Origin: Octopus sinensis
Lineage: Eukaryota
Assembly (NCBI RefSeq): GCF_006345805.1
Contig: NC_043010.1
Location: 49,972,001 to 50,036,000, forward strand
Length of the DNA stretch: 64,000 nucleotides
Reading direction: 5' to 3'
Shown here: positions 1 to 64,000 of the stretch, piece after piece
Position numbering within the stretch: position 1 is the first letter of the stretch
Layout of the letters: every line of letters starts with the position of its first letter
Position numbers and translations under genes: made by a program
The notes under the pieces: generated by a model
What the model was told of the DNA's origin: nothing
Databases searched by the model: none
The model's input: only the letters and a program-made list of their open reading frames with translations

Positions 1-42
1 CTCACTTGTCCTGCCGGGTCTTCTCACGCACAGCATACTTCC
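1..42 (-). mobile_element. RTE LINE ORF 3' end fragment
   Basis: Minus strand reads ..[11 protein letters not shown], same family as 43498 and 49392. Confidence 0.7.
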
Positions 43-75
43 AATTTGTAAATATTTGTAAATATGTGATACTTA

Positions 76-232
76 GGTACCAGCATGGCTGTGTGGTTAA
101 GAAGCTTGTTGCCCAACCATATCGTTTCAGATTCAGTCCCAATGTGCAGCACCTTTGGACCTTGGGCAAGAGTTTTCTGCTATAGCTCCAGGCCTAATGA
201 GTGGATTTGGTCGACAGAAACTGAAAGAATGC
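76..232 (+). mobile_element. tRNA-derived SINE family A, 5' part
   Basis: GCATGGCTGTGTGGTTAAGAAG..CCTTGGGCAAG..GGATTTGG..GAAACTGAAAGAA; matches copies at 9740, 34706 and 44704. Confidence 0.75.
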
Positions 233-233
233 T

Positions 234-280
<47 letters not shown>

Positions 281-333
281 GCATTCTTTATATATATACA
301 GACACACACACACATTATATATATAAAAGCATT

Positions 334-373
<40 letters not shown>

Positions 374-410
374 ATACACAGGGGGAGAGAGAGAGAGAGA
401 GAGAGAGAGC
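228..410. repeat. Compound microsatellite (TA)n/(TG)n/(GA)n
   Basis: Seen directly. Confidence 0.95.
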
Positions 411-506
411 GAAAAGGTGGTCAGAATTTGGATATAAACTACTAATTTAGTGCTTTTGTCTCTTTTAGGGATTCATCATGAATGATTTCTTATAGAAAAT
501 TCATAC

Positions 507-541
<35 letters not shown>

Positions 542-543
<2 letters not shown>

Positions 544-1775
544 TAGCAGTATAACCTGGCCTGCCCAGGATTAAGTTACGATTATTAAGTTAATCAAGTT
601 CTTTATTTCAAACCAAACTAAGTAATATCGACGTCAAATTGGGCAAAATCCGTTGAAATTGGTTATATTATATATATATATTATATATATATAATATAAT
701 ATAATATAAATATATATGGGCAACAGACACGAACACACATGTACGTACGTACACCTATTGCATTGTTTTGTGCATGTTCATAAACAGAAATGAATGGGAA
801 AATGTTGATAAATATGTAGATTAACACTCGCACGATTTTCACTAAGAAAAATAATTGTTTTTTTCTGCGTGGAATCAACTACTCTGGCCTCCTAATATGC
901 TACAAAACCCTTTTTGTGGTCCGTGAAATGGAGTGGGTGTGGTGGAAACCTCGGAAATTGTACCCATTTGTATTGTGCAATTCACTGACAAATTGCTACT
1001 CACCTCTTTGTTTCTTTGTTGTTAAATAAATGGATTGTCAACAAAACACTTTTTTACTCGGCGTAAAATAAAAACAAAACTCTTTCGCACCCAAAGTAAT
1101 GTGTGTGAAGGAGAGGGGAAGAGAAAGATGAACGATTTAAAATAAATAAATGATTTAAAATAAATATATTGTGTGAGAAAGTATATATACTATGATTATA
1201 AAATATAGTGTCTTTCAAAAACATCCTGAATTTGAACACTATATCACGTGTTTAAGAAAAGATAAAACATTTTACATTTTATATTTTATGAACGTCGTCA
1301 CTTACTCTCTCTCTCTCTCACTTTGTCTTTCCGTGAAACTCTCTGCTTCTCTTCCACTTTTCTTTATCTTGTTTTTTTTTGTTAGACGCCGTCAGAAAGC
1401 TATGGCTGAAAAGAGATTTTTATAAACGTCGTCGTCACTTACTCTCTCTCTCCCTCTCTCACTTTGTCTTTCCAGTGAAACTCTCTGCCTCTCTTCTTCC
1501 ACTTTTCTTTATCTTGTTTTCTTTTTTGTTAGACGCCGTCAAAAAGCTATGGCTGAAAATAGATCTTTACCGCTAAAAGTTATGGCTGAAAATAGATTTT
1601 TACTGCTATCCGCGGGTGCTTCGGGAAAAAAATAAGTTGAAAAAACCCAGATAGGATGTTAACGAATGTCCTCCTAAAATTTAAGCGACATGTGTGCTAA
1701 TTTGTGGATGTGCATAAACTACAATCACGTACACACACACACACACACACATCTTGCCGTATATATATACAGATT
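542..1775 (+). mobile_element. Possible non-autonomous Helitron-like element with an internal ~134-bp tandem duplication
   Basis: Starts TACTAGCAGTATAACCTGGCCTGCCCAGG and ends in (AC)n + ..TATATATACAGAT, resembling invertebrate Helitron-like repeat termini. Duplicated unit at 1291-1424 and 1425-1570. Class is inferred. Confidence 0.4.
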
Positions 1776-2029
1776 ATATAAATATATATGTATTCCCAAC
1801 CACATGGTTCTGGATTCAGTACTATTGCGGGACACCTTGGGCAAGTGTCTTCTGCTATAGACTCGGGCCGACCAAAGACTTGTGAGTATATCTGGTTGAC
1901 GTAAACCGTAAGAAGCCCGTCTTATATATGTATATATATAATTATAGTATATTCTGTTAAGAACATAGTAGAACACAGTATAAAGCTCGCTTGTCCACTT
2001 TCACTTTTAAACTGTGCTTTCCAGTAGTA

Positions 2030-2520
2030 GTATTATATGTATTTCCAGGTTTGCGTTTGGGCATCTGTCGTGTGTGAATAGATAATTGAAAAAATTGGAG
2101 TCAACAAGAAGGGTACGGTTGGACATTTATTTTTTAATCACTACAATTGTTTGCACGCAACGAATTCTCCAGATGTGCAGGTACTTGATTAAGAAACTAT
2201 TTCCCTGCATTATGAGATCTAGTTGTGTTTCCTCAGGTGATATGTAAATATTGTCTCTGTAAATTTTAAATCCTCGGCTTCAAGAACATTCTATCTATCT
2301 GTCGTGGCCTTAATTTAGTAGTAGTCACAAAGCCTATCAGGGTATGTTGTTGGTGAAGGGCCGTTGGCAAACTGCTTTGAATGCGTAAATGTAGTGGGAT
2401 GGTGATTCTCGTACTCTTAAAGTGGTTGCCGTTTTAAAGAGATTGGTATTTTATTTCTTTGTACTGTTGATTTGTTCTTTATGGTTGGTTACACATATGA
2501 TTCTCCTTAGCTGGCCTTTA
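2030..2520 (-). mobile_element. Possible Penelope-like terminal repeat remnant with a degenerate hammerhead fold
   Basis: Minus strand ATCAC-CTGAGGA..(G)AAAC-AATT-GTA-GTGAT followed by AATAAA; no intact ORF. Confidence 0.35.
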
Positions 2521-2829
2521 AGATTCAACACTCGGACACATACACGCATATATGCGCGCACGCACACACATATATACATTCACATACATACACATATATA
2601 AAATCTACACACACATATACATACGGATGTGTACACACGCTCACATATACGGATGTGTACGCGCACTCACGTACATATATATAAGCACACCTACACTCGC
2701 TCGCATATACATACACAGATGCACGCGTGTGCATACACACACTTACACACATGTATACATATCTACTTACACACACCATACATATAAATATATAAATATA
2801 TAAATAATAATAATAATAATGAAATTATT

Positions 2830-3190
2830 GTATACAGTGCTCAGGTGCACCACAACTTGTCAGAAAGTGCGTATAAAGTGTATGCAGTAAAGTACAAATG
2901 TCTGGGAAGTGAACAGTGTATGAGTCAGATAGATGCTTGTGTGTGTATGGAGGGGAGAAAATCAGGTGTAGTGTTGGCGAATCTCAGGAAGCATGGAAGT
3001 TTTGAAGGATGCAGTGCTCCGACAACTAACAACCGATGCCGGCAGTTTGTTCCATGCTTCAGCAACTCTCAGCGTGAAAAAATGTTTCCTAAAGTCATGG
3101 GAGCTGTGCTGTTTTCTGACTTTGTAAATATGTCCACGGGTGTAAGACGGGTGGAGTTTGAAAAGGTGCTCAGAGTTATTGTTTGTAATA
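2830..3190 (-). mobile_element. CR1-clade LINE 3' end
   Basis: Minus frame TRGHIYKVRKQHSSHDFRKHFFTLRVAEAWNKLPASVVSCRSTASFKTSM matches the CR1 ORF2 C-terminal motif (RGH..RK.FF..RV..WN.LP). Confidence 0.8.
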
Positions 3191-3369
3191 TATATTCACT
3201 CACAAATTAAAAAAAGAGTAGCTTATTAGCAATTAAATAAAGGCGATTTTATTGAGGTCAAAAAAGTGACAGATGGTACTGACTAGTATAGTTTTTGTTA
3301 AAATAACTCAAAGCCACAAGAGCACTGAACTTAATGACTGATAAAGAGAGGTAAGTCCCCAGCGTGCAT

Positions 3370-3425
3370 AGCCAGATCGCAATTTCGGATTTTGATGCAG
3401 GCCATCTTAATCTTCATCAGCGACT
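3370..3425 (-). ncRNA. Type I hammerhead ribozyme motif
   Basis: AGTCG CTGATGA AGATT-AA-GATG-GCCTG-CATC-AA-AATCC GAAA TTGCG ATC/ TGGCT. Intact core; helix I 5 bp (2 G-U); two-part helix II with an A.C mismatch at its base; near-palindromic helix III; AUC site. Confidence 0.65.
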
Positions 3426-3560
3426 CTTAAAGCCTAGAGTTAAACAGGACTGCCTCTATCAGTCTTACAAGAAAAACCGTTGAAAACGTGCTGATTTTCA
3501 AAACGGTAAAAGTGTGAAAAATAAGTTTACACTTTTTCAAAATGGTAAAAGTGTAAACAA

Positions 3561-5390
3561 TAATTTTAGAAAAGTTTTTTGAAAAACTTTTGAAAAAATT
3601 TTCACCAAAATTTTCACCAAAATTTTTGAAAATTTTCCCCAAAATTTTAGAAAAGTTTTTTGAAAAATTTTTGAAAAAATTTTCACCAAAATTTTCACCA
3701 AAATTTTTGAAAAATTATTTTCCTAAATTTTCCCAAAAATTTTTTGAAAATTTTCCCCAAAATTTTTTGAAACATTTTCCCCAAAATTTTAGAAAAATTG
3801 TTTGAAAATTATCCCTAAAAATTTTCGAAACATTTTCACACCAAAATTTTCCCCAAATTTTTTGAAACATTTTCACCAAAATTTTTGAAAAATTTTGGTG
3901 AAAATGTTTTTTGGAAAATTTTCTATATTTTTTTTTAAATTTTCCCCAAAATTTTTGAAAAATTTTTTGAAACATTTTCACCAAAATTTTTGAAAAATTT
4001 TCCTAAATTTTTTGAGAATTTTCACCAAAATTTTAGAAAAGTTTTTTGAAAATTTTCCCCAAAAATTTTTGAAAAATTTTCACCAAAATTTTTGAAAATT
4101 TTCCTAAATTTTTTTGAAAATTTTTCCCAAAAATTTTAGAAAAGTTTTTTAAAAATTTTCCCCAAAAATTTTTGAAAGATTTTCACAAAATTTCCCCCAA
4201 AATTTTAGAAAAGTTTTTTGAAAATTTTTCCCCAAAAATTTTTGAAAAAGTTTTACCAAAATTTTCACCAAAATTTTTGAAAAATTTTCCTAAATTTTTT
4301 TGAAAATTTTCCACAAAAATTTTTGAAAAATTATTTGAAAATTTTCACCAAAAATTTTTGAAAAATTTTCACCAAAATTTTTGAAAAATTTTCCTAAATT
4401 TTTTTGAAAATTTTCCCCAAAAATTTTTGAAAAAGTTTTACCAAAACTTTCACCAAAATTTTTGAAAAATTTTCCAAAATTTTTTTGAAAATTTTCCCCA
4501 TTAATCTTTCAAAAATTTTTTGAAAATTTTCCCCAAAAATTTTAGAAAAATTGTTTGAAAATTTTCCCCAAAAATTTTTGAAAAATTTTTTGAAAATTTT
4601 CCCCAAATTTTTTGAAACATTTTCACCAAAATGTTTGAAAAATTATCCTAAATTTTTTTGAAAATTTTCCCCAAAAATTTTTGAAAATTTTTTTGAAATT
4701 GTTTTGAAATTGTTTTGAAAATTTTCCTCAAAAATTTTAGAAAAATTGTTTGAAAATTATCCCCAAAAATTTCTGAAAAATTTTTTGAAAATTTTCCCCA
4801 AAATTTTTTGAAACATTTTCACCAAAATATTTGAAAAAATTTTCCTAAATTTTTTTGAAAATTTTCCCCAAAAATTTTTGAAAAAATTTTCACCAAAATT
4901 TTTGAAAATTTTCCTAAATTTTTTTGAAAATTTTCCCCATTAATCTTTCAAAAATTTTTTGAAAATTTTCCCCAAAAATTTTAGAAAAATTGTTTGAAAA
5001 ATTTTCCCCAAAATTTTTGAAAAATTTTTTGAAAATTTTCCCCAAAATTTTTTGAAACATTTTCACCAAAATGTTTGAAAATTATCCTAAATTTTTTTGA
5101 AAATTTTCCCCAAAAATTTTTGAAAAATTTTTTGAATTGTTTTGAAATTGTTTGAAAATTTTCCTCAAAAATTTTAGAAAAATTGTTTGAAAATTATCCC
5201 CAAAAATTTCTGAAAAATTTTTTGAAAATTTTCCCCAAATTTTTTGAAACATTTTCACCAAAATATTTGAAAAATTTTCCTAAATTTTTTTTGAAAATTT
5301 TCCCCAAAAATTTTTGAAAAATTTTCACCAAAATTTTTGAAATATTTTCCTAAATTTTTTTGAAAATTTTTCCCAAAAATTTTAGGAAAG
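3561..5390. repeat. A/T-tract satellite (GAAAATTTTC / CCAAAATTTTTG units of ~10-12 nt) with a ~439-bp higher-order duplication
   Basis: Seen directly. Rare marker TTAATCTTTC recurs at 4501 and 4940; GAA(A)TTGTTTTGAAATTG recurs at ~4695 and ~5134. Confidence 0.95.
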
Positions 5391-5393
5391 TTG

Positions 5394-5680
5394 TCTATTG
5401 GTGTCCTTTGCCAAACCGCTAAGTTACGGGGATGTAAAGACACTACCATCGGTTATCAAGCGATATTGGTGGGACAAACATATGCACACACACATATATT
5501 TATATATACATATATACGATAGGCTCCCTTCAATTTCTGTCTACCAAATCCACTCACAAGGCTTTGGTTGGCCTGAGGCTATAGTAGCAGACACTTGCCC
5601 AAGGTGCCACGCAGTGGGAATGAACCTGGAACCATGTGGTTGGTAAGCACGCTACTTACCACACAGCCACTCCTGTGCCT
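5394..5680 (-). mobile_element. SINE family A (3'-truncated at the satellite)
   Basis: Matches 9740-10108 and 34706-35123. Confidence 0.85.
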
Positions 5681-5739
5681 ATAAGTATGATTAATGCCAA
5701 ACTAAACTCCACTTCCCAGCTTTTGGTTGATCCAAATCT

Positions 5740-6000
5740 ACTATTTTTTCTACTTTAGTCACAAGGTCTGAAATTTGGAGGTGGAGGCTAGTTGATTACA
5801 TCAACCTCAGATTTTGGGGGAGGGAGTTAGTTGATTATATTGACAGCAGTATTTGACCGGTACTTTATTTTATCAACTCTGAAAAGGATGAAAGGCAAGG
5901 TTACCCTCTGCAGAATTTGAACTCAGAATATGCAACCAGAAGGAATGCTGCTAATCATTTCATCATCCAATGAGTTAATGATTCTCCCTTTCTTCTTCCA
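5740..6000 (-). mobile_element. SINE family B, diverged
   Basis: GGTACTTTATTTTATCAACTCTGAAAAGGATGAAAGGCAAGGTT..GAATTTGAACTCAGAA core. Confidence 0.7.
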
Positions 6001-6579
6001 TCGCTTCAATTCACCTCTCTCTCTTTTTCTCTTTCTATAACTTCCATTCTCTCTATCAAGCACATTCTCTGTATTTTCCCTTCATTCTCACCCTCATCTC
6101 TGTTCTCCCCCATCACCAATACTGTCATACAAGATGTCCAATCCAGTGCTAAGTACTAGTGCTGCAGGAGATGCTTTATTTCTAGCTCAAGCAACTCAAG
6201 TATTTTAGACTGGGTGGCAGCGATAACATCAAAAGACAAATGGTAACCTTGCAAAGCACAACTTAGAATCCCACTAGCAATCTACCCCAATCCCAACTTA
6301 ATCTTCCTCACTTGCAATTTATCCCAAATTTATCACCTTAAACATCCTCCATGGAAATGTACCCCAAATCCATACTTAAGCTCTCTCACCTGCTATCTAC
6401 CCCAAACCCCAAGCTTGTCTCCCTTATCTGGAATCTGCCCCAACCTGCTGTCACAGCAAAGCAAAACAAAACACAGCAAAACAAAACAAAACAAAGCAAA
6501 ACAAAAAACAAAAGAAAACAAATACCAAAGTGACAATCTGGATAAGCTAGGGTTTTCTGAAAAAGAGATATCAGCCAGC

Positions 6580-7050
6580 TAATTCTTCTTTTTTAATCCT
6601 TTTTGCCTCTTGTGGAGCATAGGGCCTCAACAGCTGTTTTCCACTTTTTGCGGTCATTGGCGTGTTTCTTGGCTGCTTCCCATGTCAGGCCAGTGGTCCT
6701 GAGCTCGTCCAAAATGCTCCGCTTCCATGTCTGCTTTGGGTGTCTTCGCTTCCTTTTCTCTTGCAGGTTCCAGTCAAGTGCTTGCCGTGTCACATTTGAG
6801 GGTTCTTTCTGCAGTGTTCTTTCTCCATTTCCTTCATCTAATCTGAAGTTCCTGGTTGGCCCTTTCCCACAGGTCAGTGTTTGGCACTGTCAAACCACTT
6901 CAGATGGAGGATCTGCTGAAGACATTAGCACATTACAGATACAATCTGTAAGTGGAACAGTAAGAATATGCAAGACTTTTCTCAAGTTTAATGTGATTCC
7001 AATGATGGAGCTTTGTGGCTTTGTTAGAAACCAGCTTCTTCCTCAGAGTA
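6580..7050 (-). mobile_element. RTE LINE 3' fragment, degenerate
   Basis: TRQALDWNLQEKRKRRHPKQTWKRS..ANDRKKWKTAVEALCSTRGKKD* is a typical RTE ORF C-terminus. Confidence 0.85.
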
Positions 7051-7062
7051 AAAATTTAAATA

Positions 7063-8323
7063 CCGTAAAAACCCATGTAATTTACGCACTATTTTTGCAA
7101 AAATAAAAATAAACTTTAGTGGATGCATAAATTACATGAGCAGATCGTTTCCAGAATTTTTTTGAAATGTTTTTTTGTTGAAAAATGATGTACCAAAATG
7201 TCAACATTTGTACAAGAAGTTGACTCATTTAATGTCAGAATTGGTTTTTACAGAAAAAATAAGGGCTTAAAAATAAATGAAGTTGACTTTTATTTATGCT
7301 GGATAGTATAATGCTTACTTTTTCTGTATAAATTTACTAAAACCATTAAATGGTTAACTACTTTTTGAAGTCTGATGGTCATGCTGGTAAATACAGTCAG
7401 GGCCATATTTTACGTTGCTTGGAATTTCTACCTATCGCAATGGAGCACCATTGACATACATAGTGATATGGATATTCCTGACTGAAAAAAAATGTAATAT
7501 GAATAATCTTGATTGTATGTTTTTATTTTTGTCTATTTATTACTAGGCACAGTTTTAAGTTTGTCGTACTGTTTACACCAATTTTGAATATTGGCTTCAT
7601 AAACATTAAAATACCTTCTGGCAGCTCTATTGTCACATTCAAATGCATATTCAACATATTTAATTTCTCCTTTGCAGTAAATGATTCATAAGTTCTGCCC
7701 ATACTAACAATAACTGTAATGACAAATTTTAAGGTTTGCTTGACATTTTATGATACTCTGTATCAAAGGTTCCGACAAGAATAGGCAGAAAAGAATTCTG
7801 TTTACATAATCAGTTTGATTGGTCACCTTTCTCTGTCGATTGAGTAAAGTGTCATCCAAGCTCATGTTTATTGGTAATTAAACTTATTTTGCAACACCTG
7901 TGTGTATTTATCAGCTTTGTTTTTGTTCGTAATTCTTATCAACAATTTTTTCTGTGATCGTGATTTGAGAAGATATACAGCAGTATGCTATAAATCGGAC
8001 ATAATGTCTTGTGGGCAAGAAATGTAAAATAAAGTTTATTACAAACAATACAAACACTTCGTAATATGATAGCTTTCAATGTGATACCTGTTAAACAGAA
8101 ATTATTTTTATTTAATGAAAATTCAATAAAATCTAATCAATAAGTAAGTGAAATTATGCTAAATACAACTAAATTGAAAACCTTTTTCCCCTGGCTATAT
8201 TGGCAATTCTGAAAACTTTTGGTTGCAAATTTTACATGAATAGAAGCCTTTTTTAAACATATTTTGTCCTGAAAACCACCTGTGTAAATTATACAGGTGC
8301 ACAAATTACATGGATTTTTACAG
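7063..8323 (-). mobile_element. Internally deleted pogo-type (Tc1/mariner superfamily) DNA transposon
   Basis: TA TSDs at 7061-7062 and 8324-8325. Termini TACCGTAAAAACCCATGTAATTTACGCAC and TACTGTAAAAATCCATGTAATTTGTGCAC are 25/29 identical. Frameshifted remnant from ATG 7702 (-): MGRTYESFTAKEKL/VEYAFECDNRAARRYFNVYEANIQNWCKQYDKLK, resembling the Brinker-type HTH of pogo transposases. Confidence 0.8.
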
Positions 8324-8687
8324 TAATTAAAAACAGAACACACATGTACGCACGCATACACACACATTCATAGACAAAAGAAATCATATTTACATGTCTA
8401 TAACCTGAGTTTGTATTAAATATTAATAAAAACAACCAACTGTTACATGTAATTTCAAAGCTAAAATATCTCCAGATGTTACGACTGTTCACTACTAGAT
8501 AATGAATAATACTTCAATAGATTTTAATACGTTCTAAAGCTCAGGAGGAAGAAATAAGAACAAAAATTATAATAATTAATCAGACATTTAGATCTATGTT
8601 GAAATTAGTGTTGAGGTATCCATGGAAGATGCATGGGTGATAATAAATATTCAGCCTTTATAATTAATTGCTGCAAACTGTATTTAA

Positions 8688-8907
8688 CCCTTTAGTGTTT
8701 AAACCAGCCATATCTGGCCCAGATATTATACATGTTTTATATTCAAACTGGCCATATCTAGCCTCTCACACCTAACCTACATTGACTTTCTAAAAATAAA
8801 CTATCACATCATTGAAACCTCAAAGCTATAAGATAATGCATGATTAATTCAAAACAATTTGAGTGAAAAAGTATTACATTTAACCGAGTAATCTGAACAC
8901 TAAAGGG
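8688..8907. mobile_element. piggyBac-type MITE (family 1)
   Basis: TTAA|CCCTTTAGTGTT..AACACTAAAGGG|TTGA; internal sequence shared with 55772, ~57525 and 63348. Confidence 0.75.
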
Positions 8908-9014
8908 TTGATCCTTTAGCATTTAAATTGGTCATTCAAAACAACCAGATCCAGCTACTCTACAATGCCATTCTAAAAATAAACCATCACATCAAAATCT
9001 TGAAGCTATGAGAT

Positions 9015-9230
9015 ATCATCATCATCGTTTAACATCCGCTTTCCATGCTAGCATGGGTTGGATGATTTGACTGAGGACTGATGAACCAGATGGCTGCACC
9101 AGGCCCCAATCTTGATCTGGCAGAGTTTCTACAGCTGGATGCCTTTCCTAATGCCAACCACTCTGAGAGCTTTTATGTGCCACTGGTATGAGGGCCAGTC
9201 AGGCGGTACTGGCAACGACCACGAAAAAAT
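9015..9230 (-). mobile_element. RTE 3'-UTR end (family D) with (GAT)n tail
   Basis: CATCATCATCGTTTAACATCCGCTTTCCATGCTAGCATGGGTTGG..CTGGATGCCTTTCCTAATGCCAACC; same as the end of 42960-44030 and 49392-50130. Confidence 0.8.
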
Positions 9231-9739
9231 CATGTTTTTTTTTTTTAAATAATATAAGATTAATTCAAAACAATGTGAATAAATAAGTATTGCGTTTGAT
9301 AGTAGTCTGAATGCGAAAGGGTCAAAAGGATCAACTGAATAAAGTACTTGTTCCTCTCTATCATTTAATGAATAATAAAGCTGTCCTCTCTGCTTCCTCA
9401 TAGCCAATGGCACTTCTGACTTTCTGTTCATAACCTCTCAGGTTACGATTCAGTCCCCTATGGTTTTGCATATCGTAGGTGACAGATGAAAGATGTGACA
9501 CAAACAAGTACAGACACAACACTGGTTTTTTGGAACCTTCAGTTCCAAAGCGTTTCTGAATTACAGATTTTTCTGAACCAGGGTTGGTCACCTTGGTCTT
9601 TGTTAAACAAATGTTAAATTTACTTAAATAATTAAATGAAATGCAGGCACCTGTACATTAGTGTAAATGATACAAATTTAATAATATCGTACTGAGGAGG
9701 GTACTAGTCAGTGCAAGGTGCCAGTAAACTAGTTTGGTA

Positions 9740-10108
9740 CTCTTTTACTTGTTTCAGTCACTTGACGGTGGCCATACTGGAGCACTGCCTTTAGTCAAGC
9801 AAATCAACCCCGGGACTTATTCTTTGTAAGCCTAGTACTTATCCTATAGGTCTCTTTTGCTGAACTGCTAAGTTACGGGGACGTAAACACACCAGCATCG
9901 GTTGTCAAGCGATGTTGGGGGGACAAACACAGACACACAAACATATACATATGACAGGCTTCTTTCAGTTTCCATCTACCAAATCCACTCACAAGGCTTT
10001 GGTTGGCCCAAGGCTATAGTAGAAGACGCCCAAGGTGCCACACAGTAGGACTGAACCTGGAACCATGTGGTTGGTAAGCAAGCTACTTACCACACAGCCA
10101 CTCCTGTG
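9740..10108 (-). mobile_element. SINE family A, near full length
   Basis: tRNA-like head GTGGCTGTGTGGTAAGTAGCTTG..GGTTCCAGGTTCAGTCC through to the tail ..GACTGAAACAAGTAAAAGA. Confidence 0.9.
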
Positions 10109-10539
10109 GCTGATAGAATTTGAAGTTCATGCTAATAAATTAGATAGAAATAAAAGATAATGAATCTTTCTGAGTTGTATATACTCATAGGGCTGGTTTC
10201 CTGGTTTCTGTGGCGTACACTCCTCGCCTGGATGGAATGCCAGTCCATTGCAGGATTACTCATTTTTGCTAACCGAATGAACTAGAGCTATGTGAAATGA
10301 AGTGTTTTGGCAAACACACTCTAAATTAAACAAAAATTGAATTTAAATAATTGAATGAAATGCAGGTAGCTGTACATTAGTATAAATGATACAAGTCTGT
10401 GAATACTATACAGTGAAGGGTACTAGTCTGTGCAAAGCATCACTAAATTAGTCTGGTAGCTGTGGGAATTTGAAGCTCTGGCTAATAAATTAGATATATA
10501 TATAAAGCTTAAAGATCCTTCCTGAGTCATATAGACTCA

Positions 10540-10757
10540 TAAGGTCTGTAGGTCATATAGACTCATAGGGCAGGTTTTCCAGTTTCATGGTAGATATATT
10601 CCTCCCTGGATCGGATGCTGGTCTGTTGCAGAATTATTCGTTTTTGCCAGCTGAGTGGACTGGAGCATCGTAAGGCATTGCCTGGTCTAGAAATTGAAAC
10701 CACAGTCTTATGACCATGAATTCAGTACCCTAACCACTAAGCCACGTACTTCCACTA
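10540..10757 (-). mobile_element. SINE family C (CORE-like middle)
   Basis: GCTCCAGTCCACTCAGCTGGCAAAAACGAATAA on the minus strand; head GGAAGTACGTGGCTTAGTGGTTAGGG. Confidence 0.75.
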
Positions 10758-11683
10758 ATAAATTAGTGTGAATTAAAGGAAGTTCTAGATCTAAAGTCAG
10801 TGTTGTATCTGTAGAGATCCTTGGTTAGCACTATTGGGCCAAAAATATCACCAGGACGCTACCCAATTTAAGCAACCTGAAAATTAATTTGATCAGCAAT
10901 ACTCTATAACAAAGAGACTCCAAGTTACCATCCCCTGCCACATTTCTACAAAAATGGAAAAAAATTGTTGTTTTAAAAAATAACAAAAACCATTTATTTT
11001 ACCACCACGTTTTAATTTTTTCTTTTATTCTACATAATTTACCATCAATTTTGCCGTATGCAGATTTATTCATCATGTATTTCTCCCTTTACAACCACCA
11101 CTTCTATCAACAGCTGCTTCCGTCATCATTTATAGCCAAACCAAATAGGCTCCATAACAAATTAAATATTACTCAAATATTGGTTTCAAATTTTGGCATG
11201 AGGCCGACAATTTTGATGGAGAAGATAAATTGATTACATCGACCCCACTCCTCCAGTGTGCAACTGGTACTTATTTTATCGATCCTGGAAGGATGAAAGG
11301 CAAAGTTAACCTCAGCATGTAAAGATGGACAAAATGCCGCTAAGCATGCTAATGATTCTGCCAGCTCACCATCTTTTGTTATTTAAATATCAAAATTCTT
11401 CTTTTTATTACAGAAATTATTTCCTAACCACCAAAGGTCTTTATAATCTTCACAAAACCACACTTAAGTCCAAGCATTGAAAGAAAAAAACGCAAAATAC
11501 AAATATTGGTCCCAGAAATGCTTGAGAAGTATGATTGCTGTTTCTTCCTTTACCCTTTTTTTTCTTGATTTTGTATACTGAGTAGTTCTTTGTCCTGCTT
11601 AATTATCTAGATTATTCTTGACTCCAGATAATTAAGCAGAATTAAATTAAGAGACTTTATTGCCTCTCCTAATATCAGTAATT

Positions 11684-11713
11684 TCATCCACGTTCACAAA
11701 TCAGCTCTATCAC
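11684..11713 (-). CDS. VPS51: Vps51 terminal coding exon 20 (VIELICERG*)
   Basis: tatttttacag|GTG ATA GAG CTG ATT TGT GAA CGT GGA TGA; matches the conserved Vps51 C-terminus ICERG. An AATAAA lies at 11661-11656, but its use as poly(A) signal is unverified. Confidence 0.92.
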   Translation of the reverse strand: MIELICERG

Positions 11714-11789
11714 CTGTAAAAATAGAAGAGAGAATCAAGGGTCACACAAGATTTACAGAGAAAAATGCTTAACTTATAACAACAACAAC

Positions 11790-11827
<38 letters not shown>

Positions 11828-13648
11828 TTTTTTTTATTTGCCACCAGGGGACTAGTCAATTACATCAACCCCAGTGTTTTGTTGGTACTTAATTTAGCAA
11901 CCCTGAAAAGATGAAAGGCAAAGTTGACCTCAGTGGAATAATAATAATAATAATAATAATAATGGTTTCATATTTTGGCACAAGGCCAGTAATTTTGGGG
12001 AACGAGCAAATCAATTTACATGGACTCCAGAGTTCAACTGGTACTTATTTTATTTGACCCTGAAAGGATGAAATGGAAAGTTGACCTCAGTGGAATTTGA
12101 ACTCAGAAAACAATGACTGATGAAATACCGCTAAGCATTTTGCCCAACGTGCTTATGATTCTGCCAGCTTGTCATCCTAATGATAATAATAATAATAATG
12201 GTTTCAAATTTTGCCACAAGGGCAGCAATTTTGGGGGAGGCGATGAGTTGATTACATTGACCCCAGTGTTCAACTGGTACTTATTTTATTGACCTCAAAA
12301 GGATGAAATGGAAAGTTAACCTCAGTGGAATTTGAACACAGAACATGAAGATAGACGAAATGCCACAAAGTATTCTGCCAGCTCATCATCCTAAAAATCC
12401 TTTCTACTACAGGCACAAGGCCTGAAATTTGGGGGAGGAGATAGTTGCTTACATCAATCCCAGTATACAACTGGTACTTAATTTATTGACCCAGAAGGGA
12501 TGAAAGGTAAAGCTGACCTTGGCGGAATTCAAACTCAGAATTTAGTGGCAGACGAAATACCACTAAGCATTTCGCCTGTGTGCTAACGATTCTGTCGGCT
12601 CGCCATCTTAATAATAATAACAAGAGCACTCAGAGCGCAAACCTCCACCAATGTAAAAACCAACGTCCTCTCAACGATTAGCCAGAGATGATTTTTAAAA
12701 TGAGAATATCTGAAAAACTCGACTGTTCTCACAAACGAGAATACTAAAAATGAACACGACTGCTCTCAAAAATTAAGTAACAATACAGGAAAAATAATCC
12801 AGAATTCTTGTCTGGTACCAGATCAATCCGAAGATCTAATCAGTTCATGCCAACTACGAGACCAAACATCCCTGAAAGTTTCATCCAAATCCATCCTGCA
12901 GTTCTTGAGATAAGTGGGCTGGTTACACCCATGGTATAGGCCACAGGTTATGGTCTCACTAGGCTTCCCGGGTCTTCTCAAGCACAGCATATTTCCAAAG
13001 GTCTCTGTCACTAGTCATTGCCTTGGCGAGGCCTCATGTTTGAAGGTCGTGCTTCATCACCTCATCCCAGGTCATCCTGGGTCTACTTCTTCCACAGGTT
13101 CCCTCAACCGCTAGGGTGTGGCACTTTTTCACACAGCTCTCCTCATCCATTCTCGCCACATGATCATACCAGCATTGTCATCTCTCCTGTACACCACATC
13201 TGATGCTTCTTAGATCCAACTTTTCTCTCAAGGTACTTACACTCTGTCGAGTATGCACACTGACATTACACATCCAGCGGAGCATACTGGCTTCATTCCT
13301 TGCAAGTTTACGCATGTCCTCAGCAGTCACGACCCATGTTTCACTGCCATGTAGCATGGCTGTTCGTATATATATATATATATATATATATTATATTATA
13401 TCATCATCATTTAGTGTCTGCTTTCCATGCTGGCATGGGTTAGATGGTTTGACTGAAACTGGTAAGCTGCATCAGGTTCCAATCTGATTTGGCATGGTTT
13501 CTATGACTGGATGCCATTCCCTAATGCCAACCACACCAAGTGCATAAACTTCGACTTTATAAAATGCATAATCAATGAATTAAAAATTGTTTGGTATGTG
13601 TCATGGCACCGTTTTTTTATGCCTGAAATTTAGAACCTGGCTACACCC

Positions 13649-13686
<38 letters not shown>

Positions 13687-16600
13687 TAAAGATAGATAGA
13701 GAGGGGAGGAAAAAGAAGAGAAAGGAAGGATGGAATTACTTGATTACAGATGTTTTATGTGGGTGGTTGACTCATTCCATGATTATATTTAAAGCTGTTT
13801 CTGAGAAGTAAATTTGAATTAAATATTAGTTTCCATAACAACTACAGATTTACTCCAGACCAACCCCACCCCACCCTACCCCACCCCGCGAGCCACCTGC
13901 TTTGTTGCAGCTTTAGTATTTATTCTACACTGCTGAAGTTTGTAGGTGCACACTGGAGCCAGACCAATTGTCCACTCAGTTCAATGCATCACACACACAC
14001 ACACACAAATCTGTATATCCACACACGAATTTTGAAAAAAAGAAAAAAAACCACTGTGAATGAGAAAGAAAGGGAGAGAAAATAATAATAATAATAATAG
14101 TTGTTGAAAGTAGTAACAGATGTGTGATTCTATGTCTGACAGAATGACGTCAATGCTCCAACCAACTGCAAGACTGAAATAATAATATCGGATTAAAGCA
14201 GATGGAGTCACAGCTGGCCAAAACAATAGGGTGCCAGCTAGAGATGTTTGTATCCCTTAAGTCCATTTAACTATAAACAGACATGACCATTATCAGCTGC
14301 CAAGTAGTGTTAGATTGGCAGAAAGTTTTACAGCATCGGATAATATGCCTTGCAGTATTTTGTTCCAATTCAAGGCGGTGAGCTGGCAGAAATGTTAGCA
14401 CACCGGGCAAAATGCTTAGCGGTATTTCGTTTGCCATTATGTTCTGAGTTCAAATTCTGCCGAGGTCAACTTTGCTTTTCATCCCTTCGGGGTCGATAAA
14501 TTAAGTACCAGTTACGCACTGGGGTTGATGTAATTGACTTAATGCCTTTGTCTGTCCTTGTTTGTCACCACTATGTTTAGCCCTTTGTGGGCAATAAAGA
14601 AATAAGTATTTTGTTCCAACTCTGAGTTCAAATCAGGCTACAGTCAACTTTGCCTTTCATCTCTCTGGGGTTGGTAGCATTCACCAATTCCCTCTCCACA
14701 AAATCACTGTCCTTTGCCTAAATTAGAAACAGTCAATGGGATTGCATTATTTAGTTACATTATTTTACAATTTAAGTTCAAATCCTACTGAGAACCATTT
14801 TTGTCTTACATTCCACCTGGGTCAAGAAAATAAATACGAGTCAAGGACTGGAAACTGATTTAATCAACCATCATCATCATCAATGTTCGACCGTGGTCGA
14901 GACAATGGAATTGACCATGCTACACCAGACTTCACGGTCCATCATAGCATTACGGAGGTCCTGTTGCTGGATGCCTGTATCCCTGGAGATTACATCAGGG
15001 TAGGAGAGTGTGCGCCCTCTGGTATTGTGAGTAGATGGCTTCCAGAGGAGAAGAGTAGAAATTACTTCTTTTTTCAGCTCTACAACAATGTCCAGCAAAC
15101 TGGACTCTCCTACCTTTCACAAGAGATGACACAGGTGGTAGTTTCCCATATATTTGCATTTTGGTTGGATGACGCTTCCAAGAGAGATTTTGAGCTCTCA
15201 TAAGGAGGTGAGTGTAGGTTCCATCCAACCACCTCTCAAGCTTCTTTGATAATGTCCAGATTTCTGAGCCATATAGTAGAATTGGTTCGACTGAGGCTTT
15301 GAAGATTTCAAGTTTGAAGTCTCTACTTAGATTTGATGACCAGATCTTAATCAACCATGCCCCTCACTTCAAATTCTGTGGACTTGAACAAGTGTTAGAT
15401 ATAATACCTTGCAGCATTTGTTCTAGTGCATTAAGTACTGAGTTCAAATCCCACAGAGGCCAGCTTTGCCTTTTATTCCTCTGAGCTGAATAAAATAAAG
15501 TACCAGTCAAATACTGGAGCTGATTTAGTTAACTGACCTCACTCAGCCCTGAAATTTGTAGTCTTGTGCCTATGTTAGAATATACTAATATTATGATCAT
15601 CTACTCATGGTTTTCTCCGTCACAACATATGAATGAGAAAAGAAGGGGGTGATAGATGAATAAGGAAGGAAGAGGTGATGGCAAACTGGTAGGGGGAGCA
15701 TTTCAACTCTGTGTGAATATATGTGTGTGAAAAAGGGAGATATGTGAATGTGTGTGTGTGTGTGTAATAGAAGTGGGATAGTGAACATTTAATGCTGAAA
15801 GGAAAAATCAAACAGCATTTCAACTCTGAGTATATGTGTGTATGTGTGTGCATGTACAAGGAAAGTATGTGAACCAGCATTCTTTCAGTAACAAACGATG
15901 ATCGATGTCATATCTCAAAAGACAACCATTAGATAACATTGACAGATGTATTAATTTGATTTACCATCCATATTTATATATAAAATACTACAATTAGGCA
16001 TAATTTTTGACGGTACGGGACCAGCTAGTTTATAATAATATTTGATAGATTAGGGTGGTTAGCTGTAAAATCGTTACTATGACAGAAAAATACTTATAGG
16101 GATTTCTTTTGACAATATGTTCTGATTTCAAATGTTGCCAAAGCTGACTTTTCATCCTTTCAGGATAAATAAAATAAGTACCAGTTTCACACTAGGGTCA
16201 ATGTAATCAGCTAGCACACTCTCCTGCAATTGCTGGCCTAGTGCCAAAATTTGAAACCAATAATATTTAATATGAGGTAACCTTAAGAAAGAAAGATGAC
16301 AAAGGAATAAAAGATTATCTTATGAACTTGCATTAGCTTACAGTTGTTTCTGCTATAAAATGCAGTGGACTCACAGTACACACACACACATAGTAATACA
16401 GTTGCTTCATTCCTACTTGGTAAAATAAAATGACACCTGAATTAAATAAAGACCTGGAAGGAATTAACAGGAGTTACTGACAGGAATGTGATATAAGCAA
16501 ATCTAAAATTCCATTCCTTGCCAGTATAACTATAACTGAGCTTATACAAATGAGCTGCAAATTTCTGGACATAATCAAGTGCCTTAACCTACCTCAGTAG

Positions 16601-18004
16601 TTGTTTGGTGCTTACAACATTAACCATGGAAGGAAGAAATGGTATTGTCAATTTTGGTGAGATATGAACACAGAATATTTCCCTCAGCCATTCTTATATC
16701 CACTGCTGGATGAAGTCTCTGAATGCTGTTGCTAGCTTATCTATATAGATTGATCAAGCAAATAGCACTAACCATCAACACCTAGGCAGAGTTTGAACTC
16801 AGAAAACAAGGAACTTTTTGGCTGAATGTTCTAACAACTCTGCCAATCTCCCACCTTGGAATGGGACTTTATTTATCAACGCCAAAAGAATGAGCTATGT
16901 TGACTTTGGTGGGATTTGATCTCAGAATATAAAGAACAACTTGTCCAATGCTCAAACAACTCAGCCAATCCACCATCTGAGACTAGTACTTTATTTATCT
17001 ACGCCAAATGGATAAAATGCTGAGTTGACCTTGGTGGTATTTGAACTCAGGATGTAAACAACTGCAATCATCATCATCATCCTTTAACATTCGTTTTCCA
17101 TGCCGGCATGGGTTGGATGGCTTGATCAGATTTGGTGAGCCAGAGAGCTGCACTAGTTCCAGTCTAGTTTGGCTTGGTTTCTACTGCTGGATGCCCTTCC
17201 TAACACTTAACCACTTTACAGTGTGTGCTGGATACTTTTCATGTGGCACCAGCATGAGCTTGTATGTGGCATCGGCATGAGTGCTTTTTACATGGCACTA
17301 GCGCAATGCATTCTATCTAATGCTGTAACAACTGTCAATTCACCATCTCAAAATATGAAGGATCACACACAAAATTCCATGATGAAAATAACGTTTATCT
17401 TGGAATTATTTTTAGTAGTGTGGCCCACCCGATGACGAGCTATATCCTATGTGGCCCACTTCTCAAAAAAGGTAGCTTATGCCTGGTTTTACCTTGAAAT
17501 CATGGGACCAAATAATGATTATGAAGGTAATAGTGATGATGCAAAGGAAAAGAAGAACATGCAAAGAAAAAAAAATCACTTACACTTGGTTCCATCATGC
17601 TAGGATCCAAACAGCGGTGTGCAGTACTGCAAACAATCTCATCCAATAAAACTTGGACTAAACTATAAAAGAGAAAATAAATGGGAAGATATTCTTTTAA
17701 AAAGATTTACAAAAGAGATCATGTGATTCCAAGTGGGTTGGAATCATAGAGTGTGTAATCAAGAAAATATTTCATCAAATATACTTCTACAACAGTGGTT
17801 CAGTCATGCAGCCCGGCATCCAGAGGGTAAGCTGATTCACAATGTCCTCCTCCCACCTCTACTTCCCAACTGGTGCAAATGCACAGGTGGGCAGCTGAAG
17901 ACCTGGGCAACAACGATAAAAGAGGACCACTCCGAACTCTCAGGTCTTAGGGTTGTCTTGGGGAAATTTCGAACCTGGGTTCTCATTCCTAAGGCATTTT
18001 TTGA

Positions 18005-18036
<32 letters not shown>

Positions 18037-21000
18037 TCACTGCCTGGAATCGAACTTGGAATCTTGGGGTTAGCACACGCTCTTAACCACTATGCCATAT
18101 GCCCTGAACTAGGATAAACTCCAACATATGGGAGTGTCGGGAAAAATATCCACTAATAATGAAACCACCACCACTATTAGTAGCTGTTTCTGATTTAGGC
18201 ACAAGGCCTGCAGTTTTAAGGCGGGAAGATTAGTCTGTACCATGAAAGAGGAGTAGAAGAAAGAGGATGACAATGGTTGTGGTGGAGGTGACAACAATAT
18301 AAACAAAACATATTACAATATCTGTTAGATATTGAAAACACACTTACTTTTCATCTGATACAAATCTCCACAGGTACAGCTGAAGATAGTGGGTATCAAC
18401 TTGAATTTGTTGCAGGCCATAGCGTCCAAATGTTCTCAATCGGACACATTCAAGGAAAGTCTTGTAAAGAAAGAAAAAAAAAAAGGCAAAATATAAAATA
18501 TAAACTGGTTAAACATAAGCAATTGAAATAGGTTAGTGTAGGACAAAAAGTAGAAAACTGGATGAAAAATCTAAATATATCACTCTTGAAAAACATTGAT
18601 TCAGTTATTACTAAAATTAATACCTTGTGCTATTATGGTAATAATGTTTGGAGTTCAGTTTCAGCCACAAGCCAACTTCACCTTTCATCCTTCTGAAGTC
18701 AACAAAACTTACACGAAGATTAAATTTATGTCCAATATTTGACTGGTTCTAATTTTAGATCTTGCAATTGACTGCGCACATAAGGATCTATTATTGTCAG
18801 TTGGCAGATATTAGCAAGCATCAGCAAACAGTTTATTTACTGATGTTATAAACAAGAAACAGTGGAGGCGCAATGGCCCAGTGGTTAGGGCAGAGGACTC
18901 GCGGTCATAGGATCGTGGTTTCGATTCCCAGACCGGGCGTTGTGAGTGTTTATTGAGTGAAAACACCTAAAGCTCCACGAGGCTCCGGCAGGGGATGGTG
19001 GTGATCCCTGCTGTACTCTTTCACCACAACTTTCTCTCACTCTTACTTCCTGTTTCTGTTGTACCTGTATTTCAAAGGGCGCTGGCCTTGTCACTCTCTG
19101 TGTCATGCTGAATATCCCCGAGAACTACGTTAAGGGTACACGTGTCTGTGGAGTGCTCAGCCACTTACACGTTAATTTCACGAGCAGGCTGTTCCGTTAA
19201 TTCGGATCAACCGGAACCCTCGTCGTCGTAACCGACAGAGTGCTTCCAAACAAGAAACAACCACATCGAAACACTGCATGTCCCAGAGTCCCCTAATAAT
19301 ATCGAATCAAGTGTATTGTAAACATGCATATATTTTAAAGGAGAGGTTGCTCTCCTGTGACGAAATAACAAGTGATTAGCGTAATCACATTTGAATCAGA
19401 AAGAATGTATTCAGAATGAATTTGGTAATAAGTCACCTTACATGTTCAAGTGGTACACTTTAAACAGACTTAACTATGGGAAGAAAATCAAAGACAATCA
19501 ATCTCTTTAACATAATTCATTATGTTACGTTATAAATTCGATGTTAAGGAAATCTATAAATGTAAGCATCAAAATAGAAAGTAAAAATGACAAATATAAA
19601 ATGCAGAATTTCCCAAGGTCCCGCATTAATTACTGTTGTATCCTTCAATGAATGAAAATGCAAAGGCTGCTCACTGGAGCTTCAACTTAACATGTTTTTA
19701 CCTTGTCTTGTTTCAAAATGGCTTTCACTATCAAAACTGTTCTTGTCAATGCAACAGTTACTGACCTCTTCACAGATTTTACAGAAACTGAAGTGATGAT
19801 CTTAAAAAGAAAGCATAGCTTCATCTATTAATAAGTTCAGCATTCCAGTAGTGTTTGCCTCATTAGCTACAAGCTGTAACATTCTATCACTGCCTTACCC
19901 TGATACAATATTCTAAGGCGGCAAGTAAGGGGAATTATTAGAATCAAGTTAGTCCACCAGGCAAAATGCTTAGTGGCCTTTTGTCTGCCTTTACATTCTG
20001 TGTGCAGATTCCACAACAAAAGATACCAACAGGAATAAGTACCAGACTTAAAAGAAGAAAAAAAAGGAAAAAAATACTAGGGTTGATTTGTTTCACTAAA
20101 CCCTTCAAAAGCAGTGTTTCAGCAAGGCCATAGACCAATAACTGAAACAAGTCAAAGATAAAAGACAAAAGCAGTAAGCACTTACTTTTAAACTGATTTT
20201 AATGATGCCGGTGAGAACTGAAACTTTGGAGAACTCAACTGGGGAGAAGATTTCAATTTTCTCAGAAAACAGCTTCTGGATATTACTGATCAAGCTGTTG
20301 TCTATGCTGGAAAAAAAAAAGAAAAACAAAAGTCACTTATGGCTTAAAATGTATTTGTATGTGTCTTAGAAGGTGCATGGATTAATGACTAAGGTTTTCA
20401 GCTCACAATCACAAGGTCAAGAGTTCTATTCCTGGAAGCATCCCGTGTCCTTGAGTAAGACACTTTATTTCTCGTTGCTCCAGTCCACTCACAGCTGGCA
20501 AAAATGAATGGTACCTGTGGTTCAAAGGGCCAGCTTTGTTGCACTCTATGTCACACTGAATCCCTTTGAGAATTACATTAAGGGCACATATGTTTGAGGA
20601 GTGCTCAGCCACTTGCATGTTAATTTCATGAACTGGCTGTTCTGTTGATCGGGATCAGCTGGAACACTTGTTGTTTTGTATGTACACACAAACATATCAT
20701 CATCATTTAGCGTCCGCTTTCCATGCTAGCATGGGTTGGACGGGTCAACTGGGGTCTGTGAAGCTGGAAGGCTTCGTCAGGCCCAGTCAGATCTGGCAGT
20801 GTTTCTACGGCTGGATGCCCTTCCTAACGCCAACCAGTCCGCGAGTGTAGTGGGTGTTTTTTACGTGCCACCTGCACAAAACAAATTGTATCAGCATGTA
20901 TTTATGAGTGAATAGTTTTGTACATGTGGTTGTGTACATTTGTGTGTGATTGTGTATCAATTTATTATTTAGAGAGAGAAGGGTATGGAATGAGATGACT

Positions 21001-24000
21001 GGGTGTGGCTGTTTGGATACTGATGATTTGGTAGAGATGACAGCACATCTAACGTTCTGGTGAGGATACATTTTGGCACAAGAAGCAAACATACACAGGC
21101 AAGCTGGCAGAAGCATTAGCATGCTGGGTGAAATGCTTAGCGGTATTTTGTCTGCCGCTACGTTCTGAGTTCAATTTCCGCTGAGGTCAACTTTGCCTTT
21201 CATCCTTTCGGGGTCGATTAAATAAGTACCAGTTACGCACTGAGATTGATATAATCGACTTAATCCATTTGTCTGTCCTTGTTTGGTCCCTCAGTGTGTA
21301 GCCCCTTGTGGGCAGTAAAGAAAGAAGAAGCAAACACACACACACACATGCACCACAAGTAGAAATGTATACATGGAGAGGGAGAGAGACAGACAGAGTG
21401 AGATGTTAACATGTCTGATGTCAAATAAGTCAGCATCAAATCAGTCAGGCTAAACAGGCAGCATCAAAACAGTTGTGCTGAAATGTCTCATAACCAGAAG
21501 AGCAACACCTTTGAATCTTTATGTTTTTAGGGTCTCCAAGACTAGTAGAGAGAAAAGAAGAAAATATCTACAAACTGGAGACCTAGCCTGAATGCTCACA
21601 GTGGAGCAAACTTTACTAATGTTATCCAGGAAACAGATGGTGGTGAATTAAACCAGGCAACTGATTGAATCTACTACTATAGAACTTGGGACAGAAAGGG
21701 CTGAAAGAAACACAAGGCATTACTATTCAACACTAATGATTCTACCAAGAGACATAAGCTCAAAAGTATAACTGACAAGGAAATTAGAGAGTCTATCCAG
21801 GCTAAGCTGCTGGTACTTTGCATTGAGAGGTCACAGTGCCAGTAATACATGTATGGTTAGATTGCTGCAAGAAGGAATTGCAAGACAGATTCTTCAAGCT
21901 GAACCAACTGAAAGGAGACACCTAAGGGTGGATCAAGAATGAGCTGGTTGGATAATATATCCTATTTCTTTACTACCCACAAAGGGCTAAACACAGAGAG
22001 GACAAACAAGGACAGACAAACGGATTAAGTCGATTATATCGACCCCAGTGTGTAACTGGTACTTAATTTATCGACCCCGAAAGGATGAAAGGCAAAGTTG
22101 ATCTCGGCGGAATTTGAACTCAGAATGTAGCGACAGACGAAATACGGCTACACATTTTGCCCAGCTCATATCCATACTCTCTGTTGGTCATGCCTGGGAA
22201 TCCAGCAAGAAAGTTTAATGACAGTTGCTTCCGATAGGACCTTACAGAGGAGTGCCTGAAGACTGTATTCACCACAAATTGTGGGTAGTTAAAAATGGAT
22301 GGATGGAGGAAAAATTAAAGAAGGAATGAGGGTATGCAGAGGAGAATGAGTCCGATTTATAGCTTGACAACTCTTGATATTTTCTTGTCTTAGACTAGAT
22401 TTAGAAGGTTCTCAGTGAAACATAATCTTACTCCTTCTTATCAGATGTATGTATGCATGTTTGTTTGTTATTAGAAACACTTATGAGCAATAACATAATT
22501 GTATGTTTGAGCCAAAATAGCAGTCTAGTGGATCAATCAATGCTTTCCTCTGTAAGAGAGTGAGTGGGAGTGTGTGTGTGTGTGTATGGTGGCTATCTGT
22601 AAATGCTTAGCTTCGAATTTAGGATTGGGATGCATTTACCTGGGTGTAAAGTTCCACTGCGGTCGTCTCTGCTGTTGAGAAAGACTATAGCTGTGTGTCC
22701 GACGGCTGGAGTCACTACTACGCTCCTTACGAATCCCTTCTTCATACAGCTGTCCCACTTGTACATCAATGGCAGTTATGTCTTCCACCACACGTTTCAT
22801 CACAGCTCGGACATTTCGGGGTTCAATCGTATGAAGCCAGTCTCGTGTCTCCACACTCTTGCGCAGCATCTTCAATGGTAAAGAGAGAGCAAGTCAAAAT
22901 TTAGTTCTGCATAACCACAATATATTTTATAAATTGAAGTTTAAAAAACAAAAAGAAAACCAAGATGCTGATGAACAAGATGTCATCATCATCATCATCA
23001 TAGTTTTAATGTCCACATTTTCATACTAGCACAAGTTAGATGGAGATTACTGAGGCAGATAATCTATGGCCAGATGCCCTTGCTGTCATTAACTCATATC
23101 CATTTCCAAGCAAGGTAATATTTCCAAATAGCCAGACATATTTCTCATGGAAGAATGGAAACAAACAACTCTTATTTACAACTTCTTGGCCCTGTCTCAC
23201 TGTATCATTGCTATCCATTACCCCCGACCTGTATGTTCCACCCACACATAAGAAAATTTTTCACACACCCTATCCCCCAAAAAACAATCTACATCTTTTC
23301 TCTTCTTCACATTTCCTCTTTTATGCACTATACCTACCTCTCACTCCCCAATCTTGTTCTCACAGCTCTAATTCTCTGTATCATTGTTATCCAGTACCCA
23401 CCCCCTTATATACCCAGGTTTCCACCATTCACTTCCCCTCCCTACTCTCTAATCATGCTTCTTTGGCAACATTTTGCCACTTATATCATGACCTTTGAAC
23501 CTCAAAGGTATGTCCTGGCACTTGCCACCATCTATATATCTCTCTACCTTTACTTGACTAACCCATTTATATTCTGATCTCCATCCCTTGTGAGTATGCC
23601 AGGCACTTTGCCAGCATCTCTATCCTGCTATCACACACTCTCACTATTCTCCTCCTGTACTTCCTTCAAGTTGGGTAACCATGTATCTCCTTTATGGCAG
23701 TACACCTGTTTCTGTCCTCATTCCTGATCTCTCTCTCTGTCCGGCCAGGTAACCTTGTACCTCCTCTACAGCAAGACACCTTTCATCGTCTGACACAAGA
23801 CCATCTCCTCCAATGACCTCTTCCCTCTCAAAGGATCTTTGTCTTACAAGTTACTTGGTGACCTTGTAGGTGCAGGTGACACTTAAATAGCACCCAGTCC
23901 AGACTGTAAAGTGGCTGGCATTTGGAAGGGCATCCAGCAGTAAAAGCTTTGCAAAAACTGACCTTGCTTGTGCTTTTGCCATGTAAAAAGCACTAAGTCC

Positions 24001-27000
24001 ACTCTGTGGGGTGGTTGGTGTTAGGAAGGGCATCCAGCTGTAAAAATCCTGCCAAAACAGTCACAAAAGTCTGGTGCAGGCTTCTATCTGGCCGGCTCCT
24101 GTCAAACAGTCCCACTCATGCCAGCATGGAAAGCGGACATTAAACGATGATGATATACATAGGATGCTGAACCTTTCATGTGAGATGACAAAGGACCGAG
24201 ATGCCTGGCGCATTGCTGTACTCAAAAAGACCCATACACTGCAGCAAAGAAGTTAAGACTGGTTCCTCTGTTGGTGTAAAACACTTGTGGCAGTGTCATA
24301 TAAAAGCACCTGTGAGGTGCCACAGAAAAATGCCTGTGCAGTGCCATGTAAAAGCACCAAGCACACTCTGCAATGTGATTGGCATTAGGAAGGGCATCCA
24401 GCTATAGAAACCATGCCAAATCAGACTGGAGTCTGATGAGGCTCCCCAGCTTGCCAGCTCTGGTCAAACCATCCAACCCATGCCAGCTTGGACAACGGAT
24501 GTTAAATGATGATGATGGCAAATACAATGTACTACTTCTAGTTTCCATCTAATAAATAATATCACAAAACTTTGGTTGGCCTGAGGTAATAGTAGAAGAC
24601 ATCTGCTCATGGTACCATGAAATGGGGCTGAACCTGAAACCATGCAGTCGTGAACCAAACTTCTTAACCACATAGTCACACCTTTGACATTCAGAAAATA
24701 GGCACTATTCTGAAAATACCTTTTATCATACTATCCAATTAAGATAACGTTCTAACAAAGTTACGTATCTCTCTCTCACACACAAAAGCACGTATCTCTC
24801 TCACACACACGAAGGTATGTATCTCTCTCTGTCTCTCACACATACACACACACACACACATGTATAAATCCCATATCATTACATTAAAAAGAGACCTCTC
24901 AAAAATCCTATGGAAATGATGTACCTGGGAAATAGTAAGTCCTTGTATTCGAACATAATGGTTTAAAAGCTTCTGGGCAGCACATTTTGCCTCTTCACAT
25001 AATTTGGATATAGGAGTTACTCCGGTTGTGTCTTCCATCAGAAGCTGTTCTTCAGTCAGCACAACCTGTTGGATAGAAAAGGAATTATTGTACAAATAAC
25101 TTAAAGAAATGTTTCATAGGATGATGAAGCATTGATAATGGAATGACAAGTGTGTTATGAAATCTAAGAGGGAAAGAGAAAGCAAAATACACCAAATAAA
25201 AAAGTGAACAAAAACTCTATGTGTGTGTGTATTTAACGATAATGCATTTGTATACTTGTGTGTAAGAAAGCAAGGTTTGACCCAATATGTATGAACAGCA
25301 CATGACCAAGTTAGTTGTAAAGATCCCTTCAGTCATGAATGACCATAGGATTGCATCTAGAAAGTTACCCTCCAAGGTATAAGTCTGGGTAAGGTTGTTG
25401 AGGGAAGACTAGCAGTCTCTCATGCATACCAGCCTCTCCTCTCCACACCACTGACATTATCCAAGGGAAAGGCAAAGGCTGATACAGCTTGGCACCAGTG
25501 ATGTCGCAACTCATGTCAACAGCTGAGTGAGCTGGAGTAACGTGGAATAAAGTGTCTTTGCTCAAGAACACAATGCACAGCCTGGTCCAGGGGAATCAAA
25601 CTCACCACCACATGACTGTGAGCTTGATGCTCTAACCACTGAGCCATGTGCCTTCATATCTTCCTATATAGGTGCAATACCATGGTCATTCATGACCGAA
25701 GGGGATCTTTTTTATATTTCTATAATTAAATATTATTAGGAATTGTATTAAAAAAAAATTCTCAAAATAATTTGTGTATTGTAGAAGTGTAACCAATTTA
25801 TAGCACATAAACCTTAACAAACAAAATCTTATATAAACCCCCACCAAGGGCCATATGGACCCCAGTTGAGAATCACTGATCTACACAATCTCACCACGTC
25901 TTTAAAACTTGTGAGTGACTGTTATGTAGCAGTCATCACTTTTAAATATGTGTATGTGTCAGAGTACACTCACCAAATGTGATATGATAGAATTACTGAA
26001 ATCTTCACAGAGTCTTGAGAGAATTAATAACAATGAAGGTGGAATAGACCCTCGTTCAGCAGCACCTTCACAGAAATCCTGTAACAAAAAAAAAAAAAAA
26101 AAAGAGAAATGACATACACCTCAATACTTCCAAACACATGTATCTATATAGCCTCTATACACAAACTGATTTATTAACATTGGATCACCAAGGTCAGAAC
26201 AAATAAGACTTATGGCACAATATTTGGAAAAGATATCTTATGGTCAGTTTTGTAGGATTCCAGTTACACAGAGGATGAAGAACTGCAGATGTCTGAGTAT
26301 ATTTTTATTAGCTTGACATTTGGCATGTTTTAATATATTTAGAGTTTCATGTAGTGATCATAGCAGAAGCATGGAAGATACATTTTTATTAGAGAACCAC
26401 AATCATTATTAATGCTTAGCAACAGGTCTTTTGTTCAGAACGCTTTTTCCAATTCAGCTTCTTATGCATTGAGAGCTCTCCCTGACACATCACCAATCAC
26501 CACCATCTTTTTTTAAAACTTTACCCCAGGAAGACATGGGCCAAAGTACTGAAGAAAAACCTCAGGATGCTGAATTGTTCAGAGGAGATGAGAAAGGACT
26601 GGGATATCAGGTGCCTTGAAGACCCATCCTCTACAACAGAAGTGTTAATACTGCTTTCCCTGATGAAGGGAATTGGCCCGCAAGAGTCCTGTGCTGGCAC
26701 CACATAAAAAGTACTTGTGACAGCACCATGTAAAAATGCTCACAACAGTGCCATGTTAAAAGCACGCAGTACACACAGTAAAGTGGTTGGCATTAGGAAG
26801 GGCATCCAGTCACAGAAACCAAGCCAAATCACACTGGAACCTGGTGCAGCTCTCTGGCTTGCTAGCTCTGGTCAAACTGTCCAACCCATGCCAGCATGGA
26901 AAGCAGACATAAAAAGATGATGATGACTCCCATCTAGTCCTATAATGTGAGAGAGCCATGTATCTCTCCTACAGTAAGAAACTTGTGCCTGCTCTTCCTT

Positions 27001-30000
27001 TCACACTTCAACCTCTCAACATCTAGCATGAAGCCATTTCCCTCTCTACAATAGTCCTTCTCAGTTGAGCGGGATATTAGTTTTGCAAGTTACATGGTGA
27101 CCTCACTTGTGCTGGTGCCACAAAAAAAGCATCCAGTACCCTCTGTAAAGTGACTGCATTAAAAAGAACAGAAACTGCACCAAAGCAGACACTGGAGCGG
27201 TCCACTGACTTGTTGAATTCTGTTGAGTTATCCAACCCATGCCATCATGAAAGACAGACATTAAATGATGATGATGATGACAATGATGTTGATAATGGGA
27301 TTTTAACTCAAAGCACATTAAGCTGTAATGAATACTGCAAGGTATTCTATGAACACCCCATTTATTCACTGTCCTTTGCTTCTGAATTATTCAATGATGG
27401 ATACATATGATGCAGCTGCTAACAAGAAAAGCTACAGCAATAAATCTACTTTGTATACATAACGTTGGTGTGTATTTACACTAAATGGAAAATATTATGT
27501 CACCAAAGTGACAGTTATTTATTTCAGAGTTGTGTGCCCTTCTTAAAAGAAATAGCATTCCTCATTTAATCTTTTGATGATACAAACTTTCTCTTCTAAT
27601 ATGATCGAAATTAAAATCTTCCACTAATGCTTCAAGTTAATTCATGTTCCCAACACCAGCTTGATAATGACAAAATTATTTTACTAATTTCTTTCTTTAT
27701 TTTCAAAATTAATTGTAACAAAATCAGTGTATTTCAATAGAAATATGATAACAAAAGAGTTTAGGAAAAAAAGAAGAAATCATTGTTAACAACAAAAAGT
27801 ACTCACAGAACAAACTTGGCATATATGCCTAATAAAGTTAGTAAGTATTCCTTCTCTCACATCTTGTATACAGAAAGGGCCCCTGAAGTATGGCTTCATA
27901 GCAAAAGTGATATCAGGGGAAATAAATGCCTGTAAAAATGAACAAAGAACCAATTTAAAACATTTCATCAAGGGCAGAGGTCACCAAACTTGGGACAGTA
28001 TCTACACAAACTCAAAATATCAGTTCCAAGCTAATATTTTTATGGTTATATTTGTTGTTATGATTTTTAAATCACAAATAACATTTTTAAGAGATTAATT
28101 TTTTATCAAATTCTATAAATGTTACATTACAGTCAGCTAAAATTGATTTTTATGTAGAAGCTGTAAAAACACCTAATTTATAAAGGATGCTAACATCCAG
28201 TGTTCAAAGATATAAACAAACAAATCATGGAAAACTGTGATCCCACAGGACTTCCCGAATGGCATGTCTAGCAAAAATTACCTGGCATTCTTTAAGTAGT
28301 GTAACCCACCTGATAATATATATATATATATATATATATAATAGAAATATTAAAATTACTAAGTCTCTCTAAAAGAGATTACGGCAGCGTTACTGGAAAT
28401 TAATTGTTATCGCCATATTAATATGGCAGTCTTATAGATATAAGACTAAAGCTGTCGCTGATTAGCTCCATGAGGCCATCGCCTTAAGCTAGCTATTTGA
28501 CACACAAACTGTGTCCATTATAACCCTTCGAACAAGGGAGGTCAGCCGCTTCACACTGCCAGTCAGACAGCTACAGACGCGTTTCAGGGTATTTGCCCTT
28601 TGTCAATGTAGCGTAGTCAGACCCAGCAGGTGTTGCCACTGATCGTCTTTGTTCGAAGGTTTTATTTACCTAGTTTATGTGTGAGTGTATATATATATAC
28701 ACATCTATGTTTGTATGACTGTGTATAGAAGAATATATTAAAACAATGAATTAAAACCTATCTGATTTTCACATTTCATTATTTACAATTTTACAATATT
28801 ATAAAAATAGAATATTATATATTTATTATGATAACACTAGTACTTTCATGCATTATGCAATCATCAGGTTTATACAGTAATAGTAGTGACAGTCATGTCC
28901 CACAATTGATAACTGTAGTGAATTGATGAAATTTGTATTTTAAGTACCAATTGTTAGGCTCCAAGCAGATTGAATCTTACAAATAGTATTTTGACTAATC
29001 AGTATGTGGCTTAGAAGTCATGTTTTGGTGAAACCTGTTATGTGTGAGTGTATGTGTACATACAGACAGAGAGACAGACAGACATACACACACACACACA
29101 TATATCTATATATCTTTTGCCTCTCATCTCCTAGCAGAAAATTGCCTTCACCTTCACCCCAGAGTTTGTAGTCTTGCAAACAGCAAGATGGCCTCACTAG
29201 TGCTAACAGCATGAAAAATGTGCCCTGTACATCAGTGTTTCTCAACCTTTTTACCCTTGCGTAACCCTTAAAATAAATTACATGTGTCAAGGAACCCCTG
29301 CACAAAAAAAATTATATACCATATCTTTCTCATATTTTTTTCATTGTAGGTCACATGGTAAATATCATATATATATTCACACACTTATTGCAGTGGTCCT
29401 TCAGTTTTTCTAAGCCCTGTAAAAGAATTCAGAAGGTTGGGCTTCCAACCAGGCCTTTCGCAATACCCCTGAAACCAGAAACTTTTAAATACTCCCTTGC
29501 ATGCATGCATACATACATGCATACATACATACATACATGCATGCATGCATGCATACATACATACATGCATGCATGCATACATACATACATACATACATAC
29601 ATACATACAGACAGACTACATGTATGGCATACCTGTAAGTTGGCGAGAACAGATTTAATTTGCTCCAATACCGAAGTTTCAGTATTGTTCAATAATTCTG
29701 ATAAGCTGTCAGAACTATCTTGTTTGCCAATCTGTTTCGGAGCAGCTAAATTCTGACGAACATCTGTTAAGCAGTCTGAAATTTGAAGATGATAATAATG
29801 AGGATAGTATTCAATAAAAGGGAGACGGATGTTAACAATTAAATTTACTCCAGTATATTACTGGTATTTATTTCATCAATATACATACACACATAATTAA
29901 GTAAATGACAAAGAAACAGGAAATTATGCAAGAACTCTATTAGCTTACAGATGTTTCTGCCATAAGATGTAATGCACTCATTTTGAAACTCTAGGAAGCT

Positions 30001-31360
30001 ATAAGCTGATGCTGAAGCACTCAGTTTTGAGTGCAATACATAATTTCCTGTTCCTCTGTCATTTCTCTAATTTTATATTATGCTCTATATCAAACCAGTG
30101 CTTATTCTGAAGCTTATTTATATTGAATTCTAAAACTAGGTTATTAATATTGCTATGCTCAAATGAAACATTATATGTAAAAGAAATAGGGAGATTATAT
30201 GAAAAAGGGAATAAAGTGTATACAAACCTAAAAAGTGCTGTTTCAACATTTGCAAGTAGTAAGCTCCTCTTTCTCTGGCAGCCTTTGACACAATTTCAGT
30301 ACCAGCTCTAAAGATGGTGTTAAACAGAAGGGTTGTCAATTTAAAAGCAACTAACATTGGACAATGTAAAAGTAACAAACAATTATTACTTCTTAACTTA
30401 TGTGGGTGTCTTTGTGTTCTTTTGTGCTAGTGTTCATGTTTGTGTCTGCACATGTATTTTTTTCCTCTCCAGGCTATTGTCCAAAAAATATCGAAAGGTA
30501 TTCTTTCAATGTGGAGGCGCGTGGTTTAGTGGTTAGGGTGTCAGCATCATGATTGTAAGATTGTGGTTTCAATTCCTGGACCGGGCGACGCGTTGTGTTC
30601 TTGAGCAAAACACTCCATTTCACGTTGCTCCAGTCTACTGAGCTGGCAAAAATGAGTAACGCTGTGATGGACTGGTGTCCCGTCCAGCTGGGGAACACAT
30701 ACGCCATAGAAACCAGGCCCATGAGCCTGGCTAGGATTTAAAAAGGGCGCATTTATTTTTTTAATTTTATTCTTTTAATGAATCTGCTTTACTTTTCACA
30801 GTTTTTTTATTCATTTGTTCTTCGTCACAGTCTGATGTTCTCCAGAACCATTTAAGTTTGAAACTATTTAGAAGACAGCTCTTCTAGTAATGAAGGTACA
30901 TTGCCTAGTGGTTAGTTTGATGCACTTACTATTGCAAGATAATGGTTTCAATTCCCAGACTGAGTGAAAACTGTGTTCTTTTAACAAAATAGTTCATTCC
31001 ACTTTGCTCTGCAATTGCAACATCTGACATGTGGTACACCATGCACAGGGAGTGAGCTAATGTACAGCACAAACATTTGATCATGATAAACAGATCATTT
31101 GTGCAGGTTGTTCAGGAAGAAATTGCAGAACCCTCACCTGTTATGACAGCAGAGTCCGCAATACTCTGGCAATAGCACTATTCATATTTTCACAGTTCTC
31201 ATATAGAAACTTACCGTGAAAAGTCAGTGTCAGGCAAGAGTTTGTTCATAGCTTGAAGTCTCCGATGAAAACGATCCAAAGCACGTACAAGAATAGTATT
31301 ATCACCTGTTTCTTTCTGAAAGGATTCAAAAGGAATTTACATAAGCATATCTGTTTATAT

Positions 31361-31405
<45 letters not shown>

Positions 31406-34400
31406 TATATATAAAGAGAAAGAGATTAAAAAATTACACAGCAGGACGACAAAGGAACATATGGAAAAATTGTACAGAAGATGTGGACATGCTCTTCCCT
31501 CATCAGTTATTGTCCAAAAATCATAATAATTTTGTGCCTTTAATGACAAGATTGTGCATTTTGGTGGCATCAACAGCAAAGAGCAGTTGGGGAATAAATG
31601 ATCGAACATAGAGGATAGTGACAAAAATAAACAAATTATAAATAATGACAGAATAAGAGGAGACTTAACGGAAAATGACACAGGTAGCTGGTACATATAA
31701 AATATACACATACAAATAAAGGCCTTATAGTTATGAGATAACAATGGGACAAAACATGTATAAGTAATGCTTATCATCATCACATGTGCAAGTAAGAAGA
31801 TGAAGAATAAATTTAACATATTTTCGTAATTAGTTACAATTGATTTGATATCATACTGTTTCTAACACCAATACACATAAATGATTCAATGTGAAAAGTT
31901 ACATAATATCTACAGCTGATTACACTGGAGTGACACTTCATCAGACTAGCATTAGGACATATGATCTTATGCATGGCCGTGTGGTTAAGGAGATCATTTC
32001 CCAACCACATGGTTTCAGGTTCAGTCCTACTAAAAGTCACTGGGAAAATGTATTCTACTATAGATAAGTTAAACTAGGGTCAAAATGCACATTGTTAAAT
32101 GATATATTGCAGATTTGTCTAACATATGCTAGCATGGAGAAACAAAATCAAGATAAATTTCTTATCTTAAACTCTTAAACAAACATTATTTTTGGTGCAT
32201 CACATCAGACAAAAAACAACAGAGAAATCTAATTATATATTAAAATGGACTCACCTCTAAGAGTACTCTCTTGTGTACACAGTCAAAGTACCTTTCCATG
32301 AGAGAGTTTACAAAATTCACCAACTTTTTCAATGCTATTGCATCTAAATTCTCACTGAAATTTGGAAATATAATATTAGACTTTAAGTTTCTCTTAAGAC
32401 TAATTTGCTTAACTGATCTCATGGGATTACCATTTAATAGTTTTTAGATTGTACACATTACACATCTTTTCACAACACTACATATAGCTTATAACATGAA
32501 CAAGAGTGAAAATAGGTGGAAAACAAGATTATATGCTTATTTAAAAATAAAATCATGTCAAGCTCAAACACACAAAGCTGTCCACAAAGCCCAAGTGTAA
32601 AATTGGTGGTTGTTTTTAGCATTATACTCAAGAAGACCCATCTACCACAGCAGAATTGATACCGGAGGTGGTGCCACATAGAAGCACTGGTGTTGGCACC
32701 ATGTTAAAAGCATACATAGAAACACCCTGGGCACTCTGTAAAGTGGTTGGCATTAGGAAGGGCATCCAGCTGTAGAAACCACGTTAGAATAGACAATGGG
32801 GCCTGGTGCTGCTCCTGGCCTTACAAGCAAGGAAAACAAACATTAAAGGATGATGATGATAATAAAAATGTCTTCAAATAAACTGAATGGGTTCTCATTC
32901 CTTAGCCTAACTCAGGGATTGGCAATCTTTTAAGAGAAGTTAGCTGCATGAGAGACTATTTATCACCAGGTGGGTCACACTACTAAAAATAAATTCAAGG
33001 TAATTTTTCATTTAGAAAATCAGTGGACCACAGTTTGCCTGTGACTGGTCTAATTAGTATGGTTTTTTAGTACGTTAGTCAAAGGAGGAAGAGCTGTGAC
33101 AAAAATCTTTGACACTCATCCCAAATTAGTGAGACTGGTGTGATAGATATTCAGTTGAGCATCTGTATTTCTGCATTTGTACAAAAAAATTGATAATTGG
33201 AGTTCTGAAAAATATTCTAATCTATTATAAATTTATTTCACACTTTTCTACTTTGAACATTTACATTTCACTTGCAAAGATTTTGCAAGTACTTTTTTTT
33301 TTTATATATATATAAAGACAATTGTGTTGGTATGAACAAGTGATGTGTTACTGGGCAATGAGTTCTGGTTGAAAAGTGCCATTTTGCTACCAGTCAATGT
33401 ACATAGAAGAGGAAAATATTGAAAGGAGTGGAGTCAAAGGTGATGTGCTATACATGATTGAGAGGAAAAAATGGTAATAAAAACAATGATGATGACAATG
33501 CAACTTACTCTTCTTGAAGTCTGTTTAAGAACATGTCATTGTAAGATGCTATCACAAGACAGATGTTACTGAGGAATGTATTACAGCCATGGTCCACAAA
33601 TTCAAGGACATCCTATTAAAAACAAAGAGAGACAGAATGAACTAAACAGAACAGGAGGAAATGTGGATGGAAGAGTTGCTGAAGATGTCACAGATGTGTA
33701 ACGAAAGATTTCCAGACAATGGACATAAGATAAAATAAGAACAGTAATAAACAAGTGAAGAACAAATAAATAGTGCATGTGTTTATTTGGCAAGAAAAAA
33801 AAAAGAAAATTGATCATCCTGAAATATAACAATTTTTATGCTTGATCAATAATTTTGATATTTGTTTTGTTTCCTTAAAAGTAATTTATAATACAAGTTT
33901 GCTAAATTCAGTTACCATGAAGAATGCAGAATCTAACATTTCGAGCCATGTCCTTGTGAGTATAACAGACATTTAAAACTCTCAAACATATTTCAGATGT
34001 TAAGCTTTACACTCTCTGATGACCTTTCATGATGGCCAAATGACTACAACATCACAAACCAGATTTTCCAAAATCTAAGCTTTCTCTTAAGAGTCAGAAA
34101 ATACTTAAGATCTGAACAGGAACATGAACACCTTGTTAATATACTGCTTATGTACAAGGGAGAGTGCAGCTGTTAATGAGTGACAAACCTTCGTTTGCCA
34201 AGTTTTTACAACCACTATCCATCACTGTACTGAATGCATGCAACAGAATGATCCCTGCTAAAGGCACCCAAGGACCAGATGGTGGTGTTAAACTAAATGA
34301 CAGATAAAGTCTATCCCCAAAAAAACAGAGGACACAAACAGCTGGAGTAAATACTGCAAAACATCAGGTTTGATGCTTTAACAGTTCTACTGATCTACCA

Positions 34401-37400
34401 CCCTGGATCAGTACTTTATTTGATCAATCCTAAAAGGATAAAAGTCAAAGCTGACCCAGTGGAATTTCCTCACACAAATTAATCCTTTTGTTATCACATT
34501 TCTGTTGAAATACACTGCCTTTGTTTCAGTTAATACTGAAAATAATGGCAAATTCATTGAAATAACTGTCATTATTAATCTGCTGTTTGGAACATAAAAT
34601 GGACGTAAAATTTTGATTGAAAGTCTTAATTAGAATTATTTTAGAACAGAATTTGGGTCATAGAACTGAGGGATAGCTGAGGTAGGTTGGTATCAAAAGG
34701 GTTACTCTTTTACTTGTTTCAGTCATTTGACTGCAGCCATGCTGGAGCACTGCCTTTTAGTTGAGCAAATTGACCCCAGGACTTATTCTTTGGAAGCCTA
34801 GTACTTATTCTATCGGTCCCTTTTGCCGAACCGCTAAGTTACGGTGATGTAAGCACACCACCATCAGTTGTCAAGCGATGTTGGGGAGGGGAGGGACAAA
34901 CACAGACACACAAACATATACACACACACACACATACATATATTTATATATATACATATATACGACGGGCTTCTTTTCAGTTTCCATCCACCAAATCCAG
35001 TCACAAGGCTTTGGTTGGCCCGAGGCTATAGTAGAAGACACTTGCTAATGGTGCCATGCAGTGGGAATGAACCCGGAACCATGTGGTTCGTAAACAAGCT
35101 ACTTACCACACAGCCACTCCTGCGTTAAATACTAATGTATATAATCCTTCCTCCATAGGTACAAGGCCTGAAATTTTTGGGGAAGGGAATAGTCAATTAC
35201 CCCATGCCTTGACTGGTACTTATTTCCTTGACCCCAAAAGGATGAAAGGCAAAGTCAACCTCAGAAGAATTTAAACTCAGAATGTGAAGATGGGTGAAAT
35301 GCCTCTAAGCATTTTGTCTGATGTGAAATTGATTCTGCCAGCTTGCTGCCCTAATAGTAATATAAATGCTAATTTGTGCACCTTGAGGGATGGGAAAGAA
35401 GCCCCTTCGAAGGGCAGAGGAACTTGTTAGGGTCAACAACATCATCATCATTTAACGTCCGCTTTCCATGCAAGCATGGGTTGGACGATTTGACTAAGGT
35501 CTGGCAAACCAGATGACTGCATCAGACTCCAATCTGATCTGACAGAGTTTCTATGGCTGGATGCCCTTCCTAATGCCAACCACTCCGAGAGTGTAGTGGG
35601 TGCTTTTACGTGCCACCGGCACAAGGGCCAGTCAGGTGGTACTGGCAGTGGCCACGCTCAAATGGTGCTTTTTATGTGCCACCTGCACAGGATCTTCATT
35701 TGGTGAAACTGCACAACATAGTCTGTTTGGAAGAGGCTCTTCAGCCAATGGTCAGTCTAGGGTCAACCAATCCAGTCAGCAAATTATTGCCAACTGGAAG
35801 AACTGACAATTCATCAACCCACATTAACTACTTGAAAACACTATAGAGTTCTGAAACTTCAGAGTATCACCAATTGAAGCTCAATGACTAGTAGTAACAT
35901 AAAAAAGAGAGAGAACACAATATTGTTGTTTTGAATGTAAGTATTTGTAATCAAATATCGTGGAGGCGTGTGGCTTAGTGGTTAGGGTGTCAGCATCATG
36001 ATCATAAGATTGTGGTTTCGATTCCTGGACCAGGCGACGCGTTGTGTTCTTGAGCAAAACGCTTCATTTCACGTTGCTACAGTCCACTCAGCTGGCAAAA
36101 ATGAGTAACGCTGCAATGGACTAGCATCCCGTCCAGCTGGGGAACACATACGCCATAGAAACCAGGAAACCGGGCCCATAAGCCTGGTTAGGCTTGAAAA
36201 GGGCGCATTTATTTTTTATATTTGTAATCAAATATACATGTGAAAATAGAAATAACAACAAAACAAGTGGATATGTAGGTATGTACGAAAGTTGATGTGT
36301 AGAATTGTGATAAAATCTATTACTATTGGAGCCATCATGTAGGCTTGAGCAGGTCTTTCTACTTCTTCTATCAGTGGAATTACTCCGGATTGTAATTGTA
36401 TCTGCCTTTCCAGTTCAGCCAAATCTTCATCAATCTTTTGACGGGCACTAGAAATATAGAACACGCCAGAAAATAATAAAAATATACAAAATGACAGTTT
36501 TTTTACACATTAATTTAATATCTACTCAGTTATCTGTCTTACATACATATACACTGAATAGGAAATGGACCTCAATGAAGCAGTAACAAGTTTCTTGTTA
36601 CTGCTTCACTCACTTGTATCTCCAGATAAAGTTATCCAGCATTAGAATCAATGCTGTGTTACAAGAGTGTGTGTGTGTGTGTGTGTGAGAGGTAGAAGAA
36701 GGTAAGAGAGAATGACAAAATGAAGGAAAGAATAAGAGGGGGAAAAAACAGAAAGGGAAGAAAGAAAGAAAAAAGAAAAAGAAATTCAGAGAAAGAATGA
36801 GAGAAAGAGACAAAGTAAAAAACAGACAAACAAAGAAAAAATGATATGAAAAGAAATGAAAGACAGACAGAGAAAGAATTAAAGCAAAGGAAAGACAGAA
36901 AATGTGAGAATGATTTCCATTTCAAAACTACAATTCATACTCACAAAATCTCACATCATTTCTAGCATGGCTAATGTTGGATTTAAGCGTAAATTAAACA
37001 AGTTTACACTTAGGACCCTATTAACAACAGGGGTTTTATAATAATTAGAAGATATGTTTTCAGTTTTTATGAGATGTTCGAGTTGCAGGTATGGCAGTGT
37101 GGTTACAATGGTTGCTTCCCAACCATGTGGTCATGGGTTCAGTTCCACTGCATGACTCACTTCTGTCTGATCCATGCAATCAAGGAAAAGTGGACATTAA
37201 ATAATGATGATGTCATAGTGTAAATTTCCAAGAAGGGTCTTCCATGCTTTACGTAGCTTAGCATGATTAGACTGTGTGCCACCTGGGGTGGCCCTTCCAT
37301 TTGCCACCCCTACCTTCACAAAAAACACATATTGCCTACAGCAGACCCAAAAGTGGTACCCCTTTAACCCTTTCGTTACCAACCTGGCCAAAACTGGCTC

Positions 37401-40400
37401 TGGCTCTGTAGTACAAATGTCTTGTTTTCATAAGTTTTGTATTACAATATACCACCAAACCTTAGTCGCAATTTATGTTCCTAACACTAGCTTAATGATA
37501 ACTAAGTTATTTTACTAAATTCTTTCTTATATTTAAAATAATTGAAAGAAACATAGAGCATCTCAAAATAAATACAGTAACGAAAGGGTTAAAAGTGCTG
37601 CCCGGGATGGACCGCCTCCCCCCACCCCCACTATGCTAGTGCTTAGGACATTACCAAGTTTAAATCTAGCATTAACTAAGGCAATACGATTTCATTGTTT
37701 TATCAATGAATTAGACTTATATCAACAGAATGTATTTGATGGCAGTGAAGTGATGCATGTTCGCTCTCAGGTCTAGGCATTCAGATACTGATTGTTAGAA
37801 ATAATAGATATTTGATTCAACTTACTGGGACAAAAATTCATCACACAACAGTTCTGCAGGTTCTTTTAATTCCAGGAGTAAATCAACACACTCAGCCAGT
37901 TCTTTAGGACTTGACTGAAAAGAATATATACATATAATGTAAGTAAGTATACATACATATATTCAGCATACAGAATAACGATAATTTCTAATATAGGTAT
38001 AAAGCCCAAGTTTACAAAGGAGATGGGTGAATTGATTTAAACAACCCCCAACAAATATTCATTTATTTTTTCATTTCATTTATTTACTTGTTTCAGTCAT
38101 TTGACCCCGACCATGCTGGAGCACCGCTTTTAGAGAAATCAACTTCAGGACTTATTCCTTGTAAGCTTAGTACTTATTCTATTGCTCTCTTATGCTGAAC
38201 TACTAAGTTACAGGGTCATAAACACACCAACATTGGTTGTCAAGCGATGGTGGGAGACAAGTACAAACACACAAAAATATATACATATATATATATATAT
38301 AAACACACACACATATATATATATGATGGGCTTCTTTCAGTTTCCGCCTACCAAATCCACTCATGAGGTTTTGATCAGTCTGTGACTATAGTAGAAGGCA
38401 CTTGCCCAAGGTGCCACGCAGTGGGACTGAACCTGAAACTATGTCGTTGGGAAGCAAGCTTCTTACCACACAGCCACGCTGCACCTATACTTTATATATA
38501 TTACTGACTCCAAAAATGTGAAGAGCAAAGATGAAGTAAATGGTCGATACTTTAAACCATCTGACATTACCATTTCTGCTATACCACAACCCTAGGCATT
38601 TTTTTTTCTATTTTTGTTTTATTGTAATTTCCCAGGAGAAAGGGAGATGAGGTTGATTTCTAAATTTTACACAATGGAATCAATTTGCAGGAAGAATTTA
38701 GTAGGTTTAACAAACTGTTGGCTAATTGTGGTGAAGATGCTGGCAATTGATCTTCTGATCAAATCGGGAAAACTGTTTCTATTAATTATTCAAACAACTG
38801 ATACTGTCAGTTAATAGTAATCTTTGACAGAAGTGTCACTAGTTTTTGATGATATTTGAACTCTGGACATACAGAGGTGGAATAGATACCACAAGGCCTC
38901 CTGTCTGATACTCTAACAATTCTAACAGCTCTACTTCTCTGGACTGGTGTCCTGTTTTACCAAGCCCATCCCCCCCTCCAAAGAAAGGTCCAGTCCTTGT
39001 TGTGGTGTGGTGGCTTGTTTGCTTCAATGACACACGGCACTATGCCAGTGGAATGCAAGCTCCTGGGAGGGCCTGGCATGCTAGACAGGTCAAAGGACAG
39101 AGGCCAGATTAATATGGACCACCTCTTTGCAAAGGTAAAAGTGAATTTGCATAAGGTCAACATCCCAATCTAGAAGAAAAGCAAAGTTACAGAACTGTCA
39201 ATGAGAATTCAAAACCAACAAGACCTGGGAGAGGAAAACCTTCTCAGGTAGTGCCCCCACACTAAGAGAGTGGCTCTGAAGATGGCCCAGAGCCAAGAAG
39301 AGTGGAGAAAAGTCATCGATGGCCTATACTATATAAGGAGAAAAGGGCTTAAGTAAGGAAGAAAGAATAAAAGTTGAAGTTGACTGTAGCAAGATTTGAA
39401 CTCAGAACATAAAGCTCCACAGCTAAATACTTGACATTTTGTCTTGTGTTCAAACAATTCTGCCAATCCACCACTCTAATATTCAACATAGACAGAAGGA
39501 TAGAAATTTGGAGGAAAGGGCTTAATCAAATCAATCCCAGAACTTGACTGGTGATTTATTTTATCAACAATGGAAAGATCAAGTCAAAATAATCTAACAG
39601 GATCTGAACTCTGACCATAAAGGGACACAACTACAAACTAAAGCATTTTTGTCTATCATACTGGCAATTCTGACATCTACTGCCCAAATAACAATAATAA
39701 TAATGTACACATATACATAAAAACCCAAACATTATGTCTTGTTAAGTGTAAGATCACTCCTATATTAAAAACAATCTTATGATGTAAACTGGTTTTAGCT
39801 GTTATGACAAAAGATTTCCAATGTATTTACATCTTTCTCTTGAAATTTCTCCTTCAGTTTTTGGCAAAGTTCATCTACAATTACTAGACAGTCCTCATGA
39901 ATTCGTTTAAAGCTTGGCATATGATTGTATTGGATAAGTACTTTCTCAGCTTTAGTGTAATATCTGGTTGTATAAAGAGAAAAAGAGAAAAAAATAGTGA
40001 CTTTGATTCATTATTGAGTATTTGGGTATGCCTTTATTTTAAATGGGTTTTTCTTAGCAACAATATAATTATATTCTTTCAATGAGACATAAGGTGAAAT
40101 TTTATAGTGAAAGTTATAAAGAAGTTGAAGTAACAGTAGTATATCATCGTGAGATAAAAACAGAAAAAAATATAGAGATATTTAGTTCAGCCCCACCATT
40201 TCAAACAACACAACTGCAGTAATATTAGTATCAAATTTTCACACAAGGCCAGTAATTTCAGGGAAAGGGCTAAGTCAATTACATCATCCCCAGTGACCAA
40301 GTGATACTTATTTTATCGACCTTGAAAAGATGAAAGGCAAAGTCAACCTCAGTGGAATTTAAACTCAGGATGTAAAGGTGGCTGAAATGCTGCTAAGCAT

Positions 40401-43400
40401 TATGCCTGGCGTGTTAACGATTTTGCCAGTTCACAGCCTTATCCACAACTGCAGTAATTTTGTTACAAAATATAATACAGAAAAATGCAGCTCAAAAGTT
40501 ACCATTTTAAGACTGTTGTTAAGATCCACAGCAAATCACAGACAGTCCTCGCCTTATTTATGGAAAACAACTTCTAGGCTGGATTCCAAGAATGGCAGGA
40601 ATGCTGGGTCTGGTATATTGTGGTGCAAGGTGACTATTTCAAAAGAGATGATGTTAAAACTTAGGTAAATAAGTTATTTTTTTTATTAAACATAACTAGT
40701 CCAGGAACCTTTTGATACCACCTCGTACTTAAATGTAAGAAGTAGCGTGTGAGCATAGCTCATTTAAAAGTTAACTTTTTTTGGCAAGAGTTTAATGAAA
40801 ATTTTCCCATCAGTTAAACTATATAGAAAGGGTGATCAGTTATAAAATAATACTTTGAGAAAAAAACACAGATCCAATCAATTTTAGGGTTTAAGCAAAG
40901 GAGAAAAATATTTTTAAAATTGTAGAAGGGTCATTAAAACAAAGACAATCCTAGAATAATTATATTTTTTCCTTCTTTACATTCAGCTATAGCAAAGTTT
41001 CTTACCTAACTGCTTGACTGTAAGCTTTCATCTCTACACATTTCTTTAAACGTGCTGGAAGTTCAAACAAGAACTGGAGCTAGAATCCAAAGAAAAAAAA
41101 ATTAAAAGGAAATTTAATTAACAATTTCAATTAAAATGGAAGCAAAAATTTGTGAAGAAAATGCAATTAGCACATGGAAAAAAAAACATTTATATTTGGA
41201 GATATAATTTTTATCAATTTAAAAACAAGGTATTTTTAGATTATTAAGCTTGTATTTAATAACAAAACAGTTTTTAAATATTTACATGTACATCCTCTTT
41301 TAGTTAGTTTGATCTCCAAACATCATCATATCATAGTGATGTATTTAGATTAGAAATTCAAATCCAATCTGTAACTGTTGACACACAAAAAAATATTTCA
41401 TTCTCTTTTCAGGGGTTAATACTTTGAAAAGTTATAATCTAAAGAACACATTTTAAACATTTCCGGCTGTTAAAATCCTAAAGATCTTTGATAAAAATGA
41501 TTTTTGCAAATGCATAATTGAATTAATACCTTAAATACCAAGCTTGAGATCTTTCATTTTAAAATGTGCAAATTTAAATTAAACCCTTCCGTCAAAGAAC
41601 ATTTTGTTTAGATATCTACCAAACATTAACTTAATAATGGTTTCAAATTTTGCCACAAAGCCAGCATTTTTTGGGGGAGGGGACTAGTCAATTATGTCAA
41701 CCCCCAGTGCCCAACTGGTACTTATTTTATCGACCTCAAAAGGATGAAAGGCAAAGTTGCCCCTGGTGGAATTTGAACTTAGAATGTAAAGATTGACAAA
41801 ATGTGGTCAAGCATTTTGCCCAGTGTGTTGATGATTCTTTTCTACTCTAGGGAGTCGATTAGATTGACCTTAGTATGAAACTGTTCGCCTTCGGCCCAGT
41901 GCGTCCATGCTGCCAACAAAGCATGCAGAATTCTGTTCTTGATTCGACGGTCATTCGGAATGCTCACAGCAGCCATATTCCTACCACTCTATGTCACGCT
42001 GGTGAGACCCATATTGGAGTACGGGATTCAAGCCTCTTCTCCTTATCTTCTCAAAGACATACAGCATCCCGAAAGAGTCCAGAAGCTGGCTACCCGCATG
42101 GTTCATGGTCTCAAAACTTTGTCCTATGAAGAAAGGCTGAGGACGCTCAACCTTTATTCTCTTGAAAAACGCCGCCGCCGTGGTGATCTCATTCTCGCCC
42201 ACAACATCATAAGCGGAAAGTGTAACCTCTCGAAAGAGCTGTTCTTCACTCCTGCTCCAGAGCGTCGGCTGCGGGGTCATTCCGAAAAGCTCTACCTGTG
42301 ACGATTTCATCTCAATCGAAGGAGAGGAGCTTTCTCCGTCCGGGTTGCGGATCCGTGGAACAAGCTGCCAGACGAGATGGTGAAGATGCTGACGACCGCT
42401 TTGTTCAAAGCCTCCCTTGACCTCAAGTGGCCTGAACTCTTTACATGAACACCACCATGTACTTAACTCCATGTCCCCCTACATGGCCTTGCTATTTGCT
42501 TTTGAGCCAAATTAACTAACTAACTAACTTAATTCATCGATCCTAAAAAAATGAAAAGTAAAGTTGAACTTGGTGGAATTTGAACTCAGAACAAAGACAG
42601 ACGAAATACAACTAAGCATTTTGCCCATTGTGTTAATGTTTCTGCCAGTTCACAGTCTAATCTTAGTTTATTAAAGACATTAATTGTTTTACTAAATTGC
42701 TCCAAATTCTTGATTAACTTCTGAATTAACTAAATAATATAGACAATGTACTCCATCAGAAATATGAACCCAAATGTAAGACAACAGGATTCCTGAGAAT
42801 AAAACAAAATATTCCTAATATAAAAAAGGAAATGTAAAGACAGACAAATTGCTACTATGCATTCTTCCCGGTGTGCTAATGATTCTACCAGATTGTATTG
42901 ATGTTAAAGAGAGATTGTCACAGCAAAATGAAGGAGTATATAGAAAACATTAGCAGAAGTCATCATCATCATTATTGTTTAACGTCTGCTTACCATGCTG
43001 GCATGGGTTGGACAGTTTAACTGATGATTGGCAAACCAGAAGGCTGCACCAGGCTCCAATCTGATCTAGCAAAGTTTCTACAGCTGGATGTCCTTTCTAA
43101 TGCCAACCACTCCGAGAATGTAGAAGATGCTTTTTATGTGCCATCAGCACAGAGGCCAGTCAGGTGACACTGGCAACAACCACGCTCAAACGGTGCTTTT
43201 TACGTCCCACTAGCATGGGAACCATTCAGGCAGCACTGGCAATGACCATGCTTGAATGGTGACTTTTATGTGCCACCAGCACGGGACCAGTCAGGCAACA
43301 CTGGCATCGACCACATTTGTATGGTGCTTTTTACATGCCACTGGCACAGGTGCCAGTCAGATGGTACTGGCATTGGCCACAACAATGATTTCACTTGACT

Positions 43401-46400
43401 CAACAGGTTTTCTCAAGCACAGTATATTGCCCAATGATTGAAGGGTACTCTTGAATGGGCCAGTTATGCAACACTGGCATAGGCCGCAGTTATAGTCTCA
43501 CTTGGCTTGCCGGGTCTTCTCAAGCACAGCATATATCCAAAGATCTTGGTCACTTGTTATTGCCTCCATGAGGACCAATGTTTGAAGGTAGTGCTTCACC
43601 ACCTCATCCCAGATCTTCTTGGGTCTACGTCTTCCACAGGTTCCCTCCACTGTTAGGGTGTAACACTTTTTCACACAACTGTCCTCATCCACACGCAACA
43701 CATGACCACACCAGCGCAGTTGTCTCTCTTGCACACCACACCTGATGCTTCTTATGTCCAACTTTTCTCTCAGGATGCTTACCCTGTTGTGTATGCACAC
43801 TGACATTACACATCCAGTGGAGCATACTAGCTTCATTTCTTGCAAACTTATGCATATCCTCAGCAGTCACGGCCCATGTTTCACTGCTGTGTAGCATGGC
43901 AGTTTGCACACATGCATCATACAGTCTACCTTTCACTTTGAGCGAGAGGCCCTTTGTTACCAGCAGAGGTAGGAGCTCTCTGAACTTTGTCCAGGCTATT
44001 CTTATTCTAATAGCTATGCCTAGCAAAATGAGTTACCTTGATAGACAAAAGAATAACCAGGTATAGCACAACTTGCTTTTTAAAAAAATTACTAACTGAA
44101 CCCTTTTAATACTAATCTGTATAAGACCTTGGTTCTATGACAAAATATTCTAAATTTAAACCTTCTGTCAACCTTTCATATTATTTTTTATATTCCAAAT
44201 ACCAACTTAATCTTATCTACTAAAGGCACAAGACCTGAAATTTGGAGTTGGGGGTCAGTTGATTAGATTGATCCCACCACCGCCATCACCACCAGTACAC
44301 AACTGGTACTTTATTGACCCCAAAAGGATGAAAGGCAAAGTCGACCTCAGCGGAATTTGGTCTCAGAATGTAAAGACAGATGAAATACTGCTAAGCATTT
44401 TGCCTGGTGTGCTAACAATTCTGCCAGCTTGCCACCTTTCCAAATACCAAATACTAACTTAATAATGACAGTTATTTTGCTAAATTATTCATTATATTCA
44501 AAATTAATTGAAACAAAGGCAGCATATTTCAGAAGAAATATGATTTCATATTTTGGCACGAGGCCAGTAATCTTTTAGTGAGAGGGCTAAGTCAGTTACA
44601 TCAACCCCAACTGGTACTTAATATTTTATCAAATCAGAGAGGATGAAAGGCAAAGTGGATCTTGGCGGGATTTGAACACAGAACGTAAAATGCCAGAAGA
44701 AATGCAGGTAAAGGTGTGGTTGTGTGGTAAGAAGTTTGCTTCCCAAATAGTTCCAGGTTCAGTTCCACACTGTGGCCTCAGGCTGATCAAAGCCTTATGA
44801 GTAGATTTGATGGACCAAAACTGAAAGAATCCTATTATGTGTGTGTGTGTGTGTGTGTATGTACGCACATGCATGCGTATGTGTTTCTTTTTTTTGTGTC
44901 TGAGTTTGTCTTCCACCAATGCTTGACAACCAGTGTTGGTGTGTTTACATTGCTGTAACTTTACAATTCAGCAAAAGAGACTGATAGAATAAGTACCAGG
45001 AGAGATAAAAAAGGAGTACTGGGGTCAATTTATACAACTAAAACTTCAAGGTGGTGCCCCAGCATGGCCACAGTCCAGTGACTGAAACAAGTAAAAGATA
45101 AAAGATATGCCTTTTGGTTAATGATCTGATGATTCTACCACTTCACCAGCTTATTTCAACAGAAATATCATTAAAAAAAAAGGGGTTAAAGTCAAACAAC
45201 ATACTTTTTTTAGTAGGGCATGAACACCAGCAAGCTTTGTTATCTGCTGTCGTTGATCTTGAAGGGTGTCACTAATCTTGGCACTGAATTCTGTTATTGA
45301 AGCCATGTTGGTTGCCAGTAAATCCATCTCATCTTCCATTTTCTTAAAATCGTTTTTCATCTGAAATAAAGATAAATAAATTGTATGTGGGATGATTTAG
45401 AAGTGGTGAAATGTTATGCATAGTGTTGTGATGAGAAATGGTTACCGAGAATTATTTTTATTCAACACAAACAATGAACTACAGTATTTAAAGAACATTT
45501 ATTTCAAAAGGCTGGCTGTCAACCTTCAACCAAAATATGCCATAAGTTATCAGGACCAGATATTGACTTCTTGTCCTCCACAGTACAAGCGTTAAGGTTG
45601 CAACCAATGGTGAAAAGGATTTGGCCTGCCAGGGTCCTGTGCTGGTGCCATGAAAAAAAGGCACCAGTTAAAAGCACCCAGCACACACTGTATAGTGGTT
45701 GGCATTAGGAAGGGCATCCAGCTGTACAAGCCAAACAAAATCAGACTGGAGCCTGGTGCAGCCCTTTGGCTTGCCAGCTCTGGTCAAACTGTCCAACCCA
45801 TGTCAGCATTTGTTTATAAAAACATTTGTAACATCAATTAAATTGTGTGAGTGTGTGTATGTATACACACACACAATTGACTGCCATGAAGTTCCTGTCT
45901 ACCAAATTTTATCCACAAGTTACTGTTCAAGCTTAGGCTGTGGGTCAAAAACATTCACCCAAGGTGCCATGCAATGGGGTACTTCTTAACCTAACAGTCA
46001 TACTTGCACCTTAACAATACAAACATTATATCCCTCTACATTGCTCCTATCTTTGCAAGTTTTCATTATCACATTTGAGTTCATATAAGAAGCATTATTT
46101 TTCAAAAACAAAAAAGTCTCCAAAAGATCATTCCAGGTCCTATATGCAAAGTATCCCTCCCACATAAGCTTTAATGCATTAAAATCCCCTTTTTTTGCCC
46201 AAATATGCACTACTGAAATTAGGGTGCATCTAATATGTCCATATGTTTTTTATGCCAACCTATATGGTAGTTATGGATAATATCCATTTTTCTCAGACAC
46301 AAGGATAAACAAAAAAAAAAAAAACCCAGAGAAAATAAATGGAAAATTTCATAAAGAACCAGGGAGATTCATATAACTTTACGGAAATAAAAGCTAAAAC

Positions 46401-49400
46401 AATAAGTGAATAAAAAATATATATCACCAACATCAATGCCAACAGATAAGAGCTTACAAGATGACTTCACAACCAAATCAGTTTTAAGAGACTTCTTACC
46501 TTTCTGATTGTATCAGTAGCACTTATAAACTTGTTATAATTTTCATACACCAGGGTCTGCATTTCACTGTCCAGAGCACGGATTTGACGGACTACATCAG
46601 TCTCTCTGTCCATGAGCTCAGTCAGAGACTTCTCTCGGATAAGCTTGTTAAGGAATATATCATGCTTAAAATGGGCACCGTCAATGTCACATGGGTCGAC
46701 GGTTGTCATACCTGGTTTCTCTTCGTCTATTCCGTAATACATTTTCAACATTCCTCTGCTCTTACGGCGCATATCATCCGTCTCATCTGTCAATAAAATA
46801 TACATATATTTTTTAAACAGTTTTAATTCCATTTATATGTATGTTAAAAGAGAATGTTTGCTATGGTGTATCATTTATTCTTCTATTCGTTTCAGTCATT
46901 GGGTTGCAGTCACATTGGGCAACACTCCAAAGGAAGGGTTTAGTTGATCAAATTGGCCCCAGTAATTGCTTTAAATCTTCTATCAGTCTCTTTGAGCTGA
47001 ATCACTAAGTTATGGAGATATAAAGGAACCACCAACAGTTGTAAAGCAGTGAGAGACACATATACACACACAAGCTTCTAAATAAAAATCATTCACAAGA
47101 CAGTGGTCAAACTAGGGTTATAGTAGAAGACATTTGTCCAAGGTGCCACACAGTGGGACTGAACTTGAAACCACATGGTTGTGAAGAAAACTTCTTAACC
47201 ACACAGCCATGGCTGTCTGTTTATTTGTTGTGTGCTGAATTCCTATTTATATTGCATTAACCTTTTTGCCTTGTGGAGGCACATGGCCTAGTGGTTAGAG
47301 CAGCGGACTCGCGGTCGAGGTATCGCAGGTTTGAATCTCAGACCGGGTGATGTGTGTGTGTATGAGCGAAACACCTAAGCTCCATGTGGCTCCGGCAGAA
47401 GGTAATGGTGAACTTCTGCTGACTCTTTCGCCACAACTTTCTTTCACTCTTTCCTCCTGCATCTTGCAACTCACCTGCGACGGACCAGCGTCCCATCCAG
47501 GTGGGGAACCTATATGCCAAGGAAACCGGGAAACCGGCCCTTATGAGCCAGGCATGGCTCAAGAAGGAACAAACAAACCCATTTGCCTTAATGTTGAAAT
47601 ACTGCAATGCTTTTTATTTTCTTTTTTATTTCCACTGTTTTAACCCTTTAGCATTCAGATTATCCTGTCAAATGTAATACTTATTTTTTCACATCATTTT
47701 GAATAAATAATGTATTATCTTGTGATTTTGAGATTTTGATAATGTGGTTGTTTATTTTCTTACAATGACATTGTAGGGCAGGTGTGATAGGCTAAGTCTG
47801 TCCGGTAGAATATTTGGGCCAGATATGACCAAATTTTCATACAGCCATAGGTCAGATAAATTACTGAACCAATTATTTTTCTTTTTCAGTTCGATGTTCT
47901 TCTTATCACCAACCACTCAACCATGAATTAAAATGAAACCCATTTCCACATGAAGAATGTGTCTAGGGCACAACATAATGACTGTAGTAGTTAGGTGTAA
48001 ACCTGTGATCTGTGTGGTCAGCCATCTATGTATCATACTTAATGTAAATACCTAATTAAAGGGCAATTTACTGCAGTGTTCATTCAGAGATAACATTTCA
48101 TATCGATGTGGTTTGCTTAACCCTTTAGCATTGAAACTGTCTCAACTGTGCCAGATCTGTTATAGAGTTGATGAAACCATTGTTTATATTGTGAACGAAT
48201 GTCCTCAACTTGTCTAAAATCATTATAAGTTGTGGCAACATGATGAGATAGCGAAAGTGATACATCAGAAACTTTGTGAAAAGTGTGGGCTAGAGAGAGA
48301 CAAGGTGTGGTATGAGAGCAGCAGAGAAATCCTGTGAGATTTCCTAATCCAAACAGACCAGGTGCTTGAGTATAACAAGCTGGAACTAGTAGTGGAGGAC
48401 AGGGTGAATCACATGCGCTCATTAATTGATGTCGTGTGCCCCTTTGACACATGAATAGTCAAGAAAGAAGGTGAGAAAATAGACATATATAAAACTCTCT
48501 TAAATATGAGATGGCTTGATTGAGAAAAATGAAGAGGGTGAAGTTAGTGCCAATTATTGTTGGGGCCTTGGGGATGGAAAAGGTCAGATCTGACAGGTTT
48601 GAACATAAAACAGGTAGAATATTTCGGCTGGATATGGTTGGTTTAAATACTACCCCACCTCTCTGATACTATCCATGTAACTAGGAATGACAGTGGATCT
48701 CCCTTATGTCTTGAACCATGCGGCTGAATGTCACAGTGTAATGAGAAATGGCATTGGATCTGACCACATTTAATATTCTATGTCACCATCCTTATCTCTT
48801 TAACACTCTGTATGGGGAGTTGCACAAGATTTGTTCATATCCAATATGATATGCCTTACCATCTCTCTCTTACTAGTGAACATGTAACTGCCATTACAGT
48901 GTCTCTGCCATTATTTTCCCCATTACTCTCTCCTTTCTTACCCTTTCAACTCAGTCACTCTTTCTTTCTTCCATCAGTATTCCTGTACTGTCTCTCTATA
49001 GCCCTTTCAACCAGTGACTGTCCTAATCATACTCTCCCCCACTTTCTTCCTCATTCTTCTTTTATCAACGTTCTCTCTTAACTCTTGTTCTGTTAATATT
49101 GGTTTCAAATTTTGGCATAAGGCTAGCAACTTCGAGAAAGGGGTTGAGTCAATTACATCAAACCCAGTGCTCAACTGTTACTTATTTTATCAGCCCTGAA
49201 AGGATGTACGGCAAAATCAACTTTGGTGGAATTTGAATTCAGAATGTAAAGACAAACAAAATGCTACTAAGTATGCCTGGTGAGGTAATGGTTCTGCAGC
49301 CCAGTGACTTTCATGTTCCATTAATATTAACATAGCTTATAAAATAACTATTCACCTCTACCCCACCACTCTTATGATACTAACATAAGTTTATGCTGTG

Positions 49401-52045
49401 CGTGAGAAGACCAGGCAGGACAAGTGGGTCCAGCCCACTTATGCATGTCTTTCTTCCCTTGGACACACAAAGACCTGTTGAGGCAAGCAAAGTCGAAATT
49501 GAACCTCATCCGACGACAGGCACCCACGCCAACCTCTCTTCATTGGACACTAAACTCTGCTTGCAAAAACCTGTTGGGGCAAGTGAAATCGAAATCGAAA
49601 TTGAACCAATCCTATGACTGGCACCCGGCAGTTACCAGGACCGCTGGACTGACTCCTGTGCAGGTGGCAAGTGAAGAAACACCATTTCGACCCTGTGCTT
49701 GAGGAGATCCATTGAGTCAAGTACACCGACATCAAAATCAATGGAAACTGCAGTTGTGATCCCTGAGCCGCTGGCACGTAAAAAGCACCATCTGAAGGTG
49801 GCCGATGTCAGCGCCACCTAGACTGGCTTCTGTGTCGGTGGCACGTAAAAAGCACCATTCGAATCGTGGCCGATGCCAGTGCCGCCTTGACTGGCTTCTG
49901 TGCCGGTGGCACGTAAAATGCACCAATCCAATCGTGGCAGTTGCCAACCTCGCCTGGCACCTGTATAGGTGGCATGTAAAAAGCACCCGCGTTAGGAAGG
50001 GCATCCAGCTGTAGAAACACTGCCAGATCAAACTGGAGCTTGGTGCAGCCTTCTGGCTTCCCAGATCCCCGGTCGAACCGTCCAACCCATGCTAGCATGG
50101 AAAACGGACGTTAAACGATGATGATGATGATTAGTTCTGTTAAAACAAATTACATTTAAGAACTCCTAGTTATTCTTAAAAAACTGTTTTCTAGTTTGAG
50201 CTATCTGTGTAAAAGTAAGCCAGTCTGAGTGGACTTTCTGTTAACTGATTAATTCTTTTGCATATTGCAAATTATTATCTACTCAGTACATGTTGCCTAG
50301 AATTTAGAAACACTATGGAATAATGGTGGGTTTTTCGTGTTGCAGGGCACAAGGCAATCTTACTAGTGTTGGTGTGATGATAAAAGGCACACAGCGCATT
50401 TTATTACAATGGTTAGCAAACAAGCAGAGTTAAGTGAAAAGACCCTTTTGTCTATTTAAGAAGATGGTGACCTCTCATGTGTTAGTGTCACACTAAAATA
50501 CACTCAGTACACTGTAAAGTGGCTAGTACTCAGATGGCATCCAGATGTTGAAAGCATGTCAAAACTGGAACACAAGAATGAGAAACAGTCCTCCAACCCA
50601 TCTAGACAGGCACTAATTCCAAAGAAAAATTAACTCGGATTGAGATAGCCTGTCCAACCCACACCAGCAAGGAAAGTGGGCATAAAATGATGACGATGGA
50701 GATGATACTGGACAATGAGGGGATAGTCCTGGCTGGAACTTCTTTGATCATACATTTAAGTGATTCAGGCAGAGTTGAGGCTAAACAACAACCCGAATAC
50801 TTTAATGTTAAAACAAAAAAAACTAGGCAATTCGATTATTAGGGCATAAACAGCTTGATTCGATCCCCAAACTAAGATGGTTAAATTCCACAAGAAAATA
50901 ACTTTTTTCTAATTTTGGTACAAGGTTAGCATTTTAAGGGGAGGGAGCAAACCGATTATATCGACCCCCAGTACTTGACTGATATTTCATTTTATCGACC
51001 CCGAAAGGACGAAAGGCCAAGTTGATCTCAGCAGTATTTGAACTCAGAACGGTAAAGAAGCTGAAGAAATGCCGCTAAGAATTTTGTCCAATGCACTATT
51101 ATCTGTTTTAGGTGAAATCTAGAATCCGAGGAACTAATAGTGGTTGGGGCCTGCATCGGCAACAATAATAATCTGAACCACGGTAGAAAACAAATTAATT
51201 AGTCTCAAAGGTGTGAAACGCCGAATATTTCCGGTTGAAAAGAACGCCTGTCACAGATAAATGAATATGGAAATCTCCATGCTATGCCAAACTTAAAATA
51301 GAATTACAAATTATATAAATAAATTAAATCATTAGAGTTGATAACATTCTTGATTATATATGAACAATATTCTTTTCATATATCCATGATACGAACGAAT
51401 TTTCTTAATATAACTGATGTGGTACTAAAACTTGTTTCAAGTGACTAATAAATATATTTTTGTTAAATCTTAAACTTAAAACAATATTTTTGTAAATGAA
51501 ACTTGGGTTGTTGCACGAAACAGTTTTTACACGTTCGTTTTTTTTTTTTTTAAATTGAAATTCTACAACAAATATATAAGATTGTTTGCTATGGCCGGTC
51601 AGAGAGTGACCATTGGTTTTTGTAGCTATTAAACGCTTAGCTCGCCAGACTCAAACGTATGTATAGACATATATACACACACACACTCCGACTCAATGAC
51701 AACTAGAATTTGACAGTCAATTGAAATTTTGGTTAGTTTAGATTCTAGAATAAGCTCGGTATATATTTTTAAACACCCGCATAAATTACGATGTTTTAAT
51801 TATAATTCAAGAGTTTAACTTGACAAGTCCCCAAAGCCTAAAACACAGCAGACGACGTAGAAACAATATTTATATTTACCATATATTCGAAGTTGCAAAT
51901 TCTATAATAGTTATAACTATTTAAATTAAAATATTTTCTTTATTTCGAGATATTTTATATCTATGACAAAGAGCAAGCTGAGAAATGCATCAAAGATACT
52001 GTTTTAATATTGTTGACAAACCTTACCTCCTTGTGTCGACGCCAT
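11684..52045 (-). CDS. VPS51: Vacuolar protein sorting-associated protein 51 homolog (GARP/EARP complex subunit), complete 20-exon CDS
   Basis: Exons joined by hand: 52045-52027, 46786-46500, 45360-45205, 41079-41006, 39963-39831, 37914-37826, 36447-36324, 33612-33509, 32354-32255, 31315-31215, 30307-30228, 29775-29633, 27929-27807, 26078-25974, 25065-24925, 22869-22640, 20306-20186, 18460-18348, 17662-17584, 11713-11684. All introns are GT-AG with matching phases; total 2352 nt = 783 aa + TGA. Recognised Vps51 motifs: [63 protein letters not shown]-terminal ICERG*. Confidence 0.96.
11830..12612 (-). mobile_element. Four head-to-tail SINE family B copies separated by (TAA)n tails
   Basis: Repeated AAAGGATGAAA(G/T)GNAAAGTTNACCTCAGTGGAAT cores at ~11910, 12065, 12300 and 12500; a further copy at 11170-11380. 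Confidence 0.85.
12618..12912 (+). mobile_element. Possible Helentron/DINE-1-type non-autonomous element, 5' part
   Basis: AACAAGAGCACTCAGAGCGCAAACCTCC start and ..AAGTTTCATCCAAATCCATCCTGCAGTTCTTGAGATA segment resemble this class; class is inferred. Confidence 0.4.
12930..13368 (-). mobile_element. RTE LINE ORF 3' fragment
   Basis: Homologous to 43498-44026 ([40 protein letters not shown]). Confidence 0.85.
14372..14605 (+). mobile_element. Young SINE family B copy inserted into an older family B copy
   Basis: 14-bp TSD GTATTTTGTTCCAA at 14355-14368 and 14606-14619; intact B-box GAGTTCAAATTC. Confidence 0.9.
14870..15360 (-). mobile_element. RTE-clade LINE 3' fragment (second family) with (GAT)n tail
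   Basis: [30 protein letters not shown] / [31 protein letters not shown]; one frameshift. Confidence 0.85.
17584..17662 (-). CDS. VPS51: Vps51 exon 19
   Basis: ttatag|[26 protein letters not shown]|gtaagt. Confidence 0.94.
17720..17960 (+). mobile_element. RTE LINE remnant
   Basis: [36 protein letters not shown]. Confidence 0.65.
17960..18105 (-). mobile_element. Short tRNA-headed SINE fragment
   Basis: GGGCATATGGCATAGTGGTTAAGAGCG..AAGTTCGATTCCAGGCAGTGACC then (AAT)n; A and B boxes present, but no tRNA acceptor stem or anticodon arm. Confidence 0.7.
18348..18460 (-). CDS. VPS51: Vps51 exon 18
   Basis: tacaag|[37 protein letters not shown](N)|gtaagt. Confidence 0.96.
18862..19247 (+). mobile_element. 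Full-length young tRNA-derived SINE (family C2)
   Basis: Perfect 12-bp TSD AAACAAGAAACA at 18850-18861 and 19248-19259; A box TGGCCCAGTGG, B box GTTTCGATTCC; CpGs retained. Confidence 0.9.
20186..20306 (-). CDS. VPS51: Vps51 exon 17
   Basis: ttccag|[40 protein letters not shown]|gtaagt. Confidence 0.95.
20370..20675 (+). mobile_element. Chimeric SINE (family C core with family C2 tail)
   Basis: TTGCTCCAGTCCACTCACAGCTGGCAAAAATGA core, then TTCAAAGGGCC..GGAGTGCTCAGCCACTT tail as in 19075-19230. Confidence 0.7.
21107..21325 (+). mobile_element. SINE family B
   Basis: Low-divergence copy; inverted relative to 21957-22170. Confidence 0.88.
21957..22170 (-). mobile_element. SINE family B inserted in an RTE remnant (about 21700-22310, +)
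   Basis: The flanks rejoin into the RTE end also seen at 56400-56815 ([17 protein letters not shown] | ..(ATGG)n tail). Confidence 0.85.
22640..22869 (-). CDS. VPS51: Vps51 exon 16
   Basis: ttgaag|[51 protein letters not shown](S)|gtaaat. Confidence 0.95.
24925..25065 (-). CDS. VPS51: Vps51 exon 15
   Basis: caacag|[47 protein letters not shown]|gtacat. Confidence 0.93.
25321..25654 (-). mobile_element. SINE family C4
   Basis: Head GAAGGCACATGGCTCAGTGGTTAGAGC; homologous to 58320-58627. Confidence 0.8.
25974..26078 (-). CDS. VPS51: Vps51 exon 14
   Basis: ttacag|[35 protein letters not shown]|gtgagt. Confidence 0.93.
27807..27929 (-). CDS. VPS51: Vps51 exon 13
   Basis: ttacag|[41 protein letters not shown]|gtgagt. 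Confidence 0.93.
28570..28612 (-). ncRNA. Minimal type I hammerhead ribozyme, U3-A8 core variant
   Basis: GCTACA TTGACAA AGGG-CAAATA-CCCT GAAA CGCG TC/ TGTAGC. Helix I 6 bp perfect, helix II 4 bp, palindromic ACGCGT helix III, GUC site after 28576. Confidence 0.75.
28831..28873 (-). ncRNA. Minimal type I hammerhead ribozyme motif
   Basis: ATAAAC CTGATGA T-TGCA-TAA-TGCA-T GAAA GTAC TA/ GTGTTAT. Intact core; helix II 4 bp with a U.U mismatch at its base; palindromic AGTACT helix III; helix I 6 bp with one G bulge; CUA site after 28838. Confidence 0.6.
29500..29612. repeat. (CATA)n/(CATG)n tetranucleotide microsatellite 20 nt from the exon 12 donor
   Basis: Seen directly. Confidence 0.95.
29633..29775 (-). 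CDS. VPS51: Vps51 exon 12
   Basis: tttcag|[47 protein letters not shown]|gtatgc. Confidence 0.93.
30228..30307 (-). CDS. VPS51: Vps51 exon 11
   Basis: ctttag|[26 protein letters not shown](D)|gtttgt. Confidence 0.9.
30512..30767 (+). mobile_element. SINE family C, full length
   Basis: TSD TATTCTTT(C/T)AATG (13 bp, 1 mismatch); near-identical to 35959-36218. Confidence 0.9.
31215..31315 (-). CDS. VPS51: Vps51 exon 10
   Basis: tttcag|[33 protein letters not shown](R)|gtaagt. Confidence 0.94.
32255..32354 (-). CDS. VPS51: Vps51 exon 9
   Basis: tttcag|[33 protein letters not shown]|gtgagt. Confidence 0.92.
33509..33612 (-). CDS. VPS51: Vps51 exon 8
   Basis: taatag|[34 protein letters not shown](D)|gtaagt. 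Confidence 0.93.
34706..35123 (-). mobile_element. SINE family A, full length
   Basis: Head to tail match with 9740-10108; internal (AC)/(AT) microsatellite. Confidence 0.9.
35959..36218 (+). mobile_element. Young SINE family C
   Basis: Perfect 17-bp TSD TATTTGTAATCAAATAT at 35942-35958 and 36219-36235. Confidence 0.92.
36324..36447 (-). CDS. VPS51: Vps51 exon 7
   Basis: ttctag|[41 protein letters not shown]|gtaata; the donor is weak and was chosen by phase and continuity into DVLEFVDHG. Confidence 0.8.
37368..37588. mobile_element. piggyBac-type MITE (family 2), 221 bp
   Basis: TTAA|CCCTTTCGTTAC..GTAACGAAAGGG|TTAA: perfect 12-bp TIR and TTAA TSD. Diverged relatives at ~27570-27770 and ~34478-34703. 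Confidence 0.85.
37826..37914 (-). CDS. VPS51: Vps51 exon 6
   Basis: tttcag|[29 protein letters not shown](H)|gtaagt. Confidence 0.93.
38072..38486 (-). mobile_element. SINE family A, full length
   Basis: Matches 34706-35123. Confidence 0.88.
38950..39360 (+). mobile_element. Internally deleted, degenerate RTE-derived remnant
   Basis: RTE-like 5' segment (GCTAGACAGGTCAAAGGACAGAGGCCAGATTAA) lies close to the ORF-end motif [16 protein letters not shown]. Confidence 0.4.
39831..39963 (-). CDS. VPS51: Vps51 exon 5
   Basis: accag|[44 protein letters not shown]|gtaaat. Confidence 0.93.
41006..41079 (-). CDS. VPS51: Vps51 exon 4
   Basis: ttctag|[24 protein letters not shown](R)|gtaaga. Confidence 0.95.
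41874..42527 (+). mobile_element. CR1-clade LINE 3' fragment with (TAAC)n tail, nested inside a SINE B
   Basis: [86 protein letters not shown]; single premature TGA at 42299-42301. Confidence 0.92.
42960..44030 (-). mobile_element. RTE LINE 3' portion: ORF end plus ~540-nt 3' UTR with tandem units and (GAT)n tail
   Basis: [32 protein letters not shown] / [41 protein letters not shown] (stop at 43498), then TGGCA(C/T)GTAAAAAGCACC units and the family D end. Confidence 0.9.
44704..45105 (+). mobile_element. SINE family A, full length, 100 nt from the exon 3 donor
   Basis: Head to tail match; opposite orientation to the copies at 45870-45985 and 46880-47217. Confidence 0.85.
45205..45360 (-). 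CDS. VPS51: Vps51 exon 3
   Basis: tttcag|[52 protein letters not shown]|gtatgt. Confidence 0.95.
46500..46786 (-). CDS. VPS51: Vps51 exon 2
   Basis: ttgacag|..[36 protein letters not shown]|gtaaga. Confidence 0.95.
46880..47217 (-). mobile_element. SINE family A, diverged
   Basis: CCAAGGTGCCACACAGTGGGACTGAAC..CTTCTTAACCACACAGCCATG. Confidence 0.75.
47275..47575 (+). mobile_element. Chimeric SINE (family C2 head with family C tail)
   Basis: Head and middle match 18864-19050; tail GTCCCATCCAGGTGGGGAAC..GAAACCGGGAAACCGGCCC..ATGAGCC matches 30670-30735 and 36125-36190. Confidence 0.75.
49392..50130 (+). mobile_element. RTE LINE 3' end: ORF stop plus ~700-nt structured 3' UTR
   Basis: [11 protein letters not shown], then four TGGCA(C/T)GTAAAA(A/T)GCACC units at 49772, 49839, 49907 and 49970, then the family D end and (GAT)n. 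Confidence 0.88.
52027..52045 (-). CDS. VPS51: Vps51 coding exon 1 (MASTQG + G, phase 1)
   Basis: AAG-ATG GCG TCG ACA CAA GGA G|gtaagg; phase 1 matches exon 2, which begins AT GAG. Confidence 0.8.
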
Positions 52046-52290
52046 CTTTTTAATCATAAGGCTCCTTACGATATAAAATTTACAAACAAAATTAGTGAAA
52101 ATATTTAATAACAACTAAAGCACATTTTAAAATATTTATTAATTTTCGTAACAACGAAATTAAAATACTATCATTAATTAATGAAATTAATTGATATCAA
52201 TAAACTTTACAATAACGCATAATCTTTCTAAGCGGTTCATATCATTCGCCATTTGTGACATCAGTGAAAAGGAAAGTTCTGTCATCGGTA
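52040..52290. promoter_or_regulatory. Bidirectional promoter region between Vps51 and DCTN1
   Basis: Divergent first exons about 200 bp apart. YY1-type CGCCATCTT at 52040-52048 overlaps the Vps51 ATG, and CGCCATTTG lies at 52247-52255. CRE-like TGACATCA at 52256-52263. Visibly more CpG in 51500-53800 than in the introns. Confidence 0.65.
52245..52287 (+). other. DCTN1: Candidate non-coding first exon of DCTN1 (5' start approximate)
   Basis: Donor TCG|GTAAGC at 52287/52288 with no ATG in the preceding segment; a second consensus donor ACG|GTAAGT lies at 52434/52435. Confidence 0.45.
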
Positions 52291-52575
52291 AGCCTTTTTT
52301 TTATTTAGATTTGCTCTGCTTTTCATTCTTTTCCTTTTGTAATATATTTACATATCCAAAGATATGAAGTCTATTTTCTTAAAAACTAATGCCTATTTGC
52401 ATATAAATAGTTATAGACAGACTATTTGCAGACGGTAAGTTTATAAATAAATAAGGTTGACGCAACAGATACCTTTTTCCATCTATGCAGGCTTTAGTTA
52501 ATTACGGTTAACACATACACCCGATTTATATACGTTTGTACATATTTATTGAAACCACATTTTTTTTTATTCATC

Positions 52576-52783
52576 ATGTCTGCTCCCCAAAAAGCACCCG
52601 ATGAATCTTTAGATGCTGCTCCTTCACAGATTCCCGTACATAAAAGCCCTCGACCAAAAACTGGTTCCTTTATAGCGAGGCGATGTCTTTCTTTATCTGC
52701 CCTACCCACGTATAAACGATCCCCGTCTGCTACATTTCGATCCCCAACTTCTCAAGAAAAAGTAAGATTGCACAATTTCCGAG
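52576..52783 (+). CDS. DCTN1: Candidate alternative first coding exon of DCTN1 (about 70-aa N-terminal extension)
   Basis: ATG at 52576 opens MSAPQKAPDESLDAAPSQIPVHKSPRPK..QEKVRLHNFR. Donor CGAG|gtgagc is phase 1 and joins in frame (G+CC) to the acceptor at 57270. Non-repetitive sequence next to the promoter. Confidence 0.6.
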
Positions 52784-55601
52784 GTGAGCTGAATTTCCCC
52801 AACCGTTGATCCGTCGTTATTATCATTCAATTTTCACCCCCCATACTTGCAGCATATATGACTCAGGATAAATTGTAACGATTTAATTCTTTCGTTTTAA
52901 CCCCATTCGTATTCAAGATACATTATAAAGAATATAAATTAATCCCGATAATTGACAGGTCATTTATTCTATCGACACCAAAAAGAGAAAAAGCAAAGTT
53001 GGCCCCTGCTTGAATTGAACTCGGAACGTAGAAGGTTGTAGCAAAATACTACTCCTGGAATTTATAAAAATCTTGACACATCCTCCCCTAATTTTTGCTT
53101 TGATTTCTCATTTCGACTAACTTCTCACTAAAATTTAGTCGAATTTGCATTTATAGGCTTTTAGAATATGACTAATTAAACGCCTTTAATTAACCCCCTT
53201 CCTCCCTATTTTGATGCTATGCATTCTAAAAATTTGACTTTTATTGCTTCATCTCAACATATGCGTTTACTATGTCACCCTGTTATTATTTTTAATTTTT
53301 CTTGTTTCTTATCTTAAACGTAAAGTCTATTAGTTGTTGCAAGTCTGTTTAAAACCACCGAGTACTATCAAATTTGATTGATATTTCGGCAACGCAGAAT
53401 TGCTACCAACTTTCATTCATCAATTCTCGATGAGCGACCTTTACATGGTCACTCAACAAACAAGAAATATTAGTCAGACCGTCAAATATACCACGAAATC
53501 GGAGCCTATTGTTTTGAAAAGAGAGCACTTTAGATAACGTACTCCGATATACTGTTGGGGTGGGGTGTGTGTGTGTAAAAAAAGACAGGCTGGTCATAAA
53601 CGGAACGACAAGGTTGATTTGGTGGGTAAACAACATACTACTCGGGGCATGAGTACTATCAAAGCGAAAACGTGTGAGCATGATTTGCTAGAAATAGCAG
53701 CCAAGTGTCCTTTATATCTTAAAATAAGGACGCATTAGAAAATTTAGCCTGAGATATACCGCTTGAAAAAGCCCACTCATATAAAATTCTGCGATTAGTT
53801 TCGACCTGAGGCTAAACAACTCGTACATTTTATAACTACTTATTTTCATAGCTATTTATAGATTTGAACAGTATTTTATGGTTAAAAAAAATCATTATTT
53901 AAAATATCGATTTTTTTTTTCCCCCGATTAGGGATGAGGTCAACTTTGTAGAGGACGAAGTATGATACATTAAATTAAAAAAATATTAATCTGGTTGCTT
54001 AATAACCCTGTTGAGAGTTGAACTCTGGTTTGAGGTTCTGAATAATTAAATAATTTACTGTAAAACGTCCAGTCTGAACCCTCTCCCCTCACTCTCCACC
54101 TAAACAAAAAAACTTGAGGCAATATCACTGTCCTACTAAGATTGACGTGTTACAAATTTATTATAGATTTCTTACTTGACACATAAGACACAGATATTTA
54201 TTTGTAGATGCATAGAAGGAAATTGTATGAAGTTTATACTTATTTGTATTAAATGGCCACAATCCAAAACTGATTATCAAAGTGATAAAATTAATTTATT
54301 TGAAAGTTAATTCCATGTTTTTAGTGTCAGGGGAGAGAGGAGGGTGGTTATATTTCATTTCATTCATTAATATATCTTTGTCACCTAGATGAGAAAGTCT
54401 GGCCTTTTCAAGGCCACTTGAAGTGGGAATGTAAGGGGTTGTCCTCAACTGGAGATCAGGTCTGAATGCTTGTGGCAGTGGTGTTTAACTAAAGCATAAT
54501 GAACTCTGAAAAAAAAAAAAAAGAAAAGAAAAAGCTGAATAATCTTGAATAGAATAAGCATGTAACTTGAACAATTTTTTTTTTTAATGAAATATTTATT
54601 TAACATAAATAATTTTTAATGCATTATGTAGATTAGAAGAATCAATAGCAACAGACAAAATGCCTAATGGTGATTAGTTGTGTACCTTTGCTTTGCCACA
54701 GTAAATAAAACGAGTAACAATCAAACATTGATTTCAAATTTTGGCACAAGGCCAGCAATTTCCAGAGAGAGAGAGAGGATAAGTCGATTAAATCAATCCC
54801 AGTACTCAACTGGTACTTATTTTATCAATCCCAAAGCATTTTGCCCACCATACTAATGATTTATTCATTGTAAAACTCCTCTCTTAATTTAATCAATTTC
54901 TCATTGCGATCAATACTTACTTTCCAACTTGTGTGGATGATAAAGAAAACAGATATTTTTTGTGAATAAGCTACATGTGACCATATAGTCTGTTAATCTT
55001 GATGATAAAACCCTTCTGCTTGGAGACTTGAAGGAAACACAGATTATGGCCACATACCAGTGAAAGACATGGGGTATGTGGATACAGTGTAAATGGATTG
55101 TTAGCAAACACAAAACTACATGGGTGCATCAGATCTACATGGTAGATTAATACATTCCACTGACAGACTAGATTAAAAATCAGAATATAACAATCACTAA
55201 CACTGTAATGACGTTAGGAGAAAAGAAATATTAAGCATCTACAAGATTAGCAACAATCATCATACCACTTTGGACAAGTCTTTGTAATCAGTGAGTATGT
55301 GGGACCTTAATGAAGAAGGGTGGAGCATTCTTTAATCAATTGATTGCTAGTAAGGGTACTGTATTTTGTCATGCACTCTTAATATACTGTCAAGAATATT
55401 ACAGGTTTATAAGTCAATACTGTGCCTCACCTGTAGATTATGGTTGCATAACCAAATACAGTATCCTTACCAGCTATTAATATGTACATACAAGTTACCA
55501 GGAATATGTTTATGTAAAATTGGTATATCCAGTAATGTTACACCACTATATTTGGTGGCTATTTAAGCAGTGTGTTTGCAGATGGTTAATGGGTCGGATG
55601 T

Positions 55602-55646
55602 GATGCTGATGAAGGAGCAAGAGCTCCTGAAATATGCATATACACC
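55602..55646 (+). ncRNA. Minimal type I hammerhead ribozyme motif in DCTN1 intron 1
   Basis: GATG CTGATGA AGGAGC-AAGA-GCTCCT GAAA TATGCATA TA/ CACC. Intact core; perfect 6-bp helix II; 10-nt palindrome ATATGCATAT as helix III; AUA site after 55642; helix I weak proximally, with possible distal AATGGG/CCTATT pairing. Confidence 0.7.
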
Positions 55647-55771
55647 TATTATGTATTTTGCTGGCTTCATTCGTGTTTACATTAGACATATTTCTATACA
55701 AAACACTGTAACAAATCGGTGCTCCTTCAAATTTCTATAGAAAATCTGCAGAGATAACGTTAAGTCTTTAA

Positions 55772-55965
55772 CCCTTTAGCATTTGGATTAATCTGTCAAA
55801 TGTAATGCTTATTTATTCAGTCATGTATTATCATATAGCTTTGAGATTTCAATGATGTGGTTATTTATTTTTAGAATGACATAGCGAGAGGCTGGATCTA
55901 GCCAGTTTGATCATAAAATGGATAGAATATTTGGGCCAGATATGGTCAGTTTAAATACTAAAAGG
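55772..55965. mobile_element. piggyBac-type MITE (family 1)
   Basis: TTAA|CCCTTTAGCATTT..AAATACTAAAAGG|TTAA. Confidence 0.8.
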
Positions 55966-56399
55966 TTAATCAATGGTACTTGATATTATAGAAGAAAATC
56001 TTGGTCCACTCCATAGACAGTGTCACATGTTAAAAGCTCTAATTACAGAAAAGTGTAATTCAAATTCTAAAGTCAGACAGTTTATAATGAAATCCAGTCA
56101 GAACTGTAACGACTTACAGATATGCTGAATTAGTGAGATATTAACAAAACCAAGGAAATACATGATCAGGCAGACAGCAACCAAAAAATTAAGTTCTTTG
56201 AATTTATCTAAAAGGCTTTTGGGCCCACAACAATAGAAATATTATTTTAACTGAAAAACTGGAGAGATGGCAAGAATACTTAGTAAACTTACTAAATCAT
56301 CTATCAAATGTATCATGTAATTGTATGATGACGACGGCTTGGAAATGACTAATTATGTTAATATGTATACTAAAGGTTTTGCATTTTGAATATGGCATG

Positions 56400-56815
56400 C
56401 TTTCATCTGATCTACAAATGCAATGACCTCTCTACATTGCACTGGTTGATAATGAATACTAGTGGCTGAAATGGGGGTCGTCTGAAGGATGTTTAGGGCA
56501 ATGTTACTCAACATAATGTGTAGCTCGGAAATCAAGGAGTCTCTCCAGGTTAAATTACTACTTCTCCATATCGGGAGGTACTACAGACATGTGATAAGAA
56601 TGTTGCAGGAAAGAATTTCAAGACTGATTCTTCAAGCAGAGCCAACTGGTAGGGTGTAGACCTAGAATAAGATGGTTGGATAATATTTATAGTCTCAGTT
56701 GGCCACACTTTGGGAATCCCGCCAGAGAGTGTAATGATAGTTGCTTCTAATAGGACCCAGTGGTGGAGGTGCCTGAAGACTCCACTCTCATGACCCTCCC
56801 AGTAATAGTGGGCTG
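56400..56815 (+). mobile_element. RTE LINE 3' remnant with (ATGG)n tail
   Basis: RYYRHVIRMLQERISRLILQAEPTG / RPRIRWLDNI..ASNRTQWWRCL. Confidence 0.7.
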
Positions 56816-57269
56816 AGAAAATGGATGGATGAATTTGAGATAAGGTGGCAGCCTGCATGACATTACAAAAAAATTTTCTCACTTGAGATGTAGGGTTTGA
56901 AGCATGTAGTTCAGTTTTAAAGATATTCAGGAATTTATTATGGGGTGATGTTGACACCCTGACGAAGTCCAAAGATTACCCAGTAGCTCCCTTTTCAATT
57001 TGTATATTACCCTATTAAATATTATGCTAGAGAAACTGGGAAACCAACCCTATGCTCTTTGTGGAGTAATGTGAACTAACCAAATATTAGTGCATTTTGA
57101 AGATTCTGATTTGGTATCATACATTTTTGTTCAATATCTACATGGGCTGACTTAGTACTTCTGTTCCCTTGAGAAAGGCTAAATAAAAACTGCTTGTATT
57201 ATCTAATTTAGTAAGTAAATTATTGCATTCATGACTACATTTAAGATTTTGTCTTTGTTTATATTGCAG

Positions 57270-57383
57270 CCATTAAAATTCCGAAGATGGGTGATCGGAT
57301 TAAGGTTGGTACTCGAGTGGAAGTGATTGGTAAAGGAGTTTTTGGTCAAGTGGCGTACATTGGCACTACACTTTTTTCAACTG
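57270..57383 (+). CDS. DCTN1: Dynactin subunit 1 (p150Glued) exon encoding the start of the CAP-Gly domain; the gene continues beyond the window
   Basis: ttgcag|CC ATT AAA ATT CCG AAG ATG(57287) [31 protein letters not shown] G|gtgagt; closely matches p150Glued [28 protein letters not shown]. No following KWVG exon found before 64000. Confidence 0.9.
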
Positions 57384-58278
57384 GTGAGTTATTCTATTCT
57401 TTGTCAAATTTATTTTTAATCTTTTATGAATGGCGACTAAAGTATATACTTTTTAAAATTCTATCTATAAAACTTGTTGCCCAAATTATATAATTTACAC
57501 CTCCACCAAAGGCTACTAATATTTTAACTCTTTAGCTTTCAGATTAATCTGTCAAATGTAATAATTATTTATTCAGAATATCTTGAATTAATCATGCATT
57601 ATATTGTAGCTTCAAGATTTCAATGACGTGATTGCTTATTCTTAGAATAACATTGTTGGGTAGTGTGAGAGACCAGATCTAGCCAGTGTGAACATAAAAC
57701 AAGCAGAATATATGGGCTGGATATAGCTGGTTTAAATGCTCAAGCACTTGAGGCTAAAACATTTAATTTGCAATCACTGGCCTGCAACCATGACATTTCA
57801 TATGAAGTATTTTGTACCACTTTCAAGTAAATAAATAAATATAGTAACAGCTTTCCTCAGAGTTTTTGTAACCTGGCTCAAGCTTTCGGAATTACAGAGA
57901 TGTACTTGCAAAGCAAGTGACCTGATCTGAGATTGTGTGCTGCATCAAAAGCAGTTGCAGCGTGGAAGGTTTTATAAACCATTTAAGAAACACACAAAGC
58001 CCTTTAGATTCACTTCAACATTTAAATTTAATTTGTCAAAATATTTTCATCACTTTGAGACTACGACCTGTTCACTGACAAAATTCCGTGTTGAAATTTA
58101 CAGAAAGACAAAAGATGAAGACAGGTGTAGGAACAACAAACAAGTGTGTTAATTTGATGCCCGTGAAAAATGGAAGTCTTTTGTGTTTTGAGCCTTTGCT
58201 TTTCGACAGAAAGGAAAAAAAGGAAATAAATAGAGAGAGAATGAAAAAAATGTGTAGAGTTCAGTGGTCCAGCATAGC

Positions 58279-58317
<39 letters not shown>

Positions 58318-58319
58318 GT

Positions 58320-58627
58320 GAAGGTTCAGTAGTTGGGCTCACAGTCTTGAGGTCGTGAGTTCAATTCCCGGACAGGGCTGTGTGTTGTGTTATTAAGCAA
58401 GGCACATTATCATGTTGCTCCAGCTCACTCAACTGTAGAAATGAGTTGGTGCCAAGCTGTATTGGCCTTTGCATTTCCCTTTGATAACATCAGTGGTGTG
58501 GAGATGGGAAACTGGTATGCATGGGCGACTGCTGGTCTTTCATAAACAACCTTGCCTAGACTTGTGCCTTGGAGAGGAACTTTCTAGCTGCAATCCCATG
58601 GGCATTTATGACCGAAGGTGGTCTTTT
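58320..58627 (+). mobile_element. SINE family C4
   Basis: B box GAGTTCAATTCC; CORE-like TTGCTCCAGCTCACTCAACTGTAGAAATGAGT; homologous to 25321-25654. Confidence 0.8.
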
Positions 58628-58821
58628 TATACACACACATTTATTCATTATCAGTAAGAATATTAGGATGGATAAGAGGTTTCACTTAATGATCTCAGTT
58701 CCAACTTTATAAGTAATTGTGTTCTGATTATTACTTTACGTATTTCAGTCTGTCTGAGATATGAAGAGTTCATTAGAAGAAAGGCATCCAGGTATTAAAA
58801 AAGAAACAAAAAAAAAAATTT

Positions 58822-59165
58822 AAGGTGCAAGTATGGCTGTATGACTGAGAAGTTCGCTTCACATTCATCTGGTTTTAAATTCAGTCCTACTTTGCTGTAC
58901 CTTCAGCATTTGTCTTCTATTATAGCCTTGGACTGGCTGATATCTTGTGAATTTGGTAGATGGAAACTGTATGGAATGTGTTTGTGTGTGTGTGTGTGTG
59001 TAAGCATGTGGTGTTGTTTTGTTTACATCTCTGTAACTTAGCATTTAAGCAATGAGAGACTGCCAGATTAAGTACTAGACTTGAATGTATTGTAGTTGAT
59101 TAAATTTTTCAAGGAAGTGCTCCAGCATGGCTATGGTTTAATTAGTGTAACAAATAACAGAATAA
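58822..59165 (+). mobile_element. SINE family A, diverged
   Basis: Head GTATGGCTGTATGACTGAGAAG through GTGCTCCAGCATGGC tail. Confidence 0.7.
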
Positions 59166-60969
59166 GTGTACACACCTGTTTTCAAATCACCCCCCCCCCC
59201 CAATCCCATGCATTACATTGCTAAATGCATTGAAACAGAAATGATATATGCCTTATCATGGCACCCATTTACAAATAACAAGACTTGTCTGTTAAAGAAT
59301 TATCTTTGAGACACGATGCAGTCTTTCTTAATGGTGTATAAGCCACTGACTATACAGTAGATAGTTAACCAAGTGCTTGGTGTTGAAATCATGAGACTAA
59401 CAAACTAGTCTAAAATATTTACTATAATGATTGATTATGCCATTAAGCTAATCCTGTTTGTTACACTTTGACTAGTATATACTTTGATCATTGATAAAAG
59501 ATTATTATGGTATAGATATCGTGTCATATTTACATACGTACTTTACTTTGAAATTAGGATTTTTACTAGCATTCAGCTGCACCTCTAGGTACTGGTAAAG
59601 TATATGTGATTATCATATCAGAAAATAATCTGAGAGAACACCAAAAGACACAGTTCATAAAATGAAGATGATAATCTGATTACTCTTTAATGCTTCTGCT
59701 ATTAATGCCTTACCACAGAAGTACATGTCTTACATTAGCCCTTGGCTATTTATACAGTTATAGCAATGGGGTATTGATGATTGAATTTTATAGAGTTTAT
59801 TTCTGGTACTTTGCTTCTTGAATGATTGATCCAATAGAATTTGAACCCAAAATGTGTAGGGCACGTATATAACTATGCAATTAAAGTTTGCTTTGAAATT
59901 GCATGATGCTTGAGTGGATTCTTCTGTGTGGCACTTGAGCAAGAGTCTTTAATCTCAAAGTTCAACCCAAATCTTAGGTGAAATCAAACTGGATGGAGAC
60001 TGTGCCAGAGTCCTTCAGATGGATGGTACCAGTTCTTGGGTAGTTAATTTATACTTCATCTAGTTTAACTCTACCACCTGATCCTTGGGTACCTTTAGCA
60101 GAGTCCAATTTTTTGTAATTATTCAGATTAGGTCTTTGGTCTAAGGATGACCCATGAATCATGGTCTCTTCTTCCGTTCCCCTCTTACCTATCTTGGAAA
60201 CCCTGCAGAAAAGTCATTAAAAAGAACCTTACTTTTAGTTCCACATCTTATAGATATTCTGGGATGTATCATCAGCTATGTTTCTGGGCTCTCAAGTGGT
60301 TTCAGATCATTCAACGACAGACCCCGTTACCTGGTTGACTCATTTGGGGTTGATCAGATACCAGCTTGCATCCCAGTTACAGTAAACCACTTGTCTGCCC
60401 TGTTTACCCAAAGCCACCTAGTAGCCTCTGCTATTTTAGTGATGACATTTATTGCCTTCCACTTTGCTGCTCCACTAACTCCAAGCCCAATCAGAGCTTC
60501 AGCCATTTAGTCTACTGTCCACTGTCCTTTTATCTTAGAAATATACAAATGTGATTCATAATTATTCTCTATTTGTTAGCCATGCCTCCACCCCTGACTT
60601 TTTTTAAAAAATTAGCCGGCTAGTAAGTTGGGTTTTGAATTTAACTCCAGTCCATTGACTGCAGTTTTGTTGTTATTGATATTGCTGTTGCGTGTCAGAC
60701 AGTTTTCAATCACTTCCTTTTTTCTGAGTTCATATCCTGCCAAGACTACCTGTAACTTTCATTCTCCCAGAGTTCATGAAATAAAGAGATTGACAGTCTG
60801 AGTACCAGACTTTAAAATAAGTACTGAGGTCAATTTGTTTCAGTCAGATCTTTCAAGATGGTGCTCCAACATGGTCACAGTTCAACGACTGAAACCAGTT
60901 AGAATTGTATGTTATTTTGAGTAAACACTAGTGGTATGAGTATAGTTTGAACCCTGATATATTACTGGT

Positions 60970-61150
60970 ATGTGGAGGCATGTGGCTTAGTAATTGTAAG
61001 ATCATGGATTGGCGTGATGCATTGTGTTCTTAAGCAAAACACTTCATTTCACATTGCTCGAGTCCATTCAGCTGGCAAAAATGAGTAATTCTGTGATAAA
61101 CCATTGTCCTGTCCAGTGGGGGAAATATATATACACCACAGAATCTGAGA
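60970..61150 (+). mobile_element. SINE family C, partial
   Basis: GGAGGCATGTGGCTTAGT..AGCAAAACACTTCATTTCACATTGCTCGAGTCCATTCAGCTGGCAAAAATGAGTAA. Confidence 0.8.
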
Positions 61151-62755
61151 AGGACCTTTGATATTTTAATACCACTGGTACATAATTTATTAATTATGAA
61201 AGGCAAAATGCAAAAAATTGTGGTCATTCAGATTTGACCTCTGCTTAGTGACCTCATAAAGTAGCTACTCTAAAATACATAGGTTAATTACCATTTGTAC
61301 CAAATCCACCACTGCAGTAAGTTTTTCAATTAAGTACAATGCTTCAGGCTAAATAGCTGACCAAGTTTTTCTATTCTGATCTTTTCTTCCGAGTGTCAGA
61401 CATGAAAGTTGAACTTGCTCAGTTGCCCTCAATGTCAGTAAAGCAATTATCTATAAATCCCATATTTCATTGTTTAGCTGCTCTCAAGAGTATTGAAGTT
61501 TAAACCTCATTAATCCACACTGAGAAAGCAATATTGATTAACGTGTTTATTTGACATATCAATCACTTGTAAACAAGTAGCATCTTCCAGTTGTTATTTA
61601 TGTTTGTGTATCTGTTTTAACTGCTGGTAAATGGACGTTACAAGTCACCTATATGGCAGCTCTTCTTCGCTGGATGAAAGGTTATTTTTATTATTATTTT
61701 ATCAAATCTACAATGATAGAATATGTTGCATATCGTAGTAAAACAATTTCTGTCATATTTGTGTAAATAATCTTTCCAAACAAATTTTGTTAACATCATT
61801 ACTATGTTAGCATGTTAAGTCATTAAGTGATGTTCATTAACTTTATTTTTAATTCATTTAAAAACTATTTGAAGATTTTTCTTTTTCATTATTTCACTTC
61901 ACAAGATATTTTTTATTAGAATATTTTATACTTTTAAAAATGCCAAACTTTAGAAATATTAGACATTTTTTTCTAAAATACCAGATTCCCTTTTTTAATT
62001 ACCAAACTTTTTTTAAATGTCTTAACATTTTACGGTAAAGTTTTACATTATCTAAAATAATACGTGGTATAAAATTTTTTTAGCTGGAATGTGTTGCAAT
62101 TTTTCCTAAATATTTCAACTTCATGCAAAAGATCAGGATCTATATAGACACACATTTCTCTGACTGCACTCTTCTAAAGATGGGCTTTTTGTCTGAAATA
62201 TATATAAAGTTTTTTCAACTTTCATCTTTTCATTGTTAGAAGCTTTTCTCATTTATCTTTTCATTTATTATTCTACTTCTGTGCTACAATGTTTCAAGCG
62301 AACTACAATGTTCTTCAATCATAACTTAATTGAACATAATCAGTACTCAAATATTTTAGCATTACGCTCGCATGCACCCCCCCCCCCCGCCATAGTTGGC
62401 AAGAAGATGCTAGTCCAAACTTAGAATCAATAGAAAAACATTGAATTAGTGCTTGAACTGATGAAATTCTTAAATTCTAACTTACTAGTTAAGGTAAAAT
62501 AGCCCAGCAGGTCAATAGGTGGCTGTAAGAAATACAAAAAAAAAATGTTCTGTAATTCCCCCTTGCTTCAAGCAAGTTGAAAACATTTTTGCTTATTTGC
62601 AGTGAGTAGTATTGTCTCATTATGTTCACCTGTTTGATATGCATAATAATATCAACCATTCACCATACCTTTGAAACAGCTGTAAAGAATTATTTTAATT
62701 TTGTTATATGTAACAGCTCCTTCAATGAATTCCTGTCATCTATAATTGTTTGTTC

Positions 62756-62758
<3 letters not shown>

Positions 62759-62831
<73 letters not shown>

Positions 62832-62852
62832 ATATATATAATGTGTGTGTGC
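62759..62852. repeat. (CT)n(AT)n(GT)n compound microsatellite
   Basis: Seen directly. Confidence 0.95.
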
Positions 62853-63347
62853 ATGCAACATGAAATTGAGATTTAATAAAATGTTCAATGTGTTTGTTAT
62901 TTAATGGTTTAATAAAAGTAGTGGATTCTCTACAGTTTTGAGCTACATTCCTTTGCATTATGAATTGAGATCTTCCCAAGGTTGACTCTACATTTCATTG
63001 TCAAAAGTTGATAAAATGAGTGCCTGTAATGTACTGGTAGGGACTTCTGTTGACTGTTACCACTACAACCATCCTTATATCTAATTAAAAGATTAATGAT
63101 TTATATAACAATTAATGATGACAGAAAAGGAGGGTTGGACTATTAACTCATTTCTTGAAAATGAAATTAAAAAAACAAAACAAACTAAATAACTCTGATT
63201 AGTAAAGGTGATGGTAATGTGGTTTAAAGGTATTGGGTCAGTATGATGGCCAGTAGCAAAAATTCTACCAGAAATTAAGAATTTGGTATTGAATTACTCT
63301 TATATAAAGATGCCCTGTTCAGTGCATTCTGTAAGAATTACTTTTAC

Positions 63348-63576
63348 TCCTTAGCATTTAAACCGGCCATAACAGCCCCAAATATTCTACCTGTTTTATA
63401 TTCAAACTTATACTACATGTTTATTCTAAACATATGTTTATTCCACACTATGTTTATTCTAAATAAAAATAGCTATGCCACTGAAGTTTCAAGGCTCCAA
63501 GATGATGCATAATTAATTCAAAATGATGTGAATAGATAAGCATTGCATTTGAAAGAGTAATCTGAATGTTAAAGAG
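63348..63576. mobile_element. piggyBac-type MITE (family 1)
   Basis: CCTTAGCATTTAAACCGGCCAT..GTAATCTGAATGTTAAAGAG|TTAA; same orientation as 8688-8907. Confidence 0.7.
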
Positions 63577-63879
63577 TTAAAGATGAGAACTGTGGTTTTA
63601 TAACTTAATCACATAAGGGACCAGGAGATTTGGCAATTTTCTATACTTGGTAAGATGTATCAGGCTAAGTAAAATTGCAGTCTTCCACACACATATAGGC
63701 TTGTCCCTTCAGGTGTTGGCACTGCGTAAATGCTCCCATGCCAGTGTTGCATAAATGCACCCATACTGGTGCTGCATAAACATACATGTGCCAATTGCAT
63801 GTAAAAAGCACCCCACACACTCTAAGTGGTTAGCATTAGGAAAGGCATCTAGCTGTAGAAACCATGTCTCAACACACAA

Positions 63880-63990
63880 TTGGAGTGAAAATCCGTTTGG
63901 CCGTTTCCCAGTAGTTTTGCAAACACTCGAACAGACAAAGACGAGTGACTACAATATCCCTGCTTCGCTTACACATGCAGGGTTGAACAT
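63880..63990 (+). mobile_element. Possible Helentron/DINE-1-type 3' end
   Basis: ..GACTACAATATCCCTGC-TTCGCTTACACAT-GCAGGG: subterminal hairpin preceded by an (A)CAATA motif; class is inferred. Confidence 0.35.
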
Positions 63991-64000
63991 TCCATCAAAA

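Follow-up and report, generated by a model that had tools for sequence, protein, structure and literature searches.

The conserved hammerhead core consists of C3U4G5A6N7G8A9, G12A13A14, an A15.1-U16.1 pair and H17 (PMC7151607). In the canonical metazoan type-I hammerhead, helix I is 6 bp long and helix II 4 bp, the loops carry conserved tertiary-contact nucleotides, and helix III has 1-2 bp and a palindromic loop (PMC4209133). Penelope-like elements carry minimal hammerheads, with an extra nucleotide that separates position 9 from 10.1, a G10.1-C11.1 pair, a palindromic 15.2-16.2 segment and a long helix II; a U3-A8 covariation is documented in the hammerheads of these elements (Cervera & de la Pena 2014, PMC4209133), which also show an insertion bias for microsatellites (PMC8557442). 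Non-LTR retrozymes form units of 350-390 bp and low GC in molluscs, and coral and mussel monomer retrozymes cleave in vitro, with RtcB circularising such products (Cervera & de la Pena 2020, PMC7229834). Dispersed monomers of retrozymes are common, and in Xenopus 42-44% of the copies are intronic (bioRxiv 10.64898/2026.07.22.740005). Where a hammerhead is single and its helix III short, cleavage is poor (6-22% per hour in axolotl); none was detected for the single motif of a Penelope-like-element minimal hammerhead. Finally, the amniote HH9 (RECK) and HH10 (C10orf118) are type-I hammerheads with sequences akin to the Schistosoma type, on the sense strand of introns of protein-coding genes; what defines them is that they are deeply conserved at orthologous positions.

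We analysed a 64,000-nucleotide stretch of Octopus sinensis DNA (the window), in which one intron of Vps51 holds two hammerhead-like motifs, HH1 and HH2. The reading that we favour, with somewhat better than even confidence, is that they are two relics of small non-autonomous retroelements that bore hammerheads, lying side by side in the same orientation and unrelated to each other. Both would be solo monomers, of the non-LTR retrozyme or Penelope-like pLTR kind, with a compound TA/CA microsatellite as their insertion site.

27930..29632, minus strand (the Vps51 sense strand): Vps51 host intron (GT at 29632, AG up to 27930)

The upstream exon ends at 29633 (...SVLANLQ) and the downstream exon begins at 27929 (AFISPDITF...), with at least 11 conserved coding exons of Vps51 counted upstream of the intron. 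Both motifs lie within the intron, on the sense strand, at the coordinates given in the original prediction; the cleavage points that it had placed from the sequence, after 28838 in HH1 and after 28576 in HH2, are also correct as predictions, as is their 262-nt spacing. The description of both motifs as type I hammerheads holds for HH2, which is canonical; it holds for the core of HH1 but not for its helices, which are weak, or its fold, which is disfavoured.

28570..28612, minus strand: HH2, a canonical metazoan type-I hammerhead variant (sequence, N79 model, fold)

HH2 is made up of a 6-bp helix I (GCUACA, 28612-28607, paired with UGUAGC, 28575-28570), the core segments UUGACAA (28606-28600) and GAAA (28585-28582), a 4-bp helix II (AGGG/CCCU) with CAAAUA as loop 2, and a helix III of 1 bp plus palindromic CGCG (ACGCGU). 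A UAC internal loop (28615-28613) is found directly 5' of helix I. This is the canonical type-I architecture, including the tertiary-contact loops, and cleavage is predicted after C17 at 28576, at a GUC site. The core matches at 10 of 12 positions, all of them canonical, and the two exceptions covary: U3-A8 replaces C3-G8 (UUGACAA instead of CUGAUGA) in a Watson-Crick covariation, the one seen in Penelope-like-element hammerheads. In addition, pair 10.1-11.1 is A-U where the consensus has G-C. Neither the U3/A8 core nor this A-U pair appeared in the original prediction. In thermodynamic folding, the hammerhead fold of HH2 is approximately its minimum free energy (MFE) structure.

A covariance model was built from a single published ribozyme, the Schistosoma-derived N79 (sequence from PMC12550524). 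With this N79-only model, the HH2 region (28623-28558, minus strand) was the top match, aligned over its full length with 19.2 bits and an E of 0.0055 (window, 128 kb). Relative to N79, compensation in helices I and II is complete, and there is identity in the UAC bulge, the CAAAUA loop (6/6) and GAAACG..CGUC. Indeed, HH2 shares with the Schistosoma Sm-alpha/N79 type (newt, Xenopus and human HH9/HH10 relatives) the UAC internal loop, the lengths of helices I and II, loop 2, GAAACGCGUC with palindromic 15.2-16.2, and the GUC site (PMC4209133). It differs from that type by U3-A8, by A10.1-U11.1 and in not being matched by Rfam. The hammerhead models of Rfam 15 were silent on both HH1 and HH2, at gathering as well as at E-value thresholds, whether we searched the whole window, sub-regions of 81-801 nt or, at E<=10, segments of 81-85 nt. 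Judged from its sequence and from the model and folding results, HH2 reads convincingly as a genuine metazoan type-I hammerhead variant of the retrozyme/Penelope-like kind.

HH2 belongs to a larger structure, whose features are as follows.

28522..28662, minus strand: 141-nt imperfect hairpin extending HH2 helix I (inverted repeat, folding)
28341..28674, minus strand: block U2, comprising the HH2 hairpin and several small hairpins (334 nt, GC 42%)
28316..28340, unstranded: (AT)12.5 microsatellite found by TRF, the 3' boundary of U2 in minus-strand sense

The 141-nt hairpin, which HH2 caps as its tip, folds with an MFE of -60.5 (z -5.8) when read on the minus strand and of -65.3 (z -7.9) when read on the plus strand, and its arm duplex reaches -48.2 as against -24.4 in shuffles. 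Better folding of the plus strand is a behaviour expected of any inverted repeat, e.g. a MITE. It would be extremely improbable, in our estimation, that the hairpin is a MITE derived from a DNA transposon, or some other inverted repeat, and its likeness to a hammerhead accidental. The terminal inverted repeats of about 16 bp, a possible 4-bp TTAT duplication on either side (28518-28521 and 28662-28665), the plus-strand folding and the silence of Rfam are what such an origin would produce; it leaves unexplained the 10 of 12 core matches with covariation of the remaining two, the exact helix lengths, the UAC bulge, the loop 2 identity and the rank of HH2 as top N79 match (E about 0.005). Block U2 as a whole has a circular-fold z of -5.6 and is located between a (TA/TG)n tract and the (AT)12 tract. 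We propose that it is a solo monomer of a hammerhead-bearing non-autonomous retroelement.

HH1 presents a different picture.

28831..28873, minus strand: HH1, a hammerhead-like motif whose core is canonical and whose helices are weak (sequence, descriptor match)

Its 5' part reads AUAAAC (28873-28868), CUGAUGA (28867-28861), U, UGCA-UAA-UGCA, U, and its 3' part GAAA (28847-28844), GUAC, U, A17 (28838), GU(G)UUAU, with nominal cleavage after A17 at 28838. CUGAUGA, GAAA, the A-U pair and A17 are all canonical. However, helix I (AUAAAC/GU(G)UUAU) is AU-rich and bulged, helix II has 4 bp with a U.U mismatch at its base and UAA as loop 2, and the only canonical type-I architecture feature present is helix III, 1 bp plus palindromic GUAC. 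HH1 has an additional U after A9 and another before G12, and it has neither G10.1-C11.1 nor tertiary-contact loops; only the core nucleotides are common to HH1 and the Schistosoma type. The hammerhead fold of HH1 has an energy of +0.8 kcal/mol (-2.3 for the best constrained fold) compared to an MFE of -7.0 kcal/mol, with a fold z of 0.13, placing the active fold 4.7-7.8 kcal/mol above a competitor that sequesters CUGAUGA. The N79 model did not align HH1 as a hammerhead. Two other readings of HH1 were tried and discarded: that it caps a decayed hairpin (z -0.77, arm duplex p 0.42), and that it is of type III, with a long helix III (28957-28943/28844-28831) and U17 at 28942, in which case a 3x4 internal loop parts helix I from the core.

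The sequence surrounding HH1 is bracketed by a direct repeat, on which the case for a separate insertion is built.

28702..29037, minus strand: block U1, which holds HH1 (336 nt, GC 27%, unstructured)
29038..29064, unstranded: 27-nt direct repeat, upstream copy (TTATGTGTGAGTGTAT..., 16/16 identical, 24/27 overall)
28675..28701, unstranded: 27-nt direct repeat, downstream copy, in the (TA)n/(TG)n tract that separates U1 from U2

The two copies, which contain an exact 16-mer pair at a spacing of 363, bracket U1, and from its sequence the repeat is a candidate target-site duplication of this block. Note that this candidate duplication sits in microsatellite-like sequence. U1, whose circular-fold z is -0.8, is probably a separate insertion. 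Since the 27-nt repeat flanks U1 and TA tracts flank U2, we consider that the two blocks would have been inserted separately at the microsatellite.

That HH2 is the sole hammerhead relic, HH1 being a chance CUGAUGA...GAAA in an AT-rich, palindrome-rich intron and U1 ordinary intron between microsatellites, is a possibility that we regard as unlikely although of appreciable weight. The window has 13 cases of CUGANGA with GAAA after it, and the disfavoured fold of HH1, its lack of a hairpin context, its failure with both N79 and Rfam models and its missing G10.1-C11.1 pair and tertiary-contact loops are all in keeping with a chance origin. At the helix level of HH1, however, shuffles give 0.005 expected matches per window, and a set of 540 descriptors in which the core letters were permuted, the true one included, gives a mean of 0.013, or about 0.03 once corrected for motif frequency, against 2 matches observed (28867 and 3420, minus strand); the descriptor thresholds behind these counts were fixed after HH1 had been seen, so that they are tuned post hoc. 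The support for HH2 comes from the model-based search and is independent of this descriptor. The 16/16 (24/27) repeat bracketing U1 also stands against chance, as does the probability, about 1e-4, of a chance motif arising within 300 nt of a genuine hammerhead on the same strand. Since 0.005-0.03 matches are expected and 2 are observed, one of which shares its strand with HH2 at a distance of 230 nt, HH1 is probably not pure chance. Returning to the favoured reading of two relics, HH1 would be a degenerate or minimal-type relic in its own insertion of about 336 nt with a target-site duplication, and not a working ribozyme.

The original prediction had taken the two motifs for a same-strand tandem retrozyme, with the caveat that they might be two independent insertions and not one repeat unit. 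The evidence favours the caveat. No 150-450-bp tandem repeat joining HH1 and HH2 was found by TRF, repeat search, blastn or Smith-Waterman with shuffles; the searches for tandem or direct repeats returned only microsatellites and the 27-nt repeat, and U1 and U2 have no significant similarity (p 0.09-0.3 versus shuffles). Two weak collinear alignments of the HH1 and HH2 flanks were rejected as homology, because they contradict each other and score no higher than shuffles do (p 0.09-0.3). An alignment of the four hammerhead-like loci of the window likewise revealed no family relationship past the core. The tandem reading was thus not upheld: the units are unrelated, and head-to-tail 150-450-bp units with a type-I hammerhead in each, by which tandem retrozymes are recognised, are not found here.

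The same prediction envisaged that a 262-nt monomer is released and circularises. In this scheme both ribozymes would be active in the Vps51 pre-mRNA or lariat, and nucleotides 28837-28576, freed with 5'-OH and 2',3'-cyclic phosphate ends, would be circularised by an RtcB-type ligase; we hold it to be highly improbable. In its favour, the NUH sites of HH1 and HH2 are properly positioned and both motifs lie on the sense strand, HH2 adopts the hammerhead fold, and there is the precedent of some monomeric invertebrate retrozyme hammerheads that cleave in vitro and yield products circularised by RtcB (PMC7229834). Against this stand the unfavourable energy of the HH1 active fold, the three consensus departures in HH2 and the 1-bp helix III of both motifs, which form no heterodimer: the helix-III palindromes GUAC and CGCG are not mutually complementary (heterodimer -0.8, homodimers -6.8 and -8.9 kcal/mol). 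Moreover, the inter-site segment does not exceed shuffles in structure (z -1.2) and its ends are not brought together; at the circle junction GUGUUA would lie opposite GCUACA, and no hammerhead is rebuilt; and cleavage would part the two arms of the 141-nt hairpin, the sole stable structure. The circularising monomer therefore found no confirmation, given the disfavoured HH1, the incompatible palindromes, the z of the segment and a junction that rebuilds no ribozyme. Efficient double cleavage by HH1 and HH2 is, on these folding models, unlikely.

We then set the two blocks against known mobile elements. A further copy of U1, of U2 or of the hairpin was found neither in the 64-kb window nor in 60 kb from related species nor in JGI metagenomes, so the case for mobile elements is made by architecture and flanks and not by copy number; SINE-like families in the same window have 6-29 copies. 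An exact-pattern scan of the JGI metagenomes with the HH2 helix II/loop gave two matches, both set aside as chance occurrences in coding-like DNA, and a search with a peptide read across the hairpin, intended to pick up repeat copies in public assemblies, gave no candidates. Checks for tRNA/SINE heads and Pfam domains around the motifs returned nothing relevant.

Like non-LTR retrozymes, the locus has a type-I hammerhead with a short palindromic helix III, and its units of about 335-360 bp and low GC resemble those of mussel (350-390 bp; PMC7229834). U2 has the properties of a retrozyme monomer (about 170-400 nt, low GC, highly self-paired), which the 262-nt RNA does not share, and U1 has a z of only -0.8. 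Unlike in non-LTR retrozymes, there is no tandem array, the adjacent units are unrelated, and the region between the cleavage sites is a chimera of two elements that is not self-paired.

The likeness to Penelope-like elements is of another kind. HH2 has the U3-A8 covariation of their hammerheads; HH1 has the extra nucleotide after A9 and the palindromic GUAC of the minimal form; helix III is, as there, a palindrome needing dimerisation; and these hammerheads are mostly dispersed single motifs of truncated elements (Cervera & de la Pena 2014, PMC4209133). A microsatellite target is a further trait in common (PMC8557442). By contrast, HH1 has neither G10.1-C11.1 nor the 7-8 bp helix II (it has 4 bp), and HH2 is canonical, not minimal. 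No ORF coding for RT and GIY-YIG and no pair of hammerhead-bearing pLTRs, which define a Penelope-like element, were found near HH1 and HH2: the one ORF of at least 110 aa overlapping the intron is a microsatellite artefact, and a Pfam search of 8 of the 19 window ORFs that reach 110 aa detected no RT/GIY-YIG. As regards Penelope-like elements, HH1 and HH2 would be at most solo pLTR-type remnants.

HH2 also resembles HH9 and HH10, as a sense-strand type-I hammerhead of Schistosoma-type sequence in an intron of a protein-coding gene. HH2 and its hairpin could accordingly be pictured as an exapted intronic ribozyme or structured RNA, either HH9/HH10-like or a hairpin precursor of small RNA, acting on Vps51 pre-mRNA processing. 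The sense-strand placement and the very stable hairpin fit this picture, and the preserved tertiary-contact nucleotides together with the compensated core pair suggest selection on the fold until recently at least. However, HH9 and HH10 are defined by their deep positional conservation, whereas the flanks here resemble those of an insertion into a microsatellite and suggest a lineage-specific event. In the one distant relative compared (ENA; adjacent exon 72% identical in amino acids), the first 1.5 kb of the orthologous intron showed no similarity and no hammerhead; cuttlefish contigs, about 1 kb long, were left out of this comparison. We give exaptation very little credence.

If the motifs are indeed two relics, HH1 would show essentially no cleavage, and HH2 would self-cleave only slowly in the Vps51 pre-mRNA because of its 1-bp helix III, its lack of a dimer partner in cis, the A in place of G at 10.1 and the U3-A8 core. 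With slow HH2 and non-cleaving HH1, the intron would therefore be tolerated in a housekeeping gene, and no meaningful amount of a defined 262-nt RNA or circle would arise. Catalytic activity of HH2 in vivo in the Vps51 pre-mRNA, alone or with HH1, is in our view very unlikely. Were HH2 active, a housekeeping intron would be cut by an embedded ribozyme, with the effect of releasing a small RNA, linear or circular and with ribozyme-defined ends, or of modulating the expression of Vps51, as an invertebrate counterpart of the amniote intronic hammerheads; active or conserved, HH2 could let one observe, in a natural setting, how the intron of an essential gene tolerates or makes use of a ribozyme on its sense strand. 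If instead the relic reading is true, the locus adds one more dispersed remnant of the hammerhead-bearing retroelements found by the thousand in many invertebrate genomes, and its value is mainly for annotation, as Rfam models miss variants such as HH2. It would also mean that a coleoid cephalopod genome has canonical Schistosoma-type hammerheads, with U3-A8 and intact tertiary-contact loops.

Sequence inspection confirmed that the two motifs lie where the original prediction, a same-strand tandem of type I hammerheads excising a 262-nt and possibly circularised RNA from a Vps51 intron, had placed them, and on the sense (Vps51) strand. It also showed that the core of one of them, HH2, reads UUGACAA and that its positions 10.1-11.1 are A-U, two points that had gone unmentioned. 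The elements concerned are the following (window coordinates):

29632-27930, minus strand: Vps51 host intron, GT at 29632 and AG at 27930
28873-28831, minus strand: HH1, proposed hammerhead, AUAAAC-CUGAUGA-U-UGCA-UAA-UGCA-U-GAAA-GUAC-U-A|GU(G)UUAU; A17 = 28838
28612-28570, minus strand: HH2, proposed hammerhead, GCUACA-UUGACAA-AGGG-CAAAUA-CCCU-GAAA-CGCG-U-C|UGUAGC; C17 = 28576
29037-28702: U1, block holding HH1; 336 nt, GC 27%, circular-fold z -0.8
28674-28341: U2, block holding several small hairpins besides that of HH2; 334 nt, GC 42%, z -5.6

The window is AT-rich (GC 33-44%) and abounds in microsatellites. At least 11 conserved Vps51 coding exons lie upstream of the intron; for the N-terminal one (ORF 46467-46832(-), PF08700 matches), the best database match (95% aa, 81% nt) is in run ERR12945500, which holds Acanthosepion esculentum reads according to the cuttlefish genome preprint (bioRxiv 10.1101/2025.04.22.649952); the contigs reached were about 1 kb each. 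From this the window would belong to a coleoid cephalopod, but not to the cuttlefish family. A microsatellite of (CATA)n/(CATG)n type, some 30 units long (29500-29621), begins within the intron about 10 nt past the 5' splice site and is the source of many spurious miRNA-family matches (mir-297, mir-466 and others) and of an artefactual 133-aa ORF. Similarly, a 1.8-kb low-complexity satellite at 3562-5383 ((AATTTTTGAAA)n type; periods 11/23/35; GC 26% over 4001-6000) caused repeated spurious matches to the U4 snRNA 3' half in a permissive Rfam scan. A mir-252-like hairpin at 6141-6215(+) scores 33.4 bits with Rfam RF00838 against a gathering threshold of 45 (E 2.9e-5 in a local search); its 5' arm, CUAAGUACUAGUGCUGCAGGAG, agrees nearly base for base with the model consensus, and it probably represents a real miR-252 gene scoring under the curated cut-off.

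As judged from its sequence and modelled fold, HH2 appears to be a genuine hammerhead. It fits exactly the published description of the canonical metazoan type I hammerhead, i.e. a 6-bp helix I, a 4-bp helix II, interacting loops, and a helix III of 1-2 bp under a small palindromic loop, and its U3-A8 pair is a natural covariation of C3-G8 in the hammerheads of Penelope-like elements (PMC4209133). With N79, a published Schistosoma-derived ribozyme (PMC12550524), it shares loop 2 (CAAAUA), the UAC adjoining the 6-bp helix I on its 5' side, as well as GAAACGCG..CGUC. We searched the entire window, filters off, with a covariance model built from this one sequence and its known structure: the best match was HH2 (28623-28558(-); 19.2 bits, E 0.0055, a rough value), full-length, its helices I and II compensated throughout, while the core was deleted in all remaining matches. 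The hammerhead structure of HH2 is close to the minimum free energy (MFE) fold (-27.0 vs -28.5 kcal/mol). Moreover, HH2 forms the tip of an imperfect 141-nt hairpin (28522-28662; minus-strand z -5.8, plus-strand z -7.9) whose arm duplex is calculated at -48 kcal/mol, compared to -24 in shuffles. Counting against hammerhead identity, HH2 matched no Rfam hammerhead model, not even when 85 nt were searched at E<=10.

HH1 fared differently. Its 11 core nucleotides are all canonical, and helix I comprises six A-U/G-C pairs and a bulge; helix II has 4 bp, a U.U closing mismatch (equivalently, one unpaired U per side) and a UAA loop 2. The helices alone are calculated at +0.8 kcal/mol and the best structure with the hammerhead helices enforced at -2.3, compared to -7.0 for the MFE fold, in which the CUGAUGA box pairs with downstream sequence. 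Folding of the region is at shuffle level (z 0.13), and it does not belong to a hairpin (z -0.77; arms p 0.42). The N79 model gave no hammerhead alignment, 111-nt search included, and Rfam gave no hammerhead match. By these calculations HH1 is a weak motif, and we do not rate it a working ribozyme.

HH1 could be a degenerate relic or a coincidence, the combination of CUGANGA with a GAAA up to 45 nt downstream occurring 13 times in the window. When helices were required to equal or exceed those of HH1, 0.005 matches per window were expected from dinucleotide-preserving shuffles, and core-letter permutations (540 descriptors including the true one, real sequence) yielded 0.013 on average, or about 0.03 once corrected for the true core pair being 2.2-fold in excess, figures that are optimistic because the thresholds were fixed after HH1 had been seen. 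Two were observed, HH1 and 3420-3375(-). A chance motif of this grade less than 300 nt from a genuine hammerhead, on the same strand, is expected in about 1 in 10^4 windows; we therefore consider a degenerate relic somewhat more likely than pure coincidence, the standing of HH1 as a second relic being doubtful.

The motif at 3375-3420(-) has a canonical CUGAUGA core, a helix II interrupted by an internal loop, GAAA, and a near-palindromic UUGCGA followed by UC, inside a weak 130-nt hairpin (~3335-3465, z -1.75); its hammerhead fold is not favoured, it matched neither the N79 model nor Rfam, and it may be another decayed relic. A further motif, 55606-55642(+), has no helix I but combines CUGAUGA, a helix II of 6 perfect base pairs (AGGAGC/GCUCCU), GAAA and a palindrome, AUAUGCAUAU; its position is upstream of Vps51 and close to a CAP-Gly-domain gene. 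A neighbouring gene, in divergent orientation to Vps51, has a conserved exon at 57233-57385(+), whose counterpart region in a more distant ENA relative is L005/L006 6059-6813; the relative's ORF L006 6059-6373, nearby on the neighbouring-gene strand, carries a CAP-Gly domain (PF01302). The synteny of the two genes is common to the window and the relative, in whose sequences (L005-L007) exons are conserved, the orthologous intron stretch reached shows no similarity, and 60 kb contain no hammerhead. A 20-nt HH2 pattern gave two matches in JGI metagenomes, both chance, and a peptide-handle search found no further copies.

By definition, non-LTR retrozymes consist of a single 150-450-bp unit repeated head to tail, every repeat carrying a type I hammerhead, and the unit spacing here (361-363 bp) is near that of mussel retrozymes (350-390 bp; PMC7229834). 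The tandem reading was nevertheless not borne out: tandem repeat finding (TRF), a repeat search and blastn found no 150-450-bp head-to-tail repeat of the hammerhead unit, and local and global alignments of U1 with U2 were no better than shuffles (p 0.09-0.3). U1 is bracketed by a direct repeat (29038-29064 and 28675-28701; 24/27 identical over 27 nt, with a 16/16 identical stretch, TTATGTGTGAGTGTAT), a candidate long target-site duplication; U2 is flanked by the TA/TG tract of the downstream repeat copy and by (AT)12 at 28316-28340. Neither block has a further copy in the window, where control SINE-like families have 6-29 each. Penelope-like elements are thought to mobilise animal retrozymes. 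They show a microsatellite insertion bias (PMC8557442), which would account for the adjacency of U1 and U2 as side-by-side independent insertions.

Exact 16-20-nt direct repeats also bracket six 280-480-bp segments (8842-9275, 10131-10497, 24021-24404, 35942-36236, 44325-44657 and 47640-48133), which are members of interspersed SINE-like families, each represented in the window by 6-29 partial copies and unrelated to U1 and U2. Three ORFs, 14995-15354(-), 41939-42301(+) and 43498-44026(-), resemble the C-terminal ends of reverse transcriptases (RTs) from non-LTR retrotransposons; they have no significant Pfam domain, and no RT or GIY-YIG match as a sign of Penelope-like elements.

The predicted cleavage sites, 28838 and 28576, are indeed 262 nt apart. 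In HH1 and HH2 alike, helix III is one base pair with a palindromic tetraloop, an arrangement in which an extended helix III requires a second identical copy (PMC4209133). The calculated helix-III duplexes amount to -6.8 (HH1-HH1), -8.9 (HH2-HH2) and only -0.8 kcal/mol (HH1-HH2), so that the two motifs would not help each other in cis. This lone-copy limit agrees with the slow or absent cleavage of published single hammerheads: that of a single minimal Penelope-like-element hammerhead is not detectable (PMC4209133), and axolotl monomers are 6-22% cleaved per hour, dimers being efficient. Two departures of HH2 bear on cleavage, the U3-A8 pair and the A at 10.1, where a guanine contributes to a metal site (PMC7151607). 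Meaningful double cleavage seems very improbable. The 262-nt product would include one arm of the 141-nt hairpin, the 5' arm, and lack the 3' arm; linear or circular, its structure is at shuffle level (z -1.2). Joining its ends would set GUGUUA against GCUACA, and would therefore re-form neither hammerhead nor rod. The -0.8 kcal/mol heteroduplex, the unstructured RNA and this junction lend no support to a 262-nt circle defined by ribozymes.

Solo monomers of retrozymes occur commonly and are evenly dispersed, and in Xenopus 42-44% of them are intronic (bioRxiv 10.64898/2026.07.22.740005). Taken on sequence and calculated structure, HH2 would be a canonical type I hammerhead, in its U3-A8 variant, within a cephalopod intron, and its carrier appears to be a solo remnant of retrozyme/Penelope-like type.
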